Shown here: in pieces, positions 1 to 64,000 of the stretch
How positions within the stretch are numbered: position 1 is the first letter of the stretch
Layout: each line of letters begins with the position of its first letter
Virus record (IMG/VR): IMGVR_UViG_3300030385_002649
Location: 1 to 64,000 of that record
Length of the DNA: 64,000 bases
Direction: 5' to 3' (one strand)
Notes under the pieces: generated by a model
What the model was told of the DNA's origin: nothing
The model's input: only the letters and a program-made list of their open reading frames with translations
Database searches by the model: none
Translations under genes and position numbers: made by a program

Positions 1-77
1 AGCTGACGAAACAGCAGAAGCTGACGAAACAGCAGAAGCTGACGAAACAGCAGAAGCTGACGAAACAGCAGAAGCTG
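1..77 (+). repeat. 18-bp tandem repeat (GAAGCTGACGAAACAGCA), about 4 copies, coding (EADETA)n
   Basis: Directly visible, no spacers; in frame with the open frame running from position 2 to the stop at 505. Confidence 0.95.
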
Positions 78-505
78 TTGTACCCACCGATCCTCTTGAG
101 CGCACCTGGGCCTGCCCGTACGATGGGACCACATTAAAGTTCAATCCTGCTGTACGATTCATCCAAGTCGTCGTTTCACGAAACGACCTCAAAATCGTCA
201 AAGAACGAGGGATGGTTGGGCGCAGATGGAACAATCTGCGGGATCGGGTTGATAGTTCGGTGGTTGCGATCATCAGAGGGATTAGGTTAAGCGGTTCAGA
301 CGAGGACTACAATCACGAACTTCCGAGCAATGTAGCTTATTCTTTGATCAGGCCAAGGCCCATGACCGAGGATGGCAACACGGCCTTTGATTTCAGAGTC
401 CAACGGCTTGAATTCGGCAAAAGCGAAATGCCTACCTCTTTCGCTATGGATGCGGCTAAGGCAATGGCTCATATTCATGATCGAATTAGGGAGGAATGCA
501 GGTGA
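2..505 (+). CDS. Hypothetical protein, 5'-truncated, with acidic ADETAE repeats
   Basis: Frame from position 2 is open and joins the listed ORF 212..505. Confidence 0.8.
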   Translation, partial: ADETAEADETAEADETAEADETAEAVVPTDPLERTWACPYDGTTLKFNPAVRFIQVVVSRNDLKIVKERGMVGRRWNNLRDRVDSSVVAIIRGIRLSGSDEDYNHELPSNVAYSLIRPRPMTEDGNTAFDFRVQRLEFGKSEMPTSFAMDAAKAMAHIHDRIREECR

Positions 506-828
506 TCGAGCCTAAGGAAGGAAACTGCTATAGGGTTAAGATTGCGTACAATCTAAAGGAAGGCAGCACAAACTGTCCTCCCCTTCACAACTATGAAGGC
601 CCTGCTTATTGTCAGAATGTAGCCGTTGGAGGGTTCATCTGTTTGCTGTTCCTCATCATGCATGAGGCCAGCCAAGTGGTTCGCGCGCATATCCTCACTC
701 AAGAAGGCAGCGTCATTATCGAAGACCTCGGCCCTGGCGTTCCATTTCTATTAAACACTCAACAAGGAGTTGATGCGGAAGCCTTCGGCGGTTATCAGCA
801 TCAACCAGCCTACACAGGCAAGGAATAA
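496..828 (+). CDS. Hypothetical protein
   Basis: GTG start after GGAGG, overlapping the upstream stop. Confidence 0.7.
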   Translation: MQVIEPKEGNCYRVKIAYNLKEGSTNCPPLHNYEGPAYCQNVAVGGFICLLFLIMHEASQVVRAHILTQEGSVIIEDLGPGVPFLLNTQQGVDAEAFGGYQHQPAYTGKE

Positions 829-829
829 C

Positions 830-1162
830 ATGAAGAAATCAGTCAAGCTTGAGGACATGATCGGCAAGGACCTGAAAATCCTAGTCCAAGCCAGGACCTG
901 GAACATGAAGGAGAAGAAAAACGACTTCTCGAGAAAGATCTTTGTCGGAACGCTCACAACAATTCGTCAAAGTTCGCTCGTCATCGAACCCTGGTTCGAA
1001 GTCTTGGAAGTGAAGGATGGCCGTATCGTCTCTCATAAGGACACCGACTCGAAGTGTGGTAAGTACATCATGCACAGTGGGACGACTAAGGAGATGCTCC
1101 AAGTCGATGAGCTCGACTACTCCGGAGGCCCTTGGGTCGACGGCAAGCCCAAGCGATCATAA
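830..1162 (+). CDS. Hypothetical protein
   Basis: ATG at 830, just after the upstream stop, AAGGA RBS. Confidence 0.7.
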   Translation: MKKSVKLEDMIGKDLKILVQARTWNMKEKKNDFSRKIFVGTLTTIRQSSLVIEPWFEVLEVKDGRIVSHKDTDSKCGKYIMHSGTTKEMLQVDELDYSGGPWVDGKPKRS

Positions 1163-1200
1163 GGTTAGAAGCCGGGGTGGGAAACTACCCCGGCTTACCT
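1162..1200 (+). terminator. GC-rich hairpin with GAAA loop (possible terminator or processing site)
   Basis: AAGCCGGGGTGG-GAAA-CTACCCCGGCTT directly after the stop; no clear U-tract. Confidence 0.45.
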
Positions 1201-1204
1201 TATC

Positions 1205-1447
1205 ATGAGATACTTACCATGGAGCATCTGCGAAAACGACCCATCGTTGGTCATAGACGCAGGAGGTTGTGTCGCTATCGACCTCTCAGTCTGGGGCGCG
1301 CTTGGAAAAGGGCACGACGCTAAAGAAGTGGTTGCGTTCATCGTAGAACGAGCCAATCGAGAACATGTCACAGACGAAGAACAACGTCTAAAGGACGAGT
1401 TTCAAAAGGAGGAGGTTGATGAAGATCTTCCAACAGAGATTTTGTGA
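1205..1447 (+). CDS. Hypothetical protein
   Basis: ORF track, operon-like packing. Confidence 0.6.
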   Translation: MRYLPWSICENDPSLVIDAGGCVAIDLSVWGALGKGHDAKEVVAFIVERANREHVTDEEQRLKDEFQKEEVDEDLPTEIL

Positions 1448-1715
1448 GTTGAAAGCGCTAGACGCGCCAGACTGGGTGAAAAGAGGAGCTTACCTTAATC
1501 TTCTCCATCACCTTCCAATTGGCGAAGACTGGCTAGAGTGCAAAGACCGTTTTGGGCTTTGGATTCTGCTTGAAACCGTTGGAGTCTCCTTGAGCGAGGA
1601 AGAAGTTGAAATCTTCGTCCGAGAACTGAGTGTCGGCGTCGAACACATCGACCAAATCCTGAGGACAAGAGGCCACGCTAAACTGTGGCAAGAAACGGAC
1701 AAGTCATGGGAGTAG
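1419..1715 (+). CDS. Hypothetical protein
   Basis: ATG after GGAGG, overlapping the upstream gene. Confidence 0.65.
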   Translation: MKIFQQRFCELKALDAPDWVKRGAYLNLLHHLPIGEDWLECKDRFGLWILLETVGVSLSEEEVEIFVRELSVGVEHIDQILRTRGHAKLWQETDKSWE

Positions 1716-1842
1716 AGACTAGACCCAAGATGATCATTCTTGGTGACTTCCGATATGTGTGATGCTGCGATCCTAGTGGTGTCTCATTATTTTGCAAGTG
1801 GGACTCACGGAAGCTACGGCGCTACAACTTACTGGAGATAAG

Positions 1843-2757
1843 ATGAGAAACTTCGTCAGAAAAAACACAATCTTCCTAACCCTAGCAGGCTCAAGGATGT
1901 ACGGCACCAGCACGCCAGAATCGGACACTGACATCCGAGGTGTCTGCGTTCCACCAAAAAACGTCGTGCTAGGCTTCGCCAACAAGTTCGAACAACAAAT
2001 GATTCCTGACGAGGAAGACTCAATCATCTACGGGCTAAAGAAGTTCATGGCCTTGGCCGCTGAGTGTAACCCTAACATATTGGAATTGTTGTTCGCACCT
2101 GAGTCAGCGATCATAACTTCAACACCAACATGGGAAGCTCTGATCGAACACCGTGAAATGTTTATCACCGCTGCGGCTTACCCCAAGTTCAGCGGTTACG
2201 CGCTTAGTCAGCTAAAGAGAATTAGGTCTCATAGGGCCTGGTTGCTTAGTCCTCCCGCCAAGAAACCAACTCGTGAAGAGTACGGGCTGACAGACCAGCC
2301 AAGTAGCGGGCTGACCTTGGGGACGGACATGCTGGAACCAGAGACTCTCAAGAGGATCAAATCTGAGCGTCAGTTCAAAACCGCTTTGCGAGCTTGGAAT
2401 CAGTATCAAGGTTGGAAAAAGGACCGCAACCCTAAACGGGCCGTCCTTGAGGCTAGCTTCGGCTATGACACCAAGCATGCCATGCACCTTGTCCGTCTCC
2501 TAAGAATGGGCGAGGAGATTCTCACTCAGGGCAAGGTGATCGTCGAGCGACCCGATGCTGAAGAACTGCTCGACATCCGTCGTGGGAAATGGACCTATGA
2601 CCAACTAATGGAAAACGTTGAGCCGATGAAGAATCGGTTGGATAAAATTTTCGAAACCAAGTCTTACTCAATTCCTGATAGGGCTGACATCAACGCACTC
2701 TCTGACCTGTGTGCGGAACTTCACGAGAGGTTCTGGCACGAAAAGGAAACAAAATGA
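1843..2757 (+). CDS. Predicted nucleotidyltransferase (PF10127/RlaP-like, Pol-beta superfamily)
   Basis: LAGSRMYGTSTPESDTDIRGV (GS...DxD) motif, CNPNILELLF, KHAMHLVRLL; GGAG RBS before ATG 1843. Confidence 0.85.
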   Translation: MRNFVRKNTIFLTLAGSRMYGTSTPESDTDIRGVCVPPKNVVLGFANKFEQQMIPDEEDSIIYGLKKFMALAAECNPNILELLFAPESAIITSTPTWEALIEHREMFITAAAYPKFSGYALSQLKRIRSHRAWLLSPPAKKPTREEYGLTDQPSSGLTLGTDMLEPETLKRIKSERQFKTALRAWNQYQGWKKDRNPKRAVLEASFGYDTKHAMHLVRLLRMGEEILTQGKVIVERPDAEELLDIRRGKWTYDQLMENVEPMKNRLDKIFETKSYSIPDRADINALSDLCAELHERFWHEKETK

Positions 2758-3071
2758 AGTTCCAACTCCTCATCCTAGCTCTGTTGTTCTCAATAGGCTG
2801 CAGTTCTCCCACTAAGGCGTACGAGATCGTTCTAGATAGCGAACAGCTGAAAGAACTTCAAGATTGGAATTATCTCACGGTGGTGCCGACGGATGTCACA
2901 GTTCCTTGGTTCAAGATTGTCTCAGAAGACGGACCTAAGGTGACTGTCAAATTGGCTCGGCCTTTTCAACTCTTCTATCACCCCATTCTGCGGCGAACGG
3001 GATCGGCCCCAGTGTCTTCGAAGGATCAAGGCGAGAAACCCCGCACTTGGCAATCGCTTCAAGGAAAGTAA
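2754..3071 (+). CDS. Putative lipoprotein
   Basis: MKFQLLILALLFSIGC: signal peptide with lipobox-like Cys. Confidence 0.6.
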   Translation: MKFQLLILALLFSIGCSSPTKAYEIVLDSEQLKELQDWNYLTVVPTDVTVPWFKIVSEDGPKVTVKLARPFQLFYHPILRRTGSAPVSSKDQGEKPRTWQSLQGK

Positions 3072-3081
3072 GACTAAAGCA

Positions 3082-3333
3082 GTGAATAGCAAAATCGTCA
3101 TCGATCGACGGGCCAACATTAATGGCCAACCAGTCGTTATGGTCTACGGAATCGTCGTCGGCCAAGATTATGGCCTTCCTAATGATGGCAAGCGACGCAT
3201 AGTTGCTGCTGACACGTTGATCACGCCAGAAAGGGTTTACGTTGAAGACACTAACGATCATCTTGGTAGTCCTGAGGACATCCTGGCGCGTCACCTAAAC
3301 TTCGACCACTGGATCAAAGAAAATGGACATTGA
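3082..3333 (+). CDS. Hypothetical protein
   Basis: ORF track, packing. Confidence 0.55.
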   Translation: MNSKIVIDRRANINGQPVVMVYGIVVGQDYGLPNDGKRRIVAADTLITPERVYVEDTNDHLGSPEDILARHLNFDHWIKENGH

Positions 3334-3727
3334 GGAACTAGCAGACGCTCGTCGCAAGAGAAATGACGAGCTAGCACTTTCACCAGGACGAGCACTCTTC
3401 GGAGATGGGCTCAATCCTGCTAGAGAGTTGATAGTGAAATCGCTCTTGCTAGCAACGAATCGCCACCCTTGGAAGATGCAGGCTGAAATTGTGATGGGGT
3501 ACTGCGCTCCATACGCCCGCAGAGACGAACAAAAAATTGTCATTCGTTTCAGACACAATAAGGAGCGCACTTCGTATTTGAGGTATTCATGCGGACCAGG
3601 CGCGGGATTCTTTTGGGACATGTCTGGTGATGATTTCTTGGATGTTGGCCTAGCGTTTAGGGCTCTACAAGAGGCTCATCGCCCACCTGGTCTTGCTTGG
3701 AAACGAGCAGAAGACGATGAACAATGA
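3323..3727 (+). CDS. Hypothetical protein
   Basis: ORF track, packing. Confidence 0.65.
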   Translation: MDIEELADARRKRNDELALSPGRALFGDGLNPARELIVKSLLLATNRHPWKMQAEIVMGYCAPYARRDEQKIVIRFRHNKERTSYLRYSCGPGAGFFWDMSGDDFLDVGLAFRALQEAHRPPGLAWKRAEDDEQ

Positions 3728-3925
3728 TTCAATGTTTAACATGGATGAGCCGAGGAACTTCTCGTTATTAACGAGTGAGGGAATCGAGCCTTTCACAGCC
3801 TTCAGGCTTCCTGGGGGCAAGATCGCCTTCCCTAAGAAGGCGATGATCAAAATCAACGCAGGGGGCGCAACCGTTATCTGGGATGACGACGGCACGACCT
3901 GGTATGAGAAGGGAATAAAGCGATA

Positions 3926-4144
3926 ATGTTGAAAATAGAAATTACTGTCGATTCTTCGCCCCAATGGGGCGAAGGATCCAGCGTAACAATCCGAAACTTG
4001 AATAAAGCTCCGGACTGTGATGACGCGGAATACACCGCATGGAACAAAAGATGGACGTCGGTTTGCCAAGGAATCCATCTCCTACTAAGTGAACTAGGCC
4101 CCATCCCTGATGGTGGTTGGAAAGTAGAGTATAGTGAGTGTTAG
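3926..4144 (+). CDS. Hypothetical protein
   Basis: TAATG overlap with the upstream ORF. Confidence 0.55.
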   Translation: MLKIEITVDSSPQWGEGSSVTIRNLNKAPDCDDAEYTAWNKRWTSVCQGIHLLLSELGPIPDGGWKVEYSEC

Positions 4145-4328
4145 AACCGAAGCGGATGACAATTTAGCTTCTGCTGAGACCAGCGTAAGACACGCAATTA
4201 GCAATCTGAGAGGCATCGTAATCGAACAATGCTGGGGCTATGATCAGTACGGCGAAGAATTTACGGCTGACATCCAAAAGAAGATAATGAATGAACTGAT
4301 ATCGATCAGGGATAGGCTAGCACAATGA
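4134..4328 (+). CDS. Hypothetical protein
   Basis: ORF track, packing. Confidence 0.55.
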   Translation: MSVRTEADDNLASAETSVRHAISNLRGIVIEQCWGYDQYGEEFTADIQKKIMNELISIRDRLAQ

Positions 4329-4936
4329 AAATGATAAAACTCGGAACTTTTCAATACCGAGAGCAGGCTTGGCAAAATGGCAACTTTACCATCTGTCACC
4401 GAGGTTTGAAAAGTCTCAAATTCGACCTTGACAAGAATTTCGCTTACGACGTGAGAATCTATAACACGAAGCCTAGAGGTGAAAGCCAAGTGGTGCTGAT
4501 GGTTCTCCGTTCAGACCCGTATTGGGACTCAGGTCAGGGTTCCAATGGGTCCTTCTGGAAACGGCCTGATTCTAAAATCAACAGATGGTATCGATTCGAC
4601 GCTCATTATATCCGTGATATGTTGAAGAAGATGTTCGGGTTGGATGCTTGGGATCCGTGTGAACTTTACGTGAAAGTGAAGAAGCTTGAAGAACCAGACC
4701 CTAAGTTCACTAAAGAGGAACTAAGTGCTGCGATGTTTGTGATCTCTGTGAGACTTAAGAACATCCACCCAACCTTCGCCCATGTCACTCATAGTGATGA
4801 GGAGATCAAAATCCACTTCACGGACGGTACGCCGATGGAATCTGGTGAATTCGCTCATAACAGCAAAACGCGAAACTTGTTGGAAAAGCTTGCTGGTCAT
4901 CTTAAGCTTGCAAGACGCAAAACTTTCAGAATATGA
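4325..4936 (+). CDS. Hypothetical protein
   Basis: 203-aa ORF, translationally coupled. Confidence 0.7.
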   Translation: MKMIKLGTFQYREQAWQNGNFTICHRGLKSLKFDLDKNFAYDVRIYNTKPRGESQVVLMVLRSDPYWDSGQGSNGSFWKRPDSKINRWYRFDAHYIRDMLKKMFGLDAWDPCELYVKVKKLEEPDPKFTKEELSAAMFVISVRLKNIHPTFAHVTHSDEEIKIHFTDGTPMESGEFAHNSKTRNLLEKLAGHLKLARRKTFRI

Positions 4937-5166
4937 AGCTCTCATGGGGCGTGAACAAGTGGGAATGGCTAGGATGGCAACCCCGCAGACTCGCTCCTGT
5001 GATCCGCATTGGCGGTAATTCTTCACGACCACCTAAACCCAAATGGTTTCGAGCCGGTCGAGTGCCTGGACCAATTTGGGCCTGGCGAATTCAAGTCTCG
5101 TTCGGTTATGGCACCTTTTGGGCCTGGATTGAGCGTCCAAACCACTATAGATTGGGTAAATCATGA
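4933..5166 (+). CDS. Hypothetical Trp-rich protein
   Basis: ATGA overlap coupling. Confidence 0.55.
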   Translation: MKLSWGVNKWEWLGWQPRRLAPVIRIGGNSSRPPKPKWFRAGRVPGPIWAWRIQVSFGYGTFWAWIERPNHYRLGKS

Positions 5167-5474
5167 AAACCGTAAGAATTCCGTTCATGGTCAGTGTTGG
5201 CCAGAATCTTTACATTCACTTCACCAAGCTTACAAAAGAGCAAGGACTTAAAGCTTATAAAGGAGATCTAAAATTTGTCACCGGACAGATTTTGAAGGAA
5301 ATGCTCGGACAACAACACGAGGTCGTGAAGGACAAGATTATCATTCACGGGATGTGCGCTTGGGCTCTCACGAAAGACACTATCAGCTTATCCGAGCACG
5401 GCCCCAGGTTGGGTCATCTCAACCCTTTGTGCCGGAATTACGGCGAGACAGGAGTGAAGGAATTGGCTGGGTAA
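5163..5474 (+). CDS. Hypothetical protein
   Basis: ATGA overlap coupling. Confidence 0.6.
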   Translation: MKTVRIPFMVSVGQNLYIHFTKLTKEQGLKAYKGDLKFVTGQILKEMLGQQHEVVKDKIIIHGMCAWALTKDTISLSEHGPRLGHLNPLCRNYGETGVKELAG

Positions 5475-5578
5475 ATTGTGGCGTATCTGATGACAGTCGC
5501 GCCTTTTGGGGCGGTCGTTATGTGGGACATCATTGGTTGGGATCACTTCCCATCGTACTCTAATCAACCTGGATGAAT

Positions 5579-5651
5579 GGGCTTGTAGCTCAGGGGTTAG
5601 AGCGCGACTCTTATAAGGTTGATGTCGATGGTTCGATTCCATCCTGGCCCA
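5579..5651 (+). tRNA. tRNA-Ile (anticodon TAT); CCA not encoded
   Basis: Cloverleaf: acceptor GGGCTTG/CTGGCCC, D-arm GCTC/GAGC, anticodon loop CT-TAT-AA, T-arm GATGG-TTCGATT-CCATC. Confidence 0.85.
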
Positions 5652-5654
5652 CTT

Positions 5655-5737
5655 GATCGAATGGCGGAATTTGGCAGACGCGCATGTTTCAAACACATGT
5701 TCCATTAGGAGTGAGGGTTCGAGTCCCTCTTCGATCA
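5655..5737 (+). tRNA. tRNA-Leu (anticodon CAA); CCA not encoded
   Basis: Acceptor GATCGAA/TTCGATC, anticodon arm CATGT-TTCAAAC-ACATG, long variable arm, GAGGG-TTCGAGT-CCCTC. Confidence 0.92.
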
Positions 5738-5752
5738 TGAAAATAATTTTCG

Positions 5753-5834
5753 GGACCTGTGGTGGAATTGGCATACACACAACACTTAAAATGTTGCGCC
5801 GCAAGGCTTGCGGGTTCGAGTCCCGCCAGGTTCA
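5753..5834 (+). tRNA. tRNA-Leu (anticodon TAA); CCA not encoded
   Basis: Acceptor GGACCTG/CAGGTTC, anticodon arm CAACA-CTTAAAA-TGTTG, long variable arm, GCGGG-TTCGAGT-CCCGC. Confidence 0.92.
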
Positions 5835-5883
5835 TGTAGAGGCAAAGCTCTCCTCTGCGCGTAGATACTCAAAAGGGTGTTAA

Positions 5884-6357
5884 ATGCCAGCGTGCAGAGG
5901 ATGTCAAGAAAATTTTCCTAATCGGGCAACGATAGGTGGAAAAACTTTTAGCTTAAGAAGTAGAAAATTCTGTTTGTCTTGTTCACCTTTTAAGAAAATT
6001 AGAACAAGGAAAGAACGAAAACTAACACCCAAAACTTGGATTTGTTTTAATTGTAAAAAAGAACGAACTGAAAAAACAAGAAATATAGTCTGTGGAACAT
6101 GTAGATCACAGATTAGAAGAGCAAAATCTAGAAGCCAAGCAATTGACATAATGGGTGGAAATTGCGCCCGATGTGGGTACGATAAATGCTATGATGCTTT
6201 AGATTTTCATCATATAGGAGAGAAGCTCTTCGCATTGGCAGCGAACTGGCATCGTTCATGGAAGTCTATAGAAGAAGAAATTAAAAAATGTGAATTGCTA
6301 TGCGCGAATTGTCATCGTGAAGAGCACGCCCAAACAATTTTTAACAACAACCGATAG
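5884..6357 (+). CDS. HNH endonuclease with N-terminal Zn-ribbons (free-standing homing endonuclease-like)
   Basis: CARCGY...ALDFHH...CELLCANCHREEH; visibly AT-rich relative to flanks; adjacent to the tRNA cluster. Confidence 0.85.
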   Translation: MPACRGCQENFPNRATIGGKTFSLRSRKFCLSCSPFKKIRTRKERKLTPKTWICFNCKKERTEKTRNIVCGTCRSQIRRAKSRSQAIDIMGGNCARCGYDKCYDALDFHHIGEKLFALAANWHRSWKSIEEEIKKCELLCANCHREEHAQTIFNNNR

Positions 6358-6449
6358 GATTGAATCATGACAGATAAAGAGTATCCCATGAGGCATAGCC
6401 GACGTAAGTGTCCTGGATGTGGACGGCAGAACCGGGATTGTGATTGTCG

Positions 6450-6932
6450 ATGAAAGTTCTCTTCCTCGACTTTGATGGGCCGATCATTCCTGGTAGGGCC
6501 TGGCTCTTAAACAATCATCCAGGCGGCCTTTGGGAGGAGCCCTGCAAAACCTCTGGTGTTCTTGTTAATGAGGTTTTGCACCGTGCTGACGCTAAGTTGG
6601 TCATTTCTTCTACTTGGAGGAAGACTGGTGGGCTGGATGGCTGTAAGGACCTCTTGTACAAGGCTGGCATTGATTTGACCAGGCTGCACGATGATTGGGC
6701 CACTATTGCTTTAAATTCCTCCGAGGGCCATGTTCGGTCAATGGAGATCCTAGAATGGGTTTCTCGTCATGATGTTGAAAGCTTTATTGCGATTGATGAC
6801 ATGGAATTGAGGGGCCTTCCCGATGAGAATCGGGTTAAGTGCACGACAGCTGATGGGGTCCTTATGGACCATTTTGTTGAAGCGTGCAATAAGCTGGGCG
6901 TGGCTCCTTTCGATGGGGTCATGCTCTTTTAA
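6450..6932 (+). CDS. HAD-family phosphatase (HAD_SAK_2, RNA-repair type)
   Basis: VLFLDFDG, LVISSTWR, EILEW, FIAIDD motifs. Confidence 0.8.
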   Translation: MKVLFLDFDGPIIPGRAWLLNNHPGGLWEEPCKTSGVLVNEVLHRADAKLVISSTWRKTGGLDGCKDLLYKAGIDLTRLHDDWATIALNSSEGHVRSMEILEWVSRHDVESFIAIDDMELRGLPDENRVKCTTADGVLMDHFVEACNKLGVAPFDGVMLF

Positions 6933-7020
6933 TTTAACAATTTTGCCAGTTAGGCAATTAATTTTACAGCCCGTTTGGGCACAACCAGCCTACAATAATG
7001 TGGGCACACTGGAGTCTATT

Positions 7021-7305
7021 ATGTCGATCCTCAACTCGTTCAACAGCAACAACAACAGCAACGTCGGCAGCCTCTCCTTCACCATTCAGTATGGTACGGA
7101 GAAGGTTCACGTCGACGTCCGTCCCGAAGATCCCACCAGTCCTCAGAGCCTCGACGCGGCTTTGAAGGTCTACGCTGGGGCGCTGGGTTACGACTTCTCG
7201 CGGCCCGTGACTTGGCGTCGCGGTAGTGAGAACGTCGAGGCTACGACTCGCCCGCAGGCGGGTGAGACGTACCAAGCTGCGATGTCGCACGAGCAGAAGG
7301 GCTAA
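7021..7305 (+). CDS. Ubiquitin-like (beta-grasp) protein, copy 1
   Basis: 94 aa; strand-strand-helix-strand pattern typical of the beta-grasp fold; C-terminal ...HEQKG; upstream of E2/JAB/E1 genes; GGAG RBS. Confidence 0.75.
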   Translation: MSILNSFNSNNNSNVGSLSFTIQYGTEKVHVDVRPEDPTSPQSLDAALKVYAGALGYDFSRPVTWRRGSENVEATTRPQAGETYQAAMSHEQKG

Positions 7306-7315
7306 GTTTGCCCAA

Positions 7316-7345
7316 GGCGGAGGCACCCTTCGGGGTGCCTCCGCC
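7316..7345 (+). terminator. 13-bp stem hairpin with TTCG loop after Ubl copy 1
   Basis: GGCGGAGGCACCC-TTCG-GGGTGCCTCCGCC. Confidence 0.6.
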
Positions 7346-7422
7346 ACCTCTCTAGCATCGAGTACAAGATGAACACGACGTTTTATGGAAACAATTTTGA
7401 GTACCCCCACAGAGGAAGAACG

Positions 7423-8364
7423 ATGAAATCTGAAGTGAAGACGATGACGAAGACGGTGGCGGGTGAGAGTGATCCGCGCAAGAAACTGCTCGAACGCGCT
7501 ATTAGCCAAGTGGCGGATCAGAAGGCTTTGTTGGAAGCGGATCCTGTTGCGGTTCGTCAAATTCAGGCTGCACAATTGGCGCAGCAAGCTGCCAAGAGTC
7601 GCTTTGATGCTGACGCTCTTTTGGTTAGGGCTGAGAAGGCAGCGGAGGAAGCTGAGCGTTTTCGCCTTGAGCAGATCGAAACCAAGATCGCAGCCGAAAT
7701 TGAGCATCGAGAGAAGCTCATAGAAACCGAGCAACGGTTGGCCGATGAAATGCGCCAAGAGAAGCTCAATGAGGAGAGGCGCACCCTTGAGAATAAGTAC
7801 AAGGAGGGCGAGTTTAGGGAGGCTGCTCTAACCTCTGAACGCCGCGCCGATGAGTTTGCTGAGTGCAAGGCGCGCGAGTTGGGGCTGGACGGGAAAGACG
7901 GAGACGCCGAAAATACCGAAAATACCGAAAGCGGTCCGCTCAGCAGTGAGGAGATTGGCGCTCTCCAATTGATCGCGTTAAGCCCTGAAGGCGCTTGCGA
8001 GCAGTACGCCAGGGTCAAGCTGAACACTATGATCAGCGTTATGGCTAAGATCAACCGTCAATTGGCACGTGCTGTCGCTGATAAGACGAAGATCGCCATC
8101 GATAAGACGCTGGTCGAGCCGGACGAGGAGGCTGATACTCTTTGTCTGATGAACGACACGGTCCGAGACGAGATCTTGGATAGTTATCGTTCGAAGGGTT
8201 GGAATGTAGAAATTATGACTGGTCACCTGGATCATACAATCTACGTATTTGAGCCTTCGGAAATGGGGAAGGCTGATAAGGACGTCGTGAAGGCAGCAGC
8301 TTTGCCACTTGGCGACGTTTTTGATCAGCCAGAGGACGATGAAGTCCTCGAATTCGGAATCTAA
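7423..8364 (+). CDS. Coiled-coil protein between the two Ubl genes
   Basis: Long E/K/R/A-rich helical region; AGAGGA RBS before ATG 7423. Confidence 0.75.
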   Translation: MKSEVKTMTKTVAGESDPRKKLLERAISQVADQKALLEADPVAVRQIQAAQLAQQAAKSRFDADALLVRAEKAAEEAERFRLEQIETKIAAEIEHREKLIETEQRLADEMRQEKLNEERRTLENKYKEGEFREAALTSERRADEFAECKARELGLDGKDGDAENTENTESGPLSSEEIGALQLIALSPEGACEQYARVKLNTMISVMAKINRQLARAVADKTKIAIDKTLVEPDEEADTLCLMNDTVRDEILDSYRSKGWNVEIMTGHLDHTIYVFEPSEMGKADKDVVKAAALPLGDVFDQPEDDEVLEFGI

Positions 8365-8365
8365 A

Positions 8366-8393
8366 ACACAACACACAACACACAACACACAAC
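8366..8393 (+). repeat. 7-bp tandem repeat (ACACAAC)x4
   Basis: Directly visible, intergenic, followed by hairpin 8401-8431. Confidence 0.95.
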
Positions 8394-8479
8394 AACTCAT
8401 TGTCCTCCCCCGCATGGTGTGAGGGAGGACATGGTTCGAACCGCACTTTTAAGTGCACATTTTTTGGAGAAAATTTCTT

Positions 8480-8779
8480 ATGTCGATTCTTAACAGCTTC
8501 TCAAGCAACAACGCCAACAACGCCAACAACGCCAGCATTGGCTCTTTCACCTTCACCATTCAGTATGGTACGGAGAAGGTTCACGTCGACGTCCGTCCGG
8601 ACGATCCCACCAGCCCCGAGTCGCTCGATGCAGCGCTGAAGGTCTACGCTGGTGCCCTCGGTTACGACTTCTCGCGGCCTGTGACCTGGCGTCGCGGTAG
8701 TGAGAACGTCGAGGCTACGACTCGCCCGCAGGCGGGTGAGACGTACCAAGCTGCGATGTCGCACGAGCAGAAGGGCTAA
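8480..8779 (+). CDS. Ubiquitin-like (beta-grasp) protein, copy 2
   Basis: 99 aa, near-identical to 7021..7305, same C-terminal ...HEQKG. Confidence 0.75.
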   Translation: MSILNSFSSNNANNANNASIGSFTFTIQYGTEKVHVDVRPDDPTSPESLDAALKVYAGALGYDFSRPVTWRRGSENVEATTRPQAGETYQAAMSHEQKG

Positions 8780-8801
8780 ACAACCCTTCTAGTTCAAGAG
8801 C

Positions 8802-8842
8802 GGGGGACGACGGGGTTAATTCCTCGTCGTCCCCCTTCTTTT
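8802..8842 (+). terminator. Rho-independent terminator after Ubl copy 2
   Basis: GGGGGACGACG...CGTCGTCCCCC followed by TTCTTTT. Confidence 0.7.
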
Positions 8843-8986
8843 AATGTTATCAAGTCACAAGATCGAGGTTGCCTTGAAGTTGATCGTGACATCATTTATA
8901 GCATTTAATACCTAGATGGGCGATAATTCAACCTCGTCGCCCTTTAAGGCGCTGACGCATTCAAATTCAACAGTCAGGAGACTACA

Positions 8987-10501
8987 ATGTCTATCTTCTC
9001 GTCTGGTCTAAGTAAAGACAAGCACAACGAGATCTTCAAGAGGGTAGTGGGTACAATCATCCCGATTCCAAGTGAATCAGGCGGCGTGATTGTCATGTGG
9101 GAGAAGGCGCGGCTCAAGATCAGCTGTATCCTTCCCCCAACCACACGAGTCTGTAAAGCCAAATGGACCAAGGTTTCAAACCGTTTCGACCAAAAGGACT
9201 TCGAGATTGACACACCCACGCTAATCATGTCAGGCACCTGTGGGTCTGACTTTGGCGGAGAAACCCCGCCGATTCCAATAGGAGAAAGCAACCGTGCTAT
9301 CGAATTCCGACGCGGGTCACACATCCGAGATAAGGTGTCGCTAGCAGCGCTTAACGTCAACGCCAAAGACCGTATCATGGTCAAGCCGTACCGACTGGCT
9401 AACGTCTACGACAACAGCAACATCTGCTGGGGAGGAAACAGCATCCCCAAAACTCTGCGAGAGGCAAACAATCTCTTCTGGAGCGCGCCGTTCAACTGCG
9501 ACTTTGGCGGGCCATTGCACGACAAGATGTGCAAAAACATCGAGCATATGAAAGATGCCGACATAGGCAACGGTTGTGGAACTGCAAGATTCGTCCACCG
9601 TCAAGCATTGCACTCGGTTTGCCAATGCAGCGAGGGCCGCGCAATACCCCCCCGCGAAGGAAGTTCTTTGTGTAGTTATTGCGGTATGATCTGGCCCGAC
9701 AAGGTTAGCCCAGAAATCGCAGAACGATCCAAAATTGTGGGTGGTCTTAACCTCTGCACTATTGGCTTATGCGACTCAATGGAATGCAGATGTCTGTGTC
9801 AGTGCTGTAGCAACAACTGTCGGTGTGTGTGCACGTGCGACCTCACTGACGCCTTCATCAAAGGTCTCAAGGATTACGCAACGTCTGATGAGAACGGCTC
9901 GCACTGGCAAGACTATTACCCTCTCGGCAGCCTGTCGTGGGAAGACTGGACTCGGCCTATCTGTGGGACACGCTACAATCGTGAAAACCCGCAGTTCATG
10001 TCGTACACCGGAAAGTGTGACGGAGTCTTCATCTCCTATGATAAGAAGTTCGTCTCTAGTCATCCTGAGGATGTCCAACGCAACCACGCTGGGCACAAGT
10101 GTATCATCGGTCTCTATACGATGACTCCGACCGGATACGAGATTGATCTTGGTAAGACTAAGATCAATCTCCCCAGCAAGAAGGTCCTCCAAGTCTACGA
10201 CATGTGGGAGACCCAAGATCAGCGCGTCGAGCGTGAGAACGAAGAATACCGTGTTCGTCAAGAACAAGAACGTGTCCGAGCGGCCCAACTTCGTGAAGAA
10301 CGACTCGCGCTCGTGCAATTGCGACGAATCCGAGACGATAAGGCACGAGCGATTGTCGCCAAGAGTGTTGCTGATACGGAACTCGCCGAGGACAAGGATG
10401 CACTTAGCATCTATACGAATTATTTCCTAAGGTTGGAAAACGCGGCAGTCATCGACGCGATGATCACTGCCGACGAACGACCCATCACTTATCAATACTA
10501 A
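8987..10501 (+). CDS. Prokaryotic E2-like protein (Prok-E2_D/PRTRC-B-like) fused to a Cys-rich cluster and a C-terminal coiled coil
   Basis: YRLANVYDNSNICWG...NLFWSAPFNCDF matches the prokaryotic E2-family pattern with the putative catalytic Cys; gene context. Confidence 0.7.
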   Translation: MSIFSSGLSKDKHNEIFKRVVGTIIPIPSESGGVIVMWEKARLKISCILPPTTRVCKAKWTKVSNRFDQKDFEIDTPTLIMSGTCGSDFGGETPPIPIGESNRAIEFRRGSHIRDKVSLAALNVNAKDRIMVKPYRLANVYDNSNICWGGNSIPKTLREANNLFWSAPFNCDFGGPLHDKMCKNIEHMKDADIGNGCGTARFVHRQALHSVCQCSEGRAIPPREGSSLCSYCGMIWPDKVSPEIAERSKIVGGLNLCTIGLCDSMECRCLCQCCSNNCRCVCTCDLTDAFIKGLKDYATSDENGSHWQDYYPLGSLSWEDWTRPICGTRYNRENPQFMSYTGKCDGVFISYDKKFVSSHPEDVQRNHAGHKCIIGLYTMTPTGYEIDLGKTKINLPSKKVLQVYDMWETQDQRVERENEEYRVRQEQERVRAAQLREERLALVQLRRIRDDKARAIVAKSVADTELAEDKDALSIYTNYFLRLENAAVIDAMITADERPITYQY

Positions 10502-10510
10502 GGATAACCA

Positions 10511-11962
10511 ATGTATTATGGTGACGAAGATTCTTATTTCGCAGAGTATTTTGATCATGGGCATGGCGCCCCTAAAAGTGGGAGCACTAACGTGAGCAAC
10601 ACAGAACCTGACAAGTCGAAAGCCGTCTGGCTAAACCGAGGCAACCGGAAGAAGGAACTCCCTCTTCCGTCTGAGATGGCAAACTTCGTCCGAGCCGAGG
10701 ACGGATGTTATGAAGTCATCAGTTCATCGGCGTGGGGTTCGGTAATTATCTCAGTCCGTGACCCTGATGCTAACACCAAGCTCACCCATCACGACAGGAA
10801 GGGAATCAAGCTGATTGACGACTTCCCAGTCCTCCCTAAGGAGCTGTGGGGTCCGATCATCGGATTGTACTTCCACTATTGCAAGCCGCCCAAGAATCAG
10901 TGGGCGAAGAGCGACGATAACGAGGTCAGTGTCGTCCTCCTGCGTCGGATGGATGACCTTTCCAAGTGGAAGGTTGTCGTGCCTAAGCAAATCGTTGATG
11001 GCGCGTCAGTTCGTGCCGACTTCGAGGAGTGCTGCGACATTGTGACCGGTGAGAAGTATGACAGCTTCCCCCCGATTGACAAGGACGATGACGGCAACGA
11101 TGTCTTTTGGGTCCACGCTGGTTCGTCTCACAGTCACAACACAATGGGAGCCTTCTTCTCCTCAACGGACGATGAATCTGAGCTTGGGGTGCCTGGCATG
11201 CACATCGTGGTTGGAAAGATTGACAACAAGAAGGGTGAGTATTGCCCTAAGGCGAGCATCGTTCTCCGAGGCGAGCGTAAGGAGATCGATATTGACGACG
11301 TTGTTGATACGACCCCTTTCAGTGCTGAATTCCACAAGAACTGTCTGGAGTTGGTGACTGAGAAATCGTACTCTTACAACACCACGCCGTACAGTTCTAA
11401 TCGGTATGGCAGTTACAATGGAGGGTACAATGGAGGGTACAACACGACGCCGATTTCTCGGCCTCTGTTCTTGACCGGTGGTCCGATTGATCAGGTTTGG
11501 GTGCCTGATGCTGAGTGGGACAACAAGAACAATTGTTGGACCTATGAGGGTCTTTTGGAGGGCTTTGACGTGGTTACCACGGTCGGCGAGACTGAGTATA
11601 TTGGTCGCGTCACCAAACATGATCTGCTCGGCCTCGGCATCAAGACTGGTACACATAACGGAGTCGAGCACTTTGTTGGATGGGCTAAGCTCAAGACTAC
11701 GGAAGTCCAGGAGTACGACTACGTTGAGTCAGCCTTAGAGGATACTGACGCCATGCTTCCCGTTCTTGATGAGGACGAAAATGAGTTTGGTATCTGGGGT
11801 TATCCTTCCTTACAATTGGCGGATGAGGAGGAAACTGCCAATCTAACAAGACAAAATCTTGATAAGAAGCACGAGGAAAGAGCGCTCACGCGACGTGAAG
11901 CTCTCGCGCAGCTTATCGGCAACCGCCGCCCTAACCCGAACATGCAACCTCCAATCGTTTAG
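10511..11962 (+). CDS. JAB/JAMM metallopeptidase (deubiquitinase-like, PRTRC-A-like) with N- and C-terminal extensions
   Basis: Exact HxH-x7-S-x2-D motif HSHNTMGAFFSSTD, upstream Glu in DNEVSVVL, downstream MHIVVGKI. Confidence 0.85.
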   Translation: MYYGDEDSYFAEYFDHGHGAPKSGSTNVSNTEPDKSKAVWLNRGNRKKELPLPSEMANFVRAEDGCYEVISSSAWGSVIISVRDPDANTKLTHHDRKGIKLIDDFPVLPKELWGPIIGLYFHYCKPPKNQWAKSDDNEVSVVLLRRMDDLSKWKVVVPKQIVDGASVRADFEECCDIVTGEKYDSFPPIDKDDDGNDVFWVHAGSSHSHNTMGAFFSSTDDESELGVPGMHIVVGKIDNKKGEYCPKASIVLRGERKEIDIDDVVDTTPFSAEFHKNCLELVTEKSYSYNTTPYSSNRYGSYNGGYNGGYNTTPISRPLFLTGGPIDQVWVPDAEWDNKNNCWTYEGLLEGFDVVTTVGETEYIGRVTKHDLLGLGIKTGTHNGVEHFVGWAKLKTTEVQEYDYVESALEDTDAMLPVLDEDENEFGIWGYPSLQLADEEETANLTRQNLDKKHEERALTRREALAQLIGNRRPNPNMQPPIV

Positions 11963-11971
11963 GAGAATACT

Positions 11972-12718
11972 ATGAAAATCGACCACGCAATCATTATCGG
12001 AGCCGGTGGTACTGGCTCACACCTCATCGAACCCCTCGTCCGACTGCTGCATTATCATGAGGATGGCACCAAGTCAATCACTGTTATCGATGGTGACCAG
12101 TACGAGGACTCCAACTCGACCCGCCAACTGTTCAGCAAAGAACTGATGGGGGTCAACAAGGCCGAGGCCCAGGGTCGCAAGATTGACTTCGCTGAGCTTC
12201 GGATCGTCCCAGAGTACGTCAACGACCTCAAGATGCGACGCGTCATGAACGAGATCGGAGCCGCTGAAGACGACATGATCCTTCTGATCCTTGCGGTGGA
12301 CAACCATGCCACCCGCAGCGCGGTCATGAAGATGTTGACGAGCGATGAATACCAGAACTTCGCTGTCCTATCACCGGGCAACGATTTCAGCCACGGCCAA
12401 GTGGTGTGTTGGGCTCGCATCAATGGGGAGGACAAGACTCAGCACCCGTTCGAGAGATACCCGCTCCTTGAATTCCCCGAGGACAACATTCCTGGGTTGG
12501 GTTGCGCGGAGGAAGCTGTTAGCACTCCTCAGTTGATCATGGCCAACGCTCTGGCAGCGGTCTCGACCAATCTCTACGTGTCTAACATCTTGGATAACAA
12601 GCCGATCCCTGATGAGATCCACTTCAACGTGTATAGCCTCAAGATTGTCCCGTCCGAGGGCACTGAGGTCATTCTCGCCTTAGAAACTGGCGAAACCTCC
12701 GAAGTCCTAGCTGGATGA
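11972..12718 (+). CDS. ThiF/E1-family Ubl-activating enzyme
   Basis: IIGAGGTG, DGDQYEDSNSTRQ, NKAEA, AVDNHATR, putative catalytic Cys in GLGCAEE, QLIMAN. Confidence 0.9.
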   Translation: MKIDHAIIIGAGGTGSHLIEPLVRLLHYHEDGTKSITVIDGDQYEDSNSTRQLFSKELMGVNKAEAQGRKIDFAELRIVPEYVNDLKMRRVMNEIGAAEDDMILLILAVDNHATRSAVMKMLTSDEYQNFAVLSPGNDFSHGQVVCWARINGEDKTQHPFERYPLLEFPEDNIPGLGCAEEAVSTPQLIMANALAAVSTNLYVSNILDNKPIPDEIHFNVYSLKIVPSEGTEVILALETGETSEVLAG

Positions 12719-12918
12719 CTGAGGCTCAGTTTGCCTGCCAGGTGGCTGAAATCCTGGCGGGCATGGGGAGGGACGATCTGGACGACAACGGAGTCGTCCT
12801 TCCTTTTCGGGGCCTTTCTCGTCCTGCTGTCCAAATTGTGGACAATTTAGTTACGGTTGTCGTTCAAGATAACGGCGGACAACCACAAACCTTTCAACTC
12901 CACGCTAAAAAGCTCTAG
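12715..12918 (+). CDS. Hypothetical protein coupled to E1
   Basis: ATGA overlap with the E1 stop. Confidence 0.6.
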   Translation: MTEAQFACQVAEILAGMGRDDLDDNGVVLPFRGLSRPAVQIVDNLVTVVVQDNGGQPQTFQLHAKKL

Positions 12919-12926
12919 GAGGATTT

Positions 12927-14426
12927 ATGACGACTGTTACTCAAAAGACCAAGAAAGCGCTAATTCCGGGCCTCAAAACGGAAGAAACCCCGCCACCCTT
13001 GCCTGCTCCACTCCCTGCTTTGCCTGGCTCGGTTGGCGCTAATTCTTCCACGTTCGGCAGGCATAAGGTTAACTATGAGCAGTTGCTGCTCATGGATACG
13101 CCGAAGTTCGTCGCAACTGGGAAAAACAATTACATCCAAAAAAACGCAATAGTTCACGTGACTGGTATCTCCGGTTGTGGGATGTACAAAACGTTCTTCT
13201 TCAAGGGCAAGCCCAAATGGGCTTATGCGAACGGCCTAACGCCGGTCTTTGAGGGCAAGCCTGAAGAGACCTATGAGAAGGAGCTTGGTGAGCACGAGGT
13301 CGGTCATCAAAAACTCGACCTCTATGCTGGATTTACTAATGGTGTCCCTAACGCAGTCGTTGGTTCCATAGCTAAGGGAACTCGAATCAACGTAGTCGAC
13401 GAAACCTCGTGTGGTTTATGGAAGGCGCTCTATAGGGAAGGTCAGAAGCTGTGGGTCTACTCCGCAGGGTTGATCCTAGTGATCAACGCAACCGCTGATG
13501 GTTGCCAGACCAGCAAAATCCGCACCTTCGAAGTAGACGGGGTTAAGTACGTAGTCAAGGATGGTGCACCTTACAAGAAGGTCGACAAGAGTGGTCAGCC
13601 TGGCGACTATTTCCTTCAACGGATGACGGTTGAGGACACTATGGAAGTTCTGCGCAAGCGTAAGGTGGCTATGGCCTTGTCAGGCGAGAAACCGATGATC
13701 GAAATCCCAAAGGTCATCGAGGAAGTGAAGGGCGCTCGGACGCCTAAACCTCTAACCACATTGGAGAAAGCTTTCATCCAGGAATGGAAGGGTAAGATAA
13801 ACCGAATCGTCGGAAAGCTCAGCGATGAAGCTTTCGTGACGGTTTTGTTGACCTTGGTGCCGAAGGGTAGCAGGCTCAACAAAGTGAAGGTGATGCACGG
13901 TCTCCTGGGCGATAGGTCTCCTTCTATGCGAGCGTGTCACAAGGCTATCAGTGGGGCGGTGGATATCCCTAACATCACTCTCCCTGAGAAGGTAGCTGGT
14001 CCTCTCTTCGGCCCTCTAGCTAAGGCGACAGCTACCAAGAAGCTGGAGCTTAAGGTTAGCGAACTCGAGCTTAAACTTGCTCAGGCGGAGCATAGGCTTG
14101 CTCAGGCGGAGCAGACCAACTATGGTGGCGTCCGTGAGGGTACGGTCACTGAACTGGAGACCACTAAAGGCAAGCTGACAGCGGCGTACATTGATATCGT
14201 AGACGTTCTGGCTGTCCAAGCTCAGGTCATCGAATTCGTCCAGGATAGCCTGGATGGGCTATTGAGTATCGGGGCTCTTGGTACTGGTGACGATGCGAAC
14301 GAACTCCGCAAGTCGTTTGCTTTCCTTCGTCGGACGCTGTCTAATGAGCAGAGTCGGGCTGAAGATTTGGAGGCTCATTCCAAGAAGTACTTGGAGGAGC
14401 ACCTTGGTTGCGATGAAGACTGGTAG
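12927..14426 (+). CDS. Protein with two SH3b-like repeats and a C-terminal coiled coil
   Basis: Internal repeats IQKNAIVHVTGISGCGMYKTFFFKGKPKWAYANGL / IAKGTRINVVDETSCGLWKALYREGQKLWVYSAGL; AGGAGG RBS. Confidence 0.6.
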   Translation: MTTVTQKTKKALIPGLKTEETPPPLPAPLPALPGSVGANSSTFGRHKVNYEQLLLMDTPKFVATGKNNYIQKNAIVHVTGISGCGMYKTFFFKGKPKWAYANGLTPVFEGKPEETYEKELGEHEVGHQKLDLYAGFTNGVPNAVVGSIAKGTRINVVDETSCGLWKALYREGQKLWVYSAGLILVINATADGCQTSKIRTFEVDGVKYVVKDGAPYKKVDKSGQPGDYFLQRMTVEDTMEVLRKRKVAMALSGEKPMIEIPKVIEEVKGARTPKPLTTLEKAFIQEWKGKINRIVGKLSDEAFVTVLLTLVPKGSRLNKVKVMHGLLGDRSPSMRACHKAISGAVDIPNITLPEKVAGPLFGPLAKATATKKLELKVSELELKLAQAEHRLAQAEQTNYGGVREGTVTELETTKGKLTAAYIDIVDVLAVQAQVIEFVQDSLDGLLSIGALGTGDDANELRKSFAFLRRTLSNEQSRAEDLEAHSKKYLEEHLGCDEDW

Positions 14427-14439
14427 GACTTAGCTTCCT

Positions 14440-14466
14440 AGTCCCGGGCAAGACTATAAACTGCCC
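14440..14466 (+). ncRNA. Putative H-type pseudoknot motif, copy 1
   Basis: AGTCC-CGGGCA-AGACT-ATAAAC-TGCCC; recurs at 23346 and 46442. Confidence 0.55.
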
Positions 14467-14481
14467 CTCGAAAGATAAATT

Positions 14482-14952
14482 ATGATAGAATATATCAAAG
14501 ATAACCTTGCTTTCACGACAGTATGTCTTGCTATGGCGTCAATTTTTTGTTTCAATATGGCTAGGCGTGTTGAAGTGAGAAGTACAGCGGACATTTTTAA
14601 GACTTCTCAGCCGATCCAGTACGATGACGTTTTCACTCTTGAAGAAAGATCTAAGATCTCGCGGTCGATCAAGTTGAATTTGCACGTTTGGCAGACTGAC
14701 TTCAATCAACCCATGCGGCGGACTAACATTAAGGTTGTCCGTGAGCTGTTTTTACACCCTGATACGGGTCAGTTGCTTGAGGGCTTGTACATCGATGATA
14801 GAAACATCGTCGTGTGGGCTGGTAAGAGTATGGAGGTTCCTGCTCTTTATCATGAGTTCTGTCACATGTACGACCATACGAAAGGGCACGCCAACCCTAA
14901 GTGGCCTGAGTGGGATGCCCGTGGCGATAGGATTGCTGGGATAGCGAGATGA
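14482..14952 (+). CDS. Membrane-anchored putative zinc metallopeptidase
   Basis: N-terminal hydrophobic helix; HExxH motif ALYHEFCH. Confidence 0.55.
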   Translation: MIEYIKDNLAFTTVCLAMASIFCFNMARRVEVRSTADIFKTSQPIQYDDVFTLEERSKISRSIKLNLHVWQTDFNQPMRRTNIKVVRELFLHPDTGQLLEGLYIDDRNIVVWAGKSMEVPALYHEFCHMYDHTKGHANPKWPEWDARGDRIAGIAR

Positions 14953-15461
14953 CCGAAAAGCCACAGGAGCAGGGAAAAGACCTTGTTGAGTGGCTAATTG
15001 AGAGCAGGATGACAAAGGATCAGCCCAATGCGTGTCCGGAGTGTGGGGAAACGGAGACAGGCGTCACTTTTATGCGGTTCGATTGTTTGAACCCTGGTTG
15101 TAAGCACTTTGCTGAGTATCTTGCAACTGATTGGTTGAATAACTTGGTGTATGCTGAGCCACAGTGGGGTCGCATCAGTCGTGAGACTCATGTTGATTTA
15201 ACGAAGAAGTGGACTCAGACCAAGTATCTCGGTTTGTATATTAATCGGGAAGAGGGTGTTGTCTGGGACCTTTGGTACGCTGAGTGGTGGGGCGGCAAGA
15301 TGTTGGTCGCTAATGCGGCGACTGGTGGTCGTGATCAAATTGATCTTGAACATGCTGATGGGTATCTTGCGGATGAGAATACGCGTAGGTATAAGCCTCA
15401 GGTTATTAATTTGATCAACCGTTGGAAGTTCAGCGTGAGGTTCAGGGAACTAGACCTTTGA
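14949..15461 (+). CDS. Hypothetical protein with Zn-ribbon
   Basis: CPECG...CLNPGC. Confidence 0.65.
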   Translation: MTEKPQEQGKDLVEWLIESRMTKDQPNACPECGETETGVTFMRFDCLNPGCKHFAEYLATDWLNNLVYAEPQWGRISRETHVDLTKKWTQTKYLGLYINREEGVVWDLWYAEWWGGKMLVANAATGGRDQIDLEHADGYLADENTRRYKPQVINLINRWKFSVRFRELDL

Positions 15462-15487
15462 GTTAGCCAAGTGGTGCGGGGGTCGTT

Positions 15488-15670
15488 ATGGGGAAATTAA
15501 AATTTAAATCTGTCAAGCAGGTATATAACTTGAAACCTGGAGAGTTGAACTCTGTCCTTGAAACGGACGGCTTGAATATCAAAATCAAGTGTGGAACTGA
15601 TGCCTGCATTGCGGCTCGGATCCTGAGAGTTTTAGCTTCAAGAATTGATCAAGCTAGAAATGAACACTAA
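15488..15670 (+). CDS. Hypothetical protein
   Basis: ORF track. Confidence 0.5.
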   Translation: MGKLKFKSVKQVYNLKPGELNSVLETDGLNIKIKCGTDACIAARILRVLASRIDQARNEH

Positions 15671-15876
15671 ATCGAGGAGACTAAGGTTTTATGATGTTGT
15701 GTTCAATTTGGGCTTGTTCCCACTGATTACTGCTTATGCGCTTTTTAAGTCGGGGGTGTTCTCTGACTTGGTGTATGGGTGGTTCGCAATATCCTCGATT
15801 GTGGTCCTAGTTCGGGTCGCAATCTTGGATTCTCGCCTGGCTCGTTGAGCCAACAGTTCTGTAGGAGGACTTTTTT

Positions 15877-16272
15877 ATGACTACTAGCAGCAACCATCTT
15901 TCCGTTCAGGATGCTCAGAACCTTGCCCGCCAGTTTTCGTCTCAGATTCAGGAGAACCAGCGCTTGCGCGATATCGTTCACACCCAGCAGGAGTCAACCT
16001 CCGGCTTGTACGAGACGAACTTTCGCGCGGCCTCGGATCGAACGAACCTGGAGCGTCAACTTCGGGAGACTCAGGGTGCCTTGGAGGCTGCGCGTTTCGA
16101 CGCTGATGCCACTAAGACTCTCATGAAGCGTAAGGAGGAGAACGCAGCACCGGTCGCTAAGACCAGCCGCTTCTCCAGCATTAAGCGAATCGGTCTCGGC
16201 CTTTTCTTTATTGCTCCGTACGCCTACCTGGGCGTGCAGGCTCTGCTCACCCAGACCACTCTGCTCGGTTAA
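15877..16272 (+). CDS. Coiled-coil protein with C-terminal membrane anchor
   Basis: AGGAGG RBS; C-terminal IGLGLFFIAPYAYLGV. Confidence 0.7.
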   Translation: MTTSSNHLSVQDAQNLARQFSSQIQENQRLRDIVHTQQESTSGLYETNFRAASDRTNLERQLRETQGALEAARFDADATKTLMKRKEENAAPVAKTSRFSSIKRIGLGLFFIAPYAYLGVQALLTQTTLLG

Positions 16273-16281
16273 CAGTTGAGG

Positions 16282-16313
16282 GGCGGGGAGAGGGGTTTTC
16301 CCCTCTCCCCGCC
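16282..16313 (+). terminator. 14-bp stem hairpin
   Basis: GGCGGGGAGAGGGG-TTTT-CCCCTCTCCCCGCC just after the stop. Confidence 0.6.
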
Positions 16314-16334
16314 ACCAACCACCAACCACCAACC
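16314..16334 (+). repeat. 7-bp tandem repeat (ACCAACC)x3
   Basis: Directly visible, abutting the hairpin. Confidence 0.9.
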
Positions 16335-16595
16335 ACAAATCGCATGATTCACGTGTGAATAAGGTCATGATCGAGATTGATGTTCACCCTGATGACTGAA
16401 AAAGAACGCCTTGTTCAGGAACTCCTGGATCTAGGCGGCTCCCTTCGACAAGAGAAGTTGGTCGAGCGAAGAAATCACGCCCGCTGAGATGCTGGCAATG
16501 CTAGAAAAAGACGCGGATCGTACCGATGATGAAGTGATTGGAAAGCTCCATGACTTCATCTATGTGTGGGATCTGCTAAGACAAGAAATGGAGAA

Positions 16596-17012
16596 ATGAT
16601 GAAAATCAAGCTAGACTTCAATAAGGACGATGGCAACTTCGTCGCCCCCATGCGACCATCGCCTAACAACAACTTGATTCAAGCGTGCGATTACATATAC
16701 TTGTGTCTCAAAGGCACGAGAGGAATGTTAGGGCTTGGAAAACGAGTTCAGGCATTCCGATTGACCATCCGGGATGGGGATGACCAACCTAAGAACTGGC
16801 CTGACAAGAAACCAGGATACGGTTGCAATTGGATTTGTGTCGATCTGATGCAATCCGTTGAAGGAGAAATTGTGATCGACACTATTGGGAACATGCGTTT
16901 CCTCGATGTGAATTGGGTGACTGACCAAATTCTGAGAAAGTTGTTTCCACAGCTAGATATTGTGGGCAGACGAGTCAAGATCTGGATTAAAGTCAGCAAG
17001 AAGCGAAAGTGA
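16596..17012 (+). CDS. Hypothetical protein
   Basis: GGAG RBS, ORF track. Confidence 0.65.
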   Translation: MMKIKLDFNKDDGNFVAPMRPSPNNNLIQACDYIYLCLKGTRGMLGLGKRVQAFRLTIRDGDDQPKNWPDKKPGYGCNWICVDLMQSVEGEIVIDTIGNMRFLDVNWVTDQILRKLFPQLDIVGRRVKIWIKVSKKRK

Positions 17013-17233
17013 TTGGCTGGCATGTATATCACAAGGATCAACCCGCTCATTGGTATTCGAAAACCGGCTTAAGCTGGTGCAAGCGATGGCGCGGTTCCGG
17101 CACACAATCCAGGGCTCCTGATTTTGTGTGCGAGGATTGCGCCGACCCTTGGCACAAAATCAAGTTCGGTTGGGCTCGACTGAAACAAAAAGCCAGATGG
17201 CTAAGGAGTAAACTCCGTGACAAGCGAGAATAA
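17009..17233 (+). CDS. Hypothetical protein
   Basis: GTGA overlap. Confidence 0.5.
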   Translation: MIGWHVYHKDQPAHWYSKTGLSWCKRWRGSGTQSRAPDFVCEDCADPWHKIKFGWARLKQKARWLRSKLRDKRE

Positions 17234-17492
17234 CGATAAGGCCGATGTTTTCAAGATCGATAAAGGGAGATGGTATCATATTCACTTCCTCTTGAAGATC
17301 CTCTATAGTGTCGTCTTCGAGTTAACGTTCGTATTTGCCGCTCCGATGATCGTGAGCGCGGTTCTTTTAGCTCTAGCGGTGGTGGCAGCTATTATGGTCG
17401 TCGTCGGCGGCGTGCTAATACCCTTTGCAGGGCCATATATCGTTTATCACGAAGTATGGTGCCCTCCAATCGAGGAAACCACAGAGTTATGA
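17217..17492 (+). CDS. Hypothetical membrane protein
   Basis: Long hydrophobic stretch. Confidence 0.6.
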   Translation: MTSENNDKADVFKIDKGRWYHIHFLLKILYSVVFELTFVFAAPMIVSAVLLALAVVAAIMVVVGGVLIPFAGPYIVYHEVWCPPIEETTEL

Positions 17493-17638
17493 AAAACAAA
17501 ATCAAGGAGATGATTTGGAAGAGTTGCTGCGTCATTGAGAACTTCTTCACGAAGTTGGACTTTAGCGAACAATTCCTGGTCATGTTTCCTTTTATCGTTT
17601 TACTTTTATACGCCCTCAGCTTTATCGGATAGGAACAA

Positions 17639-17893
17639 ATGGATATTTCATTGATCCAAAACATGGAGACGAGAACAGAGAAGATCAGAATTTTCTGGCC
17701 CGCTAGTGGGGACTCGTCTAAGAAGATTAGAGGCCCAGTACTTCTCATGACCGAAAGCGGTCACTGGATTGAAGAAGGACGACCAAGCGCTAGGTATAGC
17801 AAGATTAACGAGCTGATAACCTACCTTGCTGATTTCGAAGAAGCCAAAAGGCTCAAAATCTGGAACGATTCGTTCGCTGCTAGTGGGATTTAA
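17639..17893 (+). CDS. Hypothetical protein
   Basis: ORF track. Confidence 0.55.
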   Translation: MDISLIQNMETRTEKIRIFWPASGDSSKKIRGPVLLMTESGHWIEEGRPSARYSKINELITYLADFEEAKRLKIWNDSFAASGI

Positions 17894-17898
17894 TCCCT

Positions 17899-18171
17899 AT
17901 GTCGCGTGAAGACATAGACGGTTTCCCATATGAGCCAGGCTCGTATGAGTTCACTTCAAAACATTCTCCGAGATGGGTAGGAGTCATCATAAATTCTGAC
18001 AAGTATGCGCATGAAGTAGTTCGAGGGATTATCACTTATTGCCCAGAGGGGTTCACCCAGTATTCGGCCGGTAGTCCAGTGTCTCTGCTCTTGAGCGACC
18101 TAAGACGTCATGACAGAAATGTTAGCGACCTACAACAACCAAAGGACCTTTTTAATGTCAACTTTTCTTAG
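17899..18171 (+). CDS. Hypothetical protein, paralog of 20171..20461
   Basis: Shared YxPGxYxFT...PxW...PEG pattern. Confidence 0.65.
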   Translation: MSREDIDGFPYEPGSYEFTSKHSPRWVGVIINSDKYAHEVVRGIITYCPEGFTQYSAGSPVSLLLSDLRRHDRNVSDLQQPKDLFNVNFS

Positions 18172-18420
18172 CAATCAGGTGGATCCAGCCTCTACCTGTG
18201 AGAAGTGTGAAGGTTACACGGAAATCCCTAAGGCTTGGGTGTCGATCTATCCCCCGAGGATGTGCACTTGCCAGCCAAGTGGGGACAACGCATTGGTCGA
18301 CTGGGAAGCCAGAGCTAAGCGAGCCGAAAAAGAACTCAGAACAATGATCAGGGATCACGATGACTGCGGGTGTATGACTTGTCGATTCGCTGGCGTCTAC
18401 CTAAGAGAACTAACACCCAA

Positions 18421-18684
18421 ATGAAACACAAAGCCAACATCTCGTATGAAGATGACGTGGAAAAACGAGCACCCATCGACTTAACTGGTTTAAAGACTAG
18501 GCAGTTGATGAGTATGATGGCAACATCTCGCAAGTTCAACAACGGCATCTATAAAATCGGCACCGCTCAGTTCACATCTACTGAGTTGCTGAAGAAGGAA
18601 CTAGACACTAGGGAACATGTCCCTAACCGTGAAGAACGGAAGAAAACTCGCCAGGAGAAAGCTCGAAAGGGCCGCAACCGGTGA
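18421..18684 (+). CDS. Basic hypothetical phage protein
   Basis: LKKELDTREHVPNREERK. Confidence 0.65.
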   Translation: MKHKANISYEDDVEKRAPIDLTGLKTRQLMSMMATSRKFNNGIYKIGTAQFTSTELLKKELDTREHVPNREERKKTRQEKARKGRNR

Positions 18685-18962
18685 GTGCAGTGTGGCCGTA
18701 TGTGGACAACATGACGCAAGACATGTTGGATTTATTGTGGTCAGACGAGGCAATTGAAGCCGAGTGCCTATAACCACGAGAAAGCTCAGGTGGCTGTTGT
18801 TATGTTGCCAGCCAAAGCGGCCTCAGGTGAGTCAGTGGTACACGGTGCTAACATGGTTATGCATAGAATGGTCGATTATTGGAGAGACCGCATGTCCTTG
18901 ATAAAACCGTATAGACGACGGAAGCGGTAGGAATTTTAACATTAACACGGAAGGAGCTTCAA

Positions 18963-19727
18963 ATGAGTAGAGTCTTTGAAGCTGGAAAACAGTACATCTG
19001 TAGGGAGGCTCCGCAACCTGGGCATGGGCACCCATCATTTGCGCCAAACATGAGAGACGCAATTGGCGTCCCAATGACAGTCGCTAGCCGGTCTTGGTCT
19101 CCAGGGGACGGTTTCCCAACCGCAACGCTGAATCGTGTTGACGGCGGAGATGCGGGTCGCGGATATAGCTGGCACATCGACTGGATGGAAGAATACGTCC
19201 CAGAAGAGACAACTGTAGAGCGAAAGTTCGACGTCAGCAAATTGTACATCTGTCGAGCCGTTCCAGCAAGCATGGACGAGAACCCCATATTTGTCGGAGG
19301 TATGAGGGATCTTATCGGCGTACCGCTCAGGGTCTATAGAATAGATACTGACAACTGTGCGGGCTTGTGTGCCGTTGATAATCCAGATGGTACCAGATAC
19401 TCCTGGAACATCAAATGGGTCGAAGAATACAATGAGCCGCCTGCCGAGTTGACCAAGTTTATCGTTGGTGAGATATACATCTGCAACCAAGAACCAATAG
19501 ATCAAACACAAGAGCCCGTGTGGGTCACTGAAATGGAGAATTGCCTGCACAAGCCGCTGCGCTGTACTGTGACAAAGAGTTTCAGCGGCATCCCGTGCGG
19601 GTTCTTCTCTAACGGCTACTGGTACAACTTGAATTGGATGGAGAAGTATGGGTCTAAGTCGTCGCCTAGAGTGAAAGAGGCGGTTAAGGTTTCGGACTTG
19701 TTCGACTTTAACTTCACACCAAAATGA
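18963..19727 (+). CDS. Protein with three tandem ~75-aa repeats (small beta-barrel-like)
   Basis: Repeats begin F.xGKxYIC and end YSWHIDWMEEY / YSWNIKWVEEY / YWYNLNWMEKY. Confidence 0.75.
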   Translation: MSRVFEAGKQYICREAPQPGHGHPSFAPNMRDAIGVPMTVASRSWSPGDGFPTATLNRVDGGDAGRGYSWHIDWMEEYVPEETTVERKFDVSKLYICRAVPASMDENPIFVGGMRDLIGVPLRVYRIDTDNCAGLCAVDNPDGTRYSWNIKWVEEYNEPPAELTKFIVGEIYICNQEPIDQTQEPVWVTEMENCLHKPLRCTVTKSFSGIPCGFFSNGYWYNLNWMEKYGSKSSPRVKEAVKVSDLFDFNFTPK

Positions 19728-19948
19728 AGCGCAAAAAAGAATCAGCCCTTCCTAAGAAGAAAAAGGAGGGGTTGAATATCTTCATCTGCGAAACTCACAA
19801 CGCAGTGATGGTTGCTTATAACCGAGGACAAGCAGTCCAACTCCTTGGGAAGAAACTCAAGAAGGAGGGCAAGGTTCTGGAAAGGACTGATCCTGTGGTT
19901 GAGGTCGACTCAACTAAACCAACCGTGATAACTTGGGGAGAGGATTAG
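19724..19948 (+). CDS. Hypothetical protein
   Basis: ATGA overlap. Confidence 0.6.
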   Translation: MKRKKESALPKKKKEGLNIFICETHNAVMVAYNRGQAVQLLGKKLKKEGKVLERTDPVVEVDSTKPTVITWGED

Positions 19949-20170
19949 TGTATCATTTCGATGTTAGGAAGACGAGGTTAACGATTTGCTATCCGCGAAT
20001 TGCGAAACTTTTGAAGAAATACAAAGCCCGCTCGCCGAGACACGATGAGCATTATGACACTATCTTTTGGGATGGCGATACATGTCTCATCGTCGTATCG
20101 AAGTGGTACCTTGAGAGGGTCACGGACTCGGATCTAGTTGATGCGATCTGTAGGATTGATGAGGTTGAAA

Positions 20171-20461
20171 ATGGCTAAACCAGTTGATTATAATGGGAAG
20201 AAGTATCGGCCTGGCATTTACAAGTTTACCGATAGCCGGTATCCTCTATGGCTAGACACGGTTATCCGCAGCATTAAGATGAGCGGCACAGAAATGAGGT
20301 ACGAAATCATCGACAGCGTTCCTGAGGGGTACCGTGTTGGGCATACGGGTGGTATGCCATTGGTTTATTGGTCCCGATTTGAAACCGAAGAAGAAAAGCG
20401 TAAGTCGGCAACAATAAGTCCTACCAATTTATTCGATCACAATTTCAACAGTAGTATTTAA
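20171..20461 (+). CDS. Hypothetical protein, paralog of 17899..18171
   Basis: Shared motifs; GAGG RBS. Confidence 0.65.
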   Translation: MAKPVDYNGKKYRPGIYKFTDSRYPLWLDTVIRSIKMSGTEMRYEIIDSVPEGYRVGHTGGMPLVYWSRFETEEEKRKSATISPTNLFDHNFNSSI

Positions 20462-20482
20462 ATTTCTGAGAGAGAATCACAA

Positions 20483-20845
20483 ATGAGCAATTTCGACACG
20501 GAACTCCAAGAGTCTATCAACGATTTCACAGACAATCGTCAACCTTTCACGTCGTGGGACGTTCGAGATAAGTTGCGGGACCTTTATGGTCTGCAGGTGC
20601 GGTATCGTGAGACTAACTATGCTACGCTGACTTTCATGCAGCACAATAGTAGGGCCTTCGAGTATGTCGCACAGTCAATTGAAGTCTTAACGGGCGAGAC
20701 TGATCAAGCTACGGGTCAACCGGAGGTCGCTAACGTTTGGCAGTTCACTCCGGTTGAGGTCATGGTGAAGAGCTTGAAGAGCGTGGATCCGGCGAGTAAG
20801 ATCAAGACCCGCAAGGGCGGGTTCTTCTCTCGTCTCTTTAAGTAA
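20483..20845 (+). CDS. Hypothetical protein
   Basis: ORF track. Confidence 0.65.
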   Translation: MSNFDTELQESINDFTDNRQPFTSWDVRDKLRDLYGLQVRYRETNYATLTFMQHNSRAFEYVAQSIEVLTGETDQATGQPEVANVWQFTPVEVMVKSLKSVDPASKIKTRKGGFFSRLFK

Positions 20846-21042
20846 GATGTGGAGGGCATTGAATCTTTTCCTTATAGTTTCGCTCTTGAGTTTATCTGGA
20901 TCTGGATGTGGATCGAGGCGATGAGCAGTGCGATTGACTTTCCAGGGCTTATCGCGTGGACGATAAGCCCAATCGATTTTGTGTTTTGTCTAGCGTTCGA
21001 TCTGGTTCTATTGCCAATTGACATTTTGTTTGTGGTTTTTTA

Positions 21043-21447
21043 ATGGAAGAACACATAATCCCGGTTGAAATTATCACTCATGGTCATTTGATCATGATCG
21101 GTGATAAGGACGACATTATCAAGAAGTTAGAAAAGACACCCGTTAGGGAGTGGGAACCTCATGTGAGGGTAGACGCGTCTTTTCGAAAAATGCTCATCAG
21201 CCAAATTAGGAGGCGTGAAGATGAAGAAGTGGATGTTGACAGCAGCAATACTGGGCCTGACAATCTCCCTAACGGGGTGCTTGGGCCAGACGAAGCAGCT
21301 AGTAGCAGTGAACAATCAGGGGATCGCCAGTTGGAACAGCCAAGTGGCGGGGATCTCGACGAAGACCCTGTGGTGGCAGAAGACGACAGTGGGAGTGAGC
21401 AAGGAGAACAACCCTTGGGAGAAGTTCGTACGGACTCAACCGGTTGA
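21043..21447 (+). CDS. Hypothetical protein; 3' half overlaps the lipoprotein gene in another frame
   Basis: TAATG coupling to the upstream ORF. Confidence 0.5.
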   Translation: MEEHIIPVEIITHGHLIMIGDKDDIIKKLEKTPVREWEPHVRVDASFRKMLISQIRRREDEEVDVDSSNTGPDNLPNGVLGPDEAASSSEQSGDRQLEQPSGGDLDEDPVVAEDDSGSEQGEQPLGEVRTDSTG

Positions 21448-21667
21448 TAGCTGGCATAACCCTTGGGCTCAATCTGACCCTATCCTAGCGCCAGTGGGTA
21501 AATATCCACGGTCGAAAGAAATCCGAACAATTCGTCGGATTCATACTAAACACCAAGTTTATATTGTCCCTAAGGACAAGCTGAACGAGTTCTTGGAGAA
21601 GTATCCTGAATTCCGAAAGCAACTGTTCAAGGGCCACAAGAAGACTCAAACCGAGGAGGTTTATTGA
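21221..21667 (+). CDS. Putative lipoprotein
   Basis: AGGAGG RBS; MKKWMLTAAILGLTISLTGC lipobox. Confidence 0.75.
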   Translation: MKKWMLTAAILGLTISLTGCLGQTKQLVAVNNQGIASWNSQVAGISTKTLWWQKTTVGVSKENNPWEKFVRTQPVDSWHNPWAQSDPILAPVGKYPRSKEIRTIRRIHTKHQVYIVPKDKLNEFLEKYPEFRKQLFKGHKKTQTEEVY

Positions 21668-22173
21668 TGGATAATTTAATAGCAATCGTCTATAGTTTAG
21701 GAGCGTGCCTCCCAGCTGTGAGCCTGATTCTTTTTCTAGCGCACAAGCAACGAAAGAAGAAGAAGGTTTCTGAAGAAGAGCACTTCGAAGATCCAAACGT
21801 TTACATCAACGAGATGAAGACACAAGAGTTGATCGCTATCATCGAGCGGACGGCCCTTGAGGGATCCAAAATGTGGATGGACTGGGGTTTCTTCGGTTCA
21901 TCTGGCGACAACGCTCACACTCATAGTCGTTTGGCCCTAGAGCTTGAAAACGATGTGATGCTGTTCATTGACAAGGATGGCTCTGCTTATTATCGCAACA
22001 GTCACAGTGAAAAGAGTAACAGTTATGTTGAGGTAACTCTCCCTATCAACCCTGAAATGAAGGCCCGTCTTCAGTCTGTCTTCAACTGGATCATGGTTGA
22101 GCGAATTAGAGTGAGCATTGAGAATGCTCTCATGCCCGTAAAGAAAGAGGGAATTGATGTCGACACTGCGTGA
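21667..22173 (+). CDS. Hypothetical membrane-anchored protein
   Basis: N-terminal TM followed by a basic stretch. Confidence 0.65.
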   Translation: MDNLIAIVYSLGACLPAVSLILFLAHKQRKKKKVSEEEHFEDPNVYINEMKTQELIAIIERTALEGSKMWMDWGFFGSSGDNAHTHSRLALELENDVMLFIDKDGSAYYRNSHSEKSNSYVEVTLPINPEMKARLQSVFNWIMVERIRVSIENALMPVKKEGIDVDTA

Positions 22174-22666
22174 AGACTCGAACGAAGTCTATGGTGAGTT
22201 GAAGAGTGCTTTCGGACCCATTTTTAAGGTGGGGGCGTGTGGGATTCTCATGCTCTTCCTCCTTTTTGGAGTCGGTGGGATTCTGAGCTATGGGTTCGGG
22301 ATGGTCAGTGAAGCTGGTAGTGTTCTTCAAGAGGAAGCTGGTCCTCGTGCTCTGCTCAAGAAGTATGAGTGGTTCAAGGATGCAGCTGCTCGATTGAGCG
22401 CTTTGGATGCTGATCTTAAGGCATACGACGCTCGTATTGAGGACTTTGATGGCATGAAACGCTCAGATATGGACCGCACTGACAAGACTGAACTTAGCCA
22501 ATTGAAGGCTGAGCGAATTGGTCTGGTCGCTACTTACAACGGTCTGTCCGCTGAGTACAATTCTGCCATGAGCAAGGTCAATTATCGGTTCTGTAACGTC
22601 GGAGATCTGCCAGCTGGTGCTGAGCAAGTCTTGCCCCGAGGGTATCCGGTCTACAAGACTCGATGA
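22157..22666 (+). CDS. Membrane-anchored helical protein
   Basis: TM segment; KKYEWFKDA...YNGLSAEYNS. Confidence 0.7.
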   Translation: MSTLREDSNEVYGELKSAFGPIFKVGACGILMLFLLFGVGGILSYGFGMVSEAGSVLQEEAGPRALLKKYEWFKDAAARLSALDADLKAYDARIEDFDGMKRSDMDRTDKTELSQLKAERIGLVATYNGLSAEYNSAMSKVNYRFCNVGDLPAGAEQVLPRGYPVYKTR

Positions 22667-22742
22667 GTGATGACGATACCTACGAATGCGTATGGGCAAT
22701 CATCGTCGTTCTGTTTATTTTTTATTTTCTAGGAGGTTTCTG

Positions 22743-23339
22743 ATGCGTGTTGCGAATTGTGTTCTTGTTCTTGGTTTTGTTTTGTCATTGACAGCTTGTC
22801 CTGGCCCTAACGGGGCTGCTAAAGCTCCAGTCGCTGATACCGGTGTGAAACAAGCTCACGCTGACATCTCGACTGGCAATGATGGGATGACGACCGAGCA
22901 GCGAAACGTCAAGAAGCGATTGGAGATGGACAATAGCTCCGGATCGATCAAGCACTTGTACGTTGTCTCCTCCATGAGCGGAGACGTGATCGTCTATTCG
23001 ACGGTCAAGGGTAAGGTGACTTCTTCTGGGAAGAGGTTGACTCCTCGCACGGTTGACGCTGGAACTGAGACGACTGGTCAATACAATCGTCTAAACAAGT
23101 TCGGTGTTCCAGTCAACATTGGCGGCGCTAATTATCGTACCACTGAGGTGATCCAGGATGACGGCACGTTTGGGTCGTCTATTCCTTACCTCTACTGGTG
23201 GGATGCTCAAGGCCGCTATCACCAGCATTACGTCACTGGTGGACAAATCCTTCATATCTCGGATCAACCGATTCGGGCTGCGAAGGTCATTCTGAACATG
23301 GAAGTTCAGGGTGATTCTGAGGGTTCTTCCTCGGATTGA
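22743..23339 (+). CDS. Putative lipoprotein
   Basis: AGGAGG RBS; LVLGFVLSLTAC lipobox; YSTVKGKVTS...LTP, DGTFG. Confidence 0.75.
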   Translation: MRVANCVLVLGFVLSLTACPGPNGAAKAPVADTGVKQAHADISTGNDGMTTEQRNVKKRLEMDNSSGSIKHLYVVSSMSGDVIVYSTVKGKVTSSGKRLTPRTVDAGTETTGQYNRLNKFGVPVNIGGANYRTTEVIQDDGTFGSSIPYLYWWDAQGRYHQHYVTGGQILHISDQPIRAAKVILNMEVQGDSEGSSSD

Positions 23340-23345
23340 TGATCC

Positions 23346-23372
23346 CGTCCTGGGCAGGACGTTAAACTGCCC
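23346..23372 (+). ncRNA. Putative H-type pseudoknot motif, copy 2
   Basis: CGTCC-TGGGCA-GGACG-TTAAAC-TGCCC. Confidence 0.55.
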
Positions 23373-23394
23373 TTTATCCACACTAACGAACCTT

Positions 23395-23500
23395 TCATAC
23401 ATGAGATTGCAGTTATGATTTTTGCATGTTTGTTTTGCATATCGTAAGTTATAATTTCTTATATTTTATGATTGGTTAGATGATATTATAGTCACGTGGA
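23395..23500 (+). promoter_or_regulatory. AT-rich intergenic tract with TATAAT at 23450
   Basis: Strong local AT enrichment; no clean -35 at 17-bp spacing. Confidence 0.3.
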
Positions 23501-23704
23501 CGTTAAGCACAACCCTCCAGGGACGGAGACTAAACCGCCCGTTAGAATGATAGTTTAAGAGACAGTCTGCGCCCTGTTAGTTTGGGCGTTTAAACATTAG
23601 AGTTCTCATGGTAAAACGAGCGCATAACACAATTTGTGCTCATGCGGGTCCGAATCCCGTTCATTCTTTTTTCTAACCATTCCAACCCTTTATAAGGAGG
23701 AAAC

Positions 23705-24205
23705 ATGTCTCGATATACAATTGGGAAGAAAATTCATGAGATGCCTTTCAACCAAGGTAAGGCACTTGAGAACATATTGCATCCAGTGTGCCTCAAACTC
23801 GGGGTGCTCAGCCTAAGACACAGGATCGTCTGTCAAGAAGTAATCGACCGCGATTATTTGTTGCCAATCTTGGAAGAGGCTGAGCGCTGGTATCTAGATG
23901 ATTTCGAGCCTGACGAGGAACGTTCGATGATCGTCCCAAAGGAAGACATCAAACAATTCAAAGAACTGAACGAGATCCTAGAAACGATCATCAAGCGAAA
24001 CAGTCGCAAAAAAGAAAAGACCATCACCTACACAGAAGGCAAGAAATTGATTGATACATCCTCTTTCTTGCTTACCTTCGAACCAGAGGAGGATGACAGA
24101 ATTCGTTGTAAGGACGGTCACACTATGGAAAAGAAGACACTCCAAGATCTGGTGAACCACGTGAGGGACGCTAGTCCCGCTCTAATGCTCAAATGGCGAG
24201 ATTAA
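23705..24205 (+). CDS. Hypothetical protein
   Basis: AAGGAGG RBS. Confidence 0.7.
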   Translation: MSRYTIGKKIHEMPFNQGKALENILHPVCLKLGVLSLRHRIVCQEVIDRDYLLPILEEAERWYLDDFEPDEERSMIVPKEDIKQFKELNEILETIIKRNSRKKEKTITYTEGKKLIDTSSFLLTFEPEEDDRIRCKDGHTMEKKTLQDLVNHVRDASPALMLKWRD

Positions 24206-24604
24206 TGAGGGCAATTCTTTGGCCTCTATCATTGACCGTGTTCTTTGGATCAATGATAGTCCTGATTATTTCTTTATTGTATGGTGCTAGTGACAACACG
24301 ATAGAGGCGATCACGCCGTTCGTTGCTGTCTCAGAAGCGACGGCCATTTTCTGTGGATTATCTTTCCTGGTTTATGAGGACGGACCGGAGAACAACGGGT
24401 AATGTGCATAATTTGCGTCGATTTCATGAAACAATCTATTACTGTCAATGAGGCACATGGTATTTTATCAGAGATGCAGTCCGATTTGGACAAAGAACAC
24501 CTATTAGAGATTGAGGAGATGCTTAAAGCCGAACAAGAACACGACGATACTTAACAATACCATCATCAAGCCAAGTGGGTGCTATAACCCACTAAGGAAG
24601 AAAA

Positions 24605-24970
24605 ATGAAGCCTTCTACCATCACAAAACAAATCATCGCCTTGATGCAAGACCTCCCTGACGATTGGAGCGTTATCAAGGCGGAAGGCGGTGTTCTTTAT
24701 CTCAGGCACAAGTCCCAGATTGACGTCAAGCTAAAAGGCTATCATTACGTTGACGTCAATCTTGACGGTGAGGATACGCAGGTTATTCTGGGCTACTGGA
24801 ATTATCGAAAGATCAGGAAGGCCGCTCAAACTCTAGTCCGTGAGAAGACGATGAGGGCTATTGAACGGCATGACTTGCTTATCCCTGAGGACGAGATCAA
24901 GATCGGAGGTCTGGGCTCACTGGCTCTCCTCTCCAGCTCGGCGCTCGTTCGGCTGCCTCTTGAGTACTAG
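24605..24970 (+). CDS. Hypothetical protein
   Basis: ORF track. Confidence 0.6.
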   Translation: MKPSTITKQIIALMQDLPDDWSVIKAEGGVLYLRHKSQIDVKLKGYHYVDVNLDGEDTQVILGYWNYRKIRKAAQTLVREKTMRAIERHDLLIPEDEIKIGGLGSLALLSSSALVRLPLEY

Positions 24971-25174
24971 TGGGCGAGTTCAAGCCGAAAAGTCCGGGTT
25001 GGAAAAGCATTGAGGATCCCTCGGTGCAGACCACTCTTGGTAGGCTCAAAACAGTCAACGCTAAGAAGCGGACTGCTAGGAATAAGACGGTCAGAACAGT
25101 CCTGACCGTTATTTGTGGAGTTGCTCTCACTTTGTGGGTGTGCTTCCGTCTAATCCCCCAATTTTAGGAGAGTT

Positions 25175-25555
25175 ATGATTGAATTCGGAGATTCGGACAC
25201 TTCTGGTGACGCTGTTGCGAAGAAAACGCTTCATATTGTTACCGAGTGTACCGCAGCCGCAGCCGACAAAGGATTGGAGATTAAATTCCCAGAGGGAACT
25301 CTCTCTTATGTCCTAACGTTCAATCTCAGGCACCTTGCTAATGAGATTGACCGAATTGCCACCCTCACTCCGGAAGGAGCAGCTGAGCACGTTGCAAGTG
25401 CGAAGAGAATCAGTGAAGGAATCGAGAAGCTCTTAGACAGGGTTCAAGGTGTCGACAACGCTAACGTTGAATTCGATATTAATACTGAGGAAGATCTGGT
25501 TGATTTTTATCGTCGGGAAGGCTTGGAGCCTCCTGATGAGTCCGGAGAGGTTTAA
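25175..25555 (+). CDS. Hypothetical protein
   Basis: AGGAG RBS. Confidence 0.65.
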   Translation: MIEFGDSDTSGDAVAKKTLHIVTECTAAAADKGLEIKFPEGTLSYVLTFNLRHLANEIDRIATLTPEGAAEHVASAKRISEGIEKLLDRVQGVDNANVEFDINTEEDLVDFYRREGLEPPDESGEV

Positions 25556-25883
25556 CTCCGAGTGTCCCAAGTGTGGAGAGGGAATTTACTCTCTTTCTAA
25601 ATTCAGTTATTGTTGGCGGCATTTACAGCAGAAATGCCCCATCTGGAAGACATACGGTGGAGAACACCTGCACCGTACGTGCACTTGTGGATACATTTAT
25701 GCTATCCTCCCAAAAGACCAAAGTGACGAACTCGCAGAAGGAGAGTCGCAGGCGTGGTTGGATAGAAAAGTCGACGAAACTCTAGACATTACGGAAGATT
25801 CCGTCTTAATCCTTCCTGAGGATATAGATTGGGAGCCTCCTAGTGAAGATTTTCATAAACGTTCTGATATAGGATGAAACACA

Positions 25884-27071
25884 ATGGAATCAATTATTCA
25901 ATTCTTGCGTGACGCTAAGAATAGAGGACAGGACCCTCTACAAGCTCTACGTGATAGGAAAACCAACATCCAGATCTACCGAAATCCAGCCTACGATGAT
26001 CTCGTTGGCCTGAAATGCCTCGGAAAGGAACTCGGAAAGATTGATCGTGAGTGCAATGGGATTGTTATCGATGTGAGACGCATAATCCCAATTGCTGTGC
26101 CTTTCAATGTCTGGCGCAATGACAATGACAACGGCGATGCGCTATTCAATTGGTGTAACTTTAGCTATACTGACAAGGAAGATGGCTTTCTGGCTATCTT
26201 GTATTACTACGATGATCACTGGCAGGTTAACACCGATGACTCGTTCGGGTATGGCAAGGTGCCTAACTTTTCGGGAAACTGGAGAGACCTGTTCTGGAAG
26301 CACGCGCCTGAAAGTCTGATCGATGGGCTGCGGACGTATGATCGGAACGCGCACACCACTTTCTTGTTTGAGGTGTGCGCTCCTGAGATACGGACGGTCC
26401 GTAAGCATGCTGAGCCTAAGATCACGCTGGTGGGGATCAATAACTTCGATAGTCGTAGAATGCTGACTGACTATGGCGTCTATGATGTGATGAGTATGGC
26501 AAACAGGTTCGGCGTCAATGCCATCAAGTTCACCGAGTTCTACGCTCGTGGAGTCTCCAGAGCGAGAATAAATGCCATGGCAGAGATTAACGCTTATCTA
26601 GCGTCTAAGACCGAAAACGATCCGACCTTTGAAGGTGTCGTCCTTAGGGATGATCACAATCGGAGGCTTGTCATACAGACTGAGACTTTCAAAACTCTCA
26701 GGCGGTTGAAGGGCATCAAGTCCATGAAACCTGAGAACATCGTCCCGCTCTGTATGAAGGGCGAAAACGAACAGTTCTTTAGTGCTTTGCCAGATTGTGT
26801 TAGCGCTTTCAAGACGGTTAGCGGAAAGCTGACAGAGGCTTTTAAGGACCTGAGCGAGACTTGGATGTCACACAGGGAGCTTGAGACCAACAAGGACTTC
26901 GCCGAGCAAGTTAAGGAACACCCATTCGGTTGGCTCCTTTTTAAAATGCGTAAGATCAATCCTGGGGGCAGCCCTGAGGATCTTAGGCAACTTTGGCGCG
27001 ATAAGTGCCATCACCAAAAGATTTCCGAGAAGCTTTTCGGGGATCAAGTTCTAGAGTACACGGAGATTTAA
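25884..27071 (+). CDS. T4 Rnl1-like RNA ligase homolog, apparently degenerate
   Basis: KEDG (motif I), FLFEVCAP, EGVVL (motif IV) retained; motif V reads RLVIQ instead of KxK. Confidence 0.65.
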   Translation: MESIIQFLRDAKNRGQDPLQALRDRKTNIQIYRNPAYDDLVGLKCLGKELGKIDRECNGIVIDVRRIIPIAVPFNVWRNDNDNGDALFNWCNFSYTDKEDGFLAILYYYDDHWQVNTDDSFGYGKVPNFSGNWRDLFWKHAPESLIDGLRTYDRNAHTTFLFEVCAPEIRTVRKHAEPKITLVGINNFDSRRMLTDYGVYDVMSMANRFGVNAIKFTEFYARGVSRARINAMAEINAYLASKTENDPTFEGVVLRDDHNRRLVIQTETFKTLRRLKGIKSMKPENIVPLCMKGENEQFFSALPDCVSAFKTVSGKLTEAFKDLSETWMSHRELETNKDFAEQVKEHPFGWLLFKMRKINPGGSPEDLRQLWRDKCHHQKISEKLFGDQVLEYTEI

Positions 27072-27073
27072 TC

Positions 27074-27721
27074 ATGACGAAGAAAACCACCACTGCACTG
27101 CAAATCGACATCAACAAGATCGAGGTTAACACTGAGTTGACCAAGGATGACCTGATTGCCGTCGCGGTTAGTCATTACGAGCAAGGGCTGCTAGCCCAAC
27201 GCGATGAGTTGCAAAAGACCATCGCGGCGGCGCGGAAGGAACTCAAGACTAAGTACGCAGGCCGTGATAGCCTTATCAAGGCGGTGGTCATCGCTGAATA
27301 CGCTGACAAGGCAGCGGCGGTTGTTAACGCAATTGCAGCCCTAGGAAAGAAAGCGACCTTTAAGACTCGCTGGGTTTTCATCAACGAGCAGGAGTGGAAT
27401 GACCCCAAGATCCCTGAAGTTAAGGGTTATCTTGGGATCAATTCTACGAACAACTGTTATGAGTTCGTGTCAAATGACTTCGATTTCCCGCTGAGCGGTG
27501 ACATCCTCGTTGAGCAAAACGAGATCAATGCGCTTGACGACAAGCTAATCGAGCATATGGAAGAGATGACCGAGGTTCGTAAGGGACTGAATGGAATCTC
27601 CACCAAGGAGCGACAGGTTAAGGCTTCGTTTGCTGTCAACTTGCTGCAGAACGATGAGAAGGGCAAGGCTCTCCTTGCTTCGATCATGAACTCTGACTCT
27701 CCTTTCCCCATGCTGACTTAA
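27074..27721 (+). CDS. Hypothetical coiled-coil protein
   Basis: GGAG RBS. Confidence 0.7.
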   Translation: MTKKTTTALQIDINKIEVNTELTKDDLIAVAVSHYEQGLLAQRDELQKTIAAARKELKTKYAGRDSLIKAVVIAEYADKAAAVVNAIAALGKKATFKTRWVFINEQEWNDPKIPEVKGYLGINSTNNCYEFVSNDFDFPLSGDILVEQNEINALDDKLIEHMEEMTEVRKGLNGISTKERQVKASFAVNLLQNDEKGKALLASIMNSDSPFPMLT

Positions 27722-27761
27722 GAGGACGAGCGGGCGATCTTAGGGTCGCCCGCTCCTTCTT

Positions 27762-28655
27762 ATGAAATTGCATTATACAAACCGTCGACTTGATCTTGAC
27801 GGTTCCAAGGAATTCATCGCAGCAATAAAGCGTGATGCCCGCTCGTGGAGCAAATCGTCTGTCAAGGACCAGGACCCCGGAGAGTGTTGGTATCTGACTA
27901 AGTCTCATGAGGATATTGAGAAAAAAGATGATGGCGACGTAATTTTTGTAGATAACTACGACGATTTGCTCCACGAGCTTTACGTCAGGCATCCGAAGGA
28001 TGAGAATGGCTTATCTCCTGTGCAGCCAAATTCTGGGGGCTACATTTACATCGACGATACTAACCGTCACGTTGCTGATGACACGTCTCCCGATCTTCTA
28101 GCTGAGTACGCTAAGAAATATCCGTTAGTACTGTGCACGCTAAAACTACGTAATTCTGAAAAATGTGTTGACATCTCGGAAAGGTATTCTACTCAGTGGA
28201 TCTGGCGCGGAGAATATTTAGTCAATGCACGGTCGATTGAATACAACCCGAAGATGGCCAAGGAAAAGGTCGCTAAGAGAAAAGCTTTAATCGGACGACG
28301 CATCAAGAATAACAAACTTGGTGTTAAGACTTTGAAGTCGATTTATTGGAGGCTTGGAAGCGTGATCTTCGACTTCATACAAGAAGACGAGCACGATTGG
28401 TTCCACGTTGGCAGAAAAACCAGAGATCGTTTGATAAAGAGGATCAACCATTATGTTATGGTTGTTAAGAAACTGAAGCTTAGTTTCAGAGATCAGACAA
28501 CCTGGGGATCCATCGTTGAGCTTAAACCGTTCGTCCCTAATTTGTTGAAGCATAAAAACGAGGAATACGTCAAGCTTGGCAAGTTTTTACGTGCTGAATT
28601 GCGCAGGAAGAAGGATTATCATGCCAATGTTCCGAGTTGTGATAAACCGTCATGA
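27762..28655 (+). CDS. Hypothetical protein
   Basis: 297-aa ORF. Confidence 0.7.
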   Translation: MKLHYTNRRLDLDGSKEFIAAIKRDARSWSKSSVKDQDPGECWYLTKSHEDIEKKDDGDVIFVDNYDDLLHELYVRHPKDENGLSPVQPNSGGYIYIDDTNRHVADDTSPDLLAEYAKKYPLVLCTLKLRNSEKCVDISERYSTQWIWRGEYLVNARSIEYNPKMAKEKVAKRKALIGRRIKNNKLGVKTLKSIYWRLGSVIFDFIQEDEHDWFHVGRKTRDRLIKRINHYVMVVKKLKLSFRDQTTWGSIVELKPFVPNLLKHKNEEYVKLGKFLRAELRRKKDYHANVPSCDKPS

Positions 28656-29015
28656 CACTGACACCCTAAATTATGGGGGACCGCTGCTGAACGTGACCGT
28701 AACCGCTGACAGCAAGAAGCAAATTGAGGATATGTTCGACAAAGCAACTGGGCAATGCTTTGAACTTTACATTAAGGAATTTGAACCTGATGGGATTGAC
28801 GCTCTAAAGGAGCACATTCGAGAATTTGAGGATCGATACCTGTGACCTGCACTGTTAATGGTTGTACAAAAACCGCAACAGCGGATGATCCAGACGTGAT
28901 TTGTAACGATCACTGGCGCATCTGGTATAATTGCGACTGCAGCAGAATGTGCGAAAACTGTCTGTTAAAGCCACAATAGCACTGAACGTATTTAGACAAC
29001 GTACTTGGAGGCCAA

Positions 29016-30098
29016 ATGGCTACTAAAGCACCACTATTGCCAGACATTATGGCATCCGACCTAACCAAAGTCGCAATTTTTCTAGGGGCTCAACCAGATC
29101 CTGACGGGCTGGCTTCCCAGCACATGATGGCCGAACTCATCAGGATCAAGAACCCATCAGTGATAATTGGAAAATTCCATCGAGGAGACTTCAGTCATCC
29201 CCAGAACTCCACCATGGTGCAACTGTTAGGAATGGACTCTATTCCCTACAGCGAGTTCAATAAGGATGACGGTTGGTCTACTATCATTTCATGCGATGGA
29301 CCGCCGAGCGTGTGCCCAAGCTATCGGACTGAAAGCGGCGGGACTAAGACTGTAATTCCTGATTTCGTAATTGACCACCATGAGCAGAAGGGGCCCAAGC
29401 CAAGTGGTGGGGCCGACGTTCGCCCAATCGGGTCTTGCTCATCGATAATGTGGGAATACGCCATGGAGTCTGGTTACGACTTCGGCACAGAAGAGGGAGT
29501 AAAGCTGGCGACAGCACTCGGCGTCGGAATCAACACTGACACCCGGTTTGGAGGGGAAGAATCCTGTTCTCCCCTTGACTATGAGGCCCTAGCTTATTGC
29601 CAGATTAACAAGGATGATAAGCTTTACCGCGACATTCTTAATTATCCTAAGCCTGAGTACTTCATGGACTTGATGGTGGATGGGTGGAAGCATAAAGTTC
29701 CTGAAGGTAACGTTCTTGTTACAGGAATTGGGACTCTTAACCCGGCTCGTGTCTGGGTCGTACCGGCTCTGGCCGAAGAGTATCTTAAAATGTCCGGGGT
29801 CGATACGACCGTGGTTTTCGCCATCATTGAAGGGCCGGAAGGCAACTATATCAAGATTAGCGTCCGCTCGAACCGATCATCCCTTAACGTGGACACCTTC
29901 ACTAGACAAGCTTTTGGCTCTGGAGGCGGCAAGCGTGGCGCTGGAGCAGCGACTGTTAGTGTTCCCCCTCTGCTTCAGTGTTCTGAGGCAAGCCAAAGAG
30001 ATAAGTTCTATGAGGCTGTCCGAGAAATGATCATCCACAAGACGCTTCAAACTGCCAATGACGGGGCTAGGTCTAAGAAGGAAGAAGCAGCAGAATGA
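29016..30098 (+). CDS. DHH/DHHA1-family phosphoesterase (NrnA-like)
   Basis: QPDPDGLAS, IISCDG, VIDHH, GINTDT, ISVRS, GSGGGKRGAGAA. Confidence 0.85.
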   Translation: MATKAPLLPDIMASDLTKVAIFLGAQPDPDGLASQHMMAELIRIKNPSVIIGKFHRGDFSHPQNSTMVQLLGMDSIPYSEFNKDDGWSTIISCDGPPSVCPSYRTESGGTKTVIPDFVIDHHEQKGPKPSGGADVRPIGSCSSIMWEYAMESGYDFGTEEGVKLATALGVGINTDTRFGGEESCSPLDYEALAYCQINKDDKLYRDILNYPKPEYFMDLMVDGWKHKVPEGNVLVTGIGTLNPARVWVVPALAEEYLKMSGVDTTVVFAIIEGPEGNYIKISVRSNRSSLNVDTFTRQAFGSGGGKRGAGAATVSVPPLLQCSEASQRDKFYEAVREMIIHKTLQTANDGARSKKEEAAE

Positions 30099-30958
30099 TC
30101 ACTGAAGCAACAGTAAAAGCTGGTTGGCCTAGCACCTTAGGATCACTGAAGGATAGAACCTTCAAATTCACAAAAGGGGTCAACATCCTGTTCGGCCCTA
30201 ACGGGTGCGGCAAGACAACGCTGATGCAAATAATGGGTTCCTATTCTGGATGCCCGGAATTTGGAGGCTGGTCCAAATTTGTCGATCCTTACATCAAAAA
30301 AGGCCGTCCGTTTCCTCAGGGGTTCCAGGATTTGGCCCCTGGTGGTAAGTCCCTTAGCGAGAACGAGGAATTGGCTTCTATCGTGTGGAATGGGGCTCCC
30401 AGCTTCTTGCATATGGCGCACAGGTCTGACCAAGACATGCAGTACTTCGGTGAAGAGCACGATTTGCTGACCGACATGCAGCGATTAAGTTCCGTCTTAA
30501 AGCGTAGGTCTTCTGGCCAAGAACGGTTAGCTCGGATTGCTGCTCTGTGTGAAACTCTTCAAGCTCCTCCTGATCTTAGCGTTGTTAATGATTTGGTCAA
30601 GAACGCTAATGATGAGTTTGTTAACGCTGAGGACGAGTTTAGGGCTTTCGTCGCTAGGTGCAAGGAGGAGAACGAGGATGGCCCGGTAACTTGCTTGTTG
30701 GATGAACCGACCCGTTCTATGGACATCATCACGACGGTTGCTTTTTGGCGGAATGTCGTGCCTCGGTTGGCCGAGAGTTGTCAATTGATTATTGCTACTC
30801 ATTGTCCTCTTGTTTTGCTAGCTCCGCCTCCGGGCGATGGTTATTACAACATGGTTGATATGAGAGAAGGTTATGAGAAACTCGCCAGGAGTTACATGGC
30901 TGCGATGATTGATGATGAGAAACTCCCTAGCGTCAACGGAAGTTGGTGGGCTAGCTAA
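30095..30958 (+). CDS. ABC-type ATPase (AAA_21-like)
   Basis: Walker A GPNGCGKTT, signature SSGQE, Walker B LLDEPT, IATH. Confidence 0.85.
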   Translation: MITEATVKAGWPSTLGSLKDRTFKFTKGVNILFGPNGCGKTTLMQIMGSYSGCPEFGGWSKFVDPYIKKGRPFPQGFQDLAPGGKSLSENEELASIVWNGAPSFLHMAHRSDQDMQYFGEEHDLLTDMQRLSSVLKRRSSGQERLARIAALCETLQAPPDLSVVNDLVKNANDEFVNAEDEFRAFVARCKEENEDGPVTCLLDEPTRSMDIITTVAFWRNVVPRLAESCQLIIATHCPLVLLAPPPGDGYYNMVDMREGYEKLARSYMAAMIDDEKLPSVNGSWWAS

Positions 30959-31299
30959 GTGGTAATTAAGGACCCTAGCCCTTGTTATTTCTGTGGTAAA
31001 CCCATCCATCGGGTGTTAAGACTTTATTGCTGGGGTTGCTCTTCGGTCATTTGTAATGACTGTGAGGTTGACCCTAATAATCCCCCACAGGGTGAACATT
31101 GGCCTGAGGCCCATAACTTATTGGTTTGTGAATAGTTCTTGAGGAGGAATTATGACTTCTACTTTAAAGAGAGTATATAAAGTGCAATGTTTGAATCGGA
31201 GATGCCGCGTTCCATTGAAAGATAGTGAACGCTCACACTGTAAAGTGTGCAAAAGCATCATCGAGAACACTCTACGAGTGGCAAACGGAAGGAAACGGA

Positions 31300-31803
31300 A
31301 TGAAATTAACAGGGAAAACATTTGTAATTGAGAGACCAGGAGCCACTGACGGGCCGTTCTGGACTGAGAGTATGAACGAATTCGTGGGTCGTAGCTGTGT
31401 TGTGACTCGTGAAAATGCTAGTGCTTGGGTCTATATCGACGCGGACAAAGGACTTTACTTGTGGCACAAGGAATGGCTAAAACCAGTTTTTAAAGCTAAA
31501 AAGCTTAAGAAACGAACTCTACAGGATGAAATGATGGACATTGATGTCAAAGCTGACGCTGATATCAGTAAGATTAAGCGGGCTGGTTTCGTTCGACGCC
31601 GTAAGATTCGCGAGGAAAGCGAAGTCAAGAAACGTCAAATCAAGGACGACAACACGTCGGCTCTCCTGGATGGTTTCCTTAAGAGGAACAAGGAAAAGCG
31701 TGGCGAGACGAAGAAGACTGGATGGTCTACGAAAGCTAAAGTGGCTCTCGTTAGCGTCCCAGGCGCGGGATTGCTCGTCGCCTTGCTTTACCACCTAATT
31801 TAA
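31300..31803 (+). CDS. Tail-anchored protein with an N-terminal domain shared with 18963..19727
   Basis: PFWTESMNEFVG...YLWHKEWLKPV; C-terminal TM. Confidence 0.7.
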   Translation: MKLTGKTFVIERPGATDGPFWTESMNEFVGRSCVVTRENASAWVYIDADKGLYLWHKEWLKPVFKAKKLKKRTLQDEMMDIDVKADADISKIKRAGFVRRRKIREESEVKKRQIKDDNTSALLDGFLKRNKEKRGETKKTGWSTKAKVALVSVPGAGLLVALLYHLI

Positions 31804-31808
31804 AAACT

Positions 31809-31873
31809 GATCAACCCCCGACAATAGCGACCTCCAAGTTGCATCCCCTCCTTTCTAGTTGTCGGGGTTGATC
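31809..31873 (+). other. Intergenic stem-loop with a C-rich anti-Shine-Dalgarno-like loop
   Basis: GATCAACCCC(C)GACAA / TTGTCGGGGTTGATC arms; loop contains CCCCTCCTTT. Confidence 0.5.
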
Positions 31874-31889
31874 TCTATCTGGAGATAAA

Positions 31890-32027
31890 ATGATCGAATC
31901 TTTAAATTCCGTTCTGACTTTCCTAAGAAATGACCCTGGTCTCATGTTGGGGTTGCTAGTATTGATCCCATTAGTGATCATCTTCTTCTTCGGAAAGGAA
32001 CCATCTGGGCCGGGAAGTGCAGTGTGA
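31890..32027 (+). CDS. Small single-TM protein (45 aa)
   Basis: GGAG RBS, hydrophobic core; below the ORF-track length cut-off. Confidence 0.5.
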   Translation: MIESLNSVLTFLRNDPGLMLGLLVLIPLVIIFFFGKEPSGPGSAV

Positions 32028-32217
32028 GCAATATCCCCGGCCATAGTTTCAGTGGTGTACGGGCCATCACTTGGAACCCACAAGTCCCGCAAAAATTCAT
32101 GTTTCAGAATAAGACCATCGGCATTTTATCATCTGAGCCGTGGAAACACGAAACCGAAGAAGGCGACCTCCTCCTGGTGAGAGTTGCCATCTTTAAGCCA
32201 ATAGTGGAAAAAGAAGA

Positions 32218-33885
32218 TTAATCTAAATTTAAGACCCATTTCTTTTTTCCATAATCCATTATTTTGTATAGACCCTGAGCGCGCCTCAATTGTTCTTCAG
32301 TTTTGTCAGAGGCGCGCTCAATTGTTGTTTTGCGAAATTTTGACTTGTGAAATCTAGATCTGTGGTCGGTATACCAGTAATCCGGCTTTACATCATGTAT
32401 AAAGTTAAACCCGCATTTGCTATAAACGGTTCCGTTTGACAATCTGTTATCACTAAAAGAGGAAACGCTCCCGGTTATTCCGAATGACGATAACCTTTTT
32501 ATGAGATAAGACCATAACCCATGCACTAAAAATGAAGGATGAGAGCACATTCTGACAATTTCATAATTCTCGTCCGATTGCCTACTAGGAGTATGGATGC
32601 TTAAAGCGCCAACTAATTGTCCTTCAAAATACACACCGAGATGAAGCTTAGCAGACCTGAACCCTAAGTAATGATAAGAATCGTAAAATTGCCTCACTTC
32701 GTTAGCTCGCACGATTCTTATCGAGCATTTCTGAGGTCTGATTTTGGTTCTTATCGCGGTGTGCGTTTTAGACAACAAGTAATTCTTGACAAGATCTTTC
32801 TTGTTGTCCCACTCGTCTGAGTACAAAACAATAACATCATAATTCTTGCTTAAAGACTCAAATTTGGCTTGATCAGTTCGATTTTTCCTAAAATAAGATG
32901 AATGATATCTTAAACCATTAAATTCAATAATTAATGAGTGCTCGCGTATTAATAGGTCGACAGAATAATTATCAACTTTAGCTTCTAATTCGGACTTTAC
33001 GCCATTTTGCTGCAAAAAATTTTTAATACTGACGACTGGAGCAGAAACTTTAAAACTTGCGCAGCCACACGATTTTATTTGTTTTAGAAAGATATCATAA
33101 AATCGTGGAGAAAAAACTTTATGGCATAACAAGCACTCAATTTTTGGTTTTTTCTTAGAAAATGTGATTGGTTTTAAAAAAGAACCATTTAGTGATTCTT
33201 GAAATTCAACGAAGTTTGACGGATAGGATCCTTTCTTAAAACCGCTATCTTTCCACCATTCAGCCGCTTTAATAGAGCAATTACCACAGCTTTTAATTTT
33301 TCCAGAGGTAAGATGCGATACTCTTGCTGTGTGATTGCTTCCGCACGCACATTTACATAATAATTTAATTTCAGAATTTACCGATATTGGTTTTTTAGGG
33401 ATCGCTTCAACAGTTAAACGTCCAAACGTGTTTCCAACCCACCATTTTGGGTCCTTTATGTTGGGGTTGATCGTTTTTGTTTTCTTTGTCTTTTTCCCTT
33501 TAAAATTTAGAGAATGCTCAGCGAACTTGGCAGATTTGCTTTTTAATAAGCACCCGCAGGATTTGGTTAAGCCGTTTATCACTGATTTCAAAACAATTGA
33601 CTTAACATTCCCGCATTTGCAGTTGAATTTAACTTTTTTGTTTTTCGAAATCGGGAATGTTAAGTCATCAATGATTGGGTTCAGTAAAATTAACGACAGG
33701 TTTTGCGATAGGTTTAATAGGTCTTCTTTTAACAAAAAAGAACATTTTCCACATGATTTGGATACGCCAGTAGCGAAGTTTTTCCAAGGGAATGTTTTTA
33801 CAGTTTTTAACCGACACTGGCATTGGAATTTTACTAGTTGTCGGCTGTGTTTTTTTAAAGGAGTATTGTTTAATGGGATCCACAT
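32218..33885 (-). CDS. Hef-like homing endonuclease: repeated Zn-ribbons, PD-(D/E)xK/Vsr-like nuclease and C-terminal GNAT/Mom-like domain
   Basis: Repeated CxCG...SCG units; VDLLIREHSLIIEFNGLRYHS; FYDSYHYLG...YEIVRMC...FSDNRLSNGTVYSKCGF...PDYWY; AT-rich and inverted relative to neighbours. Confidence 0.75.
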   Translation of the reverse strand: MWIPLNNTPLKKHSRQLVKFQCQCRLKTVKTFPWKNFATGVSKSCGKCSFLLKEDLLNLSQNLSLILLNPIIDDLTFPISKNKKVKFNCKCGNVKSIVLKSVINGLTKSCGCLLKSKSAKFAEHSLNFKGKKTKKTKTINPNIKDPKWWVGNTFGRLTVEAIPKKPISVNSEIKLLCKCACGSNHTARVSHLTSGKIKSCGNCSIKAAEWWKDSGFKKGSYPSNFVEFQESLNGSFLKPITFSKKKPKIECLLCHKVFSPRFYDIFLKQIKSCGCASFKVSAPVVSIKNFLQQNGVKSELEAKVDNYSVDLLIREHSLIIEFNGLRYHSSYFRKNRTDQAKFESLSKNYDVIVLYSDEWDNKKDLVKNYLLSKTHTAIRTKIRPQKCSIRIVRANEVRQFYDSYHYLGFRSAKLHLGVYFEGQLVGALSIHTPSRQSDENYEIVRMCSHPSFLVHGLWSYLIKRLSSFGITGSVSSFSDNRLSNGTVYSKCGFNFIHDVKPDYWYTDHRSRFHKSKFRKTTIERASDKTEEQLRRAQGLYKIMDYGKKKWVLNLD

Positions 33886-33936
33886 TATGTATCTTACCTT
33901 TGCTTATTTACCCCCAAATATATCAATGGAGAAATC

Positions 33937-35064
33937 ATGCAGCGAAGTAAAGTTAATTTTATAGTCGATGGACAATGGGGTAGTTGTGGAAAGGGCCTAA
34001 TTGCTGGCTACTTAGCTGAAAAACACAAGGTTAACGTCTGCTCTACTAACAACATGCCCAACGCTGGGCACACCATGGTCCTAGAAGATGGAACCAAGTT
34101 CATTTCTAAGATCCTCCCCGTCACCGCTTTCCTCAATACCGTTGGACAACGATCTAATATCCTTATCGGGCCAGGAGCGGGATTTTGTCTTGACCGCCTC
34201 TTCATGGAAATCGAACGATGCGGTTTAGACGAGGAAGACGTTTTGATCCATCCAAGGGCTATGGTGGTCACCCAAGAGCATGCTGCGGCTGAGCGAGGCG
34301 ACTCAAGTGGTGTATCAACCAAGCACATTGCTAGTACCATGCAAGGTTGTGGGACGGCTCGGGCTGAAAAGATTATGCGGGGCGCACACGTAGAACTAGC
34401 ACGTGATTTCGATGTTCTCAAGGGCCTCGTGACGAACAACGGAGATGAGTGGTTCACCCTGGTCCACAACATCCTCAAGGGCGATAAGACCATGTGGTTG
34501 CACGAGGGCTCACAAGGGTTCAGCTTAGGTATGAATCACGGCAGCCATTATCCACAATGCACCTCACGAGAATGTACGACCGCTCGCGAAATCGCTGACA
34601 TGGGAATTTCCCACCAGAAAGTCGGTGACGTCTACCTAGTCATCCGCCCCTTCCCAATTCGAGTCGGCAACGTCATCGAGGACGGCAAGGAGGTTGGATA
34701 CTCAGGAGACTGCTACGACGACCAAGAGGAAATCTCCTGGGCTGACCTGAAGGCACAATCCGGCTACCCCGCCGATTTCGATCTGAAGGAATTGACCACG
34801 GTGACCAAGCGTCTTCGTCGTTGCTTCACCTACTCGGATTTCCAGGTCAGGATGGCGGCGGAAATCAACGGTGCTACTAAGATTGCATTGAACTTCGCTA
34901 ATTATCTTGATTACTCAATCTTCCAAACTAGTGGAAACAACATTAAAGACCTTCCTGATAAGGTTCGGGATTTTATCGCCATGATCGAGGACCAAACTGG
35001 CCTCCCTGTGACGCTGGTGGGTACCGGACCTGGCAACAACCACGTCTGGGATTTAGAAGAATAG
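33937..35064 (+). CDS. purZ: Adenylosuccinate-synthetase homolog with PurZ signature (N6-succino-2-amino-dAMP synthase)
   Basis: GQWGSCGKG (Ser where PurA has Asp), PNAGHT, EGSQGFSL, YPQCTSR, RPFPIRV, ELTTVTKRLRR, ALNFANY (NF rather than TKLD). Confidence 0.75.
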   Translation: MQRSKVNFIVDGQWGSCGKGLIAGYLAEKHKVNVCSTNNMPNAGHTMVLEDGTKFISKILPVTAFLNTVGQRSNILIGPGAGFCLDRLFMEIERCGLDEEDVLIHPRAMVVTQEHAAAERGDSSGVSTKHIASTMQGCGTARAEKIMRGAHVELARDFDVLKGLVTNNGDEWFTLVHNILKGDKTMWLHEGSQGFSLGMNHGSHYPQCTSRECTTAREIADMGISHQKVGDVYLVIRPFPIRVGNVIEDGKEVGYSGDCYDDQEEISWADLKAQSGYPADFDLKELTTVTKRLRRCFTYSDFQVRMAAEINGATKIALNFANYLDYSIFQTSGNNIKDLPDKVRDFIAMIEDQTGLPVTLVGTGPGNNHVWDLEE

Positions 35065-35073
35065 GCCGAAGCA

Positions 35074-35532
35074 ATGACTAATACCTATAAGTATGACGAG
35101 AAAGAGGCGATCAACCCTGTCATTCTTTCTTTCGGAATGCGAGATTTGAGGGGCAAGGAACGTGAAGCTCTCCGAGAACTTAAGGGGGTCGACTTTAGGA
35201 CTCAGTGCGTGTTTAGTATCACCATAGAGTGCGATACTAAACACATTAAGACTAAACTGCTCATGTCGGAAGAGAGCCCTGAGTGGACTTACCAACATGC
35301 AAGAGAATTATGTGCTTATGACCAGACTGAAAAGTTTCACGTCCCTTATATCGACATTGCTAATGTTGAAGACCTGTGGTGGAAAGAGCCAAAGGAATGG
35401 GAACACGCTACACTTGTGGATGGCGAGTTAATCAAGACTGAGAGCGACAAGGTTTACTTGTTTGCTGTCAACCTGCCCGACAGATTGTGTCGAGTGGATT
35501 TTATGTTGAGTACAGAGGTACAAGATGGCTGA
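35074..35532 (+). CDS. Hypothetical protein downstream of purZ
   Basis: ORF track, packing. Confidence 0.7.
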   Translation: MTNTYKYDEKEAINPVILSFGMRDLRGKEREALRELKGVDFRTQCVFSITIECDTKHIKTKLLMSEESPEWTYQHARELCAYDQTEKFHVPYIDIANVEDLWWKEPKEWEHATLVDGELIKTESDKVYLFAVNLPDRLCRVDFMLSTEVQDG

Positions 35533-35815
35533 AGAAGAGAAATCGTGTCTAATTGAAGCGCACGACATTGTTAGAAGTCGAAACAAGAACTATGGCGATC
35601 CTGTGACCACAGCTGGTCAGGTTGCCAGAGCTTTTAACGCGCTTAAGGGTGAGGAACTTCTCACTCCTGCGGACATCCCTTTGGTGCAAATGCTGTATAA
35701 GATCATTCGGTCTGAACACGGTTATAAACGAGATAACAACGTTGATCTGTCCGGGTATACTGACATCCGCGAGAGAATCTTCCTAAGCGAACAGGAGTTG
35801 AAAAGTGCGAACTAA
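35525..35815 (+). CDS. DUF6378-like small helical protein (possible nucleotide pyrophosphohydrolase fold)
   Basis: RNKNYGDP...YKIIR...RDNNVDLSGY. Confidence 0.65.
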   Translation: MAEEEKSCLIEAHDIVRSRNKNYGDPVTTAGQVARAFNALKGEELLTPADIPLVQMLYKIIRSEHGYKRDNNVDLSGYTDIRERIFLSEQELKSAN

Positions 35816-36263
35816 GAATAAGAGTGACAGTTGTATTAGCTTCGGCCATGTGACGGATCTGGTTGAGCAAATGCACACTAATCTTGAGCCTAAGATCATG
35901 GCTGAAGTTAGTGAGCTAGAAAGGGACGTCGAGTACGCGCGCATGGATTTACGCTCGACTAAGAAGGACAACCCTGGGATTTATGACGCCCTCATCTCCC
36001 TGGTGTGCGAAATGCAACGCATTATTCCTAGGATTAACAGCGTGGATAACCTCACTTTCATCAAGGGCTTGGAGATGTTGCTTGGTAATTGGCCTAATCC
36101 TTGTCGTCAAATCAATGAGGTGCGTAAGTTGGTGCACCGAACGATGCTCTTGAACAGGATGGTCAGGGTGAAGCAAGGCATGACTCAGATTCTTATCGGT
36201 GGGTGTGAGCTTGTCCGTGAGGAAACTCGAAAGTTCGATAAGAAATTGATCATGGCTGATTGA
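35805..36263 (+). CDS. Hypothetical protein
   Basis: ORF track. Confidence 0.6.
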   Translation: MRTKNKSDSCISFGHVTDLVEQMHTNLEPKIMAEVSELERDVEYARMDLRSTKKDNPGIYDALISLVCEMQRIIPRINSVDNLTFIKGLEMLLGNWPNPCRQINEVRKLVHRTMLLNRMVRVKQGMTQILIGGCELVREETRKFDKKLIMAD

Positions 36264-36351
36264 TGAGTGAATATATATATTGACCGAATTGAAAATGACC
36301 TAACCCATAACGGTCGGTTTACAGCATCTGCATTTTACCAAGGAGAAGACA

Positions 36352-36750
36352 ATGAGCCAGGAGACTGGTGGAAACCCGGGCGAGGTAAATGATCTGAGCC
36401 AAGTGGTGGCCGACATCCGAAAGGGCGTCAATAAACTGAATATGATCACCTCTGGCTTAAACGCTTATTCTGGTAAGTGTGGAACATTCAAAGAAGCCGA
36501 GGGCGGATTTCTCGTAATCTACGAAGTCGATTCAGAGACAATAGAAATCAACGTTATCGAAGTTGAAGTGACCGGTGAAGAAAACCACTGGGTAGTTCGG
36601 TGGGGCAGGCACTTACTTGCGGTTTGTCAGAACTATCACGAGTTAGTTGGGGCTCTAGTCGGAGATTATGCTTTAAAACTTGTGAAAGTGGCTAAGAAAT
36701 TCGACGAGAAAGGCTGGCCTAGAATAGCCTTAAGAGAGGAGACAAAGTGA
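36352..36750 (+). CDS. Hypothetical protein
   Basis: AAGGAG RBS. Confidence 0.7.
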   Translation: MSQETGGNPGEVNDLSQVVADIRKGVNKLNMITSGLNAYSGKCGTFKEAEGGFLVIYEVDSETIEINVIEVEVTGEENHWVVRWGRHLLAVCQNYHELVGALVGDYALKLVKVAKKFDEKGWPRIALREETK

Positions 36751-38972
36751 AACTCGATATTGGACACCATGACGTTGTAACGTCAACGGACTTCGAAACA
36801 ACGAAGTTCTCCGCAGGGAACCTAGCAGTTCTATTTAAAATCCTGCGAAAGAAAATGTACTCGGACCCAATCTACACCATCTGTCAAGAGGTGATGAGCA
36901 ACGCCCGAGACGCGCATATCGAGGCTGGCAAAGCACACGTGCCAATCCTCGTAAAACTCCCCGATGATTTCGAATCATCAATACGAATCCAAGACTTCGG
37001 GCCGGGCATCAGTCCCAGCCGAATGGCAGGAGTCGTCTGCAAATACGGAGAATCGACAAAAAGAGAGGCCAACGACGAATCGGGAGGCTTCGGGCTAGGG
37101 TTCAAAACACCCTTCGCTTACGTTCCAACCTTCACCATTATCGCTACCACTCCCGAACCAGGCGGCGAAGGAGTAGAGTACATCACTCGACAATACCAAG
37201 CTTACATTGACAAGACTGGTGTCGGAGCGATTAGCCTCTTAAGAGAATACGAGGGAACCGCTGAAGAACAAGGCACGTCCATCATCATTCCGGTCATGGA
37301 AAAAGACTATAGCCGATTCTCGGATTGCGTCCTTAATGCGGCTTTTTTCTGGAACGTACGTCCTAAGGTCGTCGACCTCAGACTCGCGGCGAACGCTAAA
37401 GTCTCATTTTCCACGGCTGACAAGTACAAAAAACCACAAGACTGGCGATGGATTAAGATAGATTGGAAATTCGAGGGATACGGAGACCGCTGGAAAGTTT
37501 TAAACACTCAGAACATTTCATACGGTGGTGGGCGAACTCGTGCTTCTGGGGTGATTATTGATGGTATTCAATATCCTCTGCACCTTAGTAAAATCTACGA
37601 AGATGGAACAGTTCCAGGCTATATTCGGCGAATTGTCGAGAAATCCTGCTTAAAACTGTTCTTTTCCGTTGGTGATCTAGAGGTAACATCTAACCGTGAG
37701 GACCTAGACTACAACGATGACGTTCGCCGGAAGCTCAAGTATTTGCTTTACCGTGCTAAGGCAGAACTGTTAGGTTCGGCTAGAGAACGACTTTCTAGCG
37801 CTAACAACATCTACGAAGCAACGTCTCTCTTCAGAAAACTCAAAGATGACCCTGCTTATCCAATGGTAAGCAATGTGTGGGACGGGGCAGCGTTACAAGA
37901 GAAAATCAGCTTTGGTAGTTCAGCCGAAATCTATAAGTATGAGTATTATGGTGGTGGGTCGGTTACCCGTACTGGAAAGTACACTTCTTACTCCTCACAA
38001 TACAATTATAATCTAAACATTCCAATCCGTTCGGATGTGATGATAATTGAAGACGACTTGTGGCAAAACCGCCCGTCGATCCCCAGGATCGAGACAATTT
38101 TCGAGCTTAACCCAAAACTTGATTCTGTCTACGTTGTCAAGTTTCCTAAACCTGAAACACCAGGCGACAAAGTTGAGGCTCACAACAACTGGGAGAAGGC
38201 AAGAGTTAAGTGGGATCGTTTTAAGGTTCCATTACTGTCATCATTCCCCAAGAAGAGAAAATCGGTAACTAGAGCTAAGTCGAGAATTAGCAAGGTAAAA
38301 CTCGCTAGGGGAAGCGGATGGGATCACACTGATATCAGCCCTGAGTCAGGTTCTGGTCTTTGTGTCATCCTGAAGGGTAAGGATATTTACTCTGACTGGG
38401 AGAAGAAAAAACTTGTTAGTCGAAGAAACTCTATAGCAATAGCGGATTTCTTCAACATGGACTTGTATGGGGTTTTTTCCCGTTGGGTTCCTAAAATGGG
38501 GAGTGGCTGGAAGAACGTAAGGGATTTCGCTTTCAAGAAGCTGGAGAAAATGCGCAAGGATCCTGAGATCATAATTGGTCTTAAGCAGGATCCGGCATGG
38601 AACCCTAATGAAGGTCTTCCGACATACTTGTACAATTTTCTCGTTAAGTGGAGAGATGATCTGGATCCGATGGGGGTTGCTCGGTCTTATCTTGATGCTG
38701 CGGTTGATGACAAAACTGACGGCAAGATTGAAGAACTTAATAACTTGGAAGGGTTGCTTGGTCAACCTCAATCTACGAGGGAGAAAAATGCGACTCTTCA
38801 GAACTTGCATGACAAGTTTTGGAAAGCCTACACGATGATTGAGAAGCATCATCGTGCTTTTGGCGTTAAAGAAGAAGAAATCAAGTTTTATATCATGGCT
38901 AAGGACGCGCATATGGCGCAAGAAGCCAACATTATACCTGTCAACATTGTTGACGCAGAAGGAGACGACTGA
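36747..38972 (+). CDS. rIIA: RIIA-like protein (GHKL/Hsp90-type ATPase N-terminus)
   Basis: KMYSDPIYTICQEVMSNARDAH, IQDFGPGIS, YGESTK, GGFGLGFKTPFAY; directly upstream of rIIB. Confidence 0.85.
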   Translation: MKLDIGHHDVVTSTDFETTKFSAGNLAVLFKILRKKMYSDPIYTICQEVMSNARDAHIEAGKAHVPILVKLPDDFESSIRIQDFGPGISPSRMAGVVCKYGESTKREANDESGGFGLGFKTPFAYVPTFTIIATTPEPGGEGVEYITRQYQAYIDKTGVGAISLLREYEGTAEEQGTSIIIPVMEKDYSRFSDCVLNAAFFWNVRPKVVDLRLAANAKVSFSTADKYKKPQDWRWIKIDWKFEGYGDRWKVLNTQNISYGGGRTRASGVIIDGIQYPLHLSKIYEDGTVPGYIRRIVEKSCLKLFFSVGDLEVTSNREDLDYNDDVRRKLKYLLYRAKAELLGSARERLSSANNIYEATSLFRKLKDDPAYPMVSNVWDGAALQEKISFGSSAEIYKYEYYGGGSVTRTGKYTSYSSQYNYNLNIPIRSDVMIIEDDLWQNRPSIPRIETIFELNPKLDSVYVVKFPKPETPGDKVEAHNNWEKARVKWDRFKVPLLSSFPKKRKSVTRAKSRISKVKLARGSGWDHTDISPESGSGLCVILKGKDIYSDWEKKKLVSRRNSIAIADFFNMDLYGVFSRWVPKMGSGWKNVRDFAFKKLEKMRKDPEIIIGLKQDPAWNPNEGLPTYLYNFLVKWRDDLDPMGVARSYLDAAVDDKTDGKIEELNNLEGLLGQPQSTREKNATLQNLHDKFWKAYTMIEKHHRAFGVKEEEIKFYIMAKDAHMAQEANIIPVNIVDAEGDD

Positions 38973-40054
38973 TGAAGTACGTCAATCATATTATGGGAGC
39001 TGGTCACGTCACTATGATCTTCTCAGATCGTGACCCGATTAACATTCTAAGTGACAACCCTCAATATCACGCCATCGTCGGATGTCTAAGACAGCAGCAG
39101 TTCGACAAGGCTGCAACGCTTGCCGATAGGGCTTCGATGGTCGCGGAGACGACGAAGGGTAAGTTCGTCGTTAGGAATGGTGTCATTGTTATCGACGGTG
39201 AGTTGATTCCTCGCGTCTTGTCCAATCGGTTGCTTCAATTTGTGGAGCATCACTTGGATACGTCCGCTCTGGAGAACTTCTGGGACAACCTTAAGGAGAA
39301 CCCGAGCGAGGAATCGAAGAAGGACCTTTTCCTTTTCTTGGAGAAGAATCACATTCCCTTGACCGAAGATGGGTGCTTCATTGGTTATAAGAAGGTGAAT
39401 GACGATTTCACTGACTGTCATACCGGCTCGATTGACAACACGCCCGGTATTGTTGTTAGGATGCCTAGGGATAAGGTGAGCGCCGATCGAACTGTGCACT
39501 GTGGCCCTGGTCTTCACGTCGCTGACTTCTCCTACGCCGATAAGGCAATGGGTACTGGAGTAATGTTGAAGGTCAAGGTCCACCCTAAGGACGTGGTGTC
39601 GGTGCCTAATGACCACAATGCGAAGAAGATGCGAGTTTGTCGTTATCAGTCTCTTGAGGTGTATGGTGACGACGTTGAGATTCCTGAGCAACTTGTGGTT
39701 GAACCTACTGAGGCTAAGGAAGTTAAGCGTCGAGTTGTTGGCAAGAGGGCTAAGTCTGCTGTCCTTAAGGCTGACAAGGAAGGTCGGATCAGAATTCCTG
39801 GTAAGATTATGCGTCAGATCGGTGCTGGTGTTGGGCACAAGGTTAAGGCGTTTGTCAATAACGTTCGTAGTCGTAACGTCATGGTTGTCTTTCATAAGAC
39901 CAACGCGACTTTCCACGCTTCTAACGAGTACAGAGTGGGTGACGATAACAGCATCCGTCTTTCGCCATCTTTCTTGCGCAACGCTAAGATCGACGGGTAT
40001 GATGAATACAAGGTGCGCCTTAAGGATGACGCTCTAGAAATCCGGGTTAACTAA
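38972..40054 (+). CDS. rIIB: RIIB-like protein with C-terminal AbrB-like extension
   Basis: IPLTEDGCFIGYKKV, CGPGLHV, VKVHPKDVVSVP..KMRVCRY. Confidence 0.85.
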   Translation: MKYVNHIMGAGHVTMIFSDRDPINILSDNPQYHAIVGCLRQQQFDKAATLADRASMVAETTKGKFVVRNGVIVIDGELIPRVLSNRLLQFVEHHLDTSALENFWDNLKENPSEESKKDLFLFLEKNHIPLTEDGCFIGYKKVNDDFTDCHTGSIDNTPGIVVRMPRDKVSADRTVHCGPGLHVADFSYADKAMGTGVMLKVKVHPKDVVSVPNDHNAKKMRVCRYQSLEVYGDDVEIPEQLVVEPTEAKEVKRRVVGKRAKSAVLKADKEGRIRIPGKIMRQIGAGVGHKVKAFVNNVRSRNVMVVFHKTNATFHASNEYRVGDDNSIRLSPSFLRNAKIDGYDEYKVRLKDDALEIRVN

Positions 40055-40138
40055 TGGGCTATAACCCTGCGGACCCCTGGCCATCGAACACGGCGGTCAG
40101 TGGGGTCGGCATCCAATTTCTAGCAGAGAGATTTAAGA

Positions 40139-40390
40139 ATGAACATTCAACAACAACGTGAGTTTTTCAAAAAGGAGGCTAAGAGGTGTGGTCTCTGTCC
40201 AGGTTATCAACAATTAACTGAAGAACAGGCAAGTGAGTCCTTGAGGAAAGTTTGTGATAACCTGGACGATGACACCACGACTGTTCTGATTAGGGGAGCG
40301 GGGATGACATCTGGGGCTAGGTGTTTGATGGGTTCTCGTGCTCTCCTTGCATATTTTGAGGAAGGAGGGAGTGTTACGGATGAGCAATGA
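40139..40390 (+). CDS. Hypothetical protein
   Basis: ORF track. Confidence 0.55.
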   Translation: MNIQQQREFFKKEAKRCGLCPGYQQLTEEQASESLRKVCDNLDDDTTTVLIRGAGMTSGARCLMGSRALLAYFEEGGSVTDEQ

Positions 40391-40868
40391 AGCTTTCTGC
40401 CCAGAGTTTCAACTTGAAGTTGGAAACGACAGCTATCACTGGGGGTCGGCGGTAGGTCTCGAGTTGATTGCGAAGCTGAACATTCCAACTGGGTATAGTT
40501 ATGGGCAAGCCCTTATGCGGCTTGCCCAGTACGAGAGCAATTTCGGGTTGTATTTAAGAGATTTTTTGGAAGAAATGGCCGATGAGAAGGACAACCGAGA
40601 GCCTCCTTTTGAGGATGTCGACGAACTTCTTGAAGAGGAGAACGTTGATGAACATCAAGTTCATCGATTTAAATCGTTTTTGTTTGTTGATAGAGATTGT
40701 GCCTCGACAACTATCATTTCTTTTGATGAATTCATCCAGAAGGCGAAAAAAGAAGTGTGGGATCGCGAGCAGAAGTTCGTTGGTTTCAACTCTTGGCGCT
40801 ATGGGTGTAAGATTTCAGAAAAAGACCCATATTGGTCTTGGAAAGGATTTGTAACGGATGCCAACTGA
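40380..40868 (+). CDS. Hypothetical protein
   Basis: GGGAG RBS. Confidence 0.65.
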   Translation: MSNEAFCPEFQLEVGNDSYHWGSAVGLELIAKLNIPTGYSYGQALMRLAQYESNFGLYLRDFLEEMADEKDNREPPFEDVDELLEEENVDEHQVHRFKSFLFVDRDCASTTIISFDEFIQKAKKEVWDREQKFVGFNSWRYGCKISEKDPYWSWKGFVTDAN

Positions 40869-41018
40869 TGAGACGAAGACTAATGAGGATGACAAGCCAA
40901 GTGGTGGCGGCGAGGTTCAATACGAACGCATCGCTAACATCTGGACCCTTATCCCAATCAGTAAGTAAGCAGAGACGATGATCTCTGAGAAACATACAAA
41001 GGATTGGTACCGGGATAA

Positions 41019-41726
41019 ATGAAAATCACACGAGGACAGGCATCGCTAATCGCAGACCTCCAAGCGAGGTTGGTTGATAAACTCAACATCAAGGTAGGCT
41101 ATGCGCACCCAAGTATCACTATCTTACCTGATGATGTAGACTTCATCATCTGCGAAACGGAAGAAGCTGACGACGAGGAGATCCAACTGATACACAGGGA
41201 TGATCTAATTGTTGAATGGGTTGATGAAAGCACAATGCGTATCCTCGCTGATGAAGAACCAAAGCATGACAGCATCGTTGTAGAATTCCTCGGAAGGATC
41301 GACGAGTGGCTGACCGAAGGGGTTCTCTGGTTTGATCCTTCCATCACGAAGGAAGTGGATGGGGTCCAAGTGAGTGTCACAAAGAAGTGTGGTATCTCCG
41401 AAGCGGACGCTATCTATGACACCAATCTGCTAAGTCCAAATTCCGGGTCTTTATATCGTTACGGTCAGATTTCTTTTGCAGCTAAGTTGGACCGACGATT
41501 TAGGGCTTTGAAGAAAGTTATTGATGAAGAATGGCCTCAGGACAAGGCTAATTTCGCGTCTAAGATGCGTGCTATTCATCATAAGTCGGCGCGTCTCCCT
41601 ATTGAGGAGATTGTGCAGCAGAAGAGGGTTGTCGAGTCTGCTCCCTCGTTAAAGAATTTCGCCAAGGATGTAGTGAAGTATTTGATAAAGCAGTTTCGCA
41701 AAAAAGCGTTTCGCACAGACATTTAA
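41019..41726 (+). CDS. Hypothetical protein
   Basis: 235-aa ORF. Confidence 0.7.
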   Translation: MKITRGQASLIADLQARLVDKLNIKVGYAHPSITILPDDVDFIICETEEADDEEIQLIHRDDLIVEWVDESTMRILADEEPKHDSIVVEFLGRIDEWLTEGVLWFDPSITKEVDGVQVSVTKKCGISEADAIYDTNLLSPNSGSLYRYGQISFAAKLDRRFRALKKVIDEEWPQDKANFASKMRAIHHKSARLPIEEIVQQKRVVESAPSLKNFAKDVVKYLIKQFRKKAFRTDI

Positions 41727-41758
41727 AATCACCCTTTGTTCCTTTTAGGAGTATTATC

Positions 41759-42250
41759 ATGGACCGTTCGTATATCTTCATGAGCGAAATCGGAATTTCG
41801 CTCGCAATGGAGTTCACGCCTGAGAACACGGAGAGTCTCAAATTCGCAATCGCTTTCTGCAACAAGAAGGACAACTTCAACCGTAAGACAGCCCGGGGCA
41901 TTCTGGACAAGCGTTTGGAAAAAGAAGCTTCGACATACCTACGATCAACCGCTTTCGAAGGTGACAAGCCTCGCAAGGACGTCTTGATCCCGTTTGCTAA
42001 CGCTCTTGGTGATTATGTCCAGGAGAACGTCATCATCCGTTTGAAATCTGGCGATGAAATCCGAGGATTTCTCTGTGAGAACCCGAATGGTGACACTGTA
42101 ATTCGGCGTGGTCGTGACACTATCACGATTGATACTGGGAATATTGACAGTATCACCACGACGAGCTGTCGTCGCAACGTAGATAATGTGTTGGAGGCGT
42201 TCCAGCAAGTCAACATCAACCAAGAACAAGAAGACCTAGTGGTCGTCTAG
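41759..42250 (+). CDS. Hypothetical protein, possible C-terminal Sm-like barrel
   Basis: AGGAG RBS; VIIRLKSGDEIRGFL...TIDTGNIDSI. Confidence 0.6.
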   Translation: MDRSYIFMSEIGISLAMEFTPENTESLKFAIAFCNKKDNFNRKTARGILDKRLEKEASTYLRSTAFEGDKPRKDVLIPFANALGDYVQENVIIRLKSGDEIRGFLCENPNGDTVIRRGRDTITIDTGNIDSITTTSCRRNVDNVLEAFQQVNINQEQEDLVVV

Positions 42251-42262
42251 CGAGGAGATCAA

Positions 42263-43375
42263 ATGGTCAAGGCATTTGAAATTGGAAAATGGTATAGGGT
42301 TAAGAAGCCCGCCGAAGAAGCAGCCCCAGCACCATCTCGGGTAAGATGGGAGAATGACTATGACGACTACGATGGCAAAGTGTTGCAATGTCGTTACGTC
42401 TTCTTTAACAAGATCCACGGATTTCTAGGAGCCTCACGACTTTTTGGTTTCCACGCTAGCTGGGTTGAAGGCCCGTTCGACTCTAAAGAAGAAGCCGAAA
42501 AGCTTGGAAATTTCGTTGGGGCCCATTGGGACTCGATGAACCAAACCGGTTATCACGCCTATAAGAACGAACTCGGGGTCGTCACTGAGATTAAGCAGCC
42601 AACTGCTGCCGAGCAAGTTTCTTACCTGACTGCCACCGCGAAGAAAGAAATCTTCGACACTAGAGATAATTTCCGTGACCGCATGCTTCAGGCCGGAGTG
42701 GGAATCCCCGATCATTACATCGATCAGATCGCCAATCACAAGAAGCCCAAGATTTGGAAATCTACAGTTCCCTATGACGGTTCTAAAAAAATCGTCATGG
42801 TTTCGTCAGTGTCTGAGTCAAGCGCTTTGCAGCGTAAAGTTGATGACATGTTGACAGGGTTGCGCCAAACGTCTAAGTCTCAGCGTGAGATCCAACGACG
42901 TTTGGACTCCCTGGAGTTGAAGAATTTGACGGATATGGGCAGGGTGACTAAGATCATCGAAGATCGTCTAAACAAGTTCGAAGGTCAGAATTTCAACAGT
43001 GCATTCCAAGGCAAGGATGGAAAGCTGTACTGCGTAACTTCGGATAAGGGCCTGTTCGTTTATGACGATGAGGCTGGCGCTGGCAGTTGGTCGCTGATGA
43101 TGCCATCTGATTCTCTATCCTCGACGGAGAAGATGAAGGTTGAAATGAAGCGGATCGATGAGGAAGCTGACCGTGATATCGACAATATTATCGAAAATTA
43201 CAACAAGCGCCGCGCCGCTGACCGGAAGCACAGTGAGAAGCTCCGCAAGAACTTCGACAATAACAAGACCGTCCCGGTGAAAAAGAAGAGCCTCCCTCTT
43301 TGGTTGGCCGTTGGGCTGGGCTCGATCAGCGCTACAGCTGCCACGCTTGGGACTGTCTTTTACTGGTTGTTCTAA
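42263..43375 (+). CDS. Tail-anchored coiled-coil protein with the shared N-terminal barrel-like domain
   Basis: FEIGKWYRV...FGFHASWVEGP; C-terminal TM; GAGGAG RBS. Confidence 0.7.
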   Translation: MVKAFEIGKWYRVKKPAEEAAPAPSRVRWENDYDDYDGKVLQCRYVFFNKIHGFLGASRLFGFHASWVEGPFDSKEEAEKLGNFVGAHWDSMNQTGYHAYKNELGVVTEIKQPTAAEQVSYLTATAKKEIFDTRDNFRDRMLQAGVGIPDHYIDQIANHKKPKIWKSTVPYDGSKKIVMVSSVSESSALQRKVDDMLTGLRQTSKSQREIQRRLDSLELKNLTDMGRVTKIIEDRLNKFEGQNFNSAFQGKDGKLYCVTSDKGLFVYDDEAGAGSWSLMMPSDSLSSTEKMKVEMKRIDEEADRDIDNIIENYNKRRAADRKHSEKLRKNFDNNKTVPVKKKSLPLWLAVGLGSISATAATLGTVFYWLF

Positions 43376-43767
43376 TGGCGAAGAAGAAATCGAAGCTCGC
43401 CCGAGTTGAGATTAAGTGTACTGAGCCGGGTTGCGATGCAACCCGGCTCATTCACCATGCGTCCATCAAGGAGACAACCAGGTGTTGTGGTTGTCAAGAA
43501 GAAGCTAAAAGGCGAAAAGGCCGCGAGCGCTATCGAAGGCGTAAGGGCTTGCCTATTGAGGATCACTTGCAGAATCAGAACCAGAAGGATGAATACGTCG
43601 AAGAGGTTAAGAAAGCGCATGAAAGTGCATGGGAGAATATCGGTCCTCGTGATCCTGACGCTCCTAAACCTAAGACTCGACCTGAAGAGCAATCCTCCGA
43701 AATGTTGGGTCGGATTGCTAGTTTGTTAGACATGACCGGCGACGACGCCACAGACGATGATTGGTAG
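43375..43767 (+). CDS. Zn-finger/basic protein
   Basis: CTEPGC...RCCGC followed by KRRKGRERYRRRK. Confidence 0.65.
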   Translation: MAKKKSKLARVEIKCTEPGCDATRLIHHASIKETTRCCGCQEEAKRRKGRERYRRRKGLPIEDHLQNQNQKDEYVEEVKKAHESAWENIGPRDPDAPKPKTRPEEQSSEMLGRIASLLDMTGDDATDDDW

Positions 43768-43899
43768 GATTATGAGTTGTGAAGACTGTAACTGTGAGTC
43801 AGGGACCCCGGATGGTACCTGTAATTATCGAAGCGCCATGGATGTACTAGGCGCAATTATGCAAGGCACGGCACTCGTCGGAATCCTTGTTGCGACCTT

Positions 43900-44265
43900 T
43901 TGGTTGCTACTGTAACGGTGAGCGACCAAAAATTGTCGAAGCTATCAAATGGGGATTACCTGTTTGAGCTACCAAGCGGATATACAATGCGAATCATGTC
44001 AGATGAACATTGTATATCCGCTTCTTTGTATAAGGACTCGGAGGGTGATGACTCGCCCCCGATAAAAGATTTTCAATTCAATCATGGTGACCCTCCCGAG
44101 GTTGATCCGTTGATTGAAATTGAACGTCAGAAGAGACTCTCTGAGGTCTATGCTGACCCTGACCTTTCTGACGAAGACCACGGGTATTGGCGCGGTAGAG
44201 TCGATGGCCTGGACCAGTTGGAGCGCTTCGTAAATTGCGGAGAGATCCAACCCCTTGAGGATTAG
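43900..44265 (+). CDS. Hypothetical protein
   Basis: ORF track. Confidence 0.5.
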   Translation: MVATVTVSDQKLSKLSNGDYLFELPSGYTMRIMSDEHCISASLYKDSEGDDSPPIKDFQFNHGDPPEVDPLIEIERQKRLSEVYADPDLSDEDHGYWRGRVDGLDQLERFVNCGEIQPLED

Positions 44266-44363
44266 GGGTTTCCGAGAGGAAGTCCTTGTATCTAAGAGCA
44301 AACGGACGAAAAGTCCACCCTGTTTCGAAATCTGTTTTTTCAACCTCAACATTGTGAGGAATC

Positions 44364-45680
44364 ATGAATATTTCAATTGGTAAGAAAGCTGTGCTGCTCT
44401 GTCGTGCGGCGGGAATCACGTCCTTTATGTGGGGATTCCACGGGCTCGGCAAGTCGTCGATCCACAAGCAAGTCTGCCGAGAGCGTTTCTGGGGTTTCAT
44501 CGACGAGCGGTGCTCTCAGATGGAAGCGAGCGACCTGCGCGGTCTGCCTGACAAGCAGAACCAACGGACCGTCTATCTTCCCCCCGGTTCACTCCCCCGT
44601 GAGCATGAGGTCGGCCCAAACTGTCCCGCTTGCTTCTACGACGAGGAGTTCGGCCATGACCCGAAGGACGAGGCCAATAAGACGAAGTTCGACGAGATCC
44701 TGAAGACGACGCCCGACGCTGACTACTGCAAGGGTATGCTCTTCCTTGACGAGCTTAACCGTGCGGAGGACGACGTTCTCCAGGCTGCTTTCCAGCTTGT
44801 TCTCGACCGGGAAATCGGCATGTACAAGCTTCCGCCTGGTTGGTCGGTGCACGTTGCCGGTAACTTCGGTGGTGGGCAGGGAATGTATAGCGTCAACAAC
44901 TTCGACGACGCTGCGTTCCTTGACCGATTCTGTCACTTGACCCTTTCGCCTGACGACCGATATATGGAAGACTGGTCTAAGTACATGGTCGAGCGGGAGG
45001 AAGACGGGATTATCAACAAGATCTTGCAGTTCGTTTCCTTCAACGAGGATCACTTGACTGGTAAGCTAACCGGGTCGAACGACATCAGTATCCAACCATC
45101 GCCACGCTCTTGGGAGATGGTGAGTAAGGTTGAGGCTGCGTGTCGCAAACACCCAGAGTTGATCGAGGGTCGTAAGACCGTCATCTCTGGCCTCATCGGT
45201 CATGGCTTGGTCGAGACTTACGAGCAGTTCACTTGTAAGGTCACGCCCAACGAGATCATGAACCAGGGCCTCCGGAGCATTCAAAAGAAGCTGGAAGACC
45301 TTAACCGTAACGAGCTGGTCGGTCTCGTCTGGGCCCTTGGTGCTAACGCCAAGAAGCTTGAGAGGCCAACCACGACGGTGTGCAACAACGTGATTGACTT
45401 CTTGGAGTGGCTGGCCAACGTGAACGCTGAGCGAGATCTCGCCGTTTCGCTGTCCACCAACCTGGTGACCCTTGACGGAACCGAGCGTTCCCTAAGTGGC
45501 GCACTAGTTAGCAACCCTAGCCTGGCTAAGCTTGCTAAGAAGTACGGCATCGAGCCGGATAAGTCTAAGAACGATACCGGGTCCAACCCCTGGCTTGAGG
45601 GCTTGACCAATCGTCCTAGCCTCCAGGATTTGCTGTCTAGCATCACCAAAGCTAACGATTCAGCCACGAGCACTAAGTAG
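44364..45680 (+). CDS. MoxR-like AAA+ ATPase
   Basis: GFHGLGKSS, LFLDELNRA, VAGN, DAAFLDRF, PSPRSWE. Confidence 0.85.
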   Translation: MNISIGKKAVLLCRAAGITSFMWGFHGLGKSSIHKQVCRERFWGFIDERCSQMEASDLRGLPDKQNQRTVYLPPGSLPREHEVGPNCPACFYDEEFGHDPKDEANKTKFDEILKTTPDADYCKGMLFLDELNRAEDDVLQAAFQLVLDREIGMYKLPPGWSVHVAGNFGGGQGMYSVNNFDDAAFLDRFCHLTLSPDDRYMEDWSKYMVEREEDGIINKILQFVSFNEDHLTGKLTGSNDISIQPSPRSWEMVSKVEAACRKHPELIEGRKTVISGLIGHGLVETYEQFTCKVTPNEIMNQGLRSIQKKLEDLNRNELVGLVWALGANAKKLERPTTTVCNNVIDFLEWLANVNAERDLAVSLSTNLVTLDGTERSLSGALVSNPSLAKLAKKYGIEPDKSKNDTGSNPWLEGLTNRPSLQDLLSSITKANDSATSTK

Positions 45681-45906
45681 TGATCGACGGCGAACCCCGC
45701 CCCGTTTGGGAGGACTTTCTCAGGGATCCCCCTGAGCCGGTCCTCTCGTGGGCTCGATTTTGGAGCGCCCTAGACCGTTGTTTGGTGGCGGTGCTCTTGC
45801 TCAGTATCTTCAGCTTCTCTTATTTCCACTTGAGATCGCTTGAAGCCGCTGAAGCGTGTCTTGATTTGAATTGTGAATGTAGTACCCCTTACGGAGAGTA
45901 GGAAAA

Positions 45907-46410
45907 ATGACGATTTACTGTGATATGGACGGAGTTGTGGCCTCGTGGGAGAAAGCGAGGGACAATCTCGTCGGTCCAGGTGCTAGCAAATCCCAAACGT
46001 GGAAGGCCATTAGCAAAGCCGGACACAGCTTCTGGGCTAGCATCCCAGAATTTAAGTGGTCTCGGAAGTTTTACGACGATTTGAAGAGGACCGATGACAC
46101 TTGTTTTTTAACCAGCCCTAGTTTGGACCCTAGCTCGTGCTCTGGTAAGTTGGAATGGTTGCAAAGGTTCACTGAAGACAGGAACTTCCGTAATTACATT
46201 ATCACTAACCAAAAGTATCGCCTGGCGTACGGACCCGGAGCCATCCTAATCGATGACAAAGAGAAGCACGTCGATGCTTTCAATAAGAAGGGTGGGATCG
46301 GAATCCTATTTCCACGGCCTTACAACCGAGCAAGGGATCGCGCCGATGATCCGGTGAGCGCAGTGATGGAAACACTGTCTCTAATTTATCCGGGGCGCAT
46401 CCAAGTCTAG
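45907..46410 (+). CDS. 5'(3')-deoxyribonucleotidase (NT5C-like HAD)
   Basis: IYCDMDGVV, FLTSP, GKLEWL, ILIDD. Confidence 0.8.
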   Translation: MTIYCDMDGVVASWEKARDNLVGPGASKSQTWKAISKAGHSFWASIPEFKWSRKFYDDLKRTDDTCFLTSPSLDPSSCSGKLEWLQRFTEDRNFRNYIITNQKYRLAYGPGAILIDDKEKHVDAFNKKGGIGILFPRPYNRARDRADDPVSAVMETLSLIYPGRIQV

Positions 46411-46441
46411 GTCAAGAGGGAGAAATCGGTCTCCCGCTTGG

Positions 46442-46468
46442 CGTCCTGGGTAAGATGTAAAACTGCCC
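46442..46468 (+). ncRNA. Putative H-type pseudoknot motif, copy 3
   Basis: CGTCC-TGGGTA-AGATG-TAAAAC-TGCCC. Confidence 0.55.
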
Positions 46469-46494
46469 TCCTTCGGGACAACCACTAACAAGAG

Positions 46495-46911
46495 ATGATT
46501 ATGCAACTAAATCCAAGACACCCCTGGGGCTTCGGCCCAAGCATCTTCGAAGAAGCAATTGACGCCCTTGTCGAAAAACGATGCGGGAAAGTGATTGACC
46601 AAAACAACGAACTCCAAAAGCAACTCAACGCTTCCCGTCATACTTCAGTTGTCGGAAAAGCGTGGATCTCGAGAGTTGTGCCCGGATCATACTTTAATGG
46701 AAGGTGGGGTTATTTTAAAGTTGAAAAAGTTGATGGCGATGACGTTAAGGTTTTTCAACTTTTAGCAAATGGAGAATGGAATCCTTCCTCAATGACGATT
46801 TCAATGTATGAAGCTGCTCGTCATTGGTCCGAAGTTGACTCTGACCATGCCAATAGAGAAGCGCGGAGATTGAAAGATCAGTTAAAGAAGGATAAAAAGG
46901 ACAAGAAATGA
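46495..46911 (+). CDS. Hypothetical protein
   Basis: ORF track. Confidence 0.65.
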   Translation: MIMQLNPRHPWGFGPSIFEEAIDALVEKRCGKVIDQNNELQKQLNASRHTSVVGKAWISRVVPGSYFNGRWGYFKVEKVDGDDVKVFQLLANGEWNPSSMTISMYEAARHWSEVDSDHANREARRLKDQLKKDKKDKK

Positions 46912-47162
46912 GTGACCTAGATGACATCGATGATTTCCTTAAAGTTTATAAGGGGTTGAAGCCTAGGGAACGCAAATTATTGAAGCATATCACTAGGCTT
47001 CAAGAAACGTCTTTTTCTGCACCTGCGCATTGGAACCGCGAGCCAACTAAAGCGATGTTGGATCGTGAAGAGCAATGCCGGATTCAAAGCGTTAAAGACT
47101 CTGCTAAGTTAGCAGATGCGGTCACGGAATTGTCCAGCAGTCTAAGGTCCCCTTTTCTGTGA
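46908..47162 (+). CDS. Hypothetical protein
   Basis: ATGA overlap. Confidence 0.6.
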   Translation: MSDLDDIDDFLKVYKGLKPRERKLLKHITRLQETSFSAPAHWNREPTKAMLDREEQCRIQSVKDSAKLADAVTELSSSLRSPFL

Positions 47163-47389
47163 TCCATCACTCAAACAATAGATCGTCAATCTCAAGGAGA
47201 GAGGATGAATAACGAATACTTTGTTTTTATCGACGAAGACCATGGAACTGTTCTGCTGTTCAGCGACCTAGAAAAAGCCCAAGCTGAGGGTTGGCCTGAA
47301 GAGGACGAATGGGAACAACAAACCGACGACGAGTGGCGTCGAGGTGAACACTGCGCAATTTATCGCAGAGAAGCGGACCAATACGACTG

Positions 47390-47641
47390 ATGAAAATCCT
47401 AAAGTTTTACACCGAAACATGCGGCCCATGCCGCCTGATGGCTGCGATTGTACAAAAAGTATCAACCGAGTACGAGGTTGAGCTAGAATCAATTGATGCC
47501 AGTCAAGACGAGAGGGCCAGCCAGTACAAGATTACTGCTGTCCCAACTTTTGTTCTAGTTTCAGAAGAGGGCGAACTCGACCGAAAGACCGGGGTCGTTC
47601 CTTATCCACAGTTTAAGGATTGGGTAGATGAATATCGATAG
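47390..47641 (+). CDS. Thioredoxin
   Basis: KFYTETCGPC, ITAVPTFVL. Confidence 0.9.
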   Translation: MKILKFYTETCGPCRLMAAIVQKVSTEYEVELESIDASQDERASQYKITAVPTFVLVSEEGELDRKTGVVPYPQFKDWVDEYR

Positions 47642-47882
47642 CCTTATAAGTCACCTTTCTACAATTTTTTTAATAGCAGCGGTTCTGATCTTTGTGGTCG
47701 GAGCTTTCATCATCTATGAGGTTAAACAAGAGCCTATTAAGAAGCAAGCCAAGGAGGGCGGTGCCATGCTAGTTAGCAAGGTCAAGACGGTTCTGGAGTA
47801 CGCGAAGTTGACAGCCCTCTGTCTCCTGATGTATACCGTGCCTGTTGCGGTGTCGATTATTTGTCTCTACTTCAAACCGTAG
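47628..47882 (+). CDS. Hypothetical membrane protein
   Basis: Two hydrophobic segments. Confidence 0.6.
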   Translation: MNIDSLISHLSTIFLIAAVLIFVVGAFIIYEVKQEPIKKQAKEGGAMLVSKVKTVLEYAKLTALCLLMYTVPVAVSIICLYFKP

Positions 47883-47894
47883 GAGTTATTATGA

Positions 47895-48449
47895 GTGACT
47901 ATTATGATGATCGCTCAACTTATGACGGATGAGAAGGTTGAAACCAGGAACATCATCGACCCATATTGGTATTGGGATACTGAGGCTATTAAAGCTGATC
48001 TTGATACCAAGCGTCATCCTTTTGGAGTGTTGATTTCCAACCTTCAGAACGATTTTAACATTGCTACCGTTATCCGCAACTCTAACGCTTTCATGGCTAA
48101 AATGGTTTACTATTATGGTCGGAGGAAGTGGGATCGTCGCGGGGCGGTTGGCACTCATAACTATATCCATTATAAGCATGTGCCTGAGGGTTCTCTAGAC
48201 GAGATTAAGGGTTATGCCTTGGTTGGGATTGATAATCTTCCTGGTGCTGAGCCTATGGATGATTTCGTTTGGCCTGAGAATACTTTAATGTGTTTTGGTC
48301 AGGAACAATCAGGGTTACCTGATTGTATCTTAGAAAGATGCGAGAAACTAGTTTACATTCGTCAATTCGGGAGTGTGCGCAGCTTAAATGTGGGTTGTGC
48401 CTCTTCAGTGGCAATGTACGATTGGTGCAAGAAAAATGCCAGTGATTGA
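47895..48449 (+). CDS. TrmH/SpoU-family RNA methyltransferase
   Basis: NLQNDFNIATVIRNSNAF, FGQEQSGL, SVRSLNVGCASSVAMY; start position uncertain. Confidence 0.85.
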   Translation: MTIMMIAQLMTDEKVETRNIIDPYWYWDTEAIKADLDTKRHPFGVLISNLQNDFNIATVIRNSNAFMAKMVYYYGRRKWDRRGAVGTHNYIHYKHVPEGSLDEIKGYALVGIDNLPGAEPMDDFVWPENTLMCFGQEQSGLPDCILERCEKLVYIRQFGSVRSLNVGCASSVAMYDWCKKNASD

Positions 48450-48678
48450 TCAGAGTTCTTTGGATGGCGCTGTAACGGATATTGAGGACTTGTTAGGGTG
48501 TGCGATAGGTAGTATGACCTTTTTCCAAGCTCTTGCAGTCTGTAAAAGGAACAACGAAGCTTTAGGGGTTTTGGAAAGTCATGGTATTTCTATTGAAGAA
48601 CTTACTGAGTACCTTAACCCTTAGGGTTCTTAGTCGTATATAACTTAAGCCCGAATGGGAAAGTAAGGCAAGCTACGA

Positions 48679-49023
48679 ATGAGCGAAGGCAAGGAAAATC
48701 CGGCTTCTCTGGAACCGGACGACGACAACGAGGACACGATCACCATTGACGAGTTCATTGAACTTTACGTTGAGTTTAGAGGTGTTCTGTTTGAAAAGGA
48801 AAAGAAGAAATACGGCAAAGGAATGTTGCTAACTTCTGTCCGAGAAGCGTCCTCTTTGTTCAAGCTGTGGTTTATCGACATGACGGATAGAGAAATGATC
48901 CATCGTTTGAAAGACTTAGATCCTTTCGGTGACGACGATAATGTCGACGATGACGATGACGATAATGACGACGACGACCAATCGGACCCCGATTGGTGGA
49001 AAAAAACACAAGGAGATAATTAA
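48679..49023 (+). CDS. Hypothetical protein with an acidic tail
   Basis: ORF track. Confidence 0.65.
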   Translation: MSEGKENPASLEPDDDNEDTITIDEFIELYVEFRGVLFEKEKKKYGKGMLLTSVREASSLFKLWFIDMTDREMIHRLKDLDPFGDDDNVDDDDDDNDDDDQSDPDWWKKTQGDN

Positions 49024-49317
49024 ATGTCCATTTTAAAAATGATGAATGAGCGTATTCTGCTAGAACTAGTGGATTACGATGATAGGGAGTCAACCACCCT
49101 CATTCTGCCAGAGGGAGCACACAAGACCCACCTTTATTTTAGGGTTCTGGCAGTTGGGCCTGGAATGGTGACTCACAACGGGCAACGGGTCGAACCGACC
49201 GTAAAGGAAGGCGACATGGTTATCATGGTTGGCGGTGGTACGCCCATCAGGATTGACAGGAAGGATTACCGTATTGCCACTGAGCGAGATTTCATTGCTG
49301 TAGTCCCTGAAAAATAG
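49024..49317 (+). CDS. groES: GroES-like co-chaperonin
   Basis: ERILLE, LILPE, RVLAVGPG, VKEGDMV, IATERDFIAV. Confidence 0.85.
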   Translation: MSILKMMNERILLELVDYDDRESTTLILPEGAHKTHLYFRVLAVGPGMVTHNGQRVEPTVKEGDMVIMVGGGTPIRIDRKDYRIATERDFIAVVPEK

Positions 49318-49337
49318 GGGGTTCCCAAAAATAATGC

Positions 49338-49733
49338 GTGAAACATAACCTCTTCAAATTCACTTTGCGAGCGGAATTCGACCCGGCCATTGCAGCTGGA
49401 GAGCAAATAGAAAGTTATGTTTCACGCATTACACGCAGCCTTAGTTTCGACCAGGCTGATCTAGAAGACATTTACACAATCCCAATCAAGGGGCAAGAAA
49501 ATTTAGCGTTATCTTACGTTAAACTTCTCGTTCGTGATTATGGTGTTGGCCAAGTGGGTGTCGATATTGTGAACGGCTGGATGTATAGGTTATTCGTCGG
49601 TTCACTTAAATCCAGTCTGAACGTTAAAATTCAGGCTGTAGTTGCTCATCCCCTAGTGTACGTTGCTACCGGTGCACTCATAGAATGGGATTGGGAGCAC
49701 AACAAGCCTATAATTTACGAACTCGAACTTTAA
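49338..49733 (+). CDS. Hypothetical protein
   Basis: ORF track. Confidence 0.55.
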   Translation: MKHNLFKFTLRAEFDPAIAAGEQIESYVSRITRSLSFDQADLEDIYTIPIKGQENLALSYVKLLVRDYGVGQVGVDIVNGWMYRLFVGSLKSSLNVKIQAVVAHPLVYVATGALIEWDWEHNKPIIYELEL

Positions 49734-49844
49734 CCCTTTTTTAGAAAGGTGTCATTATGATCACCATCCAAAAGAGTAAGAAAATCGAACTCCCGAGCGA
49801 AGATTGTCAGATCGAATCGTTTAGCCGAGCAGACGGTTTAATGG

Positions 49845-50042
49845 ATGACTGATCATAAGTTCTTCCTTGATAGGTTCTTTTGTCGCTGCTCCCACACAAT
49901 AAGCAGTCACGGCTTGGACCTTGAACGAGGGTGGGATCAGAGAACTAATTGTAGAAAGTGCAACTGTGGTGAGTCTCTTCGATGGTTCTCAAGAAGAATT
50001 GCCTCTAGAAATAGCGCTGGCTTAGAAAAGGCTTTGAAATAA
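49845..50042 (+). CDS. Small CRCxH-x4-H Cys/His protein, family member 1
   Basis: CRCSHTISSH...CRKCNCGESLRWFS. Confidence 0.65.
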   Translation: MTDHKFFLDRFFCRCSHTISSHGLDLERGWDQRTNCRKCNCGESLRWFSRRIASRNSAGLEKALK

Positions 50043-50209
50043 TGCCAGTGCGAGAAGTGAGTAGCGCGGAGACATGTAGGTGTTCTCACACTTTCTACGA
50101 TCATGATTGGTTGACAAGGTCAATATGGAAATGCACCTTGTGTAATTGTACGGATCATGGCCCATGGCTTTCACATTTCTTGCACCATGTATTGCACTAC
50201 AAATTTTAG
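50042..50209 (+). CDS. Small CRCxH-x4-H Cys/His protein, family member 2 (55 aa, not in the ORF track)
   Basis: TAATG coupling; CRCSHTFYDH...CTLCNCTDHGPWLS. Confidence 0.65.
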   Translation: MPVREVSSAETCRCSHTFYDHDWLTRSIWKCTLCNCTDHGPWLSHFLHHVLHYKF

Positions 50210-50264
50210 TTCGCGATTACTAATTTTTCAACAAGTATTTTATAATCTCAAAAGGAGGTGCCAA

Positions 50265-51680
50265 ATGGGAACTGGCGAACGTTTAATGGACGCCCGCTGC
50301 CGATTGGTGACGAGACTGCCATGGTATGGAACGATGGCACAACAATTCACCTGGGTATCCGACCCAAGCGTGAAGACGATGGGCGTGTCGATTGTCCAAG
50401 GTGGCAGGGTCATTTGCTATTACGCACCTGACTTCTGCGACTCGCTGACAATCATGGAAATGGCTGCCGTCGTCCGGCACGAGATCGAGCACATTGTCCG
50501 GCTCCATATTCTCCGTGTTGGAAGTCGAAAGCACAAAATGTGGAACATCGCGGGTGACATGGTCATCAACGGTAAGAAATCCAACCCCCAAATTCCCGAG
50601 CTACCAGGCGGGAAGTTCGAGGGCACCTACTATCCCGAAGAATGGGATTGGGGGATGACGACCGAAGAAGTCTACCACAAGCTCGACAACATTAAGGTCA
50701 TCGCCCACATTAAGGGTGGTTGTCCAAAATGCGGAAAGGGAGAACGTCCCCAGCCCGAGCCAAGTGGGGGCGATCAAGAGGGCAATCAAGAACCCAAAAA
50801 TGGCGATGAGAAGCAAGATGGGTCCGAAGGCGGCGACGAGCCAGGCGAAAATGCCGAAAATGGTGAATCCGGCGATGGTGGTCCTGGTGGCGGATGCGGT
50901 ACCCAAGGCCCTCCAGAGGATTGCCCAAGCTGTGGTGAACAGGCAGGTGGCAGTGGCGAAAGTCGCACTGAGATTTGGGGCAACCCGAACGGAACCGAGG
51001 TCATCGAGATCGAAATTGGCGACGGAATGGATAACCACGACCCCTGGCGTCAATCGACGGCATCAGAGGAAGAGGCCCGCCAACGCGTCAAGGAAATGTG
51101 TCGGAGAGCCAGCCAAACCGCTGGGGCAACTCCTGGCCACATGATTGACGCCATCTCCGCCCTTGATGATCCAGTCATTAGCTGGCGATACGAGCTAAAG
51201 CAAGTCTTCGGTCGCGTCCTAGGTGGGCGTCGTAGGACTTGGGCACGTGTCAACCGACGAGACCCTCGCTTCGGCACAAAGGGTAAGTCGAGCCACGCTA
51301 GGACACCGATCACCCTCGCGGTCGATACTTCAGGATCCATGTGCAAGAAACGACTAGAACAAGCTTTCGGCGAAATCGAAGGGGCCGCCCAGAAAACGAA
51401 GACGACTCTGGTGCAATTTGATCACGGCTACCAGTGCCACTCTCGCTACCGCAAGGGTGATTGGGCTAGGATCGAGATTAAGGGCCGTGGCGGCACGTCA
51501 TTCGTCAAGGCTTTTCAGGCTATGGAGACGCAACGATTGGTCGGGAAACTCAACATTATCATCACTGATGGTGAAGCTCCCTGGCCTCCGGAACCAGACT
51601 GGCCCATCCTCTGGGTCATTCTCAACTCGAAAGACAGGATCAAGCCACCGTTTGGTCGCGTGATTTACATCGACAAGTAA
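50265..51680 (+). CDS. VWA-domain metallopeptidase-like protein (DUF2201 type), MoxR partner
   Basis: VRHEIEH, WNIAGDMVIN, AVDTSGSM (MIDAS), GRGGTSF; AAAGGAGG RBS. Confidence 0.85.
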   Translation: MGTGERLMDARCRLVTRLPWYGTMAQQFTWVSDPSVKTMGVSIVQGGRVICYYAPDFCDSLTIMEMAAVVRHEIEHIVRLHILRVGSRKHKMWNIAGDMVINGKKSNPQIPELPGGKFEGTYYPEEWDWGMTTEEVYHKLDNIKVIAHIKGGCPKCGKGERPQPEPSGGDQEGNQEPKNGDEKQDGSEGGDEPGENAENGESGDGGPGGGCGTQGPPEDCPSCGEQAGGSGESRTEIWGNPNGTEVIEIEIGDGMDNHDPWRQSTASEEEARQRVKEMCRRASQTAGATPGHMIDAISALDDPVISWRYELKQVFGRVLGGRRRTWARVNRRDPRFGTKGKSSHARTPITLAVDTSGSMCKKRLEQAFGEIEGAAQKTKTTLVQFDHGYQCHSRYRKGDWARIEIKGRGGTSFVKAFQAMETQRLVGKLNIIITDGEAPWPPEPDWPILWVILNSKDRIKPPFGRVIYIDK

Positions 51681-51681
51681 T

Positions 51682-52197
51682 ATGGATACCATCACTGTCA
51701 TAAGCTCCCTCGGTTATGCCGAGGGAGCGCACCCTGCCGTGTTGATCTGGAATTATCTTGGTCATGAAAAACTGTCTGCCAAAAAATATGTTGATGACCT
51801 AGCCAACGTTTTCGTTTCTTTCGCCAAAACTCAGCATGCCACAACCGTATGTTGTAAAGAATCAAAGCCCAGGAAAGGGGCTAAATTTTGTGACAGTTGT
51901 GGCAGAGCGATTGAAGATCCCCTAGATCAAGCTTACATTTTGAAAAATGCAATAGCTAATTATCTTGAAGATCTTCATGGACTCACGAACGATTCAATCA
52001 GCGGTGACCTTTATGAGTTTCTTCAGAGTAACGACTGGAACTTTCACGGTAGTGTTACTGGAACTGGCAAGCTGATCACTGTGGACAACTTCGACAATTA
52101 CATCTTCCAAAACTCTGAAGTTTTCGGCGATGAAACGGAGAGCTGGCATGAGTCAATCGAAGAACGATTTCCGATACTGCAACGCCAACCTTGGTAA
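51682..52197 (+). CDS. Hypothetical protein with Zn-ribbon
   Basis: VCC...FCDSCG. Confidence 0.65.
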   Translation: MDTITVISSLGYAEGAHPAVLIWNYLGHEKLSAKKYVDDLANVFVSFAKTQHATTVCCKESKPRKGAKFCDSCGRAIEDPLDQAYILKNAIANYLEDLHGLTNDSISGDLYEFLQSNDWNFHGSVTGTGKLITVDNFDNYIFQNSEVFGDETESWHESIEERFPILQRQPW

Positions 52198-52815
52198 ACA
52201 ACGAAAATTCATACTTACCAAAGCCCGCACCGTGTCGGTTAAATGAAAGGTGATCAATAATGTACGTTCCGATTAAGATTTACGATGACACTCTAATTGG
52301 GTGTAGAATTCAACATAAGAGTCTTTCCGATAACTATGGTTTTCTGCGTGGTAAGATAACAATGGTTAGCCCTGACATGGGAACTATTCTGGTAGAATTG
52401 AATGACAATTCGCTGAGACGATTTGGTATTGGCGAAGTTAAAATCGTCTCAGCGTGAAGTATGAACGAAAATTCCAACTTTCCTGAGAGGTACTGGTATT
52501 CTAAACTGCCCTCTATCTCTAAAAGGTTGGAGTACCTGTTAAGTTTTCAAGCTCCTGTGGTTGGTACCGTTGATGAGCTTACAGAGTATTACTGCTTGGT
52601 CGATGAAGTCTATTTTAATTATCCTAACTTGTTTGCAACGATAATCAAATGGGAAACTGGTATTCTAGAATTCCCGAGCTTAAACGAAAGCTAGACACGG
52701 CTAAGGATAGATTCAAGGCCAATTTGTCGAAGGGACCATGCTCGCCAAGAGAATATTGGGATTGCATCGACAACATTGGAGATTATTATCCTAGCTTAAT
52801 GCCAATGGTGGATGA

Positions 52816-53100
52816 ATGGTCCAAATTGAGGTTAAGATAACGCAAGAGCACATCGACGATGGCTACGCAGGTAGTTGCGTTCGTTGTCCAATTGCTTTAT
52901 GTCTTATTGAAATGGGTTTTAACAACGTTTATGTGAGCGATAAGGTCATCAAAATAGACAATGAGGGTGGGGAGTCAATTCTCCACAAGGTCCCTAGGGC
53001 TGCTGATTTGTTCATTTATGATTTCGATCACTGTAATGAAGTTGAACCTTTTGTTTTTGAAATTTCTGATTTCCAGGTCCACCAAGGAGGACTAACATGA
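52816..53100 (+). CDS. Hypothetical protein
   Basis: ITQEHIDDG...CPIAL. Confidence 0.6.
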   Translation: MVQIEVKITQEHIDDGYAGSCVRCPIALCLIEMGFNNVYVSDKVIKIDNEGGESILHKVPRAADLFIYDFDHCNEVEPFVFEISDFQVHQGGLT

Positions 53101-53699
53101 ATGCTAACGCATTGTTTAAGAAGGCTGCGAAGGCTACCGCGTCGGTGAAGAAGGATGCAACCCCTGAGTTTCAGGATGCGTCGCTTGAAGCTGCTATCAA
53201 CTTGTTCCTAGAGGGCAAGAAGATGGAGAAAACCGCGAAGGCGCAAATCAAGATGGCTGAGGTCACCTTGCTTCCTCGTGCTACCGAGGCGCGCTATGAG
53301 ACATGCCGGAATGAAGGGGAGTATTTCTCTTCGATTAAGGCGTGTGTTGGGGATTTGAAGGTCACGGTGTCCTTCCCTAACAAGTATTCGAAGATTCCGA
53401 CTGATCGGGAGGATGATCTTCGGGGGATTTTCGCTGATCGTTATGATGCGTTGTTTGAGGAGAAGACGATTGCGTCTCTTTCTCCGATGGCGATGAAGGA
53501 TGAGGAATTTATCCAGACGGTTATCGATGCAATTGGGGCTGATAAGTTCGCTTTGTATTTCAAGGTTGAACAATTCATCGCTCCTAAGAGTGAGTATCAC
53601 GAAGCGCGAGCTAAGGATGAAGACCTTAGTGAGCTTCATCAACAAGCCTATGAGGCTGGTCTGATCAATCCGGTCAAAGCCAGCGTCAAGGCCGGTTAA
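53097..53699 (+). CDS. Hypothetical phage protein
   Basis: AAGGAGG RBS. Confidence 0.75.
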   Translation: MNANALFKKAAKATASVKKDATPEFQDASLEAAINLFLEGKKMEKTAKAQIKMAEVTLLPRATEARYETCRNEGEYFSSIKACVGDLKVTVSFPNKYSKIPTDREDDLRGIFADRYDALFEEKTIASLSPMAMKDEEFIQTVIDAIGADKFALYFKVEQFIAPKSEYHEARAKDEDLSELHQQAYEAGLINPVKASVKAG

Positions 53700-53728
53700 G
53701 TTTTTCAACTGTAAATTGGAGGGTTAAA

Positions 53729-54091
53729 ATGGACCTTATGCAAGTCGTCCCCGCTATTCGGGGCTTGGTGGAAGAAGAAGGATTCAAGTGCGAGTACGAG
53801 AACAAGGATTACGCGATCATCATCGCTAGCCTTGGGGACAAGCACTTCGAGTTCAATGTCGATACGGAGAAGCGAAACAACGCGGAGGAACGAGTCCTCC
53901 TTTTTGTTGGCGCGATGAACCGTCAATGGAACGAAGAGGATGAGCAGGAGAACCCGGTAAAGGAAATCTGCCGGGTTGACATTCACGACCCTGACTCCTT
54001 GGACAAGGTTCGCGTCCTCCTGCAAGGGATCCGGGACGAGCCTGAGAGCGTAGAAAGCGCTACGGCGACTGCTGAGCCAGCGGCTGAGTAA
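53729..54091 (+). CDS. Hypothetical acidic protein
   Basis: GGAGG RBS. Confidence 0.7.
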   Translation: MDLMQVVPAIRGLVEEEGFKCEYENKDYAIIIASLGDKHFEFNVDTEKRNNAEERVLLFVGAMNRQWNEEDEQENPVKEICRVDIHDPDSLDKVRVLLQGIRDEPESVESATATAEPAAE

Positions 54092-54122
54092 TCGCCACCT
54101 GCCGACGTAAGTTGGCGAATTT

Positions 54123-54164
54123 TGAGAGAGGTCCCAGGAATGAGTTTTCCTGGGACCTCTCTCA
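54123..54164. repeat. Perfect 18-bp inverted repeat with a 6-nt loop
   Basis: TGAGAGAGGTCCCAGGAA-TGAGTT-TTCCTGGGACCTCTCTCA. Confidence 0.9.
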
Positions 54165-54191
54165 TTGACAATAACTCCAAAGGAGACGATT

Positions 54192-54746
54192 ATGGCTGAA
54201 AAAGTTTTGTGGGGAAATTTGAGTTACGATGTTCCTCTTAAAAATCGCGCGGCTTACAGCAAGTTGCGAGCCTTGTTCAAGCGCAAGGCTGTGATGCAAA
54301 CAGCGTCATCCTACCTCTTCCCATGGGGTATGGCAAAAATCATCGAAGACGGAATCAAGAAGATCAACACTGACTCTGACGGATTCCCCCTTCAAGCGGA
54401 CCGCCTAGTGCGATACCGCCTCTTCAAGTTCGACGAGGAAGTCTCCGGCGAAGAACTGAGGAACAGCGCCGAGAGCGCTCTAAGTATGACGATGGCCAAC
54501 GCCAAGGAGCAAGTTAACAAGCTTGTTAACTCCCTCAAAAACGAGGACCTTGACGCCCCGGTGGACACCATTAAAAGTGCCAAAGTGGCGTGCCGTCGTG
54601 CGATCAACAAGCTGCGGGACGCTCGTGCCCTTGCTCTCTTGTTCAACATGACTGGTGATATGAACGCTGGTTTCCTCGCTTACGAGGCTTACATTATGGC
54701 GAAGCGCGGTGAAGTTGACACCATCGCGAAAAGTCTGGCAATTTAA
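54192..54746 (+). CDS. Hypothetical protein
   Basis: AAGGAG RBS before ATG 54192. Confidence 0.7.
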   Translation: MAEKVLWGNLSYDVPLKNRAAYSKLRALFKRKAVMQTASSYLFPWGMAKIIEDGIKKINTDSDGFPLQADRLVRYRLFKFDEEVSGEELRNSAESALSMTMANAKEQVNKLVNSLKNEDLDAPVDTIKSAKVACRRAINKLRDARALALLFNMTGDMNAGFLAYEAYIMAKRGEVDTIAKSLAI

Positions 54747-54748
54747 CC

Positions 54749-54772
54749 GATGGGGCCTTTCGGGGCCCCATC
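54749..54772 (+). terminator. Hairpin after the stop codon
   Basis: GATGGGGCC-TTTCGG-GGCCCCATC. Confidence 0.55.
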
Positions 54773-54792
54773 TTCAACATAAAGGGAAAATT

Positions 54793-56172
54793 ATGAGCGG
54801 TTTTGATTTTAAGAGTGATTGGGCTGGACATGATCGTTTCGATGACACGCTCCGAGAGCTTTCTGAGGGAAGACTTCCAGGAAAGTGGGGCGTCCTCCAA
54901 CAACTAGTTGGACATTGGGCTATCTCCAAAGGAGACCGAGGTATCGCTCGCTACGGTAAGGCTTCCCTAGACAGCCTAGGAACGGTGATTGGTTATCATC
55001 ACAAAAAGAAAAAGGTCCTAGAGATTGACGAGGATCACTGCAAGGAATGGCTCAACACCGGAGGTTACGCACTCGCCTATCCTGGAGCCTCTAGTTCCCT
55101 CAGCAATTTCATCTCGGCGGCTCTCAAGCCGATCCCGTTCAAGAAGAAGAAGATCCGAAACAAGCTTGGTGAGACCGGCAACGCCTGTCTCTTCGAGTTC
55201 ATCATGGAAGACGGCGACGATCCGAAGTACGTCTACTTTTATGACTCCTTTGGTGACTCTAGCTTGTCAAAGAAAACAGACACCTCCAAGTCTTCCTCAT
55301 TCTGGGAAGGGCCTTTCGTCAAGGCGGAACACAAGCAAGACCTTGTCAAGTTTATCCGCGACACGATCTGGACCCAACTTGACAGCACGACCGCTATGCT
55401 CGGTAAGAGTCCTAGCCCTTACAGTCCCAATCAGCTGAAGTTCAGTGCCTTCGATCCAGACTTCGATTTCCAATCCGGAAATGATGTCTGGAACGACATT
55501 GACACTCTGTCCCACCGATGTAAGGCGTTCTTGGACAACGGACAATCGAGGAGCATGCTCTTCTTTGGCCCTCCAGGAACTGGAAAGTCCACGATGGCTC
55601 GCGCTATCGCTAAGAAGCTCGACTTCAAGGTGTTGCTCATCGACCACGAAGCTATCAATCAGATCTCGAACACTAGCATCAGCCGGATCATCTCTTTGAT
55701 CGGCCCTGGGATGGTGGTCTTGAATGACGTTGATCGTCAGGATAGCAACACGGCTTCCCTCCTCCAGTCTTTGGAAATGCATTGTGATAATGACCAGTAC
55801 TTGGTTGTTTTGACGGTGAACGACATCTCTCGGTTGGACCCAGCGATGCTTCGTCCTGGTCGAATCAACGAGGTACGCAAGATTCCTGAACCTTCTAAGG
55901 AATCCAGGCGGGTAATCCTTGAGTATTATATGACGAAGTTCAAGCTCGATCTCAATTATGAGCAGATTGAACTCTTCATGGACAAGAGCGATGGCTTCTC
56001 TCCTGCGGACGTTAGAGAGTTCTGTGAGACCGCTGGTGCGATGAGTGTTGAACTTGCAATTGGTGAACTTCAACGAATCGAAGAGCAACGGGCGCTCTAT
56101 GCTGGAACCAACTGCGAGGATTTCAATAGTGGCATCCGATTTCAAGGGAAAGAATCTTCGTCACGGCGGTAG
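54793..56172 (+). CDS. Classical-clade AAA+ ATPase with a long N-terminal domain
   Basis: GPPGTGKST, VVLNDVD, LDPAMLRPGRI, GFSPADVRE. Confidence 0.85.
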   Translation: MSGFDFKSDWAGHDRFDDTLRELSEGRLPGKWGVLQQLVGHWAISKGDRGIARYGKASLDSLGTVIGYHHKKKKVLEIDEDHCKEWLNTGGYALAYPGASSSLSNFISAALKPIPFKKKKIRNKLGETGNACLFEFIMEDGDDPKYVYFYDSFGDSSLSKKTDTSKSSSFWEGPFVKAEHKQDLVKFIRDTIWTQLDSTTAMLGKSPSPYSPNQLKFSAFDPDFDFQSGNDVWNDIDTLSHRCKAFLDNGQSRSMLFFGPPGTGKSTMARAIAKKLDFKVLLIDHEAINQISNTSISRIISLIGPGMVVLNDVDRQDSNTASLLQSLEMHCDNDQYLVVLTVNDISRLDPAMLRPGRINEVRKIPEPSKESRRVILEYYMTKFKLDLNYEQIELFMDKSDGFSPADVREFCETAGAMSVELAIGELQRIEEQRALYAGTNCEDFNSGIRFQGKESSSRR

Positions 56173-56575
56173 CGTAGAGCGGCTGAAGCGACAAATGAAT
56201 TCGATTCAGCGTCACGTTAATTTAGGGCACATGAGTATAGTCGATGCACAACGATACATGTCTGATTATCGTCGACGTCTTAGGGACGAAGGAGACGAGG
56301 ACAAACGGCGTCGTGCTGATCTCAATAAAAGAAAGAGGAATAAATGATAGTTAATTATGGCGGCAAACCATTTATCATTAAAGCAACCCTAGAAGAAGTG
56401 ATTAGGGGTTATTTGATTTATCTTGAAGAACAATGTGAACTTGACGAGGATTGTGATTCCGCTGAAGCCAACATTCGTCAAGTTCACATTGGGCCGAACG
56501 ACAGCGGAACCTTCAAGGAAATCAGTGAAGTGAAAGTCACGATCAACTGTTCGACGGAGAATTAGCCAAGTGGGG

Positions 56576-56983
56576 CTAGTCGGCCATCAATTCTCGCAGG
56601 TTGTGTTCTAAACCTTGTGGGATTTCGATCTCCTCGTTAGTATCCGGGTCTACTAAGTCCTCGTCCATACTTCCCACGTATTCATCAAGAGTGGTGAAGT
56701 CATTAGGGTTGTTTGGATCGGGGATTTTTTTCTTTCGGTACCAAGAGTGGTCTGGTGGTCGATCCGCGTGATAATGGGTTGGTTTTAGATAATACCACCA
56801 TTCGTTCCAGGTGTAACCGCCAAACGTTTTCCGAACACCGTTAATTTCTACACCAATGGCTGGGTCTTCTTCTCGGCCTTTGGCGTTCCACCATACATCA
56901 GTTATCTCACTGCCGTACAACCCCATTATTTCTCCTGGGACTGGTGCGGCGTCTGCTGGTTTTGATTGATTGATGTCTTCCAT
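56576..56983 (-). CDS. Hypothetical protein (one of only two clear minus-strand genes)
   Basis: 135-aa ORF filling a gap in + strand coding. Confidence 0.65.
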   Translation of the reverse strand: MEDINQSKPADAAPVPGEIMGLYGSEITDVWWNAKGREEDPAIGVEINGVRKTFGGYTWNEWWYYLKPTHYHADRPPDHSWYRKKKIPDPNNPNDFTTLDEYVGSMDEDLVDPDTNEEIEIPQGLEHNLRELMAD

Positions 56984-57033
56984 ATCTTATATTTACTAGG
57001 AGCAATAATGACCCAATCACACATTGTTGATAA

Positions 57034-57321
57034 ATGAATGCTGACGATTCGTTTTTAAAAGTTTTTAGTGCTGACGGTCTTTCTCATTATTATGTGGATA
57101 TTTTAAATCTTCATAGCAACCCTAAAGAAGTGACTCATTTCAAGTTTTATCACAAGGACGTGTCAAGACTTCAGAATTACAACGGAACACCGTGGTTTAT
57201 TTGTTGGAAAGGTCGAGAAGAACCGACTGATGAACAAATTGATGTCCTCATTGGCGATTCCTACGAAGCGTGGTTCTCGCATCAAATTCGTTATGACAAT
57301 GAGGACATGAGAAACTCATGA
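57034..57321 (+). CDS. Hypothetical protein
   Basis: ORF track. Confidence 0.55.
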   Translation: MNADDSFLKVFSADGLSHYYVDILNLHSNPKEVTHFKFYHKDVSRLQNYNGTPWFICWKGREEPTDEQIDVLIGDSYEAWFSHQIRYDNEDMRNS

Positions 57322-57438
57322 CTAGAGTTTCTCCAACAACATTAGATTCTGGATTCAACTCAGTGAGAACCTGGCACAGTAACCTCATCAGAAACTGGCA
57401 CAAAAGCAGTATAATTAGGAGAGGGTTCAGGAGGAAAC

Positions 57439-57723
57439 ATGGGTGGTTTCAATAAACGTTTTAAAAGAAAATGGCACAGCAACCGAATTCGACAATATGG
57501 TATCCTTATACACAAGTTCAGTGGGAAAGGTTTTACAGTTCCAACAGAAAACACGAGAACGATCTCAAGACTCTGGTATAGTCATCACGTTTTTGAAGAC
57601 ATATTCATGCACGACTTGGTGCACGGAATCGACAGGAGCACGAAAAAATGGTGGCGAAAACAAGAAGAAATGATCCGAGAAAAATTTGGTTTAGCCGACA
57701 CATTAGAATCTTCCGTGCTTTAG
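57439..57723 (+). CDS. Hypothetical protein
   Basis: AGGAGG RBS. Confidence 0.6.
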   Translation: MGGFNKRFKRKWHSNRIRQYGILIHKFSGKGFTVPTENTRTISRLWYSHHVFEDIFMHDLVHGIDRSTKKWWRKQEEMIREKFGLADTLESSVL

Positions 57724-57957
57724 ACCTAATGGCTGAGGCAGCAGCGGAACTGAATAAATGAAACCCGTGCCCCGCACTTGGTGCAGCCAAATGATCGCTC
57801 TAAACGAGTGGATCTTAAGAATGAAGTACGTCCCAACTTACGAAGACTGAGTATCTGCGCCATCTTACCATTACCACAAGGAGAACGATTATGTCCGACC
57901 AAAAAGACGATGAAGAGATCGAATTGAAAAACGGGTCACCAACATTGAGCATTTCTA

Positions 57958-58182
57958 TTGAAACTCCGAATAATGCCTGTTGACTTACGGCCAGGAACGT
58001 CTAGAGAAGAAATTTGTAGATGTGATCATTGCGTGGATGAACATCACTGGATAAGCGATTATGCCATTGAAGGGCCATGTGAAATTTCGTTGTATGATGA
58101 CAAAGTAAAATGCTCATGTCTTTATTTCGGCCCGTGGTACTCATCAATAATCTATGAAGAATATGAAGAAGAGGTAACATGA
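57958..58182 (+). CDS. Small CRCxH-x4-H Cys/His protein, family member 3
   Basis: CRCDHCVDEH...KCSCLYFGPWYS. Confidence 0.6.
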   Translation: MKLRIMPVDLRPGTSREEICRCDHCVDEHHWISDYAIEGPCEISLYDDKVKCSCLYFGPWYSSIIYEEYEEEVT

Positions 58183-58290
58183 TGTTAAGAGCATGGTTTA
58201 GTTTTCTAGTTTGGTATGATAATGAGGCGTACCACAATAACGCTTACGCGGACATGGAGTATTAATGAATAAACGAGAACGATTAATCTA

Positions 58291-58632
58291 TTGCAACTGG
58301 AGAAAGAAATGATGTATGAAACGGATGGTGGGTGGACTGTAATTGGAAACGTTGCAGTTGACACTGGACGATTGACGATTGCTGACCCTTGCAATTTTAG
58401 TAAGGTGACAAACGCTCATGGTGACGAAGGACATCCTGGCACGATACAAGCTCTAAGTAGGCGTTTCATTCGCTCAGACCATGAGATTGATGTGGGCATT
58501 ACATTTAACACCGGATTTGGTGATGGGTGTTATGAAGTTATGGCCCGATATGACAAATCCTCACCTGATTGGGGAAACCGAATCGCCGAAATTCGGATCG
58601 TGTTTATCCCAGAGGACGAAAATGACAGCTGA
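58291..58632 (+). CDS. Hypothetical phage protein
   Basis: IGNVAVDTGRLTIADP...TGFGDGCYEV. Confidence 0.65.
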   Translation: MQLEKEMMYETDGGWTVIGNVAVDTGRLTIADPCNFSKVTNAHGDEGHPGTIQALSRRFIRSDHEIDVGITFNTGFGDGCYEVMARYDKSSPDWGNRIAEIRIVFIPEDENDS

Positions 58633-58885
58633 AGAAATGATCACTGATGGTGAATACGTATGATTGTGTCAGTTAATGACTGGAATCTTCATCTAAGATT
58701 TTATGAAATTGAGGAGGAAAAATTCACAGAAATGATGAGCCTTCTTAGAAATGACAGAAGAAAATTTTTCAACAAAAACACGAAGATGGCTAAAGTTCAC
58801 TGTGATTCTGATGCGGATTGGCACCCCCCCCCAATCTACACTAACCGTGATGAGGAATGGGACGAATTTGAAGAGGAGTGGAACA

Positions 58886-59143
58886 ATGACTGCTAAAATT
58901 ACAATTGTCAACATGTACACCAAGGTAAAAGACCGTGGGGCCGCAGTTGTTAACACCACAAGTAAATCCGAGTCGGACTGGCAGTCCGATCCTAGCCCAT
59001 TTAAGATCGGATTGTGTAGGTGTGGTCATCTTCGTGGTGACCACAGTCAAGAACAAAAAGAGTCCGATTGCCTTGAACGCTGTGATTGCCAGCATTTTAA
59101 TAGATGGCTTTCTTGGTGGATTTGGGTGACATCTATTTATTAA
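58886..59143 (+). CDS. Small CRCxH-x4-H Cys/His protein, family member 4
   Basis: GAGGAG RBS; CRCGHLRGDH...CLERCDCQHFNRWLS. Confidence 0.65.
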   Translation: MTAKITIVNMYTKVKDRGAAVVNTTSKSESDWQSDPSPFKIGLCRCGHLRGDHSQEQKESDCLERCDCQHFNRWLSWWIWVTSIY

Positions 59144-59225
59144 CAATTCAATGATCAAGTGACATTTTAACGGTTATGTCGCTTGTATTTTACAAATCAA
59201 CCGTCAATTTGAAAGAGGTGTTTTT

Positions 59226-59612
59226 ATGGCTCGTACGCCAAACCAGTGGAATTTTGCAAGTACTCGTATTCTTAACCAACTGATCGGTGATTTCGGTCAA
59301 GATGAGCTTGCGCTGAGACTTGGTGTGTCTTATACCACTGTTCGCAACTGGACTAAGGGTTCGATTCCTTCGGATCGTTTCCAAATCGCTATGGCCAACT
59401 TGACGCAACCCGTTAAGAAGACCAATATCGGTTCGGTTCCGGCCAGGATTGCGAATTACTTGAAGGCCACTAAGGTGACCCGTGAGGACTTTGCTACTCT
59501 CGTCGGCAAGTCGGAAACGACCGTGACCAATTGGATCAACAGGAAGAGCAATCCGCGCTCCTTGAAGAACCTGAACTTGGTTCTTCAGAACCCCCGTCCT
59601 TTTAGCGAGTAG
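59226..59612 (+). CDS. Tandem double XRE-type helix-turn-helix regulator
   Basis: QDELALRLGVSYTTVRNW and TREDFATLVGKSETTVTNW; GAGG RBS. Confidence 0.85.
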   Translation: MARTPNQWNFASTRILNQLIGDFGQDELALRLGVSYTTVRNWTKGSIPSDRFQIAMANLTQPVKKTNIGSVPARIANYLKATKVTREDFATLVGKSETTVTNWINRKSNPRSLKNLNLVLQNPRPFSE

Positions 59613-59623
59613 TCCCCCAACCA

Positions 59624-59670
59624 ACGACGATACCCCGCACACACTTTATTGTGACGCGGGGTATCGTCGT
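59624..59670 (+). terminator. 15-bp stem hairpin after the HTH gene
   Basis: ACGACGATACCCCGC...GCGGGGTATCGTCGT. Confidence 0.6.
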
Positions 59671-59694
59671 ATTTGAAAGGTCGGAGGCTGCGGC

Positions 59695-60105
59695 GTGCCA
59701 AAAACCGAAGAAGTTAATCCAAAGAATTTTCTAAGTATAGGATGGGAAGAAAAACGTGGAACACTGACGAGGGTAACGACAATTGAATCGGCAAGGATTA
59801 GAAGTCTAGCTTCAATTGTTAAAAACAACATTATCAAAGAAGAAGCTTATGGCGATGTACGGCCATGGTTCTTGTTTGATTGCACCGCCCCAGGATGGAA
59901 CGGTGCTAAGTTTTGGCTATTATCGGACGGGGAAGAATGGCACGGAGTAGACGAATACGTCGCAGGTCACTTCCGTGTAACAAACAACCTTCGCCCGAAA
60001 AATTCAGTCAACTTACGCCACTTATCAGCATTCGACAAAGGAATGCTCCAAAAAATGATAAGAAGTTTCATAAGGGCAAAAAGTGAAAAGAAAAGTATGG
60101 TTTAG
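59695..60105 (+). CDS. Hypothetical protein
   Basis: ORF track. Confidence 0.6.
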   Translation: MPKTEEVNPKNFLSIGWEEKRGTLTRVTTIESARIRSLASIVKNNIIKEEAYGDVRPWFLFDCTAPGWNGAKFWLLSDGEEWHGVDEYVAGHFRVTNNLRPKNSVNLRHLSAFDKGMLQKMIRSFIRAKSEKKSMV

Positions 60106-60271
60106 CAAAACGATATGCGTTCTAAATTTTGTAAATGAAGATGACGCTAAAGACATAAAATACTTCTACAATTACAAGCTTAGGAAAAACAACAGCCGTT
60201 ATGTTGACAGGCGAATTGAATTGCTCTTAGACGCAATAATATTACACAAAGACATACAGGACAAATGAATC

Positions 60272-60913
60272 ATGTTGACAAAGCTGCAAGTAAGATGTCC
60301 TGACAAACCGATCAGGATCGCACAAGACCAACTAGAAATGATGAACCAATTAGGAGGGTACATCGCAACGGCCAAATACGACGGATGGAGGACAATCGTC
60401 GACTGGACAGGAAGCCAAGTGGGGTTCTTCTCCCGCAGAGGAATGTCCAAAGGAGGGCCAACTGAAATCCCAGTAAGCGAAAAGATCGCCGAAGACACCA
60501 AGACATTCCTGATTGACAACAAAATCCCAGCTGACACACGGTTAGACGCCGAGTGGCTCGGACGACGTCATGACGGGAAAGAACAACTGTTCATCTTCGG
60601 AGTTCAATTCTACAACGGATCCTGGGTTGGAAGTGACCCGGAAAGGATCCGTTGGGAGATAGTAAAAGGGCTCTCATACAACTCCGATCTAGTCCAACTA
60701 GCTGAAAACTCTGAGTCCTCTTATGACGAGTTTTTTCAAAAGTTGAAAAATGATGACTTGAAGCGCAATGAGGACTCGTGGATCCTTGAGGGCATTGTCC
60801 TTAAGCACGAGTCTAGTTCTCTTCTTGGCAACATTATGGAGAGTAAGAAAAACGGCATGTGGTTCAAAACCAAATGGCGTGACGGAGCTACAGGAAAGGT
60901 AGAGACATTTTGA
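60272..60913 (+). CDS. Stand-alone ATP-dependent ligase adenylation domain
   Basis: KYDG (motif I), FFSRRG, DAEW (III), EGIVLK (IV), WFKTK (V); only 213 aa, no OB domain. Confidence 0.75.
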   Translation: MLTKLQVRCPDKPIRIAQDQLEMMNQLGGYIATAKYDGWRTIVDWTGSQVGFFSRRGMSKGGPTEIPVSEKIAEDTKTFLIDNKIPADTRLDAEWLGRRHDGKEQLFIFGVQFYNGSWVGSDPERIRWEIVKGLSYNSDLVQLAENSESSYDEFFQKLKNDDLKRNEDSWILEGIVLKHESSSLLGNIMESKKNGMWFKTKWRDGATGKVETF

Positions 60914-61488
60914 ATAAATTCTTAAAAGACTGCGAGTATTGTGAAGACAACAAAGCCGTATTCTTGAAGCACACTTATTCGGGCAGACCTCTTCGGTGGT
61001 TTTGTGAAAAATGCTCTCTGATAGAAAAAGAGAGTGATTGGCGGTGTCCGAATGACGCCTGGGAGAAGCTAGACCTTACCAAAGAAGCAAGCGGGCGAGC
61101 TAAGAAGGTGATTGAAGGTTTCAATAGTCGCCGCCATGAACTTCTTGATCTGGAGCTTGAGCGTGACTTGGACATCGAGGAGACAAAAGAACTTCTGGGT
61201 CTTCAACGGCATTATGAAGAAGCTGTGAGTGTTGCTTATCCAGTAGACAGGACTGTTGTTGACAGGTTGATGAACAAGCTTGATCAGATCCAAGCACGGC
61301 TAACCGACGACGACGACGACGAGGCGGAAGACAGCACCACATGTGGAGACTGTGGTGGGTTTCCACCAATCTGGGTAAGACAAACTCAATTCGCTGGTAA
61401 TCATTACTTCTGCCAAATGGACGCTGAAAAACAGAAGGATTTTCAAAGTTCACATCCCTCTTACTACCAATGGAAAAAGATCTTATGA
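60910..61488 (+). CDS. Hypothetical protein with Zn-ribbons
   Basis: CEYC, CEKC, CGDCG. Confidence 0.6.
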   Translation: MNKFLKDCEYCEDNKAVFLKHTYSGRPLRWFCEKCSLIEKESDWRCPNDAWEKLDLTKEASGRAKKVIEGFNSRRHELLDLELERDLDIEETKELLGLQRHYEEAVSVAYPVDRTVVDRLMNKLDQIQARLTDDDDDEAEDSTTCGDCGGFPPIWVRQTQFAGNHYFCQMDAEKQKDFQSSHPSYYQWKKIL

Positions 61489-61700
61489 CAAAGAAAGACT
61501 TGATAAACGCCTTGTCAGAATTCGACGATGACTTAGAAATAAGGCTAGAAATTACCAACTCAGAAAGTGTCGATGACATTCTTATCTCAGATGTAGGAGA
61601 CATGGAAATGTCGTCATGCAATGGCAAGCTCTATATTGGCGCATACTATACGTATAATCCGGATGATTATGATTCCAGAGGATTTTTAAAGAGGTTCTAA
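61470..61700 (+). CDS. Hypothetical protein
   Basis: MTKKDLINALSEFDDDLEI. Confidence 0.6.
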   Translation: MEKDLMTKKDLINALSEFDDDLEIRLEITNSESVDDILISDVGDMEMSSCNGKLYIGAYYTYNPDDYDSRGFLKRF

Positions 61701-62240
61701 TCGATGGCCAAATTCAAGTGGTTTCGAAGCAATAGCGACCGTTACTTTTTCGAGTACCATTTGGAGAAAAACTGGTCTAGTGAAGAGTTTCTAAAAGGGT
61801 TGATAACACAGGCTGTCTCCGCTTTTTATCTTGGGAACAATGGCAATATTTATAAACAATTCATAAAAAACGAAAGGGGTCATACGAGAATGTGGTTTTC
61901 TTATATGATCAGCGCCAGTGGCTTCTGAGGGTTTCTGGTGGTGGACCTTTGACGGCAATAACTTTTATAAATATCGATACCCATGGAAACCACACGGCGA
62001 CGTGTTTTACACGGCTGACATGGTCACATCTGGCACGACGATTATAAAAACAAGATCCGGATGCCTTACTGACAAAATCTGGTATTCAGCACTTTTAGGA
62101 GCCAACAATATACAATGAATATGTATGATTACAACAACGAAGGTAAAATGCACCTCTAGCCGATATCATTCGAGGCTGGCTTCAAGAGACCTGTCCTGAC
62201 TTAACCGTAGTTAAAAACGTCTACGCTAAGCTCCACCTCA

Positions 62241-62275
62241 AATCAACAATCAACAATCAACAATCAACAATCAAA
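62241..62275 (+). repeat. 7-bp tandem repeat (AATCAAC)x4 plus a near-copy
   Basis: Directly visible, intergenic. Confidence 0.95.
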
Positions 62276-62600
62276 GAGCATGACTGGCTTCACCTTAACA
62301 TAATTGTCAGCAGAGCAACGCTCAACCCCAAGATTATGATCACTGTGGATCGTGATGGCGATGACGAAGTCATGTATTTTCACGAGTTTGTGATTATTGG
62401 AGACGGAATCAAGGACTGTAACAATCCTGATGACATCAATTTCGCTTACGACGACGCTTTTCTTGACCGATTTAAGGTTGAGATCGATAAGATCGTAAGC
62501 GGAGAATGGTTCGACCAATCCGGGGTCGACGCTGTATCTTGACGCTTGGGACTTTCCGTGTTCCAATTTTCTTTCACTTCCAACCCCAAGAGGGTAATCA

Positions 62601-63065
62601 ATGACTACTGCTAAAATGACCAACGTTGCTGTGGGCCAAGTGTGGTATTGTAACGAGGGCTCAGGCACTCGTTACATCGAAATCACAGGTGTCGTCCCAG
62701 GACAAAGCGTCCGATACACAACTTACGCTAAATGGGCCTGGCCTGACCGTAAGCGTTATCCGACCGACTCCACCATGAAAACGCAATCGTTGATCGCTAG
62801 CTATAAGTTGGCAACTTCGATTCAAGTGGCAACTTTGTTGCGCCGTCAACCGGTGACCGGAACCAAGACTGCTGGCGCTCCTCCGTATGACGCTGCTCGC
62901 CACGTCGCAGCCGAAATGATATCTATCAATAAAAAGCTGGGCGTTATCGGCCAAAACCAAGCTCAATTTCGGGCTGACTTCGCAAACACCATGAAGCGTC
63001 TGCATGACAAACAGAACCGACTTGAAGAGAAGCTCGACAGCCTTCTCGAATCCCTTGGAGGGTAA
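62601..63065 (+). CDS. Hypothetical protein
   Basis: ORF track. Confidence 0.65.
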   Translation: MTTAKMTNVAVGQVWYCNEGSGTRYIEITGVVPGQSVRYTTYAKWAWPDRKRYPTDSTMKTQSLIASYKLATSIQVATLLRRQPVTGTKTAGAPPYDAARHVAAEMISINKKLGVIGQNQAQFRADFANTMKRLHDKQNRLEEKLDSLLESLGG

Positions 63066-63067
63066 TC

Positions 63068-63349
63068 ATGAGAGACACAATGCAAGACCCAATCGTACGG
63101 TACACGTGCGATTGGTGTAAAAAGGTCGACTACGTTCGGAATCTTAAGGACGTCTATAAGAAAACCAGTCCAGAGACGTGGGTTCACAACAACGGGGAGG
63201 GGCCAGGAGAGGATTTCTGCTCCTCCGGGTGTCGATCACAGTCTGAAGTCGCCTGGGAGCAAGGAATAGACGCTGCTCTTAACGCTCAGACTGACAAATG
63301 GGAGACGATCCGAATAGCTAGCGCGCTGGAGCGTCGAGCCTTCAAATGA
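63068..63349 (+). CDS. Hypothetical protein with Cys motifs
   Basis: CDWC...DFCSSGC; GGAGG RBS. Confidence 0.6.
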   Translation: MRDTMQDPIVRYTCDWCKKVDYVRNLKDVYKKTSPETWVHNNGEGPGEDFCSSGCRSQSEVAWEQGIDAALNAQTDKWETIRIASALERRAFK

Positions 63350-63567
63350 GCAACATGACTACTAATACAAAGACTGATATGCTTAAACTGTTACGACCTG
63401 ATTGGACCGAAGAGGATCTTGCAGTTCATGGCCCTAATTGTAGGTGCGGACATAGCATTTACAACCATGAGGGCGGTCAATGGCCTATGGAACAATGTTG
63501 TTATCTTGATTGCGATTGTATTACCAACGCTACGTGGTTATCAAGCACGATTAAATGGGAGGCTTAA
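63346..63567 (+). CDS. Small CRCxH-x4-H Cys/His protein, family member 5
   Basis: CRCGHSIYNH...CDCITNATWLS. Confidence 0.65.
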   Translation: MSNMTTNTKTDMLKLLRPDWTEEDLAVHGPNCRCGHSIYNHEGGQWPMEQCCYLDCDCITNATWLSSTIKWEA

Positions 63568-63620
63568 TATTTATTTTGTTTATGATAAGTATTTAACAAT
63601 TAACCAAAGGAATAATTCCT

Positions 63621-64000
63621 ATGAAACTGGAATCAAGACCATACCAGGAACGGATCCACGCTAAAGCGTTGGGTTTCCTGGAGACTGACACCGGTAACGT
63701 AACCAACTCCGTAATGATCGAATCCCCCACAGGGTCCGGCAAAACCATTATGGGGTTGAAACTTGTCCAGCACCTAGCTGAGCAAGGTATGAACATTGGG
63801 TGGGTTGCGCACAGACGCGAACTTCTCAAACAAGCGATGGGCGCTAACAGGGACTTCTTTGGAATCGAAGGAGTTGAGTATATCTCGCTGTTTACTCGTC
63901 AACCACAGCAATACGCCCATTGCGACGTGATCGTGGTTGACGAGTGCCAGCACGACGCTAGCAAAACAGCAACAATGCTGCACGACGTGATCCGTCCTAA
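63621..64000 (+). CDS. SF2 (DEAD/DEAH-like) helicase, 3'-truncated
   Basis: RPYQ, ESPTGSGKT, VAHRRELLKQ, IVVDECQH; runs off the window end. Confidence 0.85.
   Translation, partial: MKLESRPYQERIHAKALGFLETDTGNVTNSVMIESPTGSGKTIMGLKLVQHLAEQGMNIGWVAHRRELLKQAMGANRDFFGIEGVEYISLFTRQPQQYAHCDVIVVDECQHDASKTATMLHDVIRP

What the first reader, a model, noticed from the sequence alone, without database searches (positions are those of the whole stretch)
33937..35064. PurZ-type synthetase: possible 2-aminoadenine (Z) genome in a large phage
Seen: GQWGSCGKG, RPFPIRV, TTVTKRLRR and ALNFANY. Established: PurA has GDEGKG and a GTP-specifying TKLD-type motif. PurZ of Z-genome phages such as S-2L and PhiVC8 has GSTGKG, YPIRV and an LNF motif and uses dGMP + ATP. 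The Z phages I know of are mostly modest-sized, whereas this window has jumbo-like content. Inference: this phage makes dZTP and may replace adenine fully or partly, evading restriction and CRISPR.
Basis: partly seen in the sequence, partly recalled or inferred. Interest (0 to 1): 0.82.

Follow-up and report, generated by a model that had tools for sequence, protein, structure and literature searches.

The report
PurZ-type synthetase in a 371-kb phage
A 371-kb marine phage carries an intact gene for the enzyme that small phages use to make 2-aminoadenine (Z) for their DNA, but it belongs to a separate large-phage branch that lacks the usual helper genes, so Z in this genome is plausible and unproven.

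Summary
It is a PurZ-type adenylosuccinate-synthetase homologue. It has Ser in place of the catalytic Asp13 (GQWGSCGKG) and the ATP-type LNFANY motif instead of the GTP-type (T/S)KxD. The dGMP-pocket residues of S-2L and phiVC8 PurZ are conserved except Tyr203 (Gln here). In trees it falls inside ATP-type PurZ, apart from PurZ0 and Asp-type PurA.

The window is the first 64 kb of a 370,804-bp Tara Oceans viral contig, so the "large phage" reading holds.

New here: the protein belongs to a 100/100-supported clade found on 150-408-kb phage contigs. That clade is sister to the classical Z-cluster PurZ clade. None of about 34 such loci has DatZ, MazZ/DUF550, DUF5664 or DpoZ within 10 kb. Every classical small-phage locus tested the same way has them. 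None was found in the first 112 kb of this genome either.

Sister-clade relatives with the same Ser also sit among housekeeping genes of bacterial chromosomes. The protein scores below NCBIfam's PurZ cutoff (235.5 vs 300 bits).

Verdict: PurZ-type enzyme well supported; Z-genome inferred only; full replacement doubtful without a dATP-clearing enzyme.

The parts
33937..35064 (+). purZ-like gene, 375 aa (succino-amino-deoxyadenylate synthase type)
   Evidence: ORF. Pfam PF00709 2.6e-34. PHROG 1211 9e-64. PDB phiVC8 PurZ 3.4e-47 and S-2L PurZ 3.1e-42. AlphaFold2 model pLDDT 96.7, best Foldseek hit 6FKO.
33928..33932 (+). Shine-Dalgarno GGAGA, ending 4 nt before the ATG
   Evidence: Read directly from the sequence printed.
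33970..33996 (+). P-loop GQWGSCGKG; Ser16 stands where PurA has the catalytic Asp13
   Evidence: All 256 relatives with a recognisable P-loop, plus the variants listed, carry Ser.
34060..34074 (+). NAGHT motif with the catalytic His45; an intein insertion site (NAGH|T) in several relatives
   Evidence: Invariant in A3/A4/A5. Intein junctions.
34549..34569 (+). YPQCTSR, nucleotide-monophosphate pocket (S-2L Y203-C204-T205 equivalent; Tyr is Gln here); second intein site (YPQ|CTSR) in relatives
   Evidence: Alignment. Residue list from PMC8342488. Intein junctions.
34645..34665 (+). RPFPIRV; Arg242-Val243 correspond to S-2L R240-V241, and V241 is the residue said to clash with a ribose 2'-OH. 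A 12-residue loop (GNVIEDGKEVGY) follows.
   Evidence: Alignment; PMC8342488.
34795..34821 (+). TTVTKRLRR; Thr and Arg residues of the dGMP/aspartate site (phiVC8 T262, S-2L T273/R280 equivalents)
   Evidence: and section 8 of the bioRxiv preprint.
34885..34905 (+). ALNFANY, adenine-binding motif of ATP-type PurZ (phiVC8 F295/N297/Y298; S-2L N305/F306/Q308). It replaces LTKLD of E. coli PurA and LSMAD/LTMLD of PurZ0.
35020..35031 (+). GTGP, C-terminal loop equivalent to S-2L G335-P336, which stacks on and hydrogen-bonds the adenine
32218..33885 (-). HNH-type homing endonuclease gene (555 aa) directly upstream and divergent; GC 35.9% against 47.6% for the window
   Evidence: PHROG 559 2.1e-55 and PHROG 3339 1.6e-51. 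Pfam Mom 2.3e-07. GC. The same gene stands upstream of an intein-bearing purZ in L075.
35074..36750 (+). Four small co-directional, tightly packed or overlapping ORFs after purZ: 152 aa, a 96-aa DUF6378 protein (35525-35815), 152 aa, 132 aa. They are context only; no functional link is shown.
   Evidence: DUF6378 9.3e-12. Atlas searches were uninformative. These ORFs are not shared with other purZ loci. hhalign of DUF6378 against DUF5664 was negative.
36747..40054 (+). rIIA and rIIB homologues, markers of a large T4-like phage (context)
   Evidence: PHROG 612 1.4e-60. PHROG 609 9.2e-58.

Best explanation
The gene encodes an active, ATP-using PurZ-type synthetase. Inferred reaction: dGMP + L-aspartate + (d)ATP gives N6-succino-2-amino-2'-deoxyadenylate (dSMP) + (d)ADP + Pi. 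As in known Z phages, host adenylosuccinate lyase and nucleotide kinases would convert dSMP to dZTP. The phage's own replicase would then put 2-aminoadenine opposite thymine. The enzyme belongs to a separate clade carried by 150-408-kb phages that have no DatZ, MazZ or DpoZ genes beside purZ. The degree of replacement is therefore open: partial substitution, or full substitution with an unrecognised way of removing dATP. What is shown: homology, the active-site signature, the phylogenetic position, the genome size, and the absence of the classical partner genes near purZ. What is inferred: the substrates, the downstream host steps, and any Z in virion DNA.
For: The ORF is intact and has an SD sequence. 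The best family and structure matches are PurZ: PHROG 1211 9e-64; PDB phiVC8 PurZ 3.4e-47, then S-2L PurZ 3.1e-42, P. horikoshii PurA 1.2e-36, PurZ0 1.7e-20, E. coli PurA 4e-14; NCBIfam best hit NF038379 PurZ 235.5 bits against archaeal-type PurA 201.6 and bacterial purA 136.7. The specificity residues are conserved in alignment A3, read against the residue lists in PMC8342488 and bioRxiv 10.1101/2025.10.22.683976: Ser16 for Asp13, Thr288, Arg242-Val243, Arg295, Asn319-Phe320-Asn322-Tyr323, Gly364-Pro365. Every one of the 270 nearest database relatives that retains a P-loop has Ser. In the careful tree the Asp-type short PurA lies outside. All Ser-type proteins group at 96/97. The LNF-type PurZ clade has 96/92 support. 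The window sits in a 31-row clade (100/100) that is sister (93/88) to the clade holding S-2L, phiVC8-like and Acinetobacter PurZ. The AlphaFold2 model has pLDDT 96.7 and its best Foldseek hit is phiVC8 PurZ 6FKO. Inteins inserted at NAGH|T and YPQ|CTSR in relatives, and a homing endonuclease next to the gene, fit a conserved and used gene. Partial Z incorporation without the full cluster is documented: an incomplete Z-cluster in E. coli still gave lower but measurable substitution, and S-2L PurZ itself consumes dATP (PMC8342488).
Against: No DatZ, MazZ, DUF550, DUF5664, DmtZ or DpoZ homologue was found in the window by phmmer --max (all E>0.2) or with a DatZ HMM. Pfam and PHROG scans of 83 window ORFs found no HD, MazG, NDT or PolA family. 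None was found in contig positions 62.6-111.7 kb; there, one dUTPase-family gene matches Wayne's Dut domain at 1.8e-19. None lies within 10 kb of purZ in about 34 large-phage loci; three of them (L070, L073, L079) instead have a Dut-like gene right after purZ. The same test found partners at all 27 classical small-contig loci. The NCBIfam PurZ score of 235.5 bits is below the curated cutoff of 300. Foldseek cannot separate PurZ (TM 0.80) from P. horikoshii PurA (TM 0.82). No archaeal PurA could be included in the trees. Relatives from the sister clade, with the same Ser and in at least two cases (L017, L030) the same LNF motif, sit between housekeeping genes in 0.6-1.0-Mb bacterial contigs, so the signature alone does not prove a Z genome. 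Phe12 of phiVC8, said to help accommodate the 2-amino group, is Trp here, as in PurA. No RNA run was listed.
Confidence: 0.6

Rival explanations
1. The enzyme performs PurZ chemistry, but its role is not wholesale genome substitution. It might remodel the deoxynucleotide pool during infection by consuming dGMP and (d)ATP. It might give only trace or low Z incorporation. It might make a 2-aminoadenine nucleotide for another purpose, as the chromosomal homologues in bacteria presumably do.
For: purZ is an orphan in every large-phage locus examined and in 30% of this genome. purZ sits in unrelated neighbourhoods in different large phages. Sister-clade Ser-type homologues lie in housekeeping contexts of Bdellovibrionales, Micavibrio and UBA6503 contigs, next to MazG or Ham1 NTP pyrophosphatases. 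In the NEB metaGPA study, 3 of 17 adenylosuccinate-synthetase genes from contigs scored as unmodified did not group with E. coli PurA.
Against: Once dZTP is made, polymerases generally accept it; Klenow was used that way in PMC8342488. Some Z in the DNA is therefore the default expectation. The gene is strongly conserved across a large phage clade and is a target of inteins. 70% of the genome was not inspected and could hold a dATP-clearing enzyme.
Confidence: 0.22
2. It is an archaeal-type short PurA acting as an auxiliary metabolic gene. It would convert IMP (or dIMP) to adenylosuccinate and so raise adenine nucleotide supply. No Z would be involved.
For: Full-length similarity to the archaeal-type PurA model NF003295 (201.6 bits, residues 6-374). 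Foldseek TM 0.82 to P. horikoshii PurA 5K7X. Trp12 as in PurA. The large-phage clade keeps a PurA-like C-terminal region. Large marine phages often carry nucleotide-metabolism genes; this genome has thymidylate kinase, dUTPase and an NT5C-type nucleotidase.
Against: The catalytic Asp13 is Ser in this protein and in all close relatives. The GTP-specifying (T/S)KxD is replaced by LNFANY. All purA equivalog models fall far below their cutoffs. The only Asp-type short homologue available falls outside the Ser-type group at 96/97. Sequence identity is higher to PurZ (34-35%) than to P. horikoshii PurA (28-29%).
Confidence: 0.1
3. The gene is decaying or selfish cargo moved around with the neighbouring homing endonuclease and has no role for the phage.
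For: A low-GC HNH homing endonuclease gene abuts it. The pairing recurs in L075. purZ neighbourhoods differ between phages.
Against: The 375-aa frame is intact and all catalytic motifs are present. The model has pLDDT 96.7. There is 50-68% identity across many contigs, with invariant active-site columns. Homing elements typically target conserved functional genes.
Confidence: 0.03

Closest known systems
PurZ of vibriophage phiVC8 (PDB 6FM1/6FKO/6TNH) and cyanophage S-2L (PDB 7ODX)
   Same: Same fold (Foldseek E about 4e-30, TM 0.79-0.80). Ser replaces Asp13. Shared motifs: TTVTK, PIRV, LNFxN/QY and G-P. Same ATP-type PurZ clade at 96/92.
   Different: Only 34-41% identity. Trp instead of Phe before the P-loop. 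Longer loop after PIRV. Longer PurA-like C-terminal region. 235.5 bits on NF038379 against 350-397 for the known enzymes. Carried by a 371-kb phage and not adjacent to datZ, mazZ or dpoZ.
'purA' of Bacillus phage vB_BpsS-140 (MH884512.1)
   Same: Best GenBank phage hit (38.7% identity, 2e-67). Ser-type P-loop, LNFANY, and a similar C-terminal region. No Z-cluster genes are annotated around it. Also below the NF038379 cutoff (211.5 bits).
   Different: 55-kb siphovirus-size genome. It branches basal to both the classical and the large-phage clades. To my knowledge its DNA composition has not been reported.
[quoted passage not shown]
   Same: Ser at the Asp13 position; a phage-borne adenylosuccinate-synthetase homologue.
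   Different: PurZ0 keeps an Asp in the base-specifying motif (LSMAD/LTMLD) and a GSEAKG P-loop. It forms its own clade at 100/99 and comes with DutZ/DmtZ/DUF5664 (PMC12884076). E-value to 7VF6 is only 1.7e-20.
Archaeal-type short PurA (Pyrococcus horikoshii, PDB 5K7X/2D7U; NCBIfam NF003295)
   Same: Same short architecture and fold (TM 0.82). Full-length alignment to NF003295.
   Different: PurA has the catalytic Asp and a GTP-type motif. 28-29% identity. NF003295 score of 201.6 is far below its cutoff of 368.
Chromosomal Ser-type PurZ-like genes of Bdellovibrionales, Micavibrio and UBA6503 MAGs (L017, L025, L030)
   Same: QFGSTGKG P-loop in all three, and LNFANY in L017 and L030. No DatZ or DpoZ nearby.
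   Different: 34-40% identity. They form a different subclade, inside the sister group of the large-phage clade. They are embedded among housekeeping genes: ferrochelatase; HflX; cmk and rpsA. A MazG or Ham1 gene stands next to them.

Membership tests
PurZ (ATP-type succino-amino-deoxyadenylate synthase) | Adenylosuccinate-synthetase fold and homology | tested here: met
   PF00709 2.6e-34. PDB hits. Model pLDDT 96.7 with Foldseek hits to PurZ and PurA structures at E about 1e-30.
PurZ (ATP-type succino-amino-deoxyadenylate synthase) | Ser in place of the catalytic Asp13 of PurA (100% of phage PurZ, PMC12884076) | tested here: met
   GQWGSCGKG, Ser16. All close relatives that retain a P-loop also have Ser.
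PurZ (ATP-type succino-amino-deoxyadenylate synthase) | Adenine-binding motif LNFxN/QY plus a C-terminal G-P, in place of the GTP-type (T/S)KxD | tested here: met
   ALNFANY at residues 317-323 and GTGP at 362-365, compared with E. coli LTKLD and PurZ0 LSMAD.
PurZ (ATP-type succino-amino-deoxyadenylate synthase) | dGMP-pocket residues, including the Val that excludes a 2'-OH and the Thr of TTVTK | tested here: met
   Arg242-Val243, Thr288, Arg295, Cys208-Thr209 and Arg148 are aligned with S-2L R240-V241, T273, R280, C204-T205 and R146. Exceptions: Tyr203 is Gln, and phiVC8 Phe12 is Trp.
PurZ (ATP-type succino-amino-deoxyadenylate synthase) | Phylogenetic placement with characterised PurZ, apart from PurZ0 and PurA | tested here: met
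   inside the LNF-type clade (96/92), sister (93/88) to the classical clade. Caveat: no archaeal PurA was in the trees.
PurZ (ATP-type succino-amino-deoxyadenylate synthase) | Score above the curated cutoff of NCBIfam NF038379 (300 bits) | tested here: not met
   235.5 bits. The controls pass: phiVC8-like 397, S-2L 350, PurZ0 Archimedes 325.
PurZ (ATP-type succino-amino-deoxyadenylate synthase) | Catalysis of dGMP + Asp + ATP to dSMP | not testable with these tools
   Needs an enzyme assay.
Z-cluster / Z-genome system (purZ + datZ + mazZ or DUF550, often dpoZ) | dATP triphosphohydrolase DatZ (YfbR-like HD), normally next to purZ | tested here: not met
   No hit in the window or in contig positions 62.6-111.7 kb with phmmer or with an 18-sequence DatZ HMM. 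Controls: DatZ was found at 25 classical loci. The remaining ~259 kb of the genome was not inspected.
Z-cluster / Z-genome system (purZ + datZ + mazZ or DUF550, often dpoZ) | (d)GTP pyrophosphohydrolase MazZ, DUF550 or DUF5664 | tested here: not met
   No homologue in the window. A 133-aa MazG-like gene lies about 42 kb downstream but gives no BLAST match to S-2L MazZ. The DUF6378 neighbour is not detectably related to DUF5664 (hhalign probability 0.2%, thin alignment).
Z-cluster / Z-genome system (purZ + datZ + mazZ or DUF550, often dpoZ) | Z-selective DNA polymerase DpoZ (PolA) | tested here: not met
   No PolA in the window or in the walked region. It is not an obligatory feature: S-2L uses a PrimPol (PMC8342488).
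Z-cluster / Z-genome system (purZ + datZ + mazZ or DUF550, often dpoZ) | 2-aminoadenine in virion DNA | not testable with these tools
   Illumina assemblies read Z as A. Only the source sample's DNA runs hold the locus.
PurZ0 (GTP-using variant) | Retained Asp in the base-specifying motif; GSEAKG P-loop; clade with Actinobacteria-phage enzymes | tested here: not met
   LNFANY and GSCGKG. PurZ0 forms a separate 100/99 clade.
PurA (adenylosuccinate synthetase, IMP + GTP) | Catalytic Asp13 and the GTP-specifying (T/S)KxD | tested here: not met
   Ser16 and LNFANY. The purA equivalog models score 63-202 bits against cutoffs of 368-700.

The most novel reading that the evidence does not exclude
A whole clade of 150-408-kb T4-like aquatic phages replaces much or all of its adenine with 2-aminoadenine by a DatZ/MazZ/DpoZ-independent route. 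Possible means are PurZ's own (d)ATP consumption, dGMP taken directly from host-DNA breakdown, or an unrecognised dATP/dAMP-clearing enzyme. These would be the first Z genomes outside small sipho- and podoviruses, and by far the largest.
Probability: 0.3. Interest if true: 0.85.

Novelty: new variant of a known kind. Interest (0 to 1): 0.62.

Why it matters
Z-DNA is so far documented only in small sipho- and podoviruses, where purZ travels with datZ and mazZ. In the papers I could search, none links PurZ with jumbo or huge phages.

This finding shows a large, well-supported PurZ subfamily on 150-408-kb phage contigs from marine and other metagenomes, without the classical helper genes.

If these genomes contain Z, three things follow. 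The size and lifestyle range of non-canonical DNA widens greatly. The Z-cluster is shown to be dispensable. Many metagenomic "giant" phages would be resistant to adenine-dependent restriction and hard to sequence with signal-based methods.

If they do not contain Z, the Ser/LNF signature now used to predict over 2000 Z viruses (PMC13128860) over-predicts. PurZ-type enzymes would then have another role, a possibility also raised by the bacterial chromosomal homologues.

Either outcome is testable with one recombinant enzyme and one virome experiment.

Tried and rejected
1. Nucleotide search of 33000-37000 against GenBank phages: no match.

2. Conserved partner directly downstream of purZ: the downstream ORFs of four loci are not alignable, and the window's neighbours recur in no other purZ locus.

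3. DUF6378 protein (35525-35815) as a MazZ/DUF5664 analogue. There was no PDB sequence hit, no phmmer hit to DUF5664, and hhalign gave probability 0.2%. The only lead left is that DUF6378 and DUF5664 are each found fused to DUF4406.

4. The two 152-aa neighbours: Atlas feature and structure searches were uninformative.

5. MazG-like gene about 42 kb downstream compared with S-2L MazZ: no BLAST alignment.

7. Walking the contig: five steps reached only about 111.7 kb and ran into tail genes, so I stopped.

8. GTDB genome scan: it gave no archaeal PurA outgroup and no member of the large-phage clade.

9. Expression evidence: no RNA run was listed. DNA runs came only from the source sample and one further run of the same study that holds almost none of it.

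10. Fold comparison to separate PurZ from archaeal PurA: not discriminating.

11. PurA, PurZ0 and pseudogene readings were rejected on the residues and trees described above.
Full report
**1. The observation**

The ORF is exactly as described: ATG at 33937, stop ending at 35064, + strand, 375 aa. A GGAGA ribosome-binding site lies at 33928-33932. All four quoted motifs are present:
- GQWGSCGKG, residues 12-20
- RPFPIRV, residues 237-243
- TTVTKRLRR, residues 287-295
- ALNFANY, residues 317-323

The protein matches Pfam Adenylsucc_synt at 2.6e-34 and PHROG 1211 "2-aminooxy adenylosuccinate synthetase" at 9e-64.

Against solved structures the order of hits is:
- phiVC8 PurZ, 3.4e-47
- S-2L PurZ, 3.1e-42
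- Pyrococcus horikoshii PurA, 1.2e-36
- PurZ0 of phage Archimedes, 1.7e-20
- E. coli PurA, 4e-14

E. coli PurA has QWGDEGKG and LTKLD. The phiVC8-like PurZ has QFGSTGKG and LNFCNY. S-2L PurZ has YPIRV and LNFAQY.

**2. Where the window comes from**

The window is positions 1-64000 of IMGVR_UViG_3300030385_002649, a 370,804-bp viral contig. The same protein is recorded on contigs of up to 370,976 bp from a Tara Oceans marine metagenome, ERR599373/PRJEB4419.

The window is almost entirely + strand. It holds rIIA and rIIB and tRNA-Ile and two tRNA-Leu. It also holds an RNA ligase, an RlaP nucleotidyltransferase, an NT5C-type deoxynucleotidase, and many orphans.

Walking right from the window reached contig position ~111.7 kb. 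That stretch holds:
- NAD-dependent ligase, UvdE and a PARP-like gene
- a MazG-like gene
- isocitrate lyase and malate synthase
- sugar-nucleotide genes
- thymidylate kinase and a dUTPase
- then tail and baseplate genes

So the "large phage" reading is correct.

**3. What the protein is**

Residue lists for S-2L and phiVC8 PurZ come from PMC8342488 and the bioRxiv metaGPA study. Read against them, alignment A3 shows these specificity determinants conserved:

| Feature | In this protein | Equivalent in known PurZ |
|---|---|---|
| Ser for the catalytic Asp13 | Ser16 | S-2L S23, phiVC8 S14 |
| Thr of TTVTK | Thr288 | phiVC8 T262, S-2L T273 |
| Arg and the Val that excludes a ribose 2'-OH | Arg242-Val243 | S-2L R240-V241 |
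| Arg of the dGMP/aspartate site | Arg295 | S-2L R280 |
| Adenine-binding motif | N319-F320-N322-Y323 | phiVC8 F295/N297/Y298 |
| C-terminal loop | Gly364-Pro365 | S-2L G335-P336 |

The differences are Trp for phiVC8 Phe12, Gln for S-2L Tyr203, a longer loop after PIRV, and a longer PurA-like C-terminal region.

Among the 270 nearest database relatives, every one that retains a P-loop has Ser.

An AlphaFold2 model is very confident (pLDDT 96.7). Its best Foldseek match is phiVC8 PurZ 6FKO. However, P. horikoshii PurA is equally close in fold (TM 0.82 against 0.80), so structure does not discriminate.

NCBIfam's dedicated PurZ model is the best hit at 235.5 bits, below its curated cutoff of 300. 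The known enzymes score 325-397. The archaeal-type PurA model scores 201.6 against a cutoff of 368. The protein is therefore PurZ-like by every diagnostic residue, but it is a divergent subfamily.

**4. Phylogeny**

I built three trees. The last used IQ-TREE with ultrafast bootstrap and SH-aLRT on 71 rows, rooted on E. coli PurA. Its results:
- An Asp-type short PurA homologue from a Rhizobium plasmid falls outside.
- All Ser-type proteins group at 96/97.
- PurZ0 is a separate clade at 100/99.
- An LNF-type PurZ clade of 63 rows has 96/92 support.
- Inside it, Bacillus phage vB_BpsS-140 branches first.
- The remainder splits (93/88) into two groups. One is a 30-row clade (98/93) holding S-2L, phiVC8-like, Acinetobacter, Burkholderia and Stenotrophomonas PurZ. 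The other is a 31-row clade (100/100) holding the window protein.

One caveat: I could not obtain an archaeal PurA by reference, so none is in the trees.

**5. The large-phage clade**

The big protein database lists 120 relatives at 50-68% identity. Thirteen of these clusters lie on contigs of 150-397 kb. IMG/VR gives 53 loci. Those at 43% identity or more lie on contigs up to 408 kb. Those at 36-39% lie on contigs of at most 60 kb.

Examples show phage structural genes nearby. L002 has T4 gp13, gp15 and sheath genes. One relative is on a 369.6-kb contig of an NCBI assembly (GCA_902731625.1).

By contrast, all 202 GenBank phage records with a homologue are below 43% identity, and those listed are 38-67 kb. 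The searchable literature links PurZ only to sipho- and podoviruses. No paper joins PurZ with jumbo or huge phages.

**6. The missing Z-cluster**

I used DatZ, MazZ, DUF550-DUF5664, DUF5664, DmtZ-DutZ and DpoZ from S-2L, an Acinetobacter phage and phage Wayne as queries.

In the window's six-frame ORFs nothing was found; all hits had E>0.2. An HMM built from 18 DatZ sequences also found nothing in the window, in the walked region, or in any large-phage locus.

The same phmmer test on all fetched loci gives a clean split:
- All 27 classical small-contig loci have DatZ and/or MazZ/DUF550 and/or DpoZ beside purZ.
- None of the roughly 34 loci of the large-phage clade does.
- Three members of that clade (L070, L073, L079) have a Dut-like gene right after purZ.
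- One (L069) has a PolA.

purZ also sits in unrelated neighbourhoods in different large phages.

The window's downstream neighbours are orphans. The DUF6378 protein two genes downstream could not be linked to DUF5664, although both domains occur fused to DUF4406.

Elsewhere in the inspected 30% of the genome there is a MazG-like gene with no detectable similarity to MazZ. There is also a dUTPase with all five canonical motifs.

**7. A complication: cellular relatives**

The GTDB scan returned Ser-type homologues at 34-40% identity with a QFGSTGKG P-loop (LNFANY in L017 and L030). They lie on 0.6-1.0-Mb contigs of Bdellovibrionales, Micavibrio and UBA6503 MAGs. Their neighbours are housekeeping genes:
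- ferrochelatase and a NADAR-domain gene (L017)
- HflX, an inositol monophosphatase and a MazG gene 3 bp upstream (L025)
- cmk, then the PurZ-like gene, then Ham1, then rpsA (L030)

They form a subclade inside the sister group of the large-phage clade.

Plasmids of Agrobacterium rubi and Burkholderia thailandensis carry longer Ser-type versions.

So the Ser/LNF signature occurs in replicons that presumably have ordinary DNA. It cannot by itself prove a Z genome.

**8. Most likely mechanism**

The enzyme most likely condenses dGMP with aspartate, using ATP or dATP, to give dSMP. Host PurB and kinases would complete dZTP, as shown for phiVC8 and S-2L (PMC8342488). The phage replicase would then incorporate Z.

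No dATP-clearing enzyme was found. An incomplete Z-cluster gives lower substitution in E. coli. I therefore judge partial substitution, or full substitution with an unknown helper, to be the open question.

My estimates are about 0.75 that the enzyme has PurZ chemistry, about 0.5 that virion DNA carries appreciable Z, and about 0.3 that replacement is near complete.

**9. Verdict**

The finding is a new variant of a known kind: a distinct orphan PurZ subfamily typical of huge phages. The decisive work is an enzyme assay, a full-genome scan for pool-editing enzymes, and a direct test of DNA composition.

Noticed in passing
Relatives P0123/L075, P0125, P0127, P0133, P0137, P0140, P0141, L077, L096 (no intein in the window gene; equivalent sites at window 34060-34074 and 34549-34569): Many purZ genes of the large-phage clade are split by inteins of about 320-425 aa. 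The inteins sit at two active-site positions, NAGH|T and YPQ|CTSR. Two proteins (L077, P0133) carry two inteins.
   Followed up: partly
window 32218-33885 (-): A 555-aa HNH-type homing endonuclease with a weak Mom-family match and 35.9% GC (window 47.6%) abuts purZ. A near-identical arrangement precedes an intein-bearing purZ in L075.
   Followed up: partly
L017:5974-7020, L025:5998-7095, L030:5980-7020 (GTDB MAG contigs of 0.61, 1.0 and 0.99 Mb): Ser-type PurZ-like genes (QFGSTGKG; LNFANY in L017 and L030) sit among housekeeping genes of Bdellovibrionales, Micavibrio and UBA6503. In Micavibrio a tandem-MazG gene ends 3 bp before the PurZ-like gene. In UBA6503 the order is cmk, PurZ-like, Ham1/RdgB, rpsA. 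Their role in cells is unknown.
   Followed up: partly
L099:3449-5062, L100:3431-5146, L101:292-1299, L102:295-1335 (plasmids): Plasmids carry further short adenylosuccinate-synthetase homologues. Agrobacterium rubi and Burkholderia thailandensis have 537-571-aa Ser-type proteins with an N-terminal extension, next to transposase, integrase and nuclease genes. A Sinorhizobium medicae plasmid has a Ser-type one. Rhizobium leguminosarum has an Asp-type one in a folE - X - purB cluster.
   Followed up: partly
L070:11035-11880, L073:4101-4946, L079:11078-11785: In one small subclade of the large-phage PurZ clade (contigs of 17-60 kb), a dUTPase-like gene follows purZ directly. It matches Wayne DmtZ-DutZ at 1e-17 to 1e-20. 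This recalls the PurZ0-type DutZ arrangement, but with an LNF-type PurZ.
   Followed up: no
window 8987-14426: Two large ORFs give weak Pfam hits to Prok-E2_D (8987-10501, E=2.3e-4) and Prok-JAB (10511-11962, E=4.1e-4). A ThiF-family hit (7e-12) occurs in one of the 66 window ORFs scanned together. Together these may be a ubiquitin-like conjugation module in a phage.
   Followed up: no
L042:15573-16862 (contig ~68.2-69.5 kb) and L044:12919-15716 (contig ~84.2-87.0 kb): Just beyond the window the phage encodes a WGR-PARP_reg-PARP protein. It also encodes adjacent isocitrate lyase and malate synthase genes (glyoxylate shunt) and a KDO/sialic-acid-type sugar-nucleotide cluster.
   Followed up: no
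window 35525-35815; proteins P0336, P0339, P0344 and others: DUF6378 (the window protein) and DUF5664 (a dATP/dGTP pyrophosphohydrolase of Z phages) are each found fused to DUF4406. DUF5664 is also found fused to NT5C. A profile comparison of the two domains was negative, but the DUF6378 alignment had only three sequences.
   Followed up: partly
window 1792-2757, 5579-5834, 25884-27071, 29016-30098, 45907-46410: An RNA-repair and tRNA set is present: RlaP nucleotidyltransferase, tRNA-Ile(tat), tRNA-Leu(caa), tRNA-Leu(taa), a T4 Rnl1-like RNA ligase, and a HAD_SAK_2 hit in one scanned ORF. A DHH/DHHA1 phosphoesterase and an NT5C-type 5'(3')-deoxyribonucleotidase are also present; the latter could affect dNMP pools.
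   Followed up: no
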